Part shown: one piece after another, positions 1-53,451 of the stretch
Layout: each line of letters opens with the position of its first letter
How positions within the stretch are numbered: position 1 is the first letter of the stretch
IMG/VR virus record: IMGVR_UViG_3300042987_003044
Coordinates: 1 to 53,451 of that record
Reading direction: 5' to 3' (one strand)
DNA from: a virus
Taxonomy: Duplodnaviria > Caudoviricetes
Length of the DNA stretch: 53,451 nucleotides
Program-made: the position numbers and the translations under genes
The notes under the pieces: generated by a model
Told to the model about the DNA's origin: nothing
Database searches by the model: none
Seen by the model: only the letters and a program-made list of their open reading frames with translations

Positions 1-1
1 T

Positions 2-238
2 ATGAACATCATAGTCTCTCAGAGGTTCAAATACAACTCTCTTTGCCCATTCAAGACTTTGATAATCAATTGACTTACGACTATCAAAGGCATCACCCAT
101 ATGAATGACTGCCTCTACCCCGTGTTCTTTTAGGGCAGGGAAAAATACGTTCTTATAGAAGAGTTCAAAGTGGTCGTGGAGATACTTTGAACCCTTCCGT
201 GCTCCGTAGTGTGTGTCTGTAATGACGGCGACTTTCAT
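2..238 (-). CDS. gp47: Recombination endonuclease subunit (SbcD/Mre11-like), N-terminal part, truncated by the window edge
   Basis: Manual translation MKVAVITDTHYGARKGSKYL...IHMGDAFDSRK shows metallophosphoesterase DxH and GDxFD motifs. The ATG overlaps the gp55 stop (ATGA), and synteny is T4-like. Confidence 0.93.
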   Translation of the reverse strand, partial: MKVAVITDTHYGARKGSKYLHDHFELFYKNVFFPALKEHGVEAVIHMGDAFDSRKSIDYQSLEWAKRVVFEPLRDYDVH

Positions 239-711
239 CTGTTGTTTCGGTATTGGATGGCATCTTTGATCGTATTATAGTCTGAACTACTGCCTGCTAG
301 CAAGCTGTCATCCACCATCATCACTTCATCGTATCCAGTTCTTTCAATGATTTTGGTTTTAATATCTAACTGCTTCTTTTCTTTTTGTATTCTTCTCAAA
401 AATGCATAGTGAATAATTTGAGTAAAGTATGCAAAAGGATTTTTAGATTTCTCTGGATCAAAATTATGTATGTACTGAACACAGTTTTCTATGCCATCAG
501 AAATCATATCCTCACGGAACATATAATTCACAAAGTTGGGTTTATATGATAAGTGAGTTGCGATCTTCAAAAAACATTCGCCAAGATAATTTGTTATTTT
601 AGGTTTTGGCAGACCTTTTTCTTTTGCTTCTGCAACTTTAGTGCGATAGACAATTAGAGCTTCTAATAACTCTTTATTATTTACATAATGTTCTGATTTC
701 TTTTTGGACAT
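235..711 (-). CDS. gp55: Late transcription sigma factor
   Basis: HYVNNKELL, YMFREDMISDGIENC and NPFAYFTQI motifs; adjacent to gp47. Confidence 0.96.
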   Translation of the reverse strand: MSKKKSEHYVNNKELLEALIVYRTKVAEAKEKGLPKPKITNYLGECFLKIATHLSYKPNFVNYMFREDMISDGIENCVQYIHNFDPEKSKNPFAYFTQIIHYAFLRRIQKEKKQLDIKTKIIERTGYDEVMMVDDSLLAGSSSDYNTIKDAIQYRNNR

Positions 712-750
712 GACATTTATTTAATTTTTATTATTAGTTATTGTGATGTT

Positions 751-779
751 ATTATAACAAAATTAAACCTAACTGTAAA
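751..779 (-). promoter_or_regulatory. Sigma70-type promoter for gp55/gp47
   Basis: Minus strand TTTACA-17 nt-TATAAT with extended -10 (TGt), 40 nt upstream of the gp55 ATG. Confidence 0.75.
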
Positions 780-782
780 GGC

Positions 783-811
783 TTGACAAATACGAAAATC
801 ATGTCTAGACT
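783..811 (+). promoter_or_regulatory. Sigma70-type promoter pointing antisense, back-to-back with the gp55 promoter
   Basis: TTGACA(783-788)-17 nt-TAGACT(806-811); no + strand gene downstream. Confidence 0.65.
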
Positions 812-841
812 AGGTTTGTCCGTTTTCAAGAAAAATAATAT

Positions 842-1279
842 TTAATTATCTTTAGTATCTTTACTATTTTTAAACATCTTTTCTAAAATATTTCTAAAAG
901 ATTCTACTGAAGACAGATATCCCATTTCTTTTGAGATTGGAACTCTACCATCTCTTTGGGATACAAATTGATCTTCATAATTACTATAATCATTTAATTC
1001 AGAATTATAATTTTTATAGATATCAATTATTTTTTTATCTCTTATTTCAGTCATTGTCATAACTTTATCTAATCTAATAATAAAAATATCTTCATTAGAT
1101 AATTCAATCCAAGGTTTAACTTTTAGATGAGATCCTTTAGGAGTCGTTAATAATTTCATAATAACCGGATTTTGCATAATAATAATAGGATTTTCATTTT
1201 CACTATCATCAATAGAGATAAGTGAAAAAACTTCCTCACCGGAGACTAATTTTAATAAGCAATAGAATTCCTCTCCCAT
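842..1279 (-). CDS. Conserved cyanophage protein downstream of uvsW, likely Sm-like fold
   Basis: N-terminal LKLVSGEEV motif typical of phage Sm-like proteins; tight packing with uvsW. Confidence 0.6.
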   Translation of the reverse strand: MGEEFYCLLKLVSGEEVFSLISIDDSENENPIIIMQNPVIMKLLTTPKGSHLKVKPWIELSNEDIFIIRLDKVMTMTEIRDKKIIDIYKNYNSELNDYSNYEDQFVSQRDGRVPISKEMGYLSSVESFRNILEKMFKNSKDTKDN

Positions 1280-1280
1280 A

Positions 1281-2744
1281 TTAATTCTTAAATGGTATAT
1301 TTACAATTTCATAATTAAAATTTTCTTCATTATAAACTTTAATTCTTTCAATTAGATGGTTAAGTGTGTAATTTTTTCTTGATTTATAACTGATGTCATC
1401 GGCAATATCATATAGAGTTGCTTTCACTTTATTTTCTCCTTTTCTTAGGACTCTTCCGATTGATTGGAGGTTTCTGATTCTTGATTTACTAGGGGAAGCA
1501 AAGACCACGTTATGTAAATTTCTAATGTTAATACCAGTAGAAAAAGTCCCGTAAGAAGCAACGATGATTGCATTATTTTCCTTTTCAGTAATTTCTCTGA
1601 CCTTTTCACGGTCTTCGGTATCAACTCCACCATGAACAAAAAATACGTGGCGATTATCAGTTTTGCTACTATTTATGAGATCGTATAAGGGTTGCCCATG
1701 ACCTTCAACTCTGGAAAAAAGAACCAAAGTATTTCCCTTTAGATCTAGAGCAAGATTTCTTATAAATTTATTTCTACGTTCATGTCCAATAATATATTGA
1801 ACTTCATCTTCAAAAGTTTCAAATTTATTGGGTGAGTGTTTCAATAGAAGAATATTAATATCCAGTTTGGCAACATGACCCTTCTGCATTAGTTCATCTG
1901 TGCGAATGATCTTATAAGAAGGACCAAATAACCCCTCTAGAACCCATTTGTGAGTTTGAGATCCATCTAGAGTTCCAGTAAATCCAAAACGATATTTTGC
2001 ATCAGAAAGTTTTGTCATTATAGATACTAATGACTTAGATTTGAACTGGTGTGCCTCATCTCCAACAACCACATTAAATCTTGAAAAATATTGTCGGGGA
2101 AGTTTGTAGATGGACTGCCAGGTCGTAATGATCACCTGAGAGTCTGTTTCTCTTTCTTTTCCAGCATAGATCTTGTGGCAATATGAACCAACGTCCCACC
2201 CATAATCTGCAAAGTCTTTATACATCTGTTCTACAAGGGATGTCGTCGGAACGACTATCAGAGTATTTTGTCCTTTCTCAACGTAATATCGGACAATCGC
2301 ATATATCATCAGAGACTTTCCAGAAGCAGTTGGAGATATCAACAACTTGCGATTATGTCTTAAGGCGTCGAATACTCCCTCAACTTGGTAATCGCGGGGA
2401 GAATACTTTGAGATAGAATTGATGTAATCTTTTACACCTTCCTTTGAAATAAGATCATTAACTTCAAAAGGAAGACCATAGAACTTATTATTTACGAATT
2501 CGTAAGTGTATTCATGCGTCTCACAGAAACGAATAAGTTTATCCAATAACCCAACATAGATTTCTCCAGTTTGAGTATTGAACAAGCGAATCTTTCCATC
2601 CCAGTATTTGTTGCGAAACTGGGGCATGAATTTTGCACCTGGAACATCAAAGGTAAATTGATCCGCAAGTTCGTAGTAAATGTGCGGTTCCGCCTTTACC
2701 TGAAGATATACTTCGTTCTTTTTTGAAATGATCAAATGAGACAT
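1281..2744 (-). CDS. uvsW: RNA-DNA/DNA-DNA helicase UvsW
   Basis: SF2 motifs SPTASGKS, DEAH, TGT and QSIGRVLR; WDGKIRLF N-terminal motif. Confidence 0.96.
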   Translation of the reverse strand: MSHLIISKKNEVYLQVKAEPHIYYELADQFTFDVPGAKFMPQFRNKYWDGKIRLFNTQTGEIYVGLLDKLIRFCETHEYTYEFVNNKFYGLPFEVNDLISKEGVKDYINSISKYSPRDYQVEGVFDALRHNRKLLISPTASGKSLMIYAIVRYYVEKGQNTLIVVPTTSLVEQMYKDFADYGWDVGSYCHKIYAGKERETDSQVIITTWQSIYKLPRQYFSRFNVVVGDEAHQFKSKSLVSIMTKLSDAKYRFGFTGTLDGSQTHKWVLEGLFGPSYKIIRTDELMQKGHVAKLDINILLLKHSPNKFETFEDEVQYIIGHERRNKFIRNLALDLKGNTLVLFSRVEGHGQPLYDLINSSKTDNRHVFFVHGGVDTEDREKVREITEKENNAIIVASYGTFSTGINIRNLHNVVFASPSKSRIRNLQSIGRVLRKGENKVKATLYDIADDISYKSRKNYTLNHLIERIKVYNEENFNYEIVNIPFKN

Positions 2745-2750
2745 TTAATA

Positions 2751-2787
2751 ATATTTTCACCTAAAAATATTTAGTAGGTGAAAATAT
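2751..2787 (-). promoter_or_regulatory. 13-bp hairpin covering the uvsW Shine-Dalgarno, with a late promoter (CTAAATA) in the loop
   Basis: Perfect inverted repeat ATATTTTCACCTA / TAGGTGAAAATAT. On the minus strand the loop is CTAAATATTTT and AGGTGA lies in the 3' arm. Confidence 0.75.
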
Positions 2788-2789
2788 AA

Positions 2790-2948
2790 TCAGTTTTCTA
2801 AAATTGTATTAAACCAAGTTTGACTCATTCCACGAATAATGTCATCAGCTGATTCTTGATCATCTGCGTAACCTTCAGCAATTAAGTGCTCAACTACTTT
2901 TTCATATGTCTGATATGATTCTTGTATTTCTCTTGGTGTTGGTTTCAT
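2790..2948 (-). CDS. Small hypothetical protein (52 aa, MKPTPREIQESY...)
   Basis: Manually translated ORF filling the uvsY-uvsW gap; CTAAATA at 2968-2974 upstream. Confidence 0.8.
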   Translation of the reverse strand: MKPTPREIQESYQTYEKVVEHLIAEGYADDQESADDIIRGMSQTWFNTILEN

Positions 2949-2970
2949 TTCAGTGGAAGTTTATTTTTAT

Positions 2971-3402
2971 TTAGTTAAATCCTGCTTGAAATCTATGCCA
3001 TTCAATTGCATTCTTAATTTGATATGTCCTGTTAGAGATTGTTTTAATAATCTCTTCAAGGAATTTCAATATGATATCATAATATCTTATTTTAAGGTCT
3101 ATTTTATTAAGTCTTTCATCGGCATCCATATGTCTCTGTAATGCCTCTTTATCCCTTATTTTATATGGGAATGGTTCTTCGACATAAATCTCTACCGGTG
3201 CTTTTCCAGTATAATAATTATACCTTTCTAGTTTTATTCTATTATAAGTTTCTCTTGCTTTTTCACGGAGAAGAGTTATTGTATTGTAAATTGTGTAGTA
3301 TTTTGCATGAAGCTGGGGAATTTTTAAAGATTCATCGTGTAAATTATCAGAATCAATAACAGAATCTCTCTGCCACATCTCCTGAATTTCATCAAGATTC
3401 AT
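2971..3402 (-). CDS. uvsY: Recombination mediator UvsY
   Basis: SLKIPQLHAKY and RTYQIKNAIEW motifs; synteny with uvsW. Confidence 0.92.
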   Translation of the reverse strand: MNLDEIQEMWQRDSVIDSDNLHDESLKIPQLHAKYYTIYNTITLLREKARETYNRIKLERYNYYTGKAPVEIYVEEPFPYKIRDKEALQRHMDADERLNKIDLKIRYYDIILKFLEEIIKTISNRTYQIKNAIEWHRFQAGFN

Positions 3403-3944
3403 AGTGGTTCGCCATTATTACTTAGAATATTATAAACGGTATATTTGAAAGATACATCTGCTGTAAAGTAATTATAATCATTGTCAGTTGCTTCAAATTC
3501 TAAAGCACTTAAATAGACTGGAAACATATCTTTAAATTTAACCACTGCAGTGGAATTATAGTTTGAATTTAGAATTCTTAATGATCCATCACTAAACTGT
3601 AAATTTGAATCTCTTGCTCCACTTTCACTAGTAGTTAAATCTCTAAATTGTGCTGGTGTTTCTGGAAACCCTAGACCAGTTATCCAGTTATGGATTGCCA
3701 TATAATTTTCAAGATTTTCATCTACTAAAAATCTTAAATTAAAATCTCCATATTCTATAATTTCTCCAGGAACATCAATCATCTTAAGGTAAGATGGTTG
3801 AGTTGCAGTACCCAAAGTTATTTCTGGAATTCTAGCAGAATTGCTAAAAAATGCAACTTTTGGTTCTTTAGCTAATGTAAATTTAAATCCAATTGGGGAT
3901 AAAAAATTTCTATTAGATATTTGATTATCAAATATACTTGCCAT
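3399..3944 (-). CDS. gp3: Tail tube terminator / tail completion protein
   Basis: NRNFLSPIGFKF and FLVDENLENY motifs; immediately follows gp23 as in T4-like cyanophages. Confidence 0.85.
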   Translation of the reverse strand: MASIFDNQISNRNFLSPIGFKFTLAKEPKVAFFSNSARIPEITLGTATQPSYLKMIDVPGEIIEYGDFNLRFLVDENLENYMAIHNWITGLGFPETPAQFRDLTTSESGARDSNLQFSDGSLRILNSNYNSTAVVKFKDMFPVYLSALEFEATDNDYNYFTADVSFKYTVYNILSNNGEPL

Positions 3945-3953
3945 TTTTATTTT

Positions 3954-3960
3954 TATTTAG
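3954..3960 (-). promoter_or_regulatory. Late promoter (CTAAATA) for gp3
   Basis: TAAATA core just downstream of the gp23 terminator. Confidence 0.65.
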
Positions 3961-3962
3961 AT

Positions 3963-3990
3963 AAAAAAAGGACCCTCCGAAGAGGGTCCT
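3963..3990 (-). terminator. Intrinsic terminator after gp23 with a cUUCGg tetraloop
   Basis: Minus strand AGGACCCTC-TTCG-GAGGGTCCT-TTTTTT. Confidence 0.93.
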
Positions 3991-4009
3991 TGGTAATACG
4001 TGATTTGGA

Positions 4010-5425
4010 TCACATAAGGTTACGAACAGTAACTCTTCTGTAATAGCGGTTTGTATTTGCCTCAAGACCACCAAGACCTTGACCATCGGCAACGGAACCC
4101 TTAGCGAATGGGTTTGCAACCATTCCATAACGGGTCTTAAAGCCAATCTTAGGCTGGAAGGTGTCCTGACCAACGGCACGAACCATTTGGAGAGGAACAT
4201 ATGGGCAATAGAAGAGACCAGCATCATATGGGCTGGAACCCTTATATCCTACAACATAGTAGTGATCATTAGAAACGTTCGCAGCATAAGGATCGATATA
4301 AACACGATACTTACCTTGGAGAACACCGGCAAAGGTGTTGCCAGTATCATCAACGTTGAGGTTGGCGTTAAGTGCTGGGGTATAATCAAGTACTCCTGCC
4401 ATGGTGAGTGCCGAAGCAACGTCAGCAGAGCACATGATCATATTGCCCTTTCCTCTACGAGTTCTTTGTGCAATTGCGTTAGCATCGCGCTCGATTTGGA
4501 AAATTAGACCCTTGAACTTCTCAACCGACCAACGACCGTTGGAATCAACATCAAGGTCAAAAATACCAGATGTTGCAACGTTGTTAGCAGCGCCTGGCTC
4601 AGCAACCTTATAAATGGTACGGATGACTTCTCTGTTGATTTCAGCGAGAATCTCAGTCGAAAGCAGGTTTGCAAGCTCAGCTTCGGCATTCAGACCGTGA
4701 ATTGCCTTAAGGTCCTGAGCGAGCTCAAGTGAGTATTCTGCCTTCAGAGCACGAGTCTTAGCAGTAACGGTGACTTTCTCAATTGAGAATGCCATCTCGT
4801 TGAAAGTCTCAGTGCTACCAAGGTTCTCTGCGTCATCAGTACGCATACCCTGACCAACATTATAGTTGGTTACAGTTTGACCATCAGGGTTAAGAACACC
4901 AGGATTTGATCCTTGTTGAGCACCTGTAGTACCAAATCCTACACTAACTCCGGAGTTAGTTCCTTGGTTATATGTACCAGTCAGATTTCCAGGACCTGCC
5001 TGACCAGAGAATGCTGTATCAACTTCATTAAAGAGTGCTTCAGTGCCACTCTGGTTAGTATAGCGCGAGCGCATCGCAAAGATGAGTCCAGTAGGACCAT
5101 TCATTGGTTGAACGCCAGCGAGGTCATAAGCGACCAGATTAGGCATAGAACGTCTGATCAGTGAGATCAGAACAGGATCAAAACCTGCTACTGGACCGCC
5201 AGCAGTGGCATCTCCACTAAATCCAGGATTTCCGCTGCTTGACTGGGTGTTAACTGTTGGTGCTTCCGAAAGGAATGCTCTCTCCTCACGGAGTTCTCTT
5301 TCTTGGTTTTCTAGCAGGATAGCAGTTACCGCTCTACGATGTGAATCTTTGATCGTGTCGAGCCCTGAGTAATCCAGGATAGGTGCCCACTTCTCCTGCA
5401 GGTATTCTGAATTGAATCCTTGCAT
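4010..5425 (-). CDS. gp23: Major capsid protein precursor
   Basis: FDPVLISLIRR, GVQPMNGPTGLIFAMR, ALKAEYSLELAQDLKAIHGL and QPKIGFKTRYG motifs. Confidence 0.99.
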   Translation of the reverse strand: MQGFNSEYLQEKWAPILDYSGLDTIKDSHRRAVTAILLENQERELREERAFLSEAPTVNTQSSSGNPGFSGDATAGGPVAGFDPVLISLIRRSMPNLVAYDLAGVQPMNGPTGLIFAMRSRYTNQSGTEALFNEVDTAFSGQAGPGNLTGTYNQGTNSGVSVGFGTTGAQQGSNPGVLNPDGQTVTNYNVGQGMRTDDAENLGSTETFNEMAFSIEKVTVTAKTRALKAEYSLELAQDLKAIHGLNAEAELANLLSTEILAEINREVIRTIYKVAEPGAANNVATSGIFDLDVDSNGRWSVEKFKGLIFQIERDANAIAQRTRRGKGNMIMCSADVASALTMAGVLDYTPALNANLNVDDTGNTFAGVLQGKYRVYIDPYAANVSNDHYYVVGYKGSSPYDAGLFYCPYVPLQMVRAVGQDTFQPKIGFKTRYGMVANPFAKGSVADGQGLGGLEANTNRYYRRVTVRNLM

Positions 5426-5474
5426 TTGATTTTTACCTCGTTAAAAAGTTAGTTTGATTTTTATTATCTAAAAA

Positions 5475-6647
5475 TCACTTATTAGAGACTCTACCTAGAA
5501 CATCTAAGTATGCAGCCATTCTTCCATCAACTTGTGGTTGATCAGAATAATCTACACTTTCGCTTAGATTTTCCGAATCATCTCTTTGAGTACTAGCTGG
5601 TTTTGTTGGGAAGTATGATTCCCTTAAAGTTACTAGTTTCTCACGATAGTTAGACTCACTATCAAACTCAACATTTTCAGCAAGAGAAGCGAGTTTGTCC
5701 TTCTGAGAAAGTGCAAGACCCTCAGTGACTTCTGCAAAAATTACATCAGCAACTGACTCTGCTAATCTTTTATTCAGAGCAACATTCCTTTGAATTTGCT
5801 CGTTGAGTTTTGTTTCCATTTCATCAAGTTTATCTACCATGCTCTCGATAACATTATATTTATCTTCAGGAATTGATACATAATGATCTTCAAAAAGACT
5901 CTTCATTCCTTGTAGGAATGATTCGGTCATCTCAGTTTTAAGTCCATGTTCAATAGCGATTGCGTTTTCAGCAATCCACTCATCGGCAACATATTCAAGG
6001 TAAGCATCAACACGCTCGACGAGAGATTCTTTAATCTCTTGAACTTCTTCAATAAGTGCTTCTTCATATGAAGCTTGAAGTGACTCTTTAATTTCAGCAA
6101 CTCTTGCCTTAATTGCTGTCTCAAAAATAATACGTGCTTTTTCTTGGAATTCTTCGGAAAGATCCTCTCCATCAAGAAGAGCATTTACATCCTCTTCAAT
6201 ATCAAATTCTTCTTCCACTTCATCATCATCTACTTCGATCTCCTCTTTCACTTCTTCATCATCTTCTTCTTTTGATTTTTTCTTACCTTTCTTTCCTTCT
6301 TCCTCATCATCCTCATCAGACTCTTCTGATTCTGCCTCAACAATTAAATCATCTTCTTCAAGATCTTCCTCTTCTTTAACTGCTTTTGGCATAGTCTTCA
6401 TCGGATCAGCAGACTTTGCACCTTTATTGACAATATTCTTTACCTGAGCAAGTGTTTTGCCGGGAGTATCAAGTTTTGCTGAATCATCGTCTGGGCGATA
6501 ATTTTCTGGAGTTGGTCCGCCAAGATCTTCCCAACCAGCAGTTTGACCATCAGGAATACCCGTGGTTAACTTGTGCATGGGTTCTGCAGATTTTGCTCCT
6601 TTGGTTACTACGTTTTCCATTTCTTGTAAATTTCTACCAACGGACAT
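5475..6647 (-). CDS. gp22: Prohead core scaffolding protein
   Basis: Acidic coiled coil with LSEEFQEKARIIFE and YLEYVADEW; lies between gp21 and gp23. Confidence 0.93.
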   Translation of the reverse strand: MSVGRNLQEMENVVTKGAKSAEPMHKLTTGIPDGQTAGWEDLGGPTPENYRPDDDSAKLDTPGKTLAQVKNIVNKGAKSADPMKTMPKAVKEEEDLEEDDLIVEAESEESDEDDEEEGKKGKKKSKEEDDEEVKEEIEVDDDEVEEEFDIEEDVNALLDGEDLSEEFQEKARIIFETAIKARVAEIKESLQASYEEALIEEVQEIKESLVERVDAYLEYVADEWIAENAIAIEHGLKTEMTESFLQGMKSLFEDHYVSIPEDKYNVIESMVDKLDEMETKLNEQIQRNVALNKRLAESVADVIFAEVTEGLALSQKDKLASLAENVEFDSESNYREKLVTLRESYFPTKPASTQRDDSENLSESVDYSDQPQVDGRMAAYLDVLGRVSNK

Positions 6648-6673
6648 TTGTTTAGATTTCTGTATATAATCTA

Positions 6674-6684
6674 TATTTATTTAT
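6674..6684 (-). promoter_or_regulatory. Late promoter(s) (ATAAATA, tandem) for gp22
   Basis: Minus strand ATAAATAAATA about 30 nt upstream of the gp22 ATG. Confidence 0.7.
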
Positions 6685-6688
6685 TAAA

Positions 6689-7339
6689 TTAAAGATTTGA
6701 AATAAACTCTTGAAAGAGATTAATTTTATGTTCTTCCAGTAATTTCTGATCAACTAAAGTGTTGATTCTCTTTTTAGTTTGTTCGGCAAGTTTTTCACGA
6801 AGAATTCCACCTTCCCAAACCCACTCTTTCCCTTCCATAATTCCTGAAACAAAAGCATCTGGAGCAGAGGGATCTGCAACAATATCTGCAGCAGTGGCAA
6901 GCATAAAGTCTTCACCGACAATTTTATGACCTTCATTAGTCATTTTAAGTGATCCAACACCACGAGAAGAAACACCTAACATTACACCTTCAGAGATGAG
7001 AGACTTAGCAATCTTACCCATTGGAGTTTCAAGAAGTTGTGCCTTACCTCTAAAATTATTTCCTTCTTGAGTGAGAGAAACAATTTTATGAGAAACTCTA
7101 TCAAGATTTACGGTTGGACCATCTGGATGTCCCAATTCACCCAAAGCACGACCTTTTTGAATAAAACTTTCATTATATCTCTTTACTTCACGGGAAAGAG
7201 TTTCCATAGGATACATTCTTCCATTACGATTGCAGATGTTTCCCTGAAGAAAAACACCTTCAATGTACATTTTTTTAGATGCACCTTTTCCTTCGGTAAT
7301 GAATTTTACCTTTGATACTTCTTCTGTGATTAGTTTCAT
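6689..7339 (-). CDS. gp21: Prohead protease
   Basis: NRNGRMYP, ALGELGHP, GVSSRGVGS and DIVADPSAPDA motifs. Confidence 0.97.
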   Translation of the reverse strand: MKLITEEVSKVKFITEGKGASKKMYIEGVFLQGNICNRNGRMYPMETLSREVKRYNESFIQKGRALGELGHPDGPTVNLDRVSHKIVSLTQEGNNFRGKAQLLETPMGKIAKSLISEGVMLGVSSRGVGSLKMTNEGHKIVGEDFMLATAADIVADPSAPDAFVSGIMEGKEWVWEGGILREKLAEQTKKRINTLVDQKLLEEHKINLFQEFISNL

Positions 7340-7340
7340 C

Positions 7341-7607
7341 TTAGTTTGTAAATGCTACTTTATTTGCTTTTATTGCTGTTCCATCAGTCCAAATAACATC
7401 TGAAGCATTTTTTTGTAAAAATTCAACAGTATTATTTGGTATAGTAAAAAATGTACTTGTTGCCGCCCCAACAGATGTAGAAATAGCAACTACCCTAGCA
7501 GATCCGCTACCATTATATAAACGAACACAAGTTGCATCACTAATACTTGATGCTGCTCCTGCAGTTGTTGATGTATTTACTTCAGTTGCAACTATCTTAG
7601 TAATCAT
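7341..7607 (-). CDS. Hypothetical small beta-rich protein in the head operon
   Basis: ORF tightly packed between head genes. Confidence 0.75.
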   Translation of the reverse strand: MITKIVATEVNTSTTAGAASSISDATCVRLYNGSGSARVVAISTSVGAATSTFFTIPNNTVEFLQKNASDVIWTDGTAIKANKVAFTN

Positions 7608-7771
7608 TCCTCCTCTCCAGATGTAGAAACATCATCGAACATTGATTTTGAAATTTCTGGTCTTAATGAATCAATCCTCTCAGAAGCTTTTGAAAAAAGA
7701 ACTTCTTTTATTTTAGAAGTAACATCAGTAGGTGAAGATTCAGTGGCAATCAAATCTATAAGTTCTTCCAT
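7604..7771 (-). CDS. Small prohead-core-like protein (55 aa, MEELIDLIATES...), at the position of T4 gp67
   Basis: Manual translation; ATGA overlap with the next gene; TATAAATA at 7798-7805 upstream. Confidence 0.75.
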   Translation of the reverse strand: MEELIDLIATESSPTDVTSKIKEVLFSKASERIDSLRPEISKSMFDDVSTSGEEE

Positions 7772-7797
7772 AATTTTTTAAATGTATTTTATAATGG

Positions 7798-7805
7798 TAT
7801 TTATA
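7798..7805 (-). promoter_or_regulatory. Late promoter TATAAATA
   Basis: Exact T4 late consensus overlapping the gp20 stop. Confidence 0.8.
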
Positions 7806-9474
7806 TTTCTGCCTTTTTAGAATCTTTTTTCAAATCTACATCACTTTGGGAAACATCTTGTTCCATATCTGGTTCCATCGGAACTTCTCCCATAAGACCT
7901 TGTTCATCAGGTGAATTTGGTAGAGGTTCCCCAGTTATCGGATCAACAGAACTAGGGTCAGGAATGATTCCATTTTTAATTTCATTTTCTATTTGCTCAT
8001 CTATTTCTATAATTTCTACATCAGTTTGACGAAGAATTTTTCTCCTAACATAATCTACAGAAAAATATTTACCAATATAAGGTTCAATAGTTGCAAGTAA
8101 ACCTAGGCGGTCGTTCATTAATTCGCTTTCTTTTAGTTCTGCAAATTGATTATCATATAAGAAATCATATTGAATATGATCTGCCATTTTTTCCCAATCT
8201 TCTGGAGTAACAATATTTTTGAGAACCAATTGAGTACGTAAAAAATCATTAAAAATATTTGCAAATCTTTTTCTCAATCTACCAACAAATTTAGAAAATT
8301 TTAACTCATCCCTTAAAATTTCAGAAGATCTTCCTAAATTAAATCCACCATCTGATGCAATTCTTGATTCTGGTACTCCTAATGCCCTATAAAGTTTCTT
8401 TTGGAAATATTCAATATCAGAAAGTTCTCCAAGATTTTGACCACCAGGAAGAGTAGTAATTTCAGTTCCTCTACCACCTTCTCTTCTTGGAAGCCAAAAA
8501 TCTTCAAGCATACTCATAAATTTACGATCATCACGAACCTCACCTGTAGCTGCATCATAAACAAGTTTATTACGATAACGACTCATTACTTCACGAAGAT
8601 ATTGCTCTGCCTTTACTTTAGGAAGATTTCCAACATCGATATAAAAAATTCTTCTTTCAGGTGCTCTTGATAATCTGTAAATAACAAGAGAGTCTTCAAT
8701 CATTCTGAGTTGATTGAGTGCTTTAATAGCTTTGTGCAAATATGAAAGAACCGTACCCTTATTTCTATCTACGAGTCCGGAAGTAACATAAGTTATTGAA
8801 TCCTTTGCAATTTTTATTGATTTTGGACCATATGCTGATGAAATATTAAATGATGGGTATTTTGGAAGGGGTGTATATAGATAATATTCTTCTATTTCCG
8901 GATTGAATTCTTTTTCAAGATCTTTTGATCTAACATTAATTAAAATGTCATCATCTTTCTTCTTTTTTTCTTTTCTGATATGTTTGATCTTCATCGGATC
9001 AATATATCTAATTTCCTTAATTCCCTCATTTGGATTTTTTACATCAACAACTTTTAGATAAAAAAGTCTGCCATCTACATACCAATTTCTAAAAATCTCA
9101 TGACATTTTTTATCAAAATCCATGATTTCTTTAATATATCTAAATTCATCCCTAATAATTTTTTTAAGTTTGTCACTTACTTTAAGATTTGATAATTCAA
9201 TTTCTACTGGAGAATCATACAAATCACTCACTATAGCTTCATTTACAACATCTTCTATGGCATTATCACATTCTGGATGTAATGCCATTTCCCTATATCT
9301 TTTTATTAAATCGTATTCTGTACGATATACCCCTTCAATATCTACATAAGATCCATAAAAACCACTGGCGATATAATTATCAACCCCGTCCTCATTGGTT
9401 TGAGGTACGGGGGAAATAATATTTTTAGAATCTTCTTTATCTTTTTCAATAGAAAAACCAAAAAGTTTTGTCAT
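7801..9474 (-). CDS. gp20: Portal vertex protein
   Basis: YRLSRAPERRIFYIDVGNLPK and EDFWLPRREGGRGTEITTLPGG motifs. Confidence 0.99.
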   Translation of the reverse strand: MTKLFGFSIEKDKEDSKNIISPVPQTNEDGVDNYIASGFYGSYVDIEGVYRTEYDLIKRYREMALHPECDNAIEDVVNEAIVSDLYDSPVEIELSNLKVSDKLKKIIRDEFRYIKEIMDFDKKCHEIFRNWYVDGRLFYLKVVDVKNPNEGIKEIRYIDPMKIKHIRKEKKKKDDDILINVRSKDLEKEFNPEIEEYYLYTPLPKYPSFNISSAYGPKSIKIAKDSITYVTSGLVDRNKGTVLSYLHKAIKALNQLRMIEDSLVIYRLSRAPERRIFYIDVGNLPKVKAEQYLREVMSRYRNKLVYDAATGEVRDDRKFMSMLEDFWLPRREGGRGTEITTLPGGQNLGELSDIEYFQKKLYRALGVPESRIASDGGFNLGRSSEILRDELKFSKFVGRLRKRFANIFNDFLRTQLVLKNIVTPEDWEKMADHIQYDFLYDNQFAELKESELMNDRLGLLATIEPYIGKYFSVDYVRRKILRQTDVEIIEIDEQIENEIKNGIIPDPSSVDPITGEPLPNSPDEQGLMGEVPMEPDMEQDVSQSDVDLKKDSKKAEI

Positions 9475-9499
9475 CTTATAAAATTAATTTGTCTTAAAT

Positions 9500-9506
9500 T
9501 ATTTAG
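9500..9506 (-). promoter_or_regulatory. Late promoter (CTAAATA) for gp20
   Basis: Overlaps the gp19 stop, about 25 nt upstream of the gp20 ATG. Confidence 0.65.
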
Positions 9507-10084
9507 GTTGTTCTTGTGGCTGCCTTAATATCAAGGCTAGCGGCTGCAGCAGCGCCAGATCCCTTAAGTGCTTCCCACCATTGAACCTGGAATTCTACAG
9601 TAAATTCCTCAATTGTATCAGTTGTATCATATGAAAGATCAATTTGCGATACATTTGTTGGGAAAACATCATGCATATGATATGTTCTTAAAACACTTCC
9701 ATCACGATCTAATTGATCAACATAAGCATCTTTCATATATGATGCTGGTGTAATTAATCCAGTTGCATCACTAACATTATTAATATCATTAATCCACTTT
9801 TCAAAAGCTGATCTCAGAATGAAGTTAGTATCATTTAATACTGTAACGGTCCATGTATCAAATGTTCTGTCTCCAGCAACTTTTAAAATTCTACCTCTAA
9901 ATGGAACATCAACAGGTCCAAGATTGGATGCTGGTAAAGCGGCAGATTTAACCATAAATCTGTCGAGATCACTTTTATCACCAGTAAGAGATTCTGGGAA
10001 AATAATTCTTACTTCAAAAAGATTAGGTCTAGCGCCACCACCGGTTAATCTGTTTTTAAATTCGGTAATCGTTCTTAACGGCAT
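9503..10084 (-). CDS. gp19: Tail tube protein
   Basis: GGARPNLFEV, FRGRILKVAGDRTF and IEEFTVEF motifs. Confidence 0.97.
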   Translation of the reverse strand: MPLRTITEFKNRLTGGGARPNLFEVRIIFPESLTGDKSDLDRFMVKSAALPASNLGPVDVPFRGRILKVAGDRTFDTWTVTVLNDTNFILRSAFEKWINDINNVSDATGLITPASYMKDAYVDQLDRDGSVLRTYHMHDVFPTNVSQIDLSYDTTDTIEEFTVEFQVQWWEALKGSGAAAAASLDIKAATRTT

Positions 10085-10125
10085 TTTTATACCTCTTAAT
10101 TGAATTTTAATTATATTAAACTATA

Positions 10126-12294
10126 TTAAACGGTTCCTATAATTTCATCAAAATTGACTCCAGTTCGTGTTGCCACGAAAGTCAGACCGATATAGTTGAT
10201 TGACCTGGTTGGTTTAACATAAATATCGGCAATAAATTCATTATTGTCAATTACTGAAGCAGTATTATTGGATTCATCGCAAATAACTCTAAAATCATTA
10301 ATACCACGCTTTGCTTGAATATCACGAAGGAAAGGTTCAACTACATTTACAAAATTTGTTCTAGTTATTTCATCATTAAATTCAAATAGTTGATCTTTAG
10401 CTGCCTCTGAGATGACTCTTTGGATGTAAATAAATAGTCTTCTAACATTGATTCTATCAAAAGCTGATGGCTTGGATAGTGCTGTTTTATCACCAAATAG
10501 TACAATACCAGAACCTGGTGAAAATACTACTGGATTAATTCTACTTGAATATAGTTTATCTCTTTGTAATTTTGATGGGTTATACGCTAATTTAATTGCG
10601 TTAGATATAGTTCCTCTTGAAGTTCCTGCTGGTGAGAACCATGGGAAATTATTAATGTCATTTCTTGCACACAATCCTGCAATATCTCCATTTAATGGAA
10701 TATATCTAAAAACATCACCATACTTATCATAGACATATTTGTAGCTACTATCAAAAACTGCATATGAAGATGAAGTTATTCCATTAAAGTATGCAATCAG
10801 TAAATTGGTAATTGTATCTGCAGAATTTATAGTTATAGTGCCAGGAACAGAATCATTTAAGAATATGTTTCTATAAGGACTAATAAATGCTATGCAATCT
10901 TTTCTACTATCAGCTACCTGAATTAATTTTTGTGCCAGTGATTGTGCATTTTCTTTGGTATAGTTTGCAGATCCCATTAATAAGAAATCAATTTTGAGAT
11001 CTTCACCATTTGCTAATAAGTCATAACCTTCTGCTAAATTTAGCACCGATGTATTAAGTGCTCCAGAAGTTGTAAGACCCGATGATCCATTATAATTTTT
11101 GCCACCAGATAAAGTTGCACTTATTGAGCCACAAGCACCAAAATTATTACCTGCTGTCTTTTTATCCCAACTTACTCCTGTGGAAAGAGTGAATTCAGAA
11201 CTATATGTAATAGTTGTGATTCCTAAAGCAGCTCCAGATCCACCAAAGATGTAATCTGATCCTAACTCTAAATATCTTCTCCAATAAGAAGGACTACCCA
11301 AAGAATATTCGGCGTCTGATCCTTTGGAAAGATTTAGATGCTTTTCAATAATATTTCCAGCACTACCAGTAATTGATCCAGTATTATCTAAGACTAAAAT
11401 ATGCAACTCATCAAATCTACTTAATCTACTTGTTGCATAATTTGATGTAGATGGGCGATCTGCAACAGTATTCCAATAAATTTTAGATCCATCACTAACT
11501 TCCACATACTGTTGATCAAACCAGTCAGATTGTGCTGTGTATGAAGTCGTTCCTGCAGCAGTGGTATTTCCAACTGTATGAATTGCTACACTTCCAGTAC
11601 CAGCAAAACTATATACACCACCAGGACCATAATCTACATCAGTTACAGTCCCACCAGCAGAAACATGAGAAAGAACCTTTACCGAAATTGTTGAGTTTCC
11701 AATCTCTGTAATAATTCCTTTCAGATATCCATCAAGAGATGTTGTGGTTCCAATTCCGGCAAGTGTTGATGAAATTGCCTGAGTTACTCCCATTCCAACT
11801 GATAATGTACCACCAATTCCACCTGTTGTAGTTACTCCGGTGAGAATTTGATCTGCTTTTCCATCAATAACTGCAAATTTAATGTCATTCGCCCAAGATC
11901 CTGGGTTTCTTGCAACAACACCAATATTTGAAATAATATTCTCACTGTATCCTAATTGCACATAATTTTCGTCGCTTTCAATTTTTATATCACCTGATGG
12001 GTATGATGCATTTTTTAAATCACTATCATTTGCTCTTACTACCTGAAGATTTCCACCATAAGATAAGTATGAAGAAGCAACATACCAATTTTCATAATGA
12101 TTATCTATGGAATATGGTTGACCAAATGTTTTTAATAAATCTTGTTCGGTTTCTATTGTTGTTGGGACATTTACAGGTCCTCTTTCAAATGGTGCAACTA
12201 TTCCTGCAGTCAAATTTGCAGATGGATTTATTCTACCAACAGTTAAATCAACTTCTCTAACTACAATTCCAGGAGATGCTATATTTAGCGGCAT
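10126..12294 (-). CDS. gp18: Tail sheath protein
   Basis: SPGIVVREVD, PWFSPAG, GDKT and FDRINVRRLF motifs. Confidence 0.97.
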   Translation of the reverse strand: MPLNIASPGIVVREVDLTVGRINPSANLTAGIVAPFERGPVNVPTTIETEQDLLKTFGQPYSIDNHYENWYVASSYLSYGGNLQVVRANDSDLKNASYPSGDIKIESDENYVQLGYSENIISNIGVVARNPGSWANDIKFAVIDGKADQILTGVTTTGGIGGTLSVGMGVTQAISSTLAGIGTTTSLDGYLKGIITEIGNSTISVKVLSHVSAGGTVTDVDYGPGGVYSFAGTGSVAIHTVGNTTAAGTTSYTAQSDWFDQQYVEVSDGSKIYWNTVADRPSTSNYATSRLSRFDELHILVLDNTGSITGSAGNIIEKHLNLSKGSDAEYSLGSPSYWRRYLELGSDYIFGGSGAALGITTITYSSEFTLSTGVSWDKKTAGNNFGACGSISATLSGGKNYNGSSGLTTSGALNTSVLNLAEGYDLLANGEDLKIDFLLMGSANYTKENAQSLAQKLIQVADSRKDCIAFISPYRNIFLNDSVPGTITINSADTITNLLIAYFNGITSSSYAVFDSSYKYVYDKYGDVFRYIPLNGDIAGLCARNDINNFPWFSPAGTSRGTISNAIKLAYNPSKLQRDKLYSSRINPVVFSPGSGIVLFGDKTALSKPSAFDRINVRRLFIYIQRVISEAAKDQLFEFNDEITRTNFVNVVEPFLRDIQAKRGINDFRVICDESNNTASVIDNNEFIADIYVKPTRSINYIGLTFVATRTGVNFDEIIGTV

Positions 12295-12331
12295 CTTTTT
12301 ATCCCCTCTAAATCCAGAATTATTCTAAAAG

Positions 12332-12338
12332 TATTTAT
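12332..12338 (-). promoter_or_regulatory. Late promoter (ATAAATA) for gp18
   Basis: Intergenic, about 38 nt upstream of the gp18 ATG. Confidence 0.7.
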
Positions 12339-12380
12339 CAAAAAGAGTATTTACAAAGGGAAAACGGTGCATGAACAAAA

Positions 12381-12611
12381 TCACCAATCAGGATATTCCC
12401 ACAAAACAAAATTTATTTTTTTATTTCTATTTCCAATGATTCTTTTTATCGTACATTCTTTACATTCATAAGAATATGATGATGGAAATCCTTTTTTATT
12501 TTTTCTTATCAAATAAAAGTCATATATTAAATCTTTTGTTTTTTTACAAGTTCTACATTTTCTTTGCTTAAAAAGCAAATGCTCCAATTCTATTTGATCA
12601 TCTATATCCAT
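12381..12611 (-). CDS. Small CxxC...CxxC zinc-finger-like protein
   Basis: CRTC and CKEC motifs; start reassigned to the ATG overlapping the gp17 stop (TAATG). Confidence 0.7.
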   Translation of the reverse strand: MDIDDQIELEHLLFKQRKCRTCKKTKDLIYDFYLIRKNKKGFPSSYSYECKECTIKRIIGNRNKKINFVLWEYPDW

Positions 12612-14284
12612 TACATATATTCCCACATATATGAACGATCACCATATTCATCCAAATACCATCTATCACCATCCTCATCAATAAAACTGCCGGTATCAGT
12701 TAATCCATCTGATACAAATCCAAAAGGTGCCATATCCTGATCTATTTGATTTTTTTGTTCTTCATATATTCTTTTCCTCACATCATTGTCAGTCATCTCC
12801 TTAAAATAATCTTGTGCAACTAACCAGGAAAAAATTACAAGACACATTGCAAGGTCATCATTACATCCTTCTTCAGCTTCAAATGAATTATGTCTTTGTG
12901 CAAAAGTTGTCAATTCTGAGATAATATCATAATCTATTGTCAGTAATTTATCATCCTCAAGTAAAGTTTTTAAATTAGAACAACCTAGCTTCTTGACTGC
13001 AGAAGTCATTCTGACTCCAAGTTGAGATTTTTTTCCACTAAATCCAGATCCTACAATTTGACCTGCCCTTCCTCGCATAGAGCACATTAAAACATTATCA
13101 TATTCAAGATCAAAATGTATAATATTTGCTACTTGATCTCCAATATCATTAACTTCAATCAAGACCCAAGAATTATTATATCCTCTTGCAACTTCATTAA
13201 TAATGCTTGGAAATAGCATAGGTTTTATTTCATTATTTCTATATTTTGCGACAGTTTTATATGGAAAATTAGTTATATCAAAAACAACAAATGCAGAATA
13301 ATCGTTTCCTATGCCACGCGCAACATCTACTGTTATTAGATAATTATGCTCTTCTATTGGGTGTTCGTAAATATCCAATCCAGCATTTCTTTTAATCGGA
13401 TCTTCATAAACAAGATTTCTAAGTTTTGAAGGATTGATAAGAGTATTTACAGATCCTAAAAATTCACATTCAAATTCAACTTTGAATTGTTGTTCAGAAG
13501 TATTTGCTATTGTTTGAGATTTCCATTTTTCATCTCTACCTGGAACTTCGGACCAATGAACATCTGTTGGAACGTATTCATTTTTACTTTTTTCAGCATC
13601 GTGCCACATGCGGTAAAAATGATTCATACCTCTTGGGGTAGATACGATAATTACCTTTGTACTTTGTCCAGAAGAAATTGTAGGATAAACAGATGCGAAG
13701 AAATCATCCGCAATATGATTTGGAATAAACGCAAATTCATCCAGGAAGATAATATTATAAGAACCTCCACGAACCGCTGAGGCGGATGTAGATGCCGCCA
13801 TTACCTTTGATCCATTCTCTAGTTCTAAACTACCTCTGTTCCACTGTAGAACGCCTTGCTGCATCCACTTAGGAAGATTCTCATATGCAAGTTGCAGTCT
13901 TTGAAGAAGATCTCTTGCTGTTGATGCCTTGTTGGCAAGGATTGCAATATTTACATTATCATTAAAAAGAGCATAATGCAATAGATATGAAACTACTGTG
14001 GTAGATTTACCCGTTTGTCTGGGCATTTTACAGATATTAAATCTGTTTTTGTGGAATCTCGTAATTAATTTTTCCTGAAATGGGTATAATTCAAAAGGAA
14101 CTAGTCCATAATCAAGAGAAACAATTTTTATATAATTCTTGGCAAAATAAACAGGGTCATCCTTACATCTAAGGAATTCTATAACTTGTTCCTGGGACCA
14201 CTGAATTGTGGTATTTGCTCTCTTTAAATTTGGATTAGATAGATAAGCATCAGATTGCTTAAGTTGAATATCTTCAATTAGCAT
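12611..14284 (-). CDS. gp17: Terminase large subunit
   Basis: Walker A PRQTGKS, Walker B IFLDEFAF, VSTP, and nuclease motifs DVARG and DDLAM. Confidence 0.98.
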   Translation of the reverse strand: MLIEDIQLKQSDAYLSNPNLKRANTTIQWSQEQVIEFLRCKDDPVYFAKNYIKIVSLDYGLVPFELYPFQEKLITRFHKNRFNICKMPRQTGKSTTVVSYLLHYALFNDNVNIAILANKASTARDLLQRLQLAYENLPKWMQQGVLQWNRGSLELENGSKVMAASTSASAVRGGSYNIIFLDEFAFIPNHIADDFFASVYPTISSGQSTKVIIVSTPRGMNHFYRMWHDAEKSKNEYVPTDVHWSEVPGRDEKWKSQTIANTSEQQFKVEFECEFLGSVNTLINPSKLRNLVYEDPIKRNAGLDIYEHPIEEHNYLITVDVARGIGNDYSAFVVFDITNFPYKTVAKYRNNEIKPMLFPSIINEVARGYNNSWVLIEVNDIGDQVANIIHFDLEYDNVLMCSMRGRAGQIVGSGFSGKKSQLGVRMTSAVKKLGCSNLKTLLEDDKLLTIDYDIISELTTFAQRHNSFEAEEGCNDDLAMCLVIFSWLVAQDYFKEMTDNDVRKRIYEEQKNQIDQDMAPFGFVSDGLTDTGSFIDEDGDRWYLDEYGDRSYMWEYM

Positions 14285-14287
14285 AAT

Positions 14288-15625
14288 TTAGTAAATCTCT
14301 CTCCATCTTATAGAAACTCCAACATTAGTACTGGTGTCGCTTATATTACTTACACGAACTGAAAAGATTTCCGAATCTGTGGAGTCATAATTTTGAGACA
14401 AGTAATTTTTCTTTGAAGTTGGCCCCGATTGAGCATCGGTAGTTGTTGCTGATGGTTTTTGTGAGTTTTGACTTTCTCCCGCAGCATATCCACCCATAAA
14501 ATCTTCAAAATACGTTACACTAATTCCAGTTGCACTTTGATTATATTCTACAACTGATTCATCATTTTCAGAAACCCAGGTTCCTGTGGGGTTAATGCCA
14601 ACAGAGCTTCTCAATTTTACGACTTCATATTTTACATTTCCGCCATTACTAAACACCGTAACATCTTCAAGTTTTACTGTTGCTCTATTTGGATATCCCT
14701 TAAATGAATTCTTCAATCTAATTGCAATAATTGGAACTGTAGTGCCGATACCAACAGTTCTAAGATTTGTCGTATGTGAAAATTCTCTACCAGACTCAGT
14801 ATATCCACCTTCACTCATTACAGTAGAGCAGATTTGAATAAAAGAACCACCGGCACCTACTTGTGTACCGGTATTTTTAACCTCACATCTTACTGGAAGA
14901 TTTGGGTTAGACATGTACACTGTTGGAAGATGGTTTGAATTGTAAAATTCATGAGCAATAATATTATAACCATCTATACTAAACCCACAACGAACTCTAC
15001 CAACTCCTAACCACTCAAAATCCGTCATGAATAATTGGGTTTTGGTAATATCTAAACTGAAACCAGAAGGTCCATTTCCGTCCAGAGTATCTTTATTCCA
15101 TTCAGATTGAGTAACTCTTCTATCTGAAGCAATCCCAGTCACATAAGATCTAATTACAAAACTCAAAGTTCCATCTGGTGCTTGCTCAAAGAAAATTCCA
15201 TCTCTATCATCAAAATATCCAGTTCTTTTATAGACATTCTGTTGTGCTGCGCCAAAGTTAAATGTTGAATAAATTACCTGGGATTTGCCAGGCATGTAAT
15301 GATGATATCTCTTTGTTTGGTGAATACAGTATCCGTCAGTACTAATTCCTGAACTTAAAATTGCTGCTGCCTGATTTACATCAAAAGTGACCGTTGCTCC
15401 AGTTCCCACCTTCACATCTGTAAAATCAGGATCAATAGAATAAAGATGTTTATAGTCCCCAAGTGTATAAGGACTTGATGATCTTAGTCTCCCAAAAGCA
15501 TCACCAGAAAATCCTTGTCCGAGATCTTCATAAATTTCTCCATGCTTATTAGCCCTCATATAAACTTCAAAGAGGGATCTTTCTTGATTTAAATAATCCT
15601 GTTGATTTTTATTCCACTGAGCCAT
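14288..15625 (-). CDS. Hypothetical beta-rich protein, probably virion-associated
   Basis: 445-aa ORF between gp16 and gp17; DAFGRLR and EWLGVGRVRCGF motifs; VGIGTT motif shared with the structural proteins. Confidence 0.7.
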   Translation of the reverse strand: MAQWNKNQQDYLNQERSLFEVYMRANKHGEIYEDLGQGFSGDAFGRLRSSSPYTLGDYKHLYSIDPDFTDVKVGTGATVTFDVNQAAAILSSGISTDGYCIHQTKRYHHYMPGKSQVIYSTFNFGAAQQNVYKRTGYFDDRDGIFFEQAPDGTLSFVIRSYVTGIASDRRVTQSEWNKDTLDGNGPSGFSLDITKTQLFMTDFEWLGVGRVRCGFSIDGYNIIAHEFYNSNHLPTVYMSNPNLPVRCEVKNTGTQVGAGGSFIQICSTVMSEGGYTESGREFSHTTNLRTVGIGTTVPIIAIRLKNSFKGYPNRATVKLEDVTVFSNGGNVKYEVVKLRSSVGINPTGTWVSENDESVVEYNQSATGISVTYFEDFMGGYAAGESQNSQKPSATTTDAQSGPTSKKNYLSQNYDSTDSEIFSVRVSNISDTSTNVGVSIRWREIY

Positions 15626-15639
15626 AGTTTAATCCTCTA

Positions 15640-15951
15640 TTATTCAGACCATGAGAGTCTTTCTGGTTGATATCTTTGTGCGGTTTTAACTTTGACCGAA
15701 CTAGTTGAATTTGGATAAATGTTATGGACAATTGCACCAGGATATTCATCTTGTAATTGTTCAGCAAGTTGATTTTTTGAAATCATTTTACCCTCAACTT
15801 CCATACGATATATCTTTCCTTGCCACATTACGTCTGCAGTAAAAGATTCCTTAGCAACCTCTGGTTCAGTTGAAGCATTCATATAAAGATTTCCATTGAA
15901 ATCTCCAGCAATATTAATACTTTCTGATAAAAATTGTTGAAAACTTTTCAT
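15640..15951 (-). CDS. Hypothetical protein with a T4-like capsid-targeting N-terminus (MKSFQQFLSE)
   Basis: The ATG at 15951 overlaps the previous stop (TAATG); the N-terminus resembles the T4 internal-protein CTS MKTYQEFIAE. Confidence 0.7.
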   Translation of the reverse strand: MKSFQQFLSESINIAGDFNGNLYMNASTEPEVAKESFTADVMWQGKIYRMEVEGKMISKNQLAEQLQDEYPGAIVHNIYPNSTSSVKVKTAQRYQPERLSWSE

Positions 15952-17471
15952 TAGTTGCATCTCCAGCGACGTAGTGCTTTGTTAATTCTTGAATCTGGAT
16001 CCCTTGCAGTTTCTGCAGAAGTTAGTTTTGACTTCATACCTTTCATACGACGGCAAAAATTCTTACGACGATTTGCTCTTTTTCCAGAAGGATTTTTTTC
16101 AGTTACTGCTGTTTGAAGTTTTGAACCAGGATTTTCACGGCGATAAGCATTTACTGCTGCCTGACTCAGACCATCAGTTTTATCTTTACGATTGACTTTT
16201 TGCCAATCTTCATTAACCAAATCAGCACCAATACCTTCAGTTGGTTGTAGAGGATCTGGTTTTATTAAATCAACAAACTCAAAAGTTGTTGGATTTAATT
16301 TTAATTCTTCTCTCCAGTTTGAATAATTTTCTGGTACGCAATTGGGGACCAATTTCTTGCCTTTCTTTTTCATACCAACTTTCTTATATCCAGACCAACA
16401 ATCTTCATCTACACTATGTTCACCACTATCAAGATAATCTGCGGCAGAATCTAAATAATCTGCTGCCTTAGTAATTTTTGATTGGACCCATGCCTCAATA
16501 TTACCTTCACCCTTCATCTTTTTCTTAAGTCTTTTCGCTGCAGAAATAATTGTGGCAATTTCTGAACGAGCCATAGAGTATTCATGATCTGATTCTTTGG
16601 ACTCATTTGCTGGATGAGGTCTATTTGGATTATATTTAATCTGATTAGAAGTCAAAATATCATTACTTTCAACTTTTGGTGGTAATGAATACATGTCCCA
16701 AAATTTTCCACCATATCTACATTCTTTTCTAGATTCATTTTTTTCACATTTGGGGCAATATCTAATCATTTCAATTTCTTCTGATTTTGTTCCCCAATTG
16801 TCTGCTCCAACTTTACGACATTTAACTAGTGCTCCAGATGCATATGCACTAGGCCAAACATCATATCTTGATTTTACTTTGCGATAGCAAGCATCTTTTT
16901 TACCACTACCTTTACCTGGTTTGTCTTTTACTTCGGTTAAGTCCATTTCTTCTGTTTTAACATTTGTTGGCTTGGCACCACCAGTTTTTTCTGGTTGATT
17001 TGGATCTTGTCTATTTTTTCTACTTCTTGCTCTTTCTTCCTCTTCATCCGAAAGATTTGCTGCCATTTTAGAACTTCCACATTTTGGTGTTGAAGATTGA
17101 CCTTCTTGACGAGCACATGGTTTTCCTGCCCATTTACCACCAAGTTGGACCCATCCTCTTTTACCATCAGAAGATTTTGACTTATTGAACCAATCATGCA
17201 AACCTTCATCACCAGATTTAGTTTCTTCTTTTACATCTTTAAATTTTTTATGATGCTTTTTAGCATCAACTTCCATTTTTTTCAAACGAGTATAATAATC
17301 TGGAATTTCATCGAGATGTTGTAATGCAATATATTTTGCCAATTCAGCATCCTTAGTATGTTCATGTTCAATTTTTTGTCCCATACTCAACTGTTTTCTA
17401 ATAAAAGAAACGTCAAGTCTATGTTTTTTGGCAATTTCTTCTACAGTCCTGTGGGATTTAAATTTATTCAC
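15951..17471 (-). CDS. Modular basic, Cys-containing protein; putative internal head polyprotein
   Basis: 506-aa ORF (GTG start) with late promoter CTAAATA at 17494-17500; a string of short modules separated by x-x-E(E) junctions. Confidence 0.7.
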   Translation of the reverse strand: MNKFKSHRTVEEIAKKHRLDVSFIRKQLSMGQKIEHEHTKDAELAKYIALQHLDEIPDYYTRLKKMEVDAKKHHKKFKDVKEETKSGDEGLHDWFNKSKSSDGKRGWVQLGGKWAGKPCARQEGQSSTPKCGSSKMAANLSDEEEERARSRKNRQDPNQPEKTGGAKPTNVKTEEMDLTEVKDKPGKGSGKKDACYRKVKSRYDVWPSAYASGALVKCRKVGADNWGTKSEEIEMIRYCPKCEKNESRKECRYGGKFWDMYSLPPKVESNDILTSNQIKYNPNRPHPANESKESDHEYSMARSEIATIISAAKRLKKKMKGEGNIEAWVQSKITKAADYLDSAADYLDSGEHSVDEDCWSGYKKVGMKKKGKKLVPNCVPENYSNWREELKLNPTTFEFVDLIKPDPLQPTEGIGADLVNEDWQKVNRKDKTDGLSQAAVNAYRRENPGSKLQTAVTEKNPSGKRANRRKNFCRRMKGMKSKLTSAETARDPDSRINKALRRWRCN

Positions 17472-17482
17472 TTGTAAAAAGA

Positions 17483-17911
17483 TTACTCTTTATTATTTAG
17501 AAAACCTTGCTTTAGTAATTTAGAAAGTTCGGATGTAGATCCTACAAAAATTGCATTATTTGTTGTATTATTTGTAGTTTTTGTAGTGTCTTCTTCAACT
17601 TCTTTTAATTTCTTCTGAAGATCTATTAATTTATCTGTAGTATCGGCAACGTTTTTAATTAATTGACCGGCAACTTCATATGCTCTTGGAGAATCACTTT
17701 CACCAGCCAACTCCATAATTCCATTTATAGCTTCTTGCCCCTTTTCAATTAATGAATAGAGATTGGCCCTAGTATATTCATAATCTTTTTTAATATCATT
17801 TAAATTTTCTGACATTGCTAAACTTTTAACATCATTTTTTTCAACTTCTACTATTTCTGAAGGAGTTGAATTGATATTTAAAGTTTTATCTAATGAGTCA
17901 TAATTTTTCAT
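17483..17911 (-). CDS. gp16: Terminase small subunit
   Basis: DYEYTRANL, SPRAYEVAGQLIK and NNAIFVGSTSEL motifs. Confidence 0.95.
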   Translation of the reverse strand: MKNYDSLDKTLNINSTPSEIVEVEKNDVKSLAMSENLNDIKKDYEYTRANLYSLIEKGQEAINGIMELAGESDSPRAYEVAGQLIKNVADTTDKLIDLQKKLKEVEEDTTKTTNNTTNNAIFVGSTSELSKLLKQGFLNNKE

Positions 17912-17919
17912 AATTTTTA

Positions 17920-18726
17920 TCAGATATCCTCTCCTCTTGATGGACTGTATGATCTTGAATCTACAAAATCTTCTATACTTTCATTAAATCCAAAGTCATC
18001 TTCTGGTTCTGCATTAAATGGATCTACAGCAGCAGTATATCTAACTTCCCTCTTTGCAGTATTTACATCAGTTGTAGTATAATAATCAACCTGAACCTTA
18101 CGAATAAGACCTTCAGTGGAAGTGGAAATAGGACCGAACAGATAAGTTTTTGCTGTGAATCTTAACGTATAAATCAAAACTCTTCTTGTAGAAAAATCCC
18201 CTTCATAATCATCTTGAAAAGATATTGAATCTAAAACAATAGGCACATCCTTTTTTTCGCCAATAGAATCAATTAAATCTATAGTAACATTAAATGCTGG
18301 TTGGAAGAATGGTAATATTTGTTCTAATATTTGCAAAGAATCATCATTTAATTTAGTTAATACATTTAATTCAAATCCAATATTATATGGAACCGGCAAA
18401 TAAACCTTTTTTAATTTATCATCATCTGATTTATCTACAGCTTTAAATGATTGGGTAACACCAGTTTTTCTTCCGGAATCATATTGAATAGATACCATCT
18501 CAAATGACATTCTTGGTAAAATTATTTGAGTTGGATTATTTAACTCTGGTTGCTGTTGGATCCTAGCAAGAAATTTTTGCATGGGACCATATGCAAGAGG
18601 AACCTTTATGTCACTAATCCCATTACCATCAGAATCAGAATGTCTGATGTGTATGTCATTAAATAATGTACCAAAACCTATAACAGTTTTCTTAATTATT
18701 TCGTGGTAAAAGTAAGTTCCTAACAT
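17920..18726 (-). CDS. gp15: Tail sheath stabilizer / tail terminator
   Basis: FGTLFNDI, VPLAYGP, LPRMSFE and QILEQILPFFQP motifs. Confidence 0.95.
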   Translation of the reverse strand: MLGTYFYHEIIKKTVIGFGTLFNDIHIRHSDSDGNGISDIKVPLAYGPMQKFLARIQQQPELNNPTQIILPRMSFEMVSIQYDSGRKTGVTQSFKAVDKSDDDKLKKVYLPVPYNIGFELNVLTKLNDDSLQILEQILPFFQPAFNVTIDLIDSIGEKKDVPIVLDSISFQDDYEGDFSTRRVLIYTLRFTAKTYLFGPISTSTEGLIRKVQVDYYTTTDVNTAKREVRYTAAVDPFNAEPEDDFGFNESIEDFVDSRSYSPSRGEDI

Positions 18727-20129
18727 TAATATGTACCAAATGGATTTTTTTCAGAAAAATCTAAAATAGAGTCTGCTTGAATTTCTATTTCTAAATTTTG
18801 AGAATACTTATCATATATATCATAATTATTATATGAATTTACACTGTAAGTAGCTGATGAACTAGAACCTACCACAATTTCACCATTCAAAAATCCTGGA
18901 TTATTAGTATCAATACCCACCATAGAAACCTTGAGTGTTTTTGAACCCAAATCCCAAGATTTTACTCTTGCTTTAGTACCAGACTTGGATCCAACTACAA
19001 TTTCATTAAATATATAATTACCAAATCCAGTGATAATTGATGGATTTCCAATGGAAATAATTGGTGGGTTGGTTAAACTATATCCATATCCAGGATTATT
19101 AATTTTAACCGAGGATATTGTAGTTCCAAATCCTAAATATGCTGATGCAGTTGCGGTTTTACCAGTTCCTAAAATTGGAGATTGAATATTAATATTTGGG
19201 ATAGTTGAATATCCAACTCCACCATCTGTCACATTAATTGAAATTATTCCATATTTATCAGTTTCTATATCACATGTTACTGCAGCACCAATACCTCCAC
19301 CACCAACTATGGAAACTGTTGGTGCTATAGTATATCCAAATCCAGCATTAGTAAATATTATATCTTTAATTGATCTTGACCCGGCAATACTTGTTGTTAT
19401 TGCTATAGCTTGTGCAGTGCCGCCAGATTGTGGAGAAGGTGAAAAAATTACAGATGGTGTAGAAGTATAACCACTACCATCTTGATTGATATAAACATTT
19501 TTGATATATCCTGTACCTAATACAGCTTGTGCTGATGCAGTTCTACCAACTCCAGAAAGATTAATTGTTGAAATATATCCTTTATCTTGAACAAGAGTGT
19601 CAATCTCTTCTTCGGTGGTATCAATAACTTCATCCTCATACTCAAATAGTTCACATTTTATTTCATAGACATACGTTTTTCCCAATTGGTAAAATGGTTG
19701 CTCATGCTCAACAAATTTAACTTCAAATAATCTTTTCCCTAAAGGAAAATAAATTAAATCTCCTTCTCTGGGTCTTGTTGAAACTAATATTTCTTCTTCA
19801 TCCATAGATGATAAAAATGGAGAAATAAAATCTTCAAACCTTTCTTTTGAAATAATCAAGTTAAGTTCATCTCTTAAACTCATTCCAAATTTGGTTAAAA
19901 TATCTCCAGCTCCCGAATAACCATCATAGCTTGAAACATAAGCCTCAAGTAAAAAATTATCATCAAATTTTGAAGAAACTACTTCTCTCATAATAGTTTC
20001 TTTTCTAACAAATTTTCTTGGTATATAAGAAATTTCTACACCATAAATTTTTAACTGTTCATTTATTAAATCTTGAACTAGTCTTTGTTCTCCTGGAGAA
20101 CCTTGAAGAAAAAAGGGATTGAGTGCCAT
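18726..20129 (-). CDS. gp14: Neck protein with inserted Gly/Thr-rich repeats
   Basis: RPREGDLIYFP and FEVKFVEHEQPFYQLG motifs; C-terminal DFSEKNPFG. Confidence 0.93.
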   Translation of the reverse strand: MALNPFFLQGSPGEQRLVQDLINEQLKIYGVEISYIPRKFVRKETIMREVVSSKFDDNFLLEAYVSSYDGYSGAGDILTKFGMSLRDELNLIISKERFEDFISPFLSSMDEEEILVSTRPREGDLIYFPLGKRLFEVKFVEHEQPFYQLGKTYVYEIKCELFEYEDEVIDTTEEEIDTLVQDKGYISTINLSGVGRTASAQAVLGTGYIKNVYINQDGSGYTSTPSVIFSPSPQSGGTAQAIAITTSIAGSRSIKDIIFTNAGFGYTIAPTVSIVGGGGIGAAVTCDIETDKYGIISINVTDGGVGYSTIPNINIQSPILGTGKTATASAYLGFGTTISSVKINNPGYGYSLTNPPIISIGNPSIITGFGNYIFNEIVVGSKSGTKARVKSWDLGSKTLKVSMVGIDTNNPGFLNGEIVVGSSSSATYSVNSYNNYDIYDKYSQNLEIEIQADSILDFSEKNPFGTY

Positions 20130-20962
20130 TATCCAATTATATCTAGTGGTGGTAGTTCATAATCCATAGACATCCTTGATTTTATTTCTTCCAGTTCTCT
20201 TTGACCATCTTCATATATTTCTCTACCATTTAACTCTATTCCTCCAGGAAGTTTAACTCCACGGAATTTGATTAGATTTTGACCCCACTGTTTTTTTAAT
20301 AGAGCTGTTAAATATTTTTTCAAAAATGAATCATTATATACTTTCGTGAAATTATTTGGATCTAATATTCTATAACATTCAATAACCATATAATTACCTG
20401 CACTTTGAGCACCCCAATCAATATCCAAGTACAGTCTATTTTGCCTCTTATTAAATCTTACTTGCTTATCGGTTGTTAATAGAAAATCAATATCTTCTAG
20501 ATAACTTTTTACCATTGCATATTGCAGTAATTCTACCGAATTAAAATAATACAAATCATTTAAAAATAATTGATACTTAATACTAAACATTCCACCAGAA
20601 ATTGAACTTGTATCAAACTTAAATACCTTTTCTATACCTACAATAGAATCTGGAACTTGTATATAATTGGCAGTTTCCTCAAATTGAAATGTTTTTTGAA
20701 CTCCATTTATTGTAGATGTTCCTGTGCTAGTAACAATTCCGATAGAATTTTTGGAAGATCCTCTATCAATATCTTCTTGTGTGATTTTGTACTTTAAATA
20801 CATTTTTTCGACACCATCAAAGTGTCTTTCATAAAAATATTGCAAGGCATCATCAACGAGATCATCTATCTGATCATCATCTACATTTATTTCTAAGACA
20901 GGAGCTCCCAAACGTCTTAAACAATAATCTATTAATTCTTGCCTTGACGCTGGCTTTGCCAT
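20129..20962 (-). CDS. gp13: Neck protein
   Basis: YCLRRLGAPVLEINV and KQWGQNLIKF..LPGG motifs. Confidence 0.95.
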   Translation of the reverse strand: MAKPASRQELIDYCLRRLGAPVLEINVDDDQIDDLVDDALQYFYERHFDGVEKMYLKYKITQEDIDRGSSKNSIGIVTSTGTSTINGVQKTFQFEETANYIQVPDSIVGIEKVFKFDTSSISGGMFSIKYQLFLNDLYYFNSVELLQYAMVKSYLEDIDFLLTTDKQVRFNKRQNRLYLDIDWGAQSAGNYMVIECYRILDPNNFTKVYNDSFLKKYLTALLKKQWGQNLIKFRGVKLPGGIELNGREIYEDGQRELEEIKSRMSMDYELPPLDIIG

Positions 20963-21009
20963 TTTTTTCTCCAGTAAGTACAGTGAAAATCACTAAAAAC
21001 CCTAAAAAA

Positions 21010-21017
21010 TATTTATA
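21010..21017 (-). promoter_or_regulatory. Late promoter TATAAATA for the gp13 operon
   Basis: Exact consensus, intergenic. Confidence 0.8.
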
Positions 21018-21019
21018 AT

Positions 21020-21316
21020 CTAATATTCGCCGCCATCTAAATCAATATTACAAGGTCTATCCAAATCTGTATCAAGAGCATTGATAAACTCACAAGGTAA
21101 TCCTGGAGAAATAGGTTCAGTAACAGATGCTATTAATACTTCATCTGGATTTACAAACTCATACAACCCAGTAGTTGAATTAAACATTAACAAATACTTA
21201 TCGTTTAAATTTCTAGTATCAACATCTCTAATATCATTTAGAGAATTTGCTAGTGAAGAAGCAGAAACAACTTTTACTGCATTTTGTTGTCCAACTCTAA
21301 CTCTAATGTCTGACAT
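21020..21316 (-). CDS. Hypothetical virion protein
   Basis: LNDIRDVD fibre-type repeat and C-terminal LDGGEY; coupled to the upstream gene. Confidence 0.65.
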   Translation of the reverse strand: MSDIRVRVGQQNAVKVVSASSLANSLNDIRDVDTRNLNDKYLLMFNSTTGLYEFVNPDEVLIASVTEPISPGLPCEFINALDTDLDRPCNIDLDGGEY

Positions 21317-21657
21317 TATCTTGTCACTCCTTCTCTGACTAGAACCATCCCTTCTATAACCCTAGATTTTTTCCCGAAAGTATCAGTAATGACAACATCA
21401 TAAACATATCTCCCCGGTTTCAAATTATTTGTTTGTGATGTTGTCAATCCTATTCTAATCTGACCAGCAGGTCCATTTGCTATTGTAGATGCAAATGATA
21501 TTGACGTTGAACTGGCAGAATGTTTTCTTAGTTGAGACTTAACTGTATAACTTGTTAAATTTAGGGGATCATTGGTATTTGTATTTTCAAGAGTAAAAAA
21601 TTGATCAAAGTCTGTACCGGCATTAACAATTAAATTGTTTACATATACTGCCGCCAT
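21316..21657 (-). CDS. Ig-like / BppU-N-like virion protein
   Basis: GTDF...LKPGRYVYDVVI...RVIEG pattern; TATAAATA at 21686-21693. Confidence 0.7.
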   Translation of the reverse strand: MAAVYVNNLIVNAGTDFDQFFTLENTNTNDPLNLTSYTVKSQLRKHSASSTSISFASTIANGPAGQIRIGLTTSQTNNLKPGRYVYDVVITDTFGKKSRVIEGMVLVREGVTR

Positions 21658-21685
21658 TATTGGTTATTATTAAATGTTCTAAAAA

Positions 21686-21693
21686 TATTTATA
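21686..21693 (-). promoter_or_regulatory. Late promoter TATAAATA
   Basis: Exact consensus, intergenic. Confidence 0.8.
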
Positions 21694-21700
21694 ATTACTA

Positions 21701-21886
21701 TTAGGCATTAATATTACTTAGGGATAAGATTGTTTCCTGCTGTTTTAGATATAGTCTAAGATACATTTTTGAGAATTTTTTCAAATCATCTAATCCTAAA
21801 GAATCAATAAATCTAGATTGTCTTTCATATTCAAATAATTTATCAATAGATGATAATTCAATATCACTTGGTTCCATTATTTCCAT
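21701..21886 (-). CDS. Small helical protein, possibly NblA-like phycobilisome degradation adaptor
   Basis: About 60 aa, predicted helix-loop-helix; IELS..DKLF...R.ID....DDLK......RLYLKQQ resembles the NblA pattern; GGAG SD present. Confidence 0.45.
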   Translation of the reverse strand: MEIMEPSDIELSSIDKLFEYERQSRFIDSLGLDDLKKFSKMYLRLYLKQQETILSLSNINA

Positions 21887-22085
21887 TTAAAATCTCCCTT
21901 AGTAAAAATTTAATTTCATTAATATCTTTTTTTAATTGGTCAATTTCCTCCCTTTCCTTTAATCTATTATTTTTTATTTTAATATATTGATTATATTCGT
22001 TAGTATCATAATTAACAATAGCTCCACTCTTTCTATCTCTATATAAGGTCTTAGATCCTTCAACTGGTATTAAATCTTTATCCAT
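21864..22085 (-). CDS. Small conserved hypothetical protein with a C-terminal coiled coil
   Basis: VEG...LYRD..SGAIVN motif; directly follows the VrlC-like gene. Confidence 0.75.
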   Translation of the reverse strand: MDKDLIPVEGSKTLYRDRKSGAIVNYDTNEYNQYIKIKNNRLKEREEIDQLKKDINEIKFLLREILNGNNGTK

Positions 22086-22086
22086 A

Positions 22087-25000
22087 TTATGCTAATGCTA
22101 TAGTTCTCAAATCTTTAAATTTGGGAATCTTAGATTCATTTGTAGATGACATTACTATTTTAATGGCATATGAAGTAAATGGATCTAAATTATCAATAGA
22201 ATATTGATATTCGGAAAATTCATTTACCCTATTTGATGAAACAAATGCATCAGATCTTCCACTATTTAATGTAGAATCTAAAATAAAATCTCCAAATCCA
22301 TCGCCATCAGTGTCCTTAAGATTATCATATCCTGGGAATAATTCAAATGATGGTACAGTTTCTCCAGATCCATTTCTAAAAATTTGATATAAAACTCTAA
22401 AATCACATTCATCTGGTCTATATGCTGCTAAAATAACTTTTAACGATGTTGCTGGTTGTTTGAGACTTATCTTATTTGAAATGTAAATAGACGTGTGGGG
22501 ATCACCAGAAACTAAATTAACTCTATTATCTTTAGCGTAATCTGAAATAGGATTATTAATCCTATTTCTATTCAAAATAACAAATCCATTTTGAGTATCT
22601 AATACAGGAGAAAGATTCGGATCATTTGATGAAAGTGTTATTTTAGTTGTAAATGATTTTTTACTAGGTAGATTTGAAAGATATTCATCCTCATTAACTC
22701 TTGAGCAAATCATCCTTGTTGATGAAAGATAATTAATTTTATTTAATTCAACTGACTCAAATCCAGAATCTAAGAATGATTCTTCGGATCCACCTGAACT
22801 CGTTGATGTTGTAGTTCTTATTTGAGCACTAATCTTTGTAGATTGTCCAGGAGTTATAAGTGAAAATTGTGGAATGACAGAATCAAATTGAATGTTTTGT
22901 GTTGCCGATACATTATCTCCACCTATAATACTTCCAGTCTTAAAACTAAGTTGAGAAGAACCACTCGACCTAGTTTCCCTTGAAAATTGAAGGTGATAAG
23001 TATCAAAATCTCTTAGTGATTTTAATAATGGATCATTAGGCATTGTATGATCTGTATTAATCCTTAATAAGGATACACCATTTAGTTCATACTTAAATAC
23101 TTGTGCTCCACCATCATGTGCCGTGATTGGTGTGTTATTTACGCCTCTTGTTTTAATGTTTAAAGTATTTCCAGTAATATTATCATATTCTATAACTTCG
23201 TCATCAACTAAAATATATCCCGTAGAAGTAGAAATTCCTTCAAAAGTTGAAAAAGATGATGCATTAACAACTTCTATTGATGTTGAAGTGACATTAAAAT
23301 CAGAGTTTAACGTTGTTGGAATTGTATCTGGAAAAACTCCAGAAATTTTGACCTTATTAACGTCAGAATGCATTCCATGATTAAATTGAGTAATTTCTAT
23401 AACATTACCACTATAGAGATTGTTAATAGTTGTTGATGAAGTTGTATATGTATTGGCTATTCCAACCCATGAATTTCCAGATTTATAATATAATGTTGTA
23501 GTGGGTGTTTCGTAAAAACTTTCACCTTGAACATCGCTCAAATATAATGTATCAATTCCATTAATTGCATTAATTGAAATTTGAGCACCTTTACCTTTGC
23601 TTACAGATCCTGTTGTAACACCTACAATATCGCCTACAGTATATCCATTTCCGGAAGAACCTACAGATACTGAAGAAACTACTCCGCCACTAACAGTAAC
23701 TGTTCCGGTTAAACCAGAACCATTTCCAGTTATACTATACAATGGAACGTTTGTAAATGTACCATTACTATAACCAATTCCTGGGTTAGATATTGATAAT
23801 GCTGTAACATTAGATCCCACATTTTCAATGGATCCATGTACGGAAGATCCCCCTGCACCAACTATTCTACCAATATTTAAAATAGATGACATATTTGTTG
23901 TAGTTACAATCCCAACTCTCAATTTCCTTGGGAAAGTTTTAATAGCATTCTCAACTAATCTTGGTAGATTTAAATCGTTAGTTGATAAATTAGGATTGTA
24001 ATAAATTACATCTCCAATTTTTGAAGTAAAGTTTGCTTTATATAACTTAAACTTCATATCTTCATATTGTGAAGCTGTCCATATAGTTCCATTCTGTGAT
24101 TTAAACAGACTCCCGCCAATATATTGCTTAGTTACAATTGTAGATTCAACATCGGGAAAATCCTGTGTATTTACTGTCACTTCTCCGGTTTTTGCAATCC
24201 AAAGTTCATTATTATTTGTTGTTGGTGATAGCACTACAATTGCATACTCTGTATTTGGTTGCAAATATATTGGAGATGGAAACTTAACATTTGTCGCAAT
24301 TGATGCATCATCAGACACTTCAATATCAGAAGGATCTAATATGGCCCTAGCATAATCTTGAACTAAGTCTGCAGTAGGTGTTCCTAATTCAACAGTACGA
24401 ATTTCTACATAAACGTTTTCTGTTGAATCCTTCTTAGCAAAGAATAAATCCAACGAAGTTAAAAATGCCCCAGTTTCATCAACAGTAAATGATTGGGCAA
24501 GGGGATCTTTGCCTCTTCTACGTCTTCTTGGTTGTGGGGGGCGAGGTCTTACTTGAACTATAGATTCTTCAGTAGTTACTACAACACCAGAAGCATTGTA
24601 AATTCCAATAGCATCACTTTGTGGGGAAGAAAATTCATCGTTATTTTGGCTAGCGGTTATTTTTAAAGTACTATCCCCTGTTGGTATTTTAAATGAAATA
24701 GGAACATCTCTATTTGTAAAATCAGGAATATAAAAACAACCTGATATTTGACCATTGATATCCGAAACCAATCTAATATTTGTAACTACTGCAGTTGCAC
24801 CACTAGTCTCACCAATAATTTGCTGTCCAACCGATAAAAATCCTCCAAATTCTCCAAGTGATTCTTCGGATAAAGAAGAAGTATCAATATTTAATATCGT
24901 TGATGTTGCAGAATATGTTGATGATAAAATTTGAGAAGTATTATATGGACTTGATGTATATTTTTTTGTTGGATTGTTGTATGGTCCAAATTTATGATTT

Positions 25001-28000
25001 GGTTGAGCACATCTTCCTCTAAAAGTTAGACGACGACCTTTAGAACTTTGCCCAAAAATAGTTTCACCTACCTCAAAAATTCCAGATGTCATTGAAATTT
25101 CAATTAGTTTTGGAACAACGAAGATAGAACTTGAATTGTTGATGAATGGATAATGTTGAGTTAAAGATCTTAAACCCCCTGCTCTGAATTCTACATTTCT
25201 TTCTCTAGCATAAGATTCTTCTTGAACAGTTGTTTTTAAAGATTCGACGTAATCATATGGTTTTGTTCTTCTATTTGCCAGTACAGTCCTAGATCTTGAT
25301 ATATAAACATGCCTAACCCACTCATCTCTTGAAGGATTTAATACTATAGACCCTTTATACTCTATATAATTGAATGGATTTACATTTTCGGTTCTTGAAG
25401 CAAATGGTTGCTGTATCCATGTTTTTTCTGTATAATTTAATGTAATTAAATCCCCAGTCTTTCTGACATTTTTATCAAGTAAAACTAAATCATCAGAATA
25501 ATCTGCAGTTTCTGGATTTATACTAGGATCTAATGCCAATTGAGGTTTAATTGACCATAAATGTGACATTGGTAAGAGATTTTTCTTTTCCGTATCAACA
25601 GAACACTGAACATCACTATTCGTTTTATCTAATAAATCATTATTTTTAAAATCATCTACAAAAAATCCAGATTTAAATCTAGATAAACCGTCAGCATCTT
25701 GTATTTGTAAAGTTTTTGTATCTAACTCCAGTAACGAAAGTGATGTAATTTCTTCTAGGTTTTTAATTCTAGTTTCAATACCACCAATATCCCTCATCGT
25801 ATATCTTCTATTGTCAATTAGTTTAATTTTAACATTATTAATCTGAGAGTCATATAAGTATGCAGGTAACTCAATAGAAGCAATATCCATTGCTTCTTCA
25901 ATATTAGTAGGTTCCTTCGGATTTAATGACGATACACCTTTTATCAGAGACAATTGCCCTAGTTTGTTCAAAACAACTTTATCAATTCTAGGCAAGTAAA
26001 AACTATATCCAATTGAGGAAGATTCTCCAGGAGTTATAACAACATTTGGAGTTATTGACGTTGAAGTTCCAAAAGTTTTATTTTCATAATAAAATGGTGA
26101 TGAAGTTGTAGATGTAAATTCAGAAACCCTTGGTCTAAAATCTATTATATCACTACAGCGTAATGTAGTTATTGAACTTCCATTTGAATAATTCACTGAT
26201 GGTATATCTTTGTTATACCTATCTGAACCATATGAATCGACTGTGTAAATGTCACCATTATCGTTGGATGGTATCTCATAAGCATCAAATATTACTAATA
26301 ATTGTTTATTTGGTGCTGAAAATTGAGATTTTCTAACTATTTTAGAATAATCATAATATTCATTTTTTTGACCTTTATCCAGATCATATCTATTTGTGAT
26401 ATTTAAATAATTGCCAAAAACTATACTTTGTATAGATAAACTAATTGCAGACTCTTGAAAATCTACTATTTCCCCAGCAATAAATTTCTTATTGTTTAAA
26501 TAAACAAATTCTATGCTATTTGAAAATCTAGTAACTATTTGTGCTATAGATCCTGATGTTTTACCAATTATTTTTTCACCAAGAACAGATTCTGTCGATA
26601 AGTTAATTCCAGATGGGAATACTAGAGAATCTAAAGTTGGTTGAGATGTATTTAAAGATTCATAAACACACAAAATATTTACAACATCTGGAACATTAAG
26701 AGAAATTTCAGAATCTTCTACACGTAGTCCATAATATTGATTATAAGTCACTCCATTTGTTATTGTAGAAACACCAGAAACTGACTTGTTTATAATTATT
26801 TTTTTGCTACGAGAAAGATTCTTAGATTTACTTCTTACTAAAGTTTTATTTAATGTAACATTAGCAGTTATATTTGATTGACTTGGTAATAATCCTGAAA
26901 AGGTTACCTGAGATCCAGCATTATTTACATCCACTTGATCAGAAGTCAGAGGCTCTATAGTTCCATTACTATATGAAATTGAATATCTTTCTTCATCAAA
27001 TGCTGTAAAATAAGTACTTGTGATTCCTGCGATTTCCGAGTTAGTTATTGTAAGATTTCCATTAGAATCTGTAGTTTTTCCTTTAACTTGATATGATATA
27101 ATTAAATTTGACCTACCTAAATCTACAGAAGAAATATTTGTATGTGCTAGTGGAGTATATAAAGAAGATTTTTCCTGATCCCTCAATATTGGATCAACAA
27201 TGCTGAAGTTTGTTAAAATATTTGATGGTATTGCACCATCAGATACTGACGTGACAGTAGTTCCTTGCCCTATTGTCAATGTAGATCCATCAGAAGATAC
27301 TGATACTACTCTATTGTAAGTAGGTACAGACTTGTCAGATCTTTGATATTTAATGATAGAATCACTTCTAATTCCAAGAAATGATTTTCCGGGACAAGTT
27401 GCAATTCCTGTTGATCCCAAATTAGTTATTGATATACTATCACCTATATTAAATCCTTGTTGTACTTTATTATAGAGAACTGTATCTGCTATAAAATCTG
27501 TTGGTATTAATCCAGATGATACCGATGTAGTATCTTGATATACTGATTTTATATCTTGACTATTATACTTTATTAATGATTTTATATTTCTTGAATATAA
27601 CTCTGCACCATTTATTAATATTTGCTCACCTTTAATAAATGATCCAGAAACTTGTGTCAATGTTATTGTTGAAGAACTTGCATCTGCAACAGTAAATCCA
27701 GAAGCTCCGGAGCTAACACCCTTAATATATGAAGATTTTGGACATTCGGATGAATTTAAACTTTCATTTAAAGTTAGAGAAGTATATATTTGAACATCAA
27801 ATAAATACAAATCCCAAATTGAGGCGTTATCTGAGTAAGCCGCATCAGTTAAACTATGGGAATATACTCTTGCCTGTCCGATATTGGTTCCTGTCCCAGA
27901 AGTTGTTGAAGATGATCTTCTTTGATTGTAAAAATATACAATATTATTTGAAGTGCTAATGCCAACTAAAGGAGTTCCATATACATTATTAACTTTAAGT

Positions 28001-29184
28001 AAATTTCCCATTTCAAATGGGACAAATGAAGACTCTGATGAGGTTTCTCTAGGTTTTTCAACATCTAAAATAGTGTTTTCGGAAATATCAATATCATATC
28101 CATATACATATGCCTTTATTGGAGAAATATTTACGCACAATAAATCATCTGAAGGTGTATTTCCGTTGACAGTTTTTTGATCTAGGTTATAAATTCCATT
28201 ATTAGAAATACCATCACTTAGTGAATTTTGAACACTAACATTTGTCGGTATAATTGTATAATTTCCAGACTCTTCATAAGTTCTCTTAGCAAAATAATCT
28301 CTTATTATAGAATATGATGATTTATCTTGAATCTTTTTGACTTCCCCATCAACTATTTTAATTATTTCAATAAAATTTTTATCATCAAAGTCATCTAATT
28401 CTTTTTTGGTTAATTCTGTAGAAATTCTAAACCTATCTGCACCTGGAGCAGAAAAATTAGAGAATCCGGATGCATTGTCATTTAAACTTTTATCTTCATT
28501 CGATGTTACGATTTCTTCAAAGACAGTAAATCCTACTCTATAAGATGTTTTGTTTGAATAAGGATCTAATATAATCTCAGATTTTGAAACATTTACAAAA
28601 GAACCTCTTATAAAATAAACACCATCATTAACTCCAACTGAAGATCCAACAGCGGTTGAATTAATACTAATAGTAGTTGCTACAGTATTATTTTGATTAA
28701 TAGTAGTGTTTCCATAAACAATATTTTCATTTACAATTAAATTTTCACCATCAACAAATTGTGAATTATTAAAATCAGAACCGGAACTTAAATACTTTAC
28801 ATATAAAGTAACATATTCAACTCCATTTTCCGGTGGAATATTATAATTAACAACCGTTGCTGTTGTGCCAGATACTGTTCCTGATATTTTTTTATTTACT
28901 AATTCATTGACATATAAAGAAACTGGAATTCCCAAATGTTCCGAATTTATTTTTACCGAATAATATTCAGAATCATAAGTAATTGATCCTGGAATTACAA
29001 GAGACCCATCTTTAAATATAGAACTTCCAAATGACTCTATTTGATTTTGTAATATAGATTGTAAAGTCGTTAATTCTCTAGATTGTACAGGATATCCTGG
29101 TTTAAATAAAACTTTATAAAAATTTTTATTTACATCAAAGTCATCAAAATATGGACTTACATTTAGATTAGTTTTTTGGGCCAT
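22087..29184 (-). CDS. Large virion structural protein, VrlC/DUF4815-like
   Basis: NLNVSPYFDDFD...VLFKPGYPVQSRELT, APGADR, RTYEESGNY, DPLAQSF, GSLFKSQNG and C-terminal KDLRTIALA motifs. Confidence 0.88.
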   Translation of the reverse strand: MAQKTNLNVSPYFDDFDVNKNFYKVLFKPGYPVQSRELTTLQSILQNQIESFGSSIFKDGSLVIPGSITYDSEYYSVKINSEHLGIPVSLYVNELVNKKISGTVSGTTATVVNYNIPPENGVEYVTLYVKYLSSGSDFNNSQFVDGENLIVNENIVYGNTTINQNNTVATTISINSTAVGSSVGVNDGVYFIRGSFVNVSKSEIILDPYSNKTSYRVGFTVFEEIVTSNEDKSLNDNASGFSNFSAPGADRFRISTELTKKELDDFDDKNFIEIIKIVDGEVKKIQDKSSYSIIRDYFAKRTYEESGNYTIIPTNVSVQNSLSDGISNNGIYNLDQKTVNGNTPSDDLLCVNISPIKAYVYGYDIDISENTILDVEKPRETSSESSFVPFEMGNLLKVNNVYGTPLVGISTSNNIVYFYNQRRSSSTTSGTGTNIGQARVYSHSLTDAAYSDNASIWDLYLFDVQIYTSLTLNESLNSSECPKSSYIKGVSSGASGFTVADASSSTITLTQVSGSFIKGEQILINGAELYSRNIKSLIKYNSQDIKSVYQDTTSVSSGLIPTDFIADTVLYNKVQQGFNIGDSISITNLGSTGIATCPGKSFLGIRSDSIIKYQRSDKSVPTYNRVVSVSSDGSTLTIGQGTTVTSVSDGAIPSNILTNFSIVDPILRDQEKSSLYTPLAHTNISSVDLGRSNLIISYQVKGKTTDSNGNLTITNSEIAGITSTYFTAFDEERYSISYSNGTIEPLTSDQVDVNNAGSQVTFSGLLPSQSNITANVTLNKTLVRSKSKNLSRSKKIIINKSVSGVSTITNGVTYNQYYGLRVEDSEISLNVPDVVNILCVYESLNTSQPTLDSLVFPSGINLSTESVLGEKIIGKTSGSIAQIVTRFSNSIEFVYLNNKKFIAGEIVDFQESAISLSIQSIVFGNYLNITNRYDLDKGQKNEYYDYSKIVRKSQFSAPNKQLLVIFDAYEIPSNDNGDIYTVDSYGSDRYNKDIPSVNYSNGSSITTLRCSDIIDFRPRVSEFTSTTSSPFYYENKTFGTSTSITPNVVITPGESSSIGYSFYLPRIDKVVLNKLGQLSLIKGVSSLNPKEPTNIEEAMDIASIELPAYLYDSQINNVKIKLIDNRRYTMRDIGGIETRIKNLEEITSLSLLELDTKTLQIQDADGLSRFKSGFFVDDFKNNDLLDKTNSDVQCSVDTEKKNLLPMSHLWSIKPQLALDPSINPETADYSDDLVLLDKNVRKTGDLITLNYTEKTWIQQPFASRTENVNPFNYIEYKGSIVLNPSRDEWVRHVYISRSRTVLANRRTKPYDYVESLKTTVQEESYARERNVEFRAGGLRSLTQHYPFINNSSSIFVVPKLIEISMTSGIFEVGETIFGQSSKGRRLTFRGRCAQPNHKFGPYNNPTKKYTSSPYNTSQILSSTYSATSTILNIDTSSLSEESLGEFGGFLSVGQQIIGETSGATAVVTNIRLVSDINGQISGCFYIPDFTNRDVPISFKIPTGDSTLKITASQNNDEFSSPQSDAIGIYNASGVVVTTEESIVQVRPRPPQPRRRRRGKDPLAQSFTVDETGAFLTSLDLFFAKKDSTENVYVEIRTVELGTPTADLVQDYARAILDPSDIEVSDDASIATNVKFPSPIYLQPNTEYAIVVLSPTTNNNELWIAKTGEVTVNTQDFPDVESTIVTKQYIGGSLFKSQNGTIWTASQYEDMKFKLYKANFTSKIGDVIYYNPNLSTNDLNLPRLVENAIKTFPRKLRVGIVTTTNMSSILNIGRIVGAGGSSVHGSIENVGSNVTALSISNPGIGYSNGTFTNVPLYSITGNGSGLTGTVTVSGGVVSSVSVGSSGNGYTVGDIVGVTTGSVSKGKGAQISINAINGIDTLYLSDVQGESFYETPTTTLYYKSGNSWVGIANTYTTSSTTINNLYSGNVIEITQFNHGMHSDVNKVKISGVFPDTIPTTLNSDFNVTSTSIEVVNASSFSTFEGISTSTGYILVDDEVIEYDNITGNTLNIKTRGVNNTPITAHDGGAQVFKYELNGVSLLRINTDHTMPNDPLLKSLRDFDTYHLQFSRETRSSGSSQLSFKTGSIIGGDNVSATQNIQFDSVIPQFSLITPGQSTKISAQIRTTTSTSSGGSEESFLDSGFESVELNKINYLSSTRMICSRVNEDEYLSNLPSKKSFTTKITLSSNDPNLSPVLDTQNGFVILNRNRINNPISDYAKDNRVNLVSGDPHTSIYISNKISLKQPATSLKVILAAYRPDECDFRVLYQIFRNGSGETVPSFELFPGYDNLKDTDGDGFGDFILDSTLNSGRSDAFVSSNRVNEFSEYQYSIDNLDPFTSYAIKIVMSSTNESKIPKFKDLRTIALA

Positions 29185-29187
29185 TTG

Positions 29188-30732
29188 TTAGAATTCCAGT
29201 ATAATTTTAATGTCTTCTTTTTGTCTAGAATTTCTAGAAATCAATGCTCTGTTGTCCAAATAAATTATTTCACCAGACTTTTTATTTATCTCTGGATCTG
29301 CTAATCCAGAATTAAAAATAACACCCAAATTAATTATTGCAGATCCAGTGTTAGTTGTTATTCCAGAAAAATTGAGATCTATAGATCCAGAAAATGTATT
29401 TGAAATTATTGGATTAGATGATGATTCAAAAGATAATGTCTTTGCTGATGTGGATAAACCTACATAATCTGTTTGAGATGATCCTAGATTGAGATATAAG
29501 GACCTATCCTGATAGTACTTTAAAACACCGGTTTCTACATCATATGATGCAACATATCCATAAGCTATTCCAGATGAAACTTGTTGGCGAATTTTATCAC
29601 CAATAGATAAAGTTCCAGCACTATTAACGTTGTTTATTTTTATTGAATATAGGGAAGAAAATTGTTCATCAGTAAAAATAGTATCTGATGTCGCAAGTGA
29701 TGGATTTTTTATTATTCCAACCTGCGAAAACTTTGTATCTATTGGAAAATCTTTTGTAGAATCATCGAATCTTGCATAAACAAGAACTCTATCAGATCCT
29801 AATTCTGAGTAAATATCATATCCATGACCTTTTGATGGTGGAATAATCGGAATCAATTCGGCAAACTCTTGTGGTTGATTTAATACACTGGTTCTCAAAT
29901 CAACCATACCATAAGTATATCCTGTGCCACCAGAAGTAACAGTTGCACTAACTATAGTTCCGGCATCATTTACAGTTATTAAGGCTTTACCTCCTACACC
30001 GTCACCTAAAATATCGACCTCTCCAATATTAAAGTAACCTAAACCACCATTTTTAATATATATTTTTTTTAATTGATTTTGTATATTTTCACTATTTCCA
30101 TTCTCCCTCACAGATTGTATTGAGGGGTCTGTTGATGTTTCCCAATCATTTGGGAGAACTATGTAATCTGTAGAATCAAATTTAATTACATCTGATGGAG
30201 AAATAGTAAATAAATATTTCCAAATATACCCATCACCACTTTCTCCAGCAGGAGATGGTTCCAAATCAGTAAAAGTTGGTTCATCTTGAGATGCATTTCC
30301 GATTGGATTTTCCCCAGACGAACCATTATCAATACAAATATATACTCTATAATCTGAATTTATTACATAGTAGTTGGCATCATAAAGTCTTGATGAATTT
30401 GTTATTGGAGATGAATTAAATAAGCTGTAGTCATGCCTATACATTTCATATCTTACAGATTTAGTCCAATCTACTCTTCTTATTAATCTTCTCACATTGT
30501 TTCCGATAATTTTTTTGCCAAAAATTATCGTATCTTTATAATGATTGAAATAACTAAAATTGTCCACAGGTTGTGGAACATTTTCATTCCAATTATCTGT
30601 CCTCCCAAAACCTATCCCAGATGGATTTGGGAGACCCAAAAATAGGTAATAAGAATTATCTGCGTTTTGAACAGAATCAACAAAATTTTTAGAATTTAAT
30701 ATTCTAAAATTATCTGAGACAATTGCTGCCAT
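29188..30732 (-). CDS. gp8: Baseplate wedge subunit
   Basis: YRVYICIDN, DGYIWKYLFTI and C-terminal QKEDIKIILEF motifs. Confidence 0.92.
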   Translation of the reverse strand: MAAIVSDNFRILNSKNFVDSVQNADNSYYLFLGLPNPSGIGFGRTDNWNENVPQPVDNFSYFNHYKDTIIFGKKIIGNNVRRLIRRVDWTKSVRYEMYRHDYSLFNSSPITNSSRLYDANYYVINSDYRVYICIDNGSSGENPIGNASQDEPTFTDLEPSPAGESGDGYIWKYLFTISPSDVIKFDSTDYIVLPNDWETSTDPSIQSVRENGNSENIQNQLKKIYIKNGGLGYFNIGEVDILGDGVGGKALITVNDAGTIVSATVTSGGTGYTYGMVDLRTSVLNQPQEFAELIPIIPPSKGHGYDIYSELGSDRVLVYARFDDSTKDFPIDTKFSQVGIIKNPSLATSDTIFTDEQFSSLYSIKINNVNSAGTLSIGDKIRQQVSSGIAYGYVASYDVETGVLKYYQDRSLYLNLGSSQTDYVGLSTSAKTLSFESSSNPIISNTFSGSIDLNFSGITTNTGSAIINLGVIFNSGLADPEINKKSGEIIYLDNRALISRNSRQKEDIKIILEF

Positions 30733-30750
30733 TTTAAAAAGTTTTTTTAC

Positions 30751-30758
30751 TATTTATA
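30751..30758 (-). promoter_or_regulatory. Late promoter TATAAATA for gp8
   Basis: Exact consensus overlapping the gp7 stop. Confidence 0.8.
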
Positions 30759-33700
30759 TCGGTATATTTGGTCTTAATGCTCCAAGACCTTCAAATCCAT
30801 ATCCTCTTCTTTGCATTACTGGGAATGATGATAAACCTGAATTTATGGTAAAGGAACTAACTGCAATGCCTATGGGTGATAGTCTTTCAAAATTTGACAA
30901 TCTCCCCCAAGAAAATCTCCCTAACGGATTTGTTATTGATCCAAATGTTGAAATTCCAATAACTGAAGAATCTGACTTCACATTGCATATAATTTCCGCA
31001 TTCGCAGCTAATTTTGTTATGGAGTGGATATAGTAAATATTATTTAAAAATTGAGTTCCAACACCAATAACTGCAGAATTATCAGAATCTATAGAAGTAA
31101 CTCCAGATCCAACCTTAGTATCATATATGTAAATTGGGTATCCAACTTCCAGACCATCAAAAGTCAATGCATCTGTGCTCCTTAAGTTAAATTTGAGAGC
31201 TAGTGGATTTGAAAGTGTTCCTGTTGTTGTTGTAATTCCAGTAACAATCCCAGAAAATCCTTCTACATTTGCAACATTTCTAATATTTTCATATCTAACT
31301 GCAGGAGATTCAACAATAACTTGAACTGGAATAGAAGGATCATATCCAAATCCTGGACTAGTTATAGTAATCGGAGTAGATACTGATCCATTAGAAATGT
31401 TTGCTACTGCGGATGCAATTGATCCAATACCACTCATTATATTTGGTGGTGCTGATATTTTTACATCAATTGATCCGCCAGTATATCCGGATCCAGGATT
31501 AATGATGCTTATCGATTGAATTGTTCCACCAACAGAAACAACTGCAGATAATCCTGCCGAAACCGGATTACTATTTTCGACAATTAAAACATCAAAATCT
31601 ATAATGTCTATTGGAGATTCATTTTCTTCATATAGGAAAAATCTAGAATCATCAACAAATACTTCACTATCAGAAACATTTACATTTTTAATAATTTTTG
31701 CAGTTGGATATACTCTAGACTCTAGAGAATTTCTTGACTTATATACAGGTTGTCCATTGATTATATAATCAGATTTTTGTTTTGTCCAACTTAAAATTTT
31801 ATAATTTGGTTCATCAGTTTCTATTCCTGGACCAAAATATATATTTGTTTCAAATTCATCTGAAGTATTAATACCAACAATTGTTCTTGGATTTTGAGAT
31901 ACTGATCCATATATATTATCATTTTTTATAGCCTGAACTGTATCACCAACCTTGAGAGTTTCCACAACATTGACAATATTACTGTCAACACCTCTAGTTC
32001 CTCTGTAGAAGAATATCGCTATATTATTTTCAGGTTTTGGTGGTTCCGTAAATGTAAATGATGATCCTCCAGAAAATTGGTAAGAAACTCCCGGATCTTG
32101 AATTACACCATCAATGAATATTAATAGAACAGAATTTAAATCTAATATTGGATTATTCGTTTCAAAACTTAATGTATTTCCTTGATAAATCAAAGGAAAT
32201 CTAACTCTCTCACCATCTTGTAAAAACTTTATTGTATCAATATAATCAAGTTCACCTAATTCTATTGCAGAAAAAGAATCTGTAAATATTTCTGTAACTG
32301 TAAGTGTAAAATCACTTATTGGATTTGCTAATCTCGCGTCAGTTACTAGACCAACTGGTTTAAAAACATCACCAATTTCAAAACCATATCCAGGTCTAGT
32401 GATTTTGAATGAATTTACTGAAAAATAAGTAGATCCAATTCCCGTGCTACCATAAGAGGGTCCTACCTCAACACTCATAAGCAATCCAGTTCCAGTTTCG
32501 GTAGTTATGCCTGTAGAAAGTCTTGAAACACCGATAACTGGTAAATTTTCATATGAGGGTTCTGGAAGTATTAATTGTGGATTAGTGTATCCACTTCCAC
32601 CATTACTAATATTAAACGATAAAGTACCACCTAATCCAACAATTGCAGAAATTACTGCGCCAGTTCCGGTTGAATCTGTTATTGATACAATTCCAATATT
32701 TTTATTATATCCAGATCCCCAATTACCAGTAGTTCCAATACCAATAGAGGTTATTGTGCCACCAGATACTGATGCAGTCACAGAAGCTCCTACAAGCGGT
32801 GCAAATCCTATTCCATCGGTCGATCCTAGAGAAACAATAATACCACCTCTTGGTAATTGATTTTGATTTACATCAGTTTCTGAGACTATAATTTGCCCAT
32901 TTGAAGAAGTTATTCCTGTAAATACAATTTTTGTTTTTCCAGATTCTTCAACAGTTTCATAATTATTTCCTGAATTATTTTCAGTAGATGGAGTTTGGAA
33001 AATATCATTAATAAAAACTAAATTACTACCAGGTTGAACTCCAGTTGTATTAATTCCCTGAACAGTTAAGTTCATAGAAACACCAATACCTGTAAATTGA
33101 TCAGAAATATCGTCATAAATCACGTTAGTAGTATAATCTTGCCTTAAAAATACCCTTCCATTAAAAGATGATGCTGGTCTTGGTAAATTAGTTTCATTTT
33201 CATCAGATAAAGATCTTCCTTTTGGTGCATTAGTAAAATAAATTTTACTTCCTTTAATATTATATGCCCCCCTATAAACCCTAACATTCGTAGAATCAGT
33301 GTGAGATGTGGCAGAAGATCCTATAAAACCTCTTTCAACTTCCACTAATTTAAATGTTCCTATTCCAGTTATAGGACCAAATCTACTTTGACCCAACCCA
33401 ACATTTACAACATCAACATACTCATCATCAATTTTTAGAACATCAAAAAAGAAAACTGATGATATTCCACTTAAAGAAAATATAGTTGTATCTATTCCAA
33501 CTTGACCACCATTATATTGCAATGTATGTGATATTGGCGTATATTTAATTGGATTTTGAACTACCCCATCCAAGGATAAAACGGTTTTTTCAAGTTTTTT
33601 ATACATTTCAAATTTGTGAGCATTTCCAGATCCTAGTGAAGTGAAGGTTACACCTATCCCAGACCCAGTAGTTGAATAGTCATATCTTGTAGATATTCTA

Positions 33701-36700
33701 AATTTATCTTCATCAATCTTGATGGCATAAACTTCTTTTGGAAGAATAGTTGTTAAAACTCCAACAGAATTTAAAGTAGATCCTATTCCAAGTGGTAATG
33801 GAGAAATAGTGTTGAATGTAGATCCCTCAGTATAAATTAATCTTTCTCCAGTACTAAAGAAATGATTTTTTATTGTAAATATACCAGTTGATGGATCTAA
33901 AATTGAAGAATTTGTCGGATTAAAAGTTTTTTCAAATATGGAGAAATTTTTATGTTCTAAAGGAAAACTATTTTTGGAATATCTATCACCATTAATAGCA
34001 TTGAAGAATGCTATAGAAACAGACTCTCTTATTTTCCCATATTCTAGTTGATTTGGAGTATTTAATGAGTCATATTCTGAATAAAATGCCTGATTAAAAG
34101 ATTGCAATAAATATTGGCTAGAATTATATTCAGAATCTGGATAGAACACTAATTCAACATTAGTTCCATTCAATCTACCACCAAAAGTTCCTATACCAGA
34201 TGAATTGTTTATTGACAAGAAGGGGTAATTTTTTGTATATACATCTTCACTATTATGAATAGTTAATACTTGATGAAGAGCACTTGTGTTTCCAATAGAT
34301 ACTTTAACTATAGTTTTAAATGCACTTATACTTGATAAATCTTCAGATACTATTGTTGTTGTTCCGGTAGAAACTGAGAAATTAGAATCATACTTTACAC
34401 TTTGTGTAGAGTCTTCTGGTTGATCATCAGATAAAAATATGTAAGTTCCTATTCCAGATGCTGTAGATCCAAAACCTACAACCTTAGATCTTATCAATAG
34501 TTCACTATCTGTACTATTTTCATAAGTTAAAGTTAAAATTTGAGAATCTATATATGAAGAAAATGTTCCGATACTATTTGATGATAATGATGTATTGTCT
34601 AGAGTATCAAAATAATATTCAGAAATATAAGAATCTGTACCATCAGTAGTTAAATAGATGTCTACAAAATTAGATTCACCACTAGGTTTTTGTATAATTT
34701 GAGTACTAACATAAACTGAAGATAACTGGTTAGTATCAAAACTAATAATTGATACAGTTGATCCTATTCCACTAGTAGCAGCAATTCCACTTAAATTCAC
34801 CAATCCTATAGAATAAGTTCCAATACCAGACTCAACAGATGAAAAATTACTCTTTAAAATTTTCACATCAAGGTCTGTATCGAAAGGATCATCTGGTATG
34901 ATCTCCAATGCATTTTTATTATTAAAATCTATAAATCCATTTATATCTGATATTTTATTTTCTGTACTAAAAATATTCGCTTTTTCTAAAATATAGATAT
35001 TGTCCAGATCATTTAATGTAGATATTTCAATTAGTTGAATATCTGAAGTTTTTGGATCTTTGATTTGGATAAGAAAATCAGAATAATTATCCGTATAAGT
35101 AATAATCTTTTGTGTTTCTGCTGTATTTGCTACCCTATTATCGACATTTGAAAATAAATCTTGAATATTATCAATCTTTAATACGACGTTTGAAATGCAA
35201 TCAATATAATCTGTTAATTTTTTATTTTTTAATCTTAAAAATTTGGAATAATTTGATACAACATTGGTGTCTAATACTAAGTCAAAATTATTAATAGTAT
35301 CAACTCGATTTTCATCGATATAATCAATTGTAACACTATCATTTGTTAAAAATTCTTTTACACCTACTGTAGAAGATGAAGAAACTTGTGTATCTGCAAA
35401 ATTCTTAAGACCTATGGGATGTAGTAATTGATTGACAGGACTAGATATTTCATCATACTGTTTAGAACTCTTAATTGAATAAGATAAATTTTGATAATAA
35501 TCACTATCTATTGTCACTTGATAATAATCATTTAGTTTTCCAACATCAGATTGCCACCCAAAATCTTTTTCAGTATATGAATCAATATTTAATTGATTAT
35601 TTTGTTTTAAAATAGATTTAATCTCTCCAATTACCCCTGAAATTTTTCCTTTAATTATATTACCAATTTCAAGATTATCGTATTTTTCATCAACATAAGC
35701 ATTTTTGTCTCCAGATGAAGTAATTTGCAAATCCTTCTCAACAAAAAATTCACCTTCCTTCACTAGTACTTTTTCACCTATGGTAAATTTGGAATTATTT
35801 TGGGTAACTTTAAATTTAGGATAATTTGAATAATCTACAATTAAACTATTAATAGATGGATTAATGCTAGGAGTGCCCCCATCCGAAGAAAAATTAGAAA
35901 TTTTATATTCTATGACTGCTGGATTGGTGTTGAAATAATTATAAACCTCAAAAAATACATAACCATAATCAGATGAATTAAATCCATCACCAGATTCACT
36001 AGTATTTTGAATGCCCTCAACAAATATTAAATCACCTGTAGAAAAAATTGGTGTTGGAAATCCTAAGACTGGAGTTTCTATGATACATGTAACAATTCCA
36101 CTTGATGAGTTATAACTTACCGAAGTGATAGGAATTCCATTAGTATTATTGATAGAAAATACCTCACTTTCAATCGGACTTAATCCATATGGAGTTTCCA
36201 ATATTTCAACACTACCTATAGATGAATTATTCAATATTGGTTTAAGTTGACCATAAGGATAAACTTCACGAGTTTCCGAATTTAAAATAACTAGCGAAGG
36301 TTCGGATATATAATTTTTTCCTCCATCTAAAACTTCTATACTTTCAACTTTATCGGTGTTGATTAATTCTAATATCGTTGGAAAATATGATTGGGGATTT
36401 AGAGTGTTATCAACAGAATAATCATACCCCTGATTAAAAACTTTAATGTCTGCAACTTTACCTATAGAAGACGATGATAATCTAATTGAAGCACCCTTTC
36501 CATTTTCTGATAGTATTTTTGAAAAAGTCGGTAGTTTTTTATAGTTAAAACCATTTGAAATTATATTTATTTTATTCACTCCACCATTTTCTGTTTTTGA
36601 AGTTGTTGAATACTCAAGAATATCACACTCATCTGCACTATATCCCAAAATAATTGGATTTTCCAACAGAGTAAATGAAAATGTAGTAGATCCTATTCCA

Positions 36701-39700
36701 GTTACCGAATATCTTCCATTATATTTGGAATCAACAAAAGATAATTTTGAATAATTCACAACATCTACATCACTGAAAACAGAGACACCATCTTTTTCTA
36801 AAGAATAAAATAATTCATCCGGAATTTGTGTTGAAAAATCTAATGTAAAACTAGCATCGGTGCTTAATCCAACCGTTCCAATACCACTGGTAATAAATTC
36901 TTCGGAAGATTCAGTTGATTTAAATTCTTTATTAAAATTTTTATCATAATAAAGTTTAAATTCATATCCAAATAAAGATGTATCACTCAAATCAAATTTT
37001 AAAGAATTATTTTTTGTTATGTTAATCTGTGGATTAATGTTATATACAAATTGACTAGATCCTCCAGAACTAGCAATACTGACTAAGTTTGGTGGATTAA
37101 GATTTAAATCATATAAAGTTTCTGCAAAAGAAAATTTATTTGAATTTATTCTATAAATGTAGTATGATCCTGTCTGCAGACCAACCGGAATAGGTCCTAG
37201 TGCATTTTTATAATAAACTTTATCTCCGGTATTAAAATTATGATTTATTACTGTTATTTCATTAGTTGCAGTGTTTATACCAGACGAGCTAAATCCTATT
37301 GGATTTATTAAAATTTTCTGTATTGAGTCGTCATATATCACCTTTACTGAAGAGGATGTTCCAATTCCCACAGTAGTTTTTGGTTGAACATTTAAATCTA
37401 TGATATCATTTTCTTCCAAATTATGTTCAGTTTTTAAAGTTATTGATGCAGTTATTCTTTCAACTTTTCCAGTAACCTGAGTGTAATTACTTTCAAAGTA
37501 GTATTCATATTCATCAGAACCATTATTAACAAAAAATAAACCATCAGAACTTGTAGTTAATTCTACATTAGTACATAGTCCAATATAATTATTTGATTTT
37601 TTAATTATATAAACTCTTTCAGAATCTCCATTTGGAAGAGAAAATGATGCTCCATCTGAAGTTTTTTTAGCAAGTAATGATGAAGATAGTGGTGGTTTTG
37701 AAAGAGTTACTTCCTGACCAGTTTTAAATGGGTGATTTGGTAAATATATTGATTGTGTGGGAACGGAAACATCTTTATCAACCTCACCGACTGATGTTGG
37801 AACGATCCACGCTAATCCAGAAGTTGTTCCAATACCAACAGAATATTGTGGATTAAAATAAACTTTATCATTTATTTTTGATTCAAAATAATCAGTTTTT
37901 ACTTGTACTTTAAATTTATTCTTTACGAAAGATACTGGAGTAGATAAAGTATGTGCGATCCCTGTAAGAGTTCTTTTAACCCTTAAAATTTTATTAGTAT
38001 CAAAAATATTTAAGACCGTTAAATTTTCATTATCAATTTGTATCACATCATCGATAAAAAGAGTCGATGGAATGGATGACAAGTATATATCGGTTACAAT
38101 TCCTGTTCCCGATGGAATTGGTGCAAGTAGAATTGAACTATCACTTTCTACTTTACAAATTTTAGAACCACTTAGATTATTTACGAATGTGGATAACCCA
38201 GATATTGTTACTATATCGTTATCAAATAGTTGATGGGATGTTGAAATGTATGCTGAAATTTCCCTTGTATTTGTCCAAGTAAATATGAAATCATCGTAGG
38301 TATCAACTTCAGTATCTATTCTATCTACTTCTTTTCCATAAATTTGAGATACCTTGGCACTAAATCCCCCTCCATTCGTATTACTATTATCAATTTCTAC
38401 AAAATCACCAACCTTATAATCACTCCCTCTAGTCTCAACTAAACATTTATCTATTGATCCGGATGAAACAGACTCTATTAATATTTTCTGATCTACAATT
38501 TCGTTAGATTCTACAATAAAATCATTATCTGCATATTTTTCATTTGATTTATATGGGAATGTATTTCTAATTAATTTTGAATTTTCAAAATCAAAATCTT
38601 GATCCAAATTAAAATTATCAATAATTACTGGAGATCTAAAATATTCTCCAATAAAATATGGATAGATTCCACTATTGTTTATTGTATTTACAGTTGCAAA
38701 ATACGCATAAGTCCCATTTGGAAACTCTGGAGTTTTACACCACCTGCCATTATAAATGTCCAAATCTCCAGAATTATTAAAAATATAATCTTCTACAAAA
38801 GTTCCATAAGGAAATTCTGTGGTTGATGGTCTATTCTGAATATTATTTGTATTGAGTATATACCCAGATTCAATTACTTTTAGATCTGACGTTAAATCTT
38901 CAGGATCAGAATGCCCATATGGTCCATATATTGGATTTCCATCATACGCCCACCCTATAATTGGAGAATGAAAATCACCATTATCATTAAATTCTTGAGA
39001 GAATAATGATGTATCGTATGATATACAACCATATTGAAGTTTATTTTTAGAATCCTGTAATACAAAATTTCCAAATCTAGATCTACTATCAATTGATAAA
39101 TCCCTTATTTTAATATCAAGTAATGCATTATATCCAGCTGGGATAACAGAAATAGAAGTTTTTGGTAATGTATAATTGACTCCGGAAGATAACACAATAA
39201 CATCAACAATTTTGTTATCTACTATTACTGGTCTCAATTTACAACCAACACCGTCACCAACAACTAATAAATCTGGAGTACTATAATATTCAGTGCCCGA
39301 TGATTCAACTTCTACTCGGACAATAGATCCATTAATTATAACGGGGCGTAATAAAGCATCTTTTCCGGTTTTTATAAAAATAAAAGGTTTTTTCTCAAAA
39401 TTTATCAAAGATGATCCATATCCTACACCAGATTCATATAAATAAGCATCAACAATTTTTCCTCTAACTACTGGAGTGGCTACAATATTCCCAGTAAAAG
39501 TACTTCCATAAGATACTAATATATTAACTTTAATTTCTGGATATTTAAAAACATTAAACCCAGATCCAGATGATTTAAAAGTGGCAAATTTTTTACGATT
39601 ATAATCAGTGGTATCTTTATTTGTTCCAGCGTTTGCTAGTCTAAAAGTGTCATTATCAATTTTTAAAATATAATATTGATTAGTTGTAGAAATACCTGAT

Positions 39701-42645
39701 ATTGGTGTTCCAGTTGAATAATATTCAATAAGGTCGCCATCATTAAAATTATGATTTGTAAATGTAACAGTACTATCAATAGTAGAAATTCCAGTTGGAC
39801 CAACAAATAATGTTCTATTTGTGTAATTAGAACCAGGATCTATTACTTTAACCGAATTTAATGTGTTGTTCGATACTGTTCCAAATTGATGTATCCCCGA
39901 AAGATATTGTGTAGTAAAACCTACTGTATTAATTCCGGAAACATAATCATTTAAAGTTTCATAAATTTGTATAGTTTTATTATTAACAATACTTGCATAA
40001 TATGAAGATCCATCTACTAAAGTTCTCTCCTGACTTAGATTGGATCCACCAAAAATACCTATGCCAATATCATTTCCTACAGAGTTATAAATTATTTTCT
40101 CACCACTTTTAAAGTTATGATCAGTAAGAAAGGTTATCGTTTCATTTGTAATATCAATTCCACCACCTTCAAATATCTGCCTACCATCAAAAGAAACACT
40201 TCTAAATCTTTTACTTAGAAATGGCTCTAATTTACATCCAGTTCCATTGCCACCTTCTACTGTAACAGATAAAACTTTTTCAATATCAAAATCCTGAGGA
40301 TCTATCAAAACTTCCTTAACAGATCCACTAACAACCGGCTGAATTAGTGCAGTTACACCAGAACCTATGGATGGTGAAGATACTTGAATTCTGGGTAAAT
40401 TAATAACATCATAATTTTCTCCACTATTTAAAATTAAAACATTCTTCAGAGGTCCATAATAAATTTTATTTAAATAAGAATAATTTAAAATTTCAACCCC
40501 ATTTTTTAACAAACCCAAAGATCTGTAATCTTTGGTTTTATTTCTTTCTCCAGAAGATAAATTTTTCTTTATTGGAAACTTTCTTAGTATTTTTTGAATT
40601 CCAATTTCTTTTGATCTTTGAATTCCTAATGTAAATGTATGAGGTCCATCAGATTCTAATAAAGGCAATAAATTTACAAAATTACTAGAACCAATGAAAG
40701 ATTTTGATTCATATAATCTTATTCTATCGGTACTAGTTACTTCAACATAATATAATTCTCCTGAAGTTAATCCGGGAATATCATTGGAAGAATTGTAAAT
40801 TATATAATCTCCAGTTTTGAACGGATTATTTACAATCTTAATTAATGAATAAAATCCAGTAGTTGCATTTTTTCCATCTAGATATTCTTCTGTAGCATAT
40901 GGTATTGTTTTTTCAATGATATTTTCACTGATTGTGTATGATGGCAATCCATTTGCTGAAACATATAAATATTCATCATTTTCATTATAAACATTTTGAA
41001 TATTTGATAATACATTATCATTACCATATTCAATAGGAATTGTAGTACTTATTGCTTTATCTATTTTTCTACGAATATCAAAATATGTCGATCCAGAATT
41101 TGGATTAAAATTGATGAGATTTGATACTTCTACAGTATTTGTGGAAGTATTAATATTAACAATAAATGGTACATTGAGAGTAGAATGCGCTACAGTTTGA
41201 GTTCCTCTATATAGAATCTCAACATTATCCCCAACCTTGAGACTTGATTTGTCTATAGGACTTTTTAATTTAAATGATGATCCTAATATTGATTCTATTT
41301 GGTATCTTGAACTAGTATTATAAATCCAAGAATTTGCAAAAATTTGCTTAAATGAATCATTATTATTTGGAATAATTTCACCAACACTTTTAACACCAAA
41401 GAAATCTCCAGAATTAAATCCATAAACTGGTTTATAAAAATCTAAACCAGAAATAACCCCGGTAATTCTCATCTCTACTTTTTTGTCGGTATCACCATTT
41501 TCATATCCATATGCAAATTGCTGCACTCTTATATCATCAGCACAATCAAGTTGTTCAACTATGTTAGTGCAATTTAAAAATTGATTTACTGTCTTATCTC
41601 CATAAGAGATTATATTATTTCCAGACACTAGTAATCCAGTTTTTGGAAATCCTATTGTACTATCGACAGAAATTATAGATGAACCTATAGATACATTTTC
41701 TAATACTCTTGTTTTGGGGTGAATAAAAAATTCACCGGTTATTAGATCTTGTGTGCCATATCCGACAAATAAAGATAATTCATAATATATTTTTCCATTT
41801 CTATTAATTATTTTTACTTCTGAAACTGATGCTTGATTTTCTGGTGAGTCAGATCTCTGTATTGTTTGTCCAACCAGATTGAGTGGATTACCAGATAAAG
41901 ACTCTACAACTATTACCTTTCTACGAATAAATTCTGAAGAAGATGGTTTTATTAAGAATTTTTCTAAATCAATGACTGAAATTTCTTCGCCATATAAAAC
42001 TCTAAAAAGAATCTTAAATGATTCTGGTGTCCCCTTTGCCTGATAAAATGATTTTGCTTCTTTTATAAAATTGCCAATATTAATCTCAGAAGAAAAATCT
42101 ATATTTTCTAATCCAGGAGTATAAGTATATTTTATTTTTTTATAAAACTCTTTTAAAAATAAAGAGCTTAAATTTATTACTTTTGTTTGACTACTATGAG
42201 ATTCTGCATTACTTTGAGAAAAAACTAGTTCTTCTGGATCATTAACTTTATGAAAATCAGTAATTCCACTGAAACCACGAATACATCCAGTAAAACTATT
42301 TGTTGTAATTCCAGTATATGTGATAATTTCATCGTCTATTTTTAATAGACCATATCTATTTGGATATCCTTTAGTACTATCAACGTATATAACTTCATCA
42401 TCTTCATCAATATTATAAGATAATGACGTATCTAATGAAACTATTTCTGGAATTAAGTTATCTAATCTAATATAATTGTCTAAATTATCACTAATGTCAA
42501 CTGGTCCGCCGGGAAATTCTAGCGATTTATAATATTGTTTAAAAAATTCTATAGAATTGGGATTTTGATCGACAATAAATTCTGGTAATTGATTGTCGAT
42601 GATATCTTGAATTTTTACTTTTCTATCAAAAATATTTCCTGACAT
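30754..42645 (-). CDS. gp7: Giant baseplate wedge initiator-like protein (3963 aa)
   Basis: Lies between gp6 and gp8; NQLPEFI, FYQAKGTPESFKILF, YYQNLSYSIKS and LLHPIG motifs typical of gp7-like proteins. Confidence 0.82.
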   Translation of the reverse strand: MSGNIFDRKVKIQDIIDNQLPEFIVDQNPNSIEFFKQYYKSLEFPGGPVDISDNLDNYIRLDNLIPEIVSLDTSLSYNIDEDDEVIYVDSTKGYPNRYGLLKIDDEIITYTGITTNSFTGCIRGFSGITDFHKVNDPEELVFSQSNAESHSSQTKVINLSSLFLKEFYKKIKYTYTPGLENIDFSSEINIGNFIKEAKSFYQAKGTPESFKILFRVLYGEEISVIDLEKFLIKPSSSEFIRRKVIVVESLSGNPLNLVGQTIQRSDSPENQASVSEVKIINRNGKIYYELSLFVGYGTQDLITGEFFIHPKTRVLENVSIGSSIISVDSTIGFPKTGLLVSGNNIISYGDKTVNQFLNCTNIVEQLDCADDIRVQQFAYGYENGDTDKKVEMRITGVISGLDFYKPVYGFNSGDFFGVKSVGEIIPNNNDSFKQIFANSWIYNTSSRYQIESILGSSFKLKSPIDKSSLKVGDNVEILYRGTQTVAHSTLNVPFIVNINTSTNTVEVSNLINFNPNSGSTYFDIRRKIDKAISTTIPIEYGNDNVLSNIQNVYNENDEYLYVSANGLPSYTISENIIEKTIPYATEEYLDGKNATTGFYSLIKIVNNPFKTGDYIIYNSSNDIPGLTSGELYYVEVTSTDRIRLYESKSFIGSSNFVNLLPLLESDGPHTFTLGIQRSKEIGIQKILRKFPIKKNLSSGERNKTKDYRSLGLLKNGVEILNYSYLNKIYYGPLKNVLILNSGENYDVINLPRIQVSSPSIGSGVTALIQPVVSGSVKEVLIDPQDFDIEKVLSVTVEGGNGTGCKLEPFLSKRFRSVSFDGRQIFEGGGIDITNETITFLTDHNFKSGEKIIYNSVGNDIGIGIFGGSNLSQERTLVDGSSYYASIVNNKTIQIYETLNDYVSGINTVGFTTQYLSGIHQFGTVSNNTLNSVKVIDPGSNYTNRTLFVGPTGISTIDSTVTFTNHNFNDGDLIEYYSTGTPISGISTTNQYYILKIDNDTFRLANAGTNKDTTDYNRKKFATFKSSGSGFNVFKYPEIKVNILVSYGSTFTGNIVATPVVRGKIVDAYLYESGVGYGSSLINFEKKPFIFIKTGKDALLRPVIINGSIVRVEVESSGTEYYSTPDLLVVGDGVGCKLRPVIVDNKIVDVIVLSSGVNYTLPKTSISVIPAGYNALLDIKIRDLSIDSRSRFGNFVLQDSKNKLQYGCISYDTSLFSQEFNDNGDFHSPIIGWAYDGNPIYGPYGHSDPEDLTSDLKVIESGYILNTNNIQNRPSTTEFPYGTFVEDYIFNNSGDLDIYNGRWCKTPEFPNGTYAYFATVNTINNSGIYPYFIGEYFRSPVIIDNFNLDQDFDFENSKLIRNTFPYKSNEKYADNDFIVESNEIVDQKILIESVSSGSIDKCLVETRGSDYKVGDFVEIDNSNTNGGGFSAKVSQIYGKEVDRIDTEVDTYDDFIFTWTNTREISAYISTSHQLFDNDIVTISGLSTFVNNLSGSKICKVESDSSILLAPIPSGTGIVTDIYLSSIPSTLFIDDVIQIDNENLTVLNIFDTNKILRVKRTLTGIAHTLSTPVSFVKNKFKVQVKTDYFESKINDKVYFNPQYSVGIGTTSGLAWIVPTSVGEVDKDVSVPTQSIYLPNHPFKTGQEVTLSKPPLSSSLLAKKTSDGASFSLPNGDSERVYIIKKSNNYIGLCTNVELTTSSDGLFFVNNGSDEYEYYFESNYTQVTGKVERITASITLKTEHNLEENDIIDLNVQPKTTVGIGTSSSVKVIYDDSIQKILINPIGFSSSGINTATNEITVINHNFNTGDKVYYKNALGPIPVGLQTGSYYIYRINSNKFSFAETLYDLNLNPPNLVSIASSGGSSQFVYNINPQINITKNNSLKFDLSDTSLFGYEFKLYYDKNFNKEFKSTESSEEFITSGIGTVGLSTDASFTLDFSTQIPDELFYSLEKDGVSVFSDVDVVNYSKLSFVDSKYNGRYSVTGIGSTTFSFTLLENPIILGYSADECDILEYSTTSKTENGGVNKINIISNGFNYKKLPTFSKILSENGKGASIRLSSSSIGKVADIKVFNQGYDYSVDNTLNPQSYFPTILELINTDKVESIEVLDGGKNYISEPSLVILNSETREVYPYGQLKPILNNSSIGSVEILETPYGLSPIESEVFSINNTNGIPITSVSYNSSSGIVTCIIETPVLGFPTPIFSTGDLIFVEGIQNTSESGDGFNSSDYGYVFFEVYNYFNTNPAVIEYKISNFSSDGGTPSINPSINSLIVDYSNYPKFKVTQNNSKFTIGEKVLVKEGEFFVEKDLQITSSGDKNAYVDEKYDNLEIGNIIKGKISGVIGEIKSILKQNNQLNIDSYTEKDFGWQSDVGKLNDYYQVTIDSDYYQNLSYSIKSSKQYDEISSPVNQLLHPIGLKNFADTQVSSSSTVGVKEFLTNDSVTIDYIDENRVDTINNFDLVLDTNVVSNYSKFLRLKNKKLTDYIDCISNVVLKIDNIQDLFSNVDNRVANTAETQKIITYTDNYSDFLIQIKDPKTSDIQLIEISTLNDLDNIYILEKANIFSTENKISDINGFIDFNNKNALEIIPDDPFDTDLDVKILKSNFSSVESGIGTYSIGLVNLSGIAATSGIGSTVSIISFDTNQLSSVYVSTQIIQKPSGESNFVDIYLTTDGTDSYISEYYFDTLDNTSLSSNSIGTFSSYIDSQILTLTYENSTDSELLIRSKVVGFGSTASGIGTYIFLSDDQPEDSTQSVKYDSNFSVSTGTTTIVSEDLSSISAFKTIVKVSIGNTSALHQVLTIHNSEDVYTKNYPFLSINNSSGIGTFGGRLNGTNVELVFYPDSEYNSSQYLLQSFNQAFYSEYDSLNTPNQLEYGKIRESVSIAFFNAINGDRYSKNSFPLEHKNFSIFEKTFNPTNSSILDPSTGIFTIKNHFFSTGERLIYTEGSTFNTISPLPLGIGSTLNSVGVLTTILPKEVYAIKIDEDKFRISTRYDYSTTGSGIGVTFTSLGSGNAHKFEMYKKLEKTVLSLDGVVQNPIKYTPISHTLQYNGGQVGIDTTIFSLSGISSVFFFDVLKIDDEYVDVVNVGLGQSRFGPITGIGTFKLVEVERGFIGSSATSHTDSTNVRVYRGAYNIKGSKIYFTNAPKGRSLSDENETNLPRPASSFNGRVFLRQDYTTNVIYDDISDQFTGIGVSMNLTVQGINTTGVQPGSNLVFINDIFQTPSTENNSGNNYETVEESGKTKIVFTGITSSNGQIIVSETDVNQNQLPRGGIIVSLGSTDGIGFAPLVGASVTASVSGGTITSIGIGTTGNWGSGYNKNIGIVSITDSTGTGAVISAIVGLGGTLSFNISNGGSGYTNPQLILPEPSYENLPVIGVSRLSTGITTETGTGLLMSVEVGPSYGSTGIGSTYFSVNSFKITRPGYGFEIGDVFKPVGLVTDARLANPISDFTLTVTEIFTDSFSAIELGELDYIDTIKFLQDGERVRFPLIYQGNTLSFETNNPILDLNSVLLIFIDGVIQDPGVSYQFSGGSSFTFTEPPKPENNIAIFFYRGTRGVDSNIVNVVETLKVGDTVQAIKNDNIYGSVSQNPRTIVGINTSDEFETNIYFGPGIETDEPNYKILSWTKQKSDYIINGQPVYKSRNSLESRVYPTAKIIKNVNVSDSEVFVDDSRFFLYEENESPIDIIDFDVLIVENSNPVSAGLSAVVSVGGTIQSISIINPGSGYTGGSIDVKISAPPNIMSGIGSIASAVANISNGSVSTPITITSPGFGYDPSIPVQVIVESPAVRYENIRNVANVEGFSGIVTGITTTTGTLSNPLALKFNLRSTDALTFDGLEVGYPIYIYDTKVGSGVTSIDSDNSAVIGVGTQFLNNIYYIHSITKLAANAEIICNVKSDSSVIGISTFGSITNPLGRFSWGRLSNFERLSPIGIAVSSFTINSGLSSFPVMQRRGYGFEGLGALRPNIPI

Positions 42646-42646
42646 T

Positions 42647-44575
42647 TTATTCTCTTATTAGCGATCCATTTGAGTAACTTGAAACATAATAATCTTTTAT
42701 AAATGTTGATCCGGAAATATCATCACCGGAAGAAATCACATCTCTAAGCATATTTATCTTACTAGATTGAACAGAAAATGAAAGATATAAATCTTTCAAT
42801 CCAACAACATCATTAGATTCTGGATATGCTTGAATTTCTATAATATTATTTGACCTTGCTGTTGAGGTGATGTTTAATGAATTTAAAATAATTTCACCTT
42901 TAACATAATCAACAGTTCCTGCAGATTTTATAACCACGGGATAATTTCTAGATCCTTCGGCAATTTTTACAATAGAAATTATACCTTTACCACTTCCATC
43001 CAGATTGCCATTTGAATCTTTATTTGGAACATCAGTTAAATAAACTAAATCAGAAACGCCAGATATTCTAAATCCAGTACTCTTAATATTGAATCCTTTA
43101 GAATCAATATGAAATTGATTTCCATAGCAAATTTCATATTGTGCAAATTGATTAATCAAAGCATTCAAATCTCTTCTGATAATAACTTTTGTTATATTGG
43201 AGGTTATAGATTGATCGACATTATCTATTATTTGTAGTAGTTTACTATACTTAAATCTTCCTCCAAATTTATTTAAATTGACAGATGATGCATATGTGTT
43301 TAATGAATTAATAATATTGGTTCTTAAAGACTCTACCGTAGTTATTTGTGTGGAATTATAATATATCGACGTGTCAATCTCAACATAAAGAACCTTCAGA
43401 TCTACAATTTCTTGAGATATTCCTGATAATGTATAATTTTTTAATTTAAGTAAAATGTTTCGTTTATCAAAATCAGAAACAATTGTTCCATTTTTTGGTT
43501 TAATACTAATAAGCACTTTTCCATATTGTGGAGGACTAAGTTCTTCTCCACCAACGACAGAAACTGACTCTGTATTTGGATAAATGTTTTGTATTATAGA
43601 CTCGTAATCTCTTCCAGTTACTGCTCTATACTGTGAAGAATATAACCTGGGAGCAAAATATTTAATAGAATCAATTGGCTCAATATCGCCACCATTGGAT
43701 GCTGGAATAACGGTGGATATTATAGTATTATTTGGATTTGTTATTGTCGCACCAGCAGAATTTAGCAGAGTTCCAGAAAAACTAAAGTTTGATGGACCAT
43801 TACCTTCTTTACCATTGGATACAATATATCTTGCAGTAATTACGGACTCATTTTCTAATTTTTTTCCAAAAAATCCGTCACCGAAAAGTATTTCATACTT
43901 CTCATCTTTAATTTCCTGAAGAAGATATATTCTAGAATCCTTATTTAAGTTTAAAATATTATCAATTTTTTCATATTCAACACCTAGTCCAGTGTCTGAT
44001 GGACCTTTAACATAAACACTTAAAGTGTCGGTGTCAATTGAATCATTGTCCAAAATAAATCTTTGATCTAATGAAGTATTAGCAGTAAATATTTTGTCTA
44101 ATAAAGTACCTTCATATATTTCAAGTGGTTTTGCAATAGATCCAAAAACTGCCACACCATTTCTAACAGGAGTTGTTACATCTTGTGGTATTGAAAATGT
44201 ATATGATGATGAATCATAATTCCCAAGACATATTACACCAGCCTTCAAGGTAAGTGTAGAGGTAGGTGCAGTAACATTTACCGTCAATACAATTCCAGCT
44301 TTGGCAGATCTCTTAGGTCTTGGTACATAACCAATATTTCTGGCAAGAGAAACAACATTCTCTCTTACAGTCGCAGAGTCTAAAAAAGACTCATTTACAA
44401 CCATATTAGAGTTAAATGCCGTAATGTATGTATTATACGCTAAAGTATCAATTAAAACTGAAAAGTTAGATCCTTCAAAATCAAAATCCGTAAAATTGGA
44501 ATTTGCTCTGAGGTAATCTTTAATTGATGTTTTTATCTGATCAAAATCTAGATTGGTAAACTTAGTGAAAGGCAT
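42647..44575 (-). CDS. gp6: Baseplate wedge subunit
   Basis: LDFDQIK, FTDFDFEGS, ESFLDSA..RENVVSLA and QYRAVT..DY motifs. Confidence 0.96.
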   Translation of the reverse strand: MPFTKFTNLDFDQIKTSIKDYLRANSNFTDFDFEGSNFSVLIDTLAYNTYITAFNSNMVVNESFLDSATVRENVVSLARNIGYVPRPKRSAKAGIVLTVNVTAPTSTLTLKAGVICLGNYDSSSYTFSIPQDVTTPVRNGVAVFGSIAKPLEIYEGTLLDKIFTANTSLDQRFILDNDSIDTDTLSVYVKGPSDTGLGVEYEKIDNILNLNKDSRIYLLQEIKDEKYEILFGDGFFGKKLENESVITARYIVSNGKEGNGPSNFSFSGTLLNSAGATITNPNNTIISTVIPASNGGDIEPIDSIKYFAPRLYSSQYRAVTGRDYESIIQNIYPNTESVSVVGGEELSPPQYGKVLISIKPKNGTIVSDFDKRNILLKLKNYTLSGISQEIVDLKVLYVEIDTSIYYNSTQITTVESLRTNIINSLNTYASSVNLNKFGGRFKYSKLLQIIDNVDQSITSNITKVIIRRDLNALINQFAQYEICYGNQFHIDSKGFNIKSTGFRISGVSDLVYLTDVPNKDSNGNLDGSGKGIISIVKIAEGSRNYPVVIKSAGTVDYVKGEIILNSLNITSTARSNNIIEIQAYPESNDVVGLKDLYLSFSVQSSKINMLRDVISSGDDISGSTFIKDYYVSSYSNGSLIRE

Positions 44576-44576
44576 T

Positions 44577-44978
44577 TTATCTAGTTGCCTCTAATATGAA
44601 GGAAAATTCTTGAGTCGGAAATTCTTGTCCGATGATGTCGAATATTACTAAAACATCAAATGCATTCTGATCATAAAGTGGATTAACCTCAACCTTTAAA
44701 TTATCAATTCTATTTTCAAAATTTTCAATTGTAATTTGTATTTCTCGTTGAATTACGGATGCAGTAGCAAAATCGACAAAATCAAATAATGATCTTCTAA
44801 CATTTGATCCTAAAATAGAATTGAAAAATCTTTCAGTTGGTATAGTCTCAACTAAATTTCTGACAGATCTACGAATTGCATTTTCATTTTTCAAAACTTG
44901 CAAATCATTCGTTATCGGATGAGGAACAAATGATAATGTAATATCCTTAAATGCTCTAGATATTCTAGTAACTGCCAT
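44577..44978 (-). CDS. gp25: Baseplate wedge subunit / sheath initiator
   Basis: FKDITLSF..HP.TND and NENAIRRSVRNLV...ERFF motifs. Confidence 0.93.
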   Translation of the reverse strand: MAVTRISRAFKDITLSFVPHPITNDLQVLKNENAIRRSVRNLVETIPTERFFNSILGSNVRRSLFDFVDFATASVIQREIQITIENFENRIDNLKVEVNPLYDQNAFDVLVIFDIIGQEFPTQEFSFILEATR

Positions 44979-45000
44979 CGGACAAGAATATTTCTTGCAT

Positions 45001-45008
45001 TATTTATA
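45001..45008 (-). promoter_or_regulatory. Late promoter TATAAATA for the gp25-gp6-gp7 operon
   Basis: Exact consensus 23 nt upstream of the gp25 ATG. Confidence 0.8.
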
Positions 45009-45015
45009 TTGATCC

Positions 45016-45261
45016 TTACCAAGAAGAACCATATGTTGGTTCTGTACCGTAATTCCAATCATCATAATCATCATCATTACGAATTTTTTTATGCATACTT
45101 TCACTTAAGTTGTGCTTATTTTTGGGAATTTCATCGTGCATGATCTCTTGAATTACTTTTTTATTTTCTTGAATCGAAGAATAATCGGTAATTAATTTGT
45201 CAGTACCCCACATCTGATACATGTAGTCTGAATTTCGATCTGGATTTGGTTGAGTTGCCAT
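45016..45261 (-). CDS. Hypothetical protein
   Basis: 81-aa ORF on the coding strand. Confidence 0.7.
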   Translation of the reverse strand: MATQPNPDRNSDYMYQMWGTDKLITDYSSIQENKKVIQEIMHDEIPKNKHNLSESMHKKIRNDDDYDDWNYGTEPTYGSSW

Positions 45262-45306
45262 CTGTTTTACTTGAAAATAAAGAAAACAGAACTTTTTACG
45301 GGGTTG

Positions 45307-45762
45307 CTATCCCGAATTTTTTTCTTCAATTAAATAAAAGTCATTTTCTAAAATTTTTTTTAAATAATTCTCATCCCACAGACTATAATAATCTGTTTTT
45401 GAGAGAATTTTTCTCATTTTTAACAAAAATTCGGAATTTTGATATAAAATTAAGTTATATTTTCCATTATTTGTCTGAACTCCATTGATAAAACTATCCT
45501 CATCCCTAAAATCATCGAAAAATTTATATTTTGGATATTTTTGATTCAGTTCAACAATTTTTTGATGAGCATAATTCAGGTCAATATGATTCTCAATTAT
45601 AAAAATAACGACACCAAACTCTTCATCTAGAGGTTTGATGTCGTTAATCGAACATTTTATTATTTTATAAGTATTTGCCTTTGCAAACGGACAAATCGAA
45701 TAACCGTTTAAATCTGGATGAGACTGTTGAATTCTTTGAATCCACTCGTCCAAATCCTTCAT
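45307..45762 (-). CDS. Hypothetical protein (CPFAK motif)
   Basis: Start reassigned to MKDLDEW, because the longer 5' extension overlaps another gene. Confidence 0.7.
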   Translation of the reverse strand: MKDLDEWIQRIQQSHPDLNGYSICPFAKANTYKIIKCSINDIKPLDEEFGVVIFIIENHIDLNYAHQKIVELNQKYPKYKFFDDFRDEDSFINGVQTNNGKYNLILYQNSEFLLKMRKILSKTDYYSLWDENYLKKILENDFYLIEEKNSG

Positions 45763-45766
45763 ATAG

Positions 45767-45913
45767 TTATTTACCCTGTCCTCTGTACTTCTTTCGTGCC
45801 CCATTGCGAGATGAAGCGGCATACTTAGTACCACCACCATCTCCTTGACGAGATTTTTTAGGAGGACCAGGAATATAAGAGCTCTTGTTCAATCCAACTT
45901 TTGCTTTTGCCAT
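45767..45913 (-). CDS. Small basic protein (48 aa, ...KKSRQG...KKYRGQGK)
   Basis: Manual translation; AGGAG SD upstream. Confidence 0.8.
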   Translation of the reverse strand: MAKAKVGLNKSSYIPGPPKKSRQGDGGGTKYAASSRNGARKKYRGQGK

Positions 45914-45916
45914 TTT

Positions 45917-46093
45917 TTAATCTCCTTTTATAATTTGTGTAGTTATTTCACTTGGATGTGGTGATCCATTTTGATAATATTCAACTGCCAGATCTTCAAG
46001 AATATCAAAATACTCAGTTTCCGTAAGATTTTGATATAGTACATTACCCTTATAAAGGATTGTGTACTTCTCACTGTGAATATCGTTAGTCAT
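45917..46093 (-). CDS. Small hypothetical protein (58 aa, MTNDIHSEKY...)
   Basis: Manual translation; exactly fills the gap between neighbours. Confidence 0.75.
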   Translation of the reverse strand: MTNDIHSEKYTILYKGNVLYQNLTETEYFDILEDLAVEYYQNGSPHPSEITTQIIKGD

Positions 46094-46097
46094 TCAA

Positions 46098-46856
46098 TTA
46101 AATGATTCTTGTTTTTTCGTGACCGACTCTAATACGAGGATCGCACCAGATTTCAAATCCTGCTTCCTTTGCATCCAAACAGAAACTCACATCCTCTCCA
46201 CACATATCCTGAACTTCTCCTGATTCAAAAACTTGCATCTTTGGAGCAAACCAAGGATATTTCATTTCAGAATGCTCAAATACACCGTGCTTAATGAGAA
46301 GCCATCCAAATCCAGTATAGTCGACTGTAAATGGTTTTTTACGCTTACTCATGGTTTCAAGAGTTTCGTGATTCATGACGCCGCCATTACCACGGAAATC
46401 ATCCTCATCTAACCAGTGTGCAACAGAGGTTGTCATACCATCTTCCGTACAATACCAACCTGCCGCAATGTCCTTATCCATAAGAACAAGTTGATAGAAT
46501 TTTTCGGTATTGAATACAATATCCGAATCAATCCAAAGTTGATAATCGTAATTCAGTTTTCCATCCCATGGAATCTGATCTGGACCTCTAAGTACATTTG
46601 CTCCAAGACACTTGCAACGAGCAAAATTTACCATTGAAGAATAATCTTGGGAAATTTGAATGCTTGCACCAGACTGGACCAAATCAAAGCATAACTGAAC
46701 AAAATTCTTAAGGTAGGTATATGATACTCCTCTACCAGGAAGACAAAAGACAATGCTTTTGCCTCTGATCATTTCTCTTGCCAAATTATAATCCCATTCT
46801 TCAATTGAGGTAGAAGATGTGGGTGCCTTTGCTTTTACAGTAAATCCTTTTGCCAT
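46098..46856 (-). CDS. Glycosyltransferase-like protein (GT-A fold)
   Basis: WIDSDIVF (DxD), TGFGWLLIK..VF, GEDVSFC and DPRIRVGH motifs. Confidence 0.8.
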   Translation of the reverse strand: MAKGFTVKAKAPTSSTSIEEWDYNLAREMIRGKSIVFCLPGRGVSYTYLKNFVQLCFDLVQSGASIQISQDYSSMVNFARCKCLGANVLRGPDQIPWDGKLNYDYQLWIDSDIVFNTEKFYQLVLMDKDIAAGWYCTEDGMTTSVAHWLDEDDFRGNGGVMNHETLETMSKRKKPFTVDYTGFGWLLIKHGVFEHSEMKYPWFAPKMQVFESGEVQDMCGEDVSFCLDAKEAGFEIWCDPRIRVGHEKTRII

Positions 46857-46878
46857 AAGTTAATAATACTATTTCAAT

Positions 46879-46907
46879 ATCATACAATATTATATAGTTC
46901 TTGTCAA
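46879..46907 (-). promoter_or_regulatory. Sigma70-type promoter for the glycosyltransferase operon
   Basis: TTGACA-17 nt-TATGAT on the minus strand. Confidence 0.8.
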
Positions 46908-47080
46908 CCTGCCTTCCGTGAGAAAATCTCTTTATAATTCAAATCTTCCTTATTCGCATTGCCAAAAATACTTATAAAATTGTTCAGCATTTTCCAGGTT
47001 TTTTCAAACTCACTTTTAGTCAGGGAATGATACAAACATTTATTTTTTAAGTAAATATCATATCTTTTTTCATTCTTCAT
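46904..47080 (-). CDS. Small hypothetical protein (58 aa, MKNEKRYDIYLK...)
   Basis: Manual translation; overlaps the upstream gene by 11 nt. Confidence 0.7.
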   Translation of the reverse strand: MKNEKRYDIYLKNKCLYHSLTKSEFEKTWKMLNNFISIFGNANKEDLNYKEIFSRKAG

Positions 47081-47246
47081 CATATTCTCTTAAAATAACT
47101 TCATTGGATTCGATTGCAAATTTAATCTGCGTATCCTCATACCAAGAAGCTTCATTCATAATCCATTCAGGAATTACTAAGTAGTATTCCCCAGATATTG
47201 GGTCGACTCCTATAGATCTAATTTCATCACCGAATTTTTTTTTCAT
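47070..47246 (-). CDS. AbrB/MazE-like small protein (58 aa)
   Basis: Manual translation ...GEYYLVIPEWIMNEASWYEDTQIKFAIESNEVIL matches the swapped-hairpin pattern. Confidence 0.65.
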   Translation of the reverse strand: MKKKFGDEIRSIGVDPISGEYYLVIPEWIMNEASWYEDTQIKFAIESNEVILREYDEE

Positions 47247-47420
47247 CTCTGTTTTATGCGATCCTTTTTTTCTTTTTTTATATAGCGAAAATTTTTTTTT
47301 ATATTCGTGTTATGTAAAGGTCGCTTGGGTAACACTTTGTAGGTTAGGGGAGGTTGGGTTTTTATAAACCGCGCCCGGCGACGTTATAACAAACCCCCCA
47401 CAATTAACTGCCATATCACG

Positions 47421-47447
47421 AACGAATAAGGGGGCAGAGATGCCCCC
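47421..47447 (-). terminator. Probable terminator ending the early region
   Basis: Minus strand GGGGGCA-TCTC-TGCCCCC-TTATTCGTT just after the last early gene. Confidence 0.55.
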
Positions 47448-47455
47448 GATAAGTG

Positions 47456-47638
47456 TCAATTACCCATCGCTTCTTTCAGAGCATAATATGCTGCCATCCA
47501 ATGTTTCGCGTCAGCAACGTTGCCCTTTGTGCTCTCATCACATGCCAGGCAAAGTACAGCGGTGCTAATAGTGCTCCACTTACCATTTGGAAGTGTAACA
47601 GTGGTGAGAGTTTGAAAATTGTTGAGAGTAGCAGTCAT
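47456..47638 (-). CDS. Early hypothetical protein (MTATLNNFQT...)
   Basis: Start reassigned, because the longer ORF overlaps the 47676-47840 gene. Confidence 0.65.
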   Translation of the reverse strand: MTATLNNFQTLTTVTLPNGKWSTISTAVLCLACDESTKGNVADAKHWMAAYYALKEAMGN

Positions 47639-47675
47639 CGGAGTTGTAGTAAAAAAGAGGAGGAAAAAGCGGTTC

Positions 47676-47840
47676 CTAATTAGCGAAAGTCTTAGAGTAT
47701 TGACCAGCGATGATAGCAGCAGGAACGCCCCAGTGAACATAAGCGGAAGGGCGGGAACCATTCTTCAACTGATCTGCGCGGGAGATCCACTTAATCTGGC
47801 GGGTCTGCAGATCGGAGCACATAGCAAGCGGGAAGCGCAT
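47676..47840 (-). CDS. Early hypothetical protein (54 aa, MRFPLAMCSD...)
   Basis: Manual translation; ATG 22 nt after a cassette -10. Confidence 0.75.
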   Translation of the reverse strand: MRFPLAMCSDLQTRQIKWISRADQLKNGSRPSAYVHWGVPAAIIAGQYSKTFAN

Positions 47841-47862
47841 CGGGTTTGTTTGAACTGATAGA

Positions 47863-47921
47863 AGTCTACTGGGTCAGGGGGCAGGAAGCGCCCCCTAGTG
47901 TGCCAGTTCAGCGATTGGCAC
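47863..47921 (-). promoter_or_regulatory. Early promoter cassette 1
   Basis: GTGCCA-N10-TGGCAC-A-30 nt (GC hairpin)-TAGACT. Confidence 0.85.
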
Positions 47922-48072
47922 CCGGCAGGTCGCCGCACTCTGCAGCGGTGCCGCCTTGACGGTGACAGTATTCAGTCGCCTCCGCTTCCTGCCAATCCCA
48001 TACCGTAGCGGCGGCAGATTGTGCAAACTGGCAACCAACCCAGAGAGTCAGAAAAGCAGCAAGGATTTTCAT
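47908..48072 (-). CDS. Early small protein with a signal-peptide/TM-like N-terminus (MKILAAFLTLW...)
   Basis: Start reassigned; hydrophobic N-terminus, two C-terminal Cys. Confidence 0.65.
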   Translation of the reverse strand: MKILAAFLTLWVGCQFAQSAAATVWDWQEAEATEYCHRQGGTAAECGDLPGANR

Positions 48073-48106
48073 GGTGATGATAATGAAGTGTTCGGAGAAG
48101 TAAGAA

Positions 48107-48268
48107 TCAGCGACCGTTGGAATAGGAACCGAGGATGATACCGTTGAGGCGAACCTCAGCGTAACCAAACTCCTCAGAAAGGTCCAGACAGAGATCCCAT
48201 GCGCGACCCTCATCATGGGTCGATTCGCCTTCATAAGGGGCGGAGGGAACGTGAACTTCGTAGCGCAT
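48107..48268 (-). CDS. Early hypothetical protein (53 aa, MRYEVHVPSA...)
   Basis: Manual translation; ATG 22 nt after a cassette -10. Confidence 0.75.
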   Translation of the reverse strand: MRYEVHVPSAPYEGESTHDEGRAWDLCLDLSEEFGYAEVRLNGIILGSYSNGR

Positions 48269-48290
48269 CGGTGTCGTTTGAACTGAGATC

Positions 48291-48349
48291 AGTATAGGGG
48301 GTTGGCGGGGGGCATCGCTGCCCCCATGTGCCAGAGGTCAGACCGTCAC
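48291..48349 (-). promoter_or_regulatory. Early promoter cassette 2
   Basis: GTGACG-N10-TGGCAC-A-30 nt (GC hairpin)-TATACT. Confidence 0.85.
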
Positions 48350-48433
48350 CCTCCAACCACAGCGGGGGCAGGAAGGATGCCCGCCACAGGGGCAGGAAGC
48401 GGCAAGGGTCAGGGGATCATTGGAGCGGATCAT
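48338..48433 (-). CDS. 31-aa Cys-rich micropeptide (CPCGGHPSCPRCG)
   Basis: Manual translation; the only ORF between cassettes 3 and 2. Confidence 0.6.
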   Translation of the reverse strand: MIRSNDPLTLAASCPCGGHPSCPRCGWRVTV

Positions 48434-48457
48434 TGAGCGTTCTTGTGAACTGAGAGT

Positions 48458-48515
48458 ATTGTAGAGGCAAAGGGGAGGGAGAAACCCTCCGCTGTGCCAC
48501 TTAGTTGGTTGGCAC
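48458..48515 (-). promoter_or_regulatory. Early promoter cassette 3
   Basis: GTGCCA-N10-TGGCAC-A-29 nt (hairpin)-TACAAT. Confidence 0.85.
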
Positions 48516-48522
48516 AGTCTGA

Positions 48523-48672
48523 TTAGAAGTCGATAGCATCGGCGCTAGGTTCTGCAGCATAGGAAGCGTCAAATTCAGAATCAACCCCAGAACTAATAGT
48601 TTCAAGAATTTGGAGAATTTCGCTACCGGTAGAACCTTGACGCAGGAGCGAAACAAGAACATCGCGGGACAT
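48523..48672 (-). CDS. Early small protein (49 aa, MSRDVLVSLLRQG...)
   Basis: Start reassigned downstream of a hairpin leader. Confidence 0.7.
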   Translation of the reverse strand: MSRDVLVSLLRQGSTGSEILQILETISSGVDSEFDASYAAEPSADAIDF

Positions 48673-48740
48673 AATGCAGAAAAAAGAATAGGGTTTGCTG
48701 GGTGTCTTTAGGGCGCATCCCATTCCCTTGTGTCAGTTAA

Positions 48741-48935
48741 TCAGGCAGGGCAGAGATTGGATTCCATGTTCACCGTCATGACTTTGCATCGGGAGTAATC
48801 GTAACCCTCATTCTCCTCCAGATAGATGGAATAAGCATTAGCAGTGGAGAAGCAATCAAACAGCTTCAGGGAGTTGAAGTCTTCACGTTCATAATCCCAA
48901 CCACCGATCACAGCGTAGACTTTAACCATTTGCAT
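48741..48935 (-). CDS. Early hypothetical protein (MQMVKVYAVIGGWDYE...)
   Basis: Start reassigned downstream of cassette 4. Confidence 0.75.
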   Translation of the reverse strand: MQMVKVYAVIGGWDYEREDFNSLKLFDCFSTANAYSIYLEENEGYDYSRCKVMTVNMESNLCPA

Positions 48936-48962
48936 TTGAGGCGTTTCGTTTGATCTGTACGT

Positions 48963-49021
48963 AGTATGGCAGCAAACGGGGACCATTACAAGCCCCCTTG
49001 TGCCACCTTTTCAACTGGCAC
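48963..49021 (-). promoter_or_regulatory. Early promoter cassette 4
   Basis: GTGCCA-N10-TGGCAC-8 nt-TTGTAA-17 nt-CATACT. Confidence 0.9.
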
Positions 49022-49907
49022 ACTGAAAGCGGCCGCTGTTGAAATTGTGATAGGAAAAGACCTCACGATTGACCAGTTTGAACATACCAAACTGATTGGA
49101 GAGAACGTAACCCTCAGCATCGATTCTGTCGTGCCCGATGTAAGCGGCAGGACCATCATTGCGGCAGAGGTAGAGGCAATCCTCTTTGATCGACTTCACC
49201 AGTTTCCAGAATCGGATCAGGTTAGCATCACAATCAAATGCATCATCCTCAACATCACGACCCTCACGAATGCAGGCGTTAAGTTGTTGCTTCAGTTTGA
49301 CCGCTTCCTTATCAGTTGCGAAGGTGACAGTTTGTGCCATTTGGCGGGCAAACTTTACCACTTCCTCAACATCAGCGAACGATTCCTGATTGTACAGGAT
49401 CGATGCATTCGGTTTCACGAACTTCACCGTGTCGGTGTCATTCCAGATTGCACGATCAGGGTATGCTTGAGCATCGCGCAGATCACTCTCAGCATAATAG
49501 CAAGTGTGCGGAGCGATGATAATTTTCTGAGAAACTACCTCAGGGAACTGATACGTAATCAGGTTAGAAGTGTATTCGGTAGATCCACCAAACCCGATGA
49601 AATCACCCTGATAGATGGTCTCAAATCGGGGCAGATAATCGAAGCAAGCATGAAGAATGTCTGCAACGTTGCCCTCATAGAAGAGATCAATCTCTTCATG
49701 ATTGTGGGCAATTCGGATTTTCTTCTTGTTAAAGACTGCCTTGGTTCCTACAAAGAACTCACCGTTGGCAGGATCAATTCCCCACACGATTGCGGGTGCT
49801 CCGTCAATCTTAACGGACAGATTGCCAGGTTCAGCGAACCAATCCAGAACGGTAAGATCACCGTTCAGGATGCAGTCTTCGGGGTGTTCCAGGTGAGTGT
49901 TTTTCAT
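49011..49907 (-). CDS. Ligase/nucleotidyltransferase-motif protein (DUF6267-like)
   Basis: NTHLEHPED N-terminus; KIDG (motif I), YQGDF, EGYV (motif IV) and FKLV (motif V). Confidence 0.7.
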   Translation of the reverse strand: MKNTHLEHPEDCILNGDLTVLDWFAEPGNLSVKIDGAPAIVWGIDPANGEFFVGTKAVFNKKKIRIAHNHEEIDLFYEGNVADILHACFDYLPRFETIYQGDFIGFGGSTEYTSNLITYQFPEVVSQKIIIAPHTCYYAESDLRDAQAYPDRAIWNDTDTVKFVKPNASILYNQESFADVEEVVKFARQMAQTVTFATDKEAVKLKQQLNACIREGRDVEDDAFDCDANLIRFWKLVKSIKEDCLYLCRNDGPAAYIGHDRIDAEGYVLSNQFGMFKLVNREVFSYHNFNSGRFQCAS

Positions 49908-49913
49908 GCTTTT

Positions 49914-49971
49914 AGTATGGCACGGATTCGGGGGATCTGGGGGAACCGTGTGTCAGTTCCCCGAATGTCAC
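49914..49971 (-). promoter_or_regulatory. Early promoter cassette 5 (leaderless)
   Basis: GTGACA-N10-TGACAC-A-29 nt-CATACT-6 nt-ATG. Confidence 0.85.
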
Positions 49972-49975
49972 AAGG

Positions 49976-50299
49976 TCAGTTCAGGCGCATACCACTGAAG
50001 AACGGAATTGCACCGCCATTCGGTACAGTCACAAACCAATTGAAGTCCTTTTGAAATACACGCTCACCGTCAATTCCATGAACGGCAAGAATAGCATTCA
50101 GGCGGGATTTGGTCGTCTTGGTCTGATGATTGCCGTCGAACAGTTGAATCCAGCACGAACCAATCTTAGCGATCAGGTTACCATGCAGGAACACTTCTGC
50201 CACTTGAGCAGCACCATCCCAACACACTTGAGTGTTACCAGAGCACCAATTCTTAGCGTTGGTGATAGCATCGTTCATTTGGCGTTCGATGACACGCAT
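49976..50299 (-). CDS. Early hypothetical protein (MRVIERQMNDAI...TTKSRLNAIL)
   Basis: Start reassigned downstream of cassette 6. Confidence 0.8.
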   Translation of the reverse strand: MRVIERQMNDAITNAKNWCSGNTQVCWDGAAQVAEVFLHGNLIAKIGSCWIQLFDGNHQTKTTKSRLNAILAVHGIDGERVFQKDFNWFVTVPNGGAIPFFSGMRLN

Positions 50300-50324
50300 T
50301 TGCGAATTCCTCAGCAACAAACGT

Positions 50325-50383
50325 AGTATGGCAGCAAACGGGGGGCATCGCAACCCCCCTTGTGCCACCTATTCGACTGTCAC
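50325..50383 (-). promoter_or_regulatory. Early promoter cassette 6
   Basis: GTGACA-N10-TGGCAC-8 nt-TTGCGA-17 nt-CATACT. Confidence 0.9.
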
Positions 50384-50584
50384 ACTCTCCACCAGTTCCT
50401 GAATGACATCCTCATCATACACATTGGCGATCTCATTTAGAACATCTTCCTCACCCATGTGATACATGTTCTCACAGATGGTATCATACACGAACTGCTC
50501 CAAACATTTCGTGTCCATGTCATCTACACATCGCTCAGCGTAGAGTTCAACGAGTTGGTTGAGTTGTTGGGTGGTGAGAGTCAT
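50369..50584 (-). CDS. Acidic early hypothetical protein (MTLTTQQLNQL...)
   Basis: Start reassigned to the ATG just after the previous stop. Confidence 0.75.
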   Translation of the reverse strand: MTLTTQQLNQLVELYAERCVDDMDTKCLEQFVYDTICENMYHMGEEDVLNEIANVYDEDVIQELVESVTVE

Positions 50585-50588
50585 AATT

Positions 50589-50849
50589 TCAGAAATTAAG
50601 TGATTTAATGTTGAGAAAAACCATCTGAAGAGGTTCACCGTTCACATGAAAGAACACATAGTTTTTGTGAACTTCAATGTCACCATCTACAGTGGAGAGA
50701 TCAACATAATCCTGCCCATCATTGTCGGAAATGTAAGGATTGTCGTCCGTATCATACCCTACAAAGTATAGAGTATCATTCACAGATACTGCATAAGAAT
50801 CAGAAAGCAGATCGTGAAATTGATTGAGAGTGATAGTAGTGTTGGTCAT
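50589..50849 (-). CDS. Acidic early hypothetical protein
   Basis: Tightly packed operon ORF. Confidence 0.75.
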   Translation of the reverse strand: MTNTTITLNQFHDLLSDSYAVSVNDTLYFVGYDTDDNPYISDNDGQDYVDLSTVDGDIEVHKNYVFFHVNGEPLQMVFLNIKSLNF

Positions 50850-50851
50850 AA

Positions 50852-51040
50852 TCAGTTCAGCTTCTCAAAGTTACGGACAACAATGTCACAGGCAATTCTT
50901 TGGACTTCATCCATTTGCCCCTCATCATCAAATTGTGTTGCTAGAAGACAAATCAAATCCTCTTGGATTTGTTCGCGGACAGAAAGAATGTCAATCTTAT
51001 TCGCCATGTCTTTGATCCATTGCTCTTTGGAGTTAGTCAT
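50852..51040 (-). CDS. Early hypothetical protein
   Basis: Tightly packed operon ORF. Confidence 0.75.
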   Translation of the reverse strand: MTNSKEQWIKDMANKIDILSVREQIQEDLICLLATQFDDEGQMDEVQRIACDIVVRNFEKLN

Positions 51041-51043
51041 GAT

Positions 51044-51313
51044 TCAGTTAGCGTAGAGGGGCAGTTTTTTACGAAGGCGGATTGCGTCGTCAATCATTTC
51101 ACCAACCTGTTCATAAATGTAGGACGAACCGCCTACATCACAGAGAACATCTTGAGTGAAAAGTGTAGAGAAATAATCGTCCTGATTAGTCTCTTCGTTA
51201 AACTCAAACACATCATGTTGAGTGAATACGAACGCAGCACAACCTGCGTCCTCACCTTGACTCTCAATCATTTGGTTGATAGAGTCACGAAGTTGTCCAA
51301 GAGTGCGGTACAT
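51044..51313 (-). CDS. Acidic early hypothetical protein
   Basis: Tightly packed operon ORF (TGATG coupling). Confidence 0.75.
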   Translation of the reverse strand: MYRTLGQLRDSINQMIESQGEDAGCAAFVFTQHDVFEFNEETNQDDYFSTLFTQDVLCDVGGSSYIYEQVGEMIDDAIRLRKKLPLYAN

Positions 51314-51471
51314 CAGTCGTCTCCGAAGTTGTTAGTGAGGAAGTCTTCAAGTTCAACGAGTTTGTTATCACTCAAAGAATGAACATACTCTTTGAGAATG
51401 ACATCTAGAAGTTCAGGACTTTCATAGCATTTGTCATACAAAAACTCAAAGAGTTCTGTTTTGTCAGTCAT
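51313..51471 (-). CDS. Acidic early hypothetical protein (52 aa, MTDKTELFEFL...)
   Basis: Manual translation; start/stop overlaps on both sides. Confidence 0.78.
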   Translation of the reverse strand: MTDKTELFEFLYDKCYESPELLDVILKEYVHSLSDNKLVELEDFLTNNFGDD

Positions 51472-51719
51472 TTGAGAACGTAACGAAAGTCGATGTTGTT
51501 AATGCACCAACCAGAAGAACAGGAAACTTCTTCTAGCAGTTCCTCTGTAACTTCATAATCATCGGCATCATCGGAAACCTCCAACTCAAACACCTGTCCG
51601 ATGTATGCTTTGGGGAGCATTTCTTCAGTTTCCAGTTGATCTTTTTCTGTCCAATCGCTATCATCGAGAGAACAATCGAACGAAATGTCGGTGATCTGAA
51701 CTGTACGAATCGCCATCAC
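51468..51719 (-). CDS. Very acidic early hypothetical protein
   Basis: First gene downstream of cassette 7. Confidence 0.75.
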   Translation of the reverse strand: MMAIRTVQITDISFDCSLDDSDWTEKDQLETEEMLPKAYIGQVFELEVSDDADDYEVTEELLEEVSCSSGWCINNIDFRYVLK

Positions 51720-51925
51720 GAATCTTGCGAACTTTCATAAGATACAACGGATTCATCACCAACGGGAGAATCCTGTGCCACTTTCACAACTGGCACACGA
51801 TAATTGTAAGGAGAATTGAAAAAACGACGGAAAGCAACAACAACGATGAGAAGCGTTGAAGTGACACCAACCAAACCAAGGAAGGTGATAGCATCGCCAG
51901 AGAAAGTGTAGGTATCAGGGTTCAT
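51716..51925 (-). CDS. Small single-pass membrane protein (MNPDTYTFSG...)
   Basis: TM segment ITFLGLVGVTSTLLIVVVAF followed by RR; start uncertain (51925 or 51979). Confidence 0.65.
   Translation of the reverse strand: MNPDTYTFSGDAITFLGLVGVTSTLLIVVVAFRRFFNSPYNYRVPVVKVAQDSPVGDESVVSYESSQDS
51739..51796 (-). promoter_or_regulatory. Early promoter cassette 7 (entirely intragenic)
   Basis: GTGCCA-N10-TGGCAC-A-29 nt (GGATTC..GAATCC hairpin)-TATCTT. Confidence 0.75.
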
Positions 51926-51975
51926 AGTGGCAAGTCGGTGAAAGTGATAACGAAGGGCAACAGATGCGAGAATCA

Positions 51976-52095
51976 TCAATAATCGTAGTCGGCGGCAAGG
52001 TACTCATTCATGTTGAAATCCTCGTCATTCAGTTCAGGAATGTCAAAGATTTCACCAGGAGCATCTTGAATCTCACTCCAGAGTTCGTCAAACAT
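51976..52095 (-). CDS. 39-aa extremely acidic peptide
   Basis: Manual translation MFDELWSEIQDAPGEIFDIPELNDEDFNMNEYLAADYDY; directly follows cassette 8. Confidence 0.75.
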   Translation of the reverse strand: MFDELWSEIQDAPGEIFDIPELNDEDFNMNEYLAADYDY

Positions 52096-52118
52096 GTGTG
52101 TCTCTCAGGTACGAATGT

Positions 52119-52177
52119 AATGTAGAACGGATCGGGGGGAATTTCAACCCCCCTTGTGCCAGTTTTCAGACTGTCAC
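52119..52177 (-). promoter_or_regulatory. Early promoter cassette 8
   Basis: GTGACA-N10-TGGCAC-8 nt-TTGAAA-17 nt-TACATT. Confidence 0.9.
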
Positions 52178-52342
52178 TTCCATCAGTTCAGATTCAATCT
52201 CATGTCCGAACCTACGGATGAACTCAGAATCAGATTGCCTCAGAACATTTGCCAGTTCGATTGCATCTTCACGGGATACTTGCGACACCTGAAAAGTGTA
52301 GTGTCCAAATGCAGGATCTTGTTCAGTGTGAAAGCAGCACAT
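52166..52342 (-). CDS. Early hypothetical protein (58 aa, MCCFHTEQDP...)
   Basis: Manual translation; GAGG SD-like sequence upstream. Confidence 0.7.
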   Translation of the reverse strand: MCCFHTEQDPAFGHYTFQVSQVSREDAIELANVLRQSDSEFIRRFGHEIESELMEVTV

Positions 52343-52368
52343 TGGAGTACCTCAGGAACAAATGTAAA

Positions 52369-52463
52369 TTGAGAGGGCACGGTAATTACTTTTACCTCAA
52401 CCGCATGTCCCCGCTTCTAGTTGTCGGGGTGGTTGGGAACCGCCTTTTGTTCTTCCCTCTCAA
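52369..52463 (-). ncRNA. Candidate structured RNA in an early 5' leader
   Basis: 9-bp closing stem TTGAGAGGG/CCCTCTCAA enclosing CAACC/GGTTG, CCCCG/CGGGG and GGTAA/TTACC helices; begins at the predicted TSS. Confidence 0.5.
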
Positions 52464-52470
52464 CAAATGT

Positions 52471-52529
52471 AGTATGGCAGGGATCTCATGAGAACACAAG
52501 ACCCCTTGTGCCAGTTTTCAGACCGTCCG
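52471..52529 (-). promoter_or_regulatory. Early promoter cassette 9
   Basis: CGGACG-N10-TGGCAC-8 nt-TTGTGT-17 nt-CATACT (degenerate distal half-site). Confidence 0.85.
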
Positions 52530-52829
52530 CAGGAAGTTATAAACGCTGCGGCAATCATCGTAGAAAGACTTCACGTTGGGCACGAACACATTCATCACCC
52601 AGGCATAGAAAGTCTTTGCCAGTTCGATTACACGAAGCACGAACAATTGCAGACGCTCGGTGCAATCATACTGCTGCCACTTATCACGAATGACAGTAGC
52701 AACGGCAGCGATGAATGCACACACAGTTACAACAACGTCCATGAAGTTGTTGTAGTGTTTACGATAGTCAATCTCCTGCAGAGTTTCGATCAGAGCATCA
52801 GCAGGCGGGAAGGATTTGGTCAGTTCCAT
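52518..52829 (-). CDS. Early hypothetical protein with a hydrophobic segment (MELTKSFPPADAL...)
   Basis: Start reassigned downstream of cassette 10; VVVTVCAFIAAVATVI. Confidence 0.75.
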   Translation of the reverse strand: MELTKSFPPADALIETLQEIDYRKHYNNFMDVVVTVCAFIAAVATVIRDKWQQYDCTERLQLFVLRVIELAKTFYAWVMNVFVPNVKSFYDDCRSVYNFLRTV

Positions 52830-52886
52830 GATAGTGAAAAGAGCGAAAGAACGGTGTGGGAGATTGCGTTTCTCAACCACGAATGT

Positions 52887-52945
52887 AGTATGGCACGATA
52901 TCACGGCATCCGCAACCAGGTCTGTGCCACTTGTTCAACTGTCAC
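52887..52945 (-). promoter_or_regulatory. Early promoter cassette 10
   Basis: GTGACA-N10-TGGCAC-8 nt-TTGCGG-17 nt-CATACT. Confidence 0.9.
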
Positions 52946-52949
52946 AAGA

Positions 52950-53015
52950 CTTTTTCAGGTTTTACGCTTTTTCAGTATTTCTGAAAATTCAGAATTCCTG
53001 AAAATTTCAGTCAGG
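52950..53015. repeat. Cluster of TTTTCAG/CTGAAAA short direct and inverted repeats
   Basis: tttttcagg, tttttcagt, ttctgaaaattcagaa, ctgaaaatttcag. Confidence 0.6.
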
Positions 53016-53025
53016 AACAAGGGGC

Positions 53026-53054
53026 TTGACAAGATCTCAAATATTCGCTAGAAT
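53026..53054 (+). promoter_or_regulatory. Divergent sigma70-type promoter with no downstream gene
   Basis: TTGACA-17 nt-TAGAAT. Confidence 0.7.
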
Positions 53055-53323
53055 CGCTTTGCTAAGGATGAAGATGGGATTATAAGCTTTAAGACACAAA
53101 AATATGACTCCTAAGTGACAAGATTTAAACATAAGATCTTGTCAGGAATCGTCCTGTTTTTAAATTATTCTTACTCGTCACATGTATATTATGTCCTATT
53201 TTATTTGCCAGAGATAGGATTGAACTCTCGCTCATCATATTGTTTTTATTTATAACAAAAGCACATTATAATGGTGTGGGAAGGGGTGAGTGGGGTGAAG
53301 CACATATTCTTGCACATAAACAT

Positions 53324-53356
53324 AAAAAAAAAGGCAGGGACACCACTCCCTGCCTT
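53324..53356 (-). terminator. Intrinsic terminator
   Basis: Minus strand AAGGCAGGGA-GTGGTG-TCCCTGCCTT followed by a T run. Confidence 0.88.
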
Positions 53357-53451
53357 ATGTTACCCACTCTACCTTATATGATATGATTATCTCGACGCGC
53401 AGGGTAACTTTACTGAATGCTGAGGCAAACCCGTTCCTCATATGATTATGT

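Follow-up and report, generated by a model that had tools for sequence, protein, structure and literature searches.

A 95-nt element inserted into one early cassette of an uncultured T4-like cyanophage is a real, selected and portable non-coding module, absent from the catalogues searched. We would give about an even chance to the more specific reading in which uncultured T4-like cyanophages carry it as a selected non-coding RNA module, one that would form the 5'-terminal domain of an early message and be moved by recombination. The element lies in the window, by which we mean the whole stretch of 53,451 nt that was analysed.

The window, whose genes lie on the minus strand, is identified as part of a T4-like cyanomyovirus by PHROG matches to tail sheath, portal, major head protein, large terminase, helicase and baseplate wedge, and by a further match of a 3963-aa ORF to a virion or baseplate protein; the completeness of the record is rated at ~25%. 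The structural region holds two giant ORFs of 3963 and 2365 aa (30754-42645 and 22087-29184), whose PHROGs are virion/baseplate or of unknown function. An N4-like phage with hairpin promoters, suggested by the 3963-aa ORF, was ruled out by the PHROGs, which assign this ORF to a T4-like myovirus baseplate/virion protein.

Between 48.9 and 52.96 kb, small early minus-strand ORFs are separated by repeated cassettes of a stem-loop and a promoter (n = 5), in the order stop codon, AACTGGCACAA, G-run/C-run stem-loop, CCATACTACRTT, a short leader beginning CCTGAG(G/A) and ATG. The box GAAAACTGGCACAAGGGG has three matches in the window versus 0.02 expected by chance. A PeSL has been described as a stem-loop joined to an early promoter of host type; such units recur among ORFans and drive the exchange of modules (PMC2839356, Arbiol et al. 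2010, in the portion of that text available). Judged by its layout, the cassette architecture of the window is of this kind, since in all five units a G-run/C-run stem-loop lies beside or overlaps an early promoter in the gap between small genes. As in the available portions of PMC2839356 and PMC4122927 (Comeau et al. 2014), the unit sits between the stop of a small gene and the next ribosome site, and modules are gained or lost via recombination between repeats, here a 352-bp module that is absent from a relative. The phages in those portions are coliphage, Vibrio and Aeromonas phages, with no cyanophage named, and the cargo described there consists of ORFs, whereas here a conserved 95-nt non-coding module stands between promoter and leader. 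For the cyanophage S-PM2, few PeSLs were found, according to the part of PMC4503421 available.

The distance between the end of the CCATACTACRTT box and the ATG, taken as leader length, is ~22, 23, ~30, 52 and 123 nt in the five cassettes, so that the first-pass annotation of this DNA, which had put most leaders at 0-25 nt and that of the element at about 120, was roughly right. A consensus promoter scan flags only the neighbouring cassette (TTGAAA-17-TACATT, 9/12), while the promoter of the element's own cassette reads TTCTCA-17-TACATT (~8/12 by eye). The neighbouring cassette (52108-52198, minus strand; box, G6/C6 stem-loop and promoter) matches intergenic DNA of cultured marine cyanophages, with 97% identity over 35 nt to S-CAM22 and further matches to ACG-2014f, S-SSM7 and Bellamy. 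Therefore, this cassette type is common to marine isolates and to the uncultured phage studied here.

The features of the element and its cassette, with P1 denoting the putative helix that closes the element and P2' a putative alternative helix within it, are the following:

52506..52523, minus strand: end of the upstream gene and conserved box AACTGGCACAA; stop TGA at 52520-52518, within a 22-nt cassette repeat that recurs at 52150-52171
52480..52505, minus strand: terminator-like cassette stem-loop GGGGTCT...AGATCCC, with a -35-like hexamer in or next to the loop; the identical 26-mer is found at 18 IMG/VR loci
52466..52477, minus strand: conserved promoter box CCATACTACATT, with candidate -10 hexamers CATACT or TACATT
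52462..52471, minus strand: upstream copy of the direct repeat TACATTTGTT, from the repeat listing
52367..52461, minus strand: inserted 95-nt element, delimited by empty cassettes and 12 variants
52369-52463, minus strand: putative RNA domain closed by P1, covariance-model match of 113.3 bits
52455..52463, minus strand: putative P1 5' strand UUGAGAGGG, with one G-C to A-U double change and three G-U cells
52439..52443, minus strand: putative P2' 5' strand GCGGU, with its partner at 52379-52383
52398..52435, minus strand: invariant hairpin core of 38 nt, predicted as CAACC/GGUUG plus CCCCG/CGGGG with an 11-nt loop
52379..52383, minus strand: putative P2' 3' strand ACCGU, overlapping the UUACC strand of the GGUAA/UUACC arm
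52369..52377, minus strand: putative P1 3' strand CCCUCUCAA, part of the 9-bp inverted repeat
52357..52366, minus strand: downstream copy of the direct repeat TACATTTGTT, which begins the standard leader, from the repeat listing and the empty cassettes
52343..52356, minus strand: standard short leader CCTGAGGTACTCCA, with GAGG as ribosome-binding site; CCTGAG(A/G) is kept in empty cassettes
52166..52342, minus strand: 58-aa ORFan driven by the element's cassette, with no PHROG match
52150..52501, minus strand: 352-bp module (stem-loop, promoter, element, ORF) with the 22-nt repeat at its borders, absent from a close relative

The two copies of TACATTTGTT (52471-52462 and 52366-52357, minus strand) are perfect and spaced by exactly 95 nt (52461-52367), in agreement with the earlier description of a 95-nt insert flanked by a 10-nt direct repeat. 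The ends of the insert form a perfect 9-bp inverted repeat, TTGAGAGGG/CCCTCTCAA, at 52455-52463 and 52369-52377. GCGGTT occurs twice in the element, as had been noted for the RNA form GCGGUU, and the downstream ORF starts at 52342. From the position of the promoter box, transcription would start at 52464 to 52459, which coincides with the beginning of the closing helix or lies just within it. The element would then be the opening ~95 nt of an early message made from a host-type PeSL promoter.

The cassette's 26-nt stem-loop is present unchanged at 18 IMG/VR loci, and 16 of these lack the element, with the promoter box running directly into the leader. The empty cassettes read ...TACATTTGTT followed by CCTGAG...ATG, three of them exactly ...CCATACTACATTTGTTCCTGAG; compared with this form, the window has 95 additional bases and a second TACATTTGTT. 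Since the empty cassettes run from TACATTTGTT straight into the leader, the element is an insertion with a duplicated leader start, and the second repeat copy does begin a normal-looking leader, as the first-pass annotation had stated. Its description of the element as cassette cargo at the predicted transcript start also fits these loci: the sequence is non-coding, conserved and extra in a single early cassette. The element would have entered a standard cassette between promoter and short leader, with the leader start TACATTTGTT being duplicated. Near the element, a contig of the single RNA run, X20, covers only 52462-52522, which takes in the promoter but not the element, and then enters another gene.

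Some other candidates at this locus were rejected. A tiny upstream ORF within the element (ATG-CGG-TTG-AGG-TAA) has no ATG in variants L033, L038 and L039; an antisense ORF at 52249-52491 has its frame broken by indels among the variants; and a second promoter in the downstream repeat depends on TACATT, which is present in the window only and reads CACATT in most variants.

Anchored pattern scans recovered the element in 15 further uncultured contigs, 10 from IMG/VR and five from metagenomes, giving 12 distinct variants. Identity between the window and the 15 contigs is 86-92%, and the mean column identity over the 12 variants is 91%; recurrence at this level indicates that the element is more than a chance feature. 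The neighbouring homologous genes are 70-84% identical to those of the window, below the value for the element. Variation is unevenly placed: the ends of the element vary, while the hairpin core is constant, with changes in alignment columns 29-70 at a few loop positions only and all 10 core pairs invariant. Indels of 1 and 4 nt, along with some small deletions, break every reading frame, which excludes coding on either strand. Together, the invariant core, the variable ends and the frame-breaking indels indicate a selected non-coding module, and neither a MITE nor a riboswitch tied to a single gene.

A covariance model built from the element finds one copy in each of 11 records, among them the window; in a twelfth record, of 100 kb, it finds none. 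In searches of the GenBank phages by megablast and blastn the element had no match, an exact 24-mer of it gave no match in 185,579 GTDB genomes, and the covariance model found no credible copy in the whole genomes of S-CREM1, B3, S-CRM01, S-PM2 and S-CAM22. The sole match in these five cultured cyanophages, of 20.7 bits and antisense within psbA of S-CREM1, is taken as chance. The 58-aa ORF behind the element likewise had no tblastn match in the GenBank phages, and the sole relative found is an 87%-identical copy in the operon of another contig, without the element's cassette, which makes it uninformative as an empty site at this gene.

We considered whether the insert is a MITE-like DNA element without RNA function, bearing inverted repeats of 9 bp at its ends and flanked by a duplicated 10-bp target site. 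The window, with its perfect 10-nt flanking repeats and its 9-bp inverted repeat, would fit such an element, and empty sites do exist. However, each of the 11 records holds one copy, always after a promoter; the interior is invariant and the termini vary, the opposite of what is expected of a MITE, with variants L038 and L040 lacking the outer 3 bp; the 24-mer is absent from the GTDB genomes; and no transposase lies nearby. The flanking repeat, moreover, is degenerate in the other variants (~5-8 of 10 positions by eye) and equals the standard promoter/leader, and in six contigs the same flanks precede different genes, so that promoter and element move together. This explanation is therefore very unlikely. 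On its match to the empty cassettes, the 10-nt flanking repeat is a duplicated piece of the standard promoter/leader and not an arbitrary target sequence or a transposon footprint.

The surroundings of the 12 variants follow a common pattern, in which a promoter-like box lies upstream, the element is co-oriented with the next gene and its end lies 23-35 nt ahead of that gene. What follows it differs: at least nine different and unrelated small ORFs, one gene fragment and one tRNA-Lys are found downstream, 11 of the 12 variants standing ahead of protein genes and L039, in record G001, ahead of the tRNA-Lys. There, the element lies 35 nt before the tRNA-Lys, inside an array of 11 tRNAs and after a terminator and its own PeSL-like promoter. 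G001 is a 91-kb relative; small ORFs and an HNH endonuclease gene break up its tRNA array (L055, 1100-2300), and in the middle of the array a strong terminator is followed by a PeSL-like promoter. The upstream stem-loop also differs among variants, and L038, L040 and L044 have an altogether different upstream sequence. The neighbours of the L040-type copy (HNH endonuclease, DNA methyltransferase and unknowns) offer no functional clue.

In six contigs identical flanks, CCATACTATAAAAGTT before the element and CACACATTCGTTCCTGAG after it, are joined to four different downstream sequences, which indicates that promoter, element and leader start travel as a single block. The PeSL upstream and the repeated standard leader downstream would provide homology on both sides of the element; given such homology, homologous recombination can place promoter and element before any cassette gene, and a transposase is unnecessary. 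We infer that the element moves between cassettes through this ordinary recombination. In the metagenome contig L024, the standard leader behind the element runs directly into the final ~40 nt of a gene, present in full in L020 and L021; the joint, at GTTCCT, looks like a recombination or deletion scar.

Loss of the whole unit was seen in contigs from other runs. One contig of run X4 connects 52149 with 52502; 22 letters can be assigned to either side of the joint, and its shorter side is 111 letters long. Run X3 has a joint resembling it. These joints across the 22-nt repeat indicate a close relative without the whole 352-bp module, that is, without stem-loop, promoter, element and 58-aa ORF; as judged from the joints, this is gain and loss of the PeSL type. 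Among the run contigs mapped to the locus, none skips the element alone.

The element on its own has a predicted folding energy of -33.0 kcal/mol (z = -3.33), with none of 200 shuffles equally stable, and the seven variants tested were all more stable than their shuffles (z from -2.7 to -4.3). With flanks (129 nt), z is only -1.76 (10 of 200 shuffles). Since the antisense strand of the element folds too, with z = -3.80, folding energy is uninformative on the strand. There are 10 G-U cells, which favour the sense strand, versus seven C.A cells, plus two in the third arm, which would favour the antisense strand; the strand assignment rests on the promoter context and not on these wobble counts.

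The first-pass annotation had drawn the RNA as a three-way junction. The single-sequence fold of the 95-nt element agrees with this drawing, adding a weak fourth arm, GAAC/GUUC, and RNAalifold also returned the junction from the variants, with a covariation term of +0.68, which amounts to no support. The GGUAA/UUACC arm of the junction, however, did not hold: it is broken in four of the 12 variants, by two kinds of change and with no case of compensation. In the junction model, one pair has both sides changed, a number that 225 of 500 shuffles reach as well. The single-sequence folds of L004, L033, L038 and L039 are a rod, in which GCGGU (52443-52439) pairs with ACCGU (52383-52379) and the core helix is longer. 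Three pairs of the rod model have both sides changed, a result reached by 7 of 500 shuffles on alignment A2 and by 3 of 500 on A3, where A3 is a model-made alignment and the pair counts come from 12 sequences that are 91% alike. In P2', which joins element positions 21-25 to 81-85, 100% of cells are paired: GU in seven, AU in four and GC in one at one of its pairs, and CG in 11 and UA in one at the next. True double changes number two, both in L039 (G-C to A-U in P1 and C-G to U-A in P2'), and the third counted rod pair consists of two separate single changes that repair a C.A mismatch. The absence of homologues with compensatory changes had been named beforehand as what would speak against an RNA; homologues occur in 15 contigs, and a few paired positions change in step.

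Junction and rod lie a few kcal/mol apart in every variant, the junction being lower in seven and the rod in five, with the energy values of L038 distorted by a 2-nt misalignment in A2. Since the 3' strand of P2' overlaps UUACC, P2' and the GGUAA/UUACC arm are mutually exclusive, and the comparative data seem to lean slightly towards the rod with P2' over that arm. The picture that results is of an element whose ends would pair as P1 around the invariant G+C-rich hairpin, and whose A-rich flanks could be folded in two ways, either as the extra arms of the junction or as a rod with P2'. Variants L004, L033, L038 and L039 carry a U at element position 28, which gives the longer core helix, and all four have a change that breaks the GGUAA/UUACC arm, while none of the eight variants with a C at this position has such a change. 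This association may reflect either shared descent or a coordinated shift to the rod.

Two mutually exclusive folds of similar energy in all variants, together with conserved unpaired A-rich stretches, could also be the on and off states of a riboswitch or sensor for the gene behind the element, and the first-pass annotation had called the element riboswitch-like. The sequences downstream, however, are unrelated ORFans (at least nine genes) and a tRNA array, with no steady gene class; the domain ends, at P1, 23-35 nt ahead of the start codon; the GAGG site lies outside the fold and nothing pairs with it, leaving no expression platform at the ribosome-binding site; and no Rfam class matches. 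We regard a riboswitch as most improbable. Nothing speaks for an RNA antitoxin or for a decoy, both of which had been proposed as well.

Comparison with known RNAs agreed with the earlier impression that the element is uncatalogued. A covariance-model scan of 1952 nt against Rfam gave nothing within the element at E up to 10, and in a scan of 151 nt the best score was 10.7 bits against a gathering score of 34. ARAGORN found no tRNA genes in the window, and the element has no GTTCRA-type loop, in line with the remark that no tRNA could be recognised in it. In the published literature, no description of the element was found, the files of a catalogue of 8,495 candidate RNAs drawn from IMG/VR (PMC10690425, of which part of the text was available) lying outside this search; that catalogue may hold the element. 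The T4-like cyanophage S-CREM1 has catalogued RNAs, listed in the available part of PMC9964418 as CfrI, PhotoRC-II, wcaG, manA, glnA and abiF. Like the element, these are non-coding RNAs of T4-like cyanophages, some in 5' leaders; unlike them, the element is matched by no Rfam model, and S-CREM1 has no copy of it.

As to what the RNA would do, our tentative proposal, possible but far from assured, is a 5'-terminal leader domain acting in cis, which would protect the transcript it heads or boost it in some other way. Its action would be independent of the gene behind it. Such a leader fits the position of the element at the head of the transcript, its indifference to the downstream gene, the absence of a terminator of its own and its occurrence once per genome. 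Against it, a plain hairpin would suffice for protection of a 5' end, so that the invariant loops are left unexplained, and one copy per genome fits a trans-acting product at least equally well.

A small stable RNA gene acting in trans is such a product. Here, the early promoter would give a precursor from which the P1-closed domain is cut free, by RNase P at the tRNA and by RNase E/J elsewhere. The single copy per record, the irrelevance of the downstream gene and the invariant loop sequences all agree with it, as does the copy in G001, which cleavage of the adjacent tRNA-Lys by RNase P would free. T4 itself offers a parallel in rnaC and rnaD (the species 1 and 2 stable RNAs, annotated at 70908-71171 of NC_000866.4), which are small folded non-coding RNAs of unknown function that are co-transcribed with tRNAs, as element variant L039 would be in its tRNA array. 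However, rnaC has a tRNA-like T arm, which the element lacks, and 11 of the 12 element variants precede protein genes. The covariance model has no match in the T4 rnaC/rnaD region, where its best score of 7.7 bits falls on a tRNA and rnaC/rnaD give only a fragment of 3.9 bits. In addition, all 12 variants lack their own terminator, and none is directly followed by the stem-loop of the next cassette, unlike what is expected of a free-standing RNA cassette. We consider a trans-acting RNA doubtful, though worth keeping beside the leader domain.

The put RNAs of the lambdoid phage HK022 are promoter-proximal and folded, head early transcripts and act on the transcribing polymerase whatever gene follows. 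By analogy, the element might be an antiterminator that acts on the host RNA polymerase transcribing it, giving read-through of cassette terminators or of the structured tRNA array. The likeness to the HK022 RNAs is an analogy of position and gene independence only. It would agree with an element that is always promoter-proximal, co-oriented and terminator-free, that occurs once per record irrespective of the gene, and that heads the tRNA array in G001; in the window, a G6...C6 stem-loop (52146-52165) stands right after the first ORF of the element's unit. The element has, however, no similarity to the antiterminator RNAs catalogued in Rfam, the next cassette has its own promoter, so that read-through is unneeded there, and such RNAs are rare, all of which makes antitermination unlikely. 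If it were true, the single copy in a genome would determine the early unit from which reading continues far downstream, and this would be the first protein-independent element of its type in a T4-type phage or a cyanobacterial system.

In T4-like cyanophages, most early genes are ORFans, and little is known about how they are controlled. A conserved RNA that travels with its promoter and is indifferent to the gene it precedes would point to a layer of control, or to a small RNA, that current annotation misses. The element also indicates that PeSL shuffling, described for coliphages and for Vibrio phages, extends to cyanophages of fresh water and estuaries, and that its cargo can be non-coding. 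The covariance model provides a means to collect further members and to test the fold.

At the other side of the array, the first cassette (52830-52881, minus strand) has the 52-nt leader, which begins with GTGGTTGAGAAACGCAATCTCCCAC, a small GAGA...TCTC hairpin reminiscent of the two ends of the element; this may represent either another leader module or a remnant. Beyond the cassettes, the region 52960-53451 is A+T-rich and without convincing ORFs, and contains tandem repeats of the CTTTTTCAG type and, at ~53330-53356, a hairpin GGCAGGGA...TCCCTGCC with a T run.
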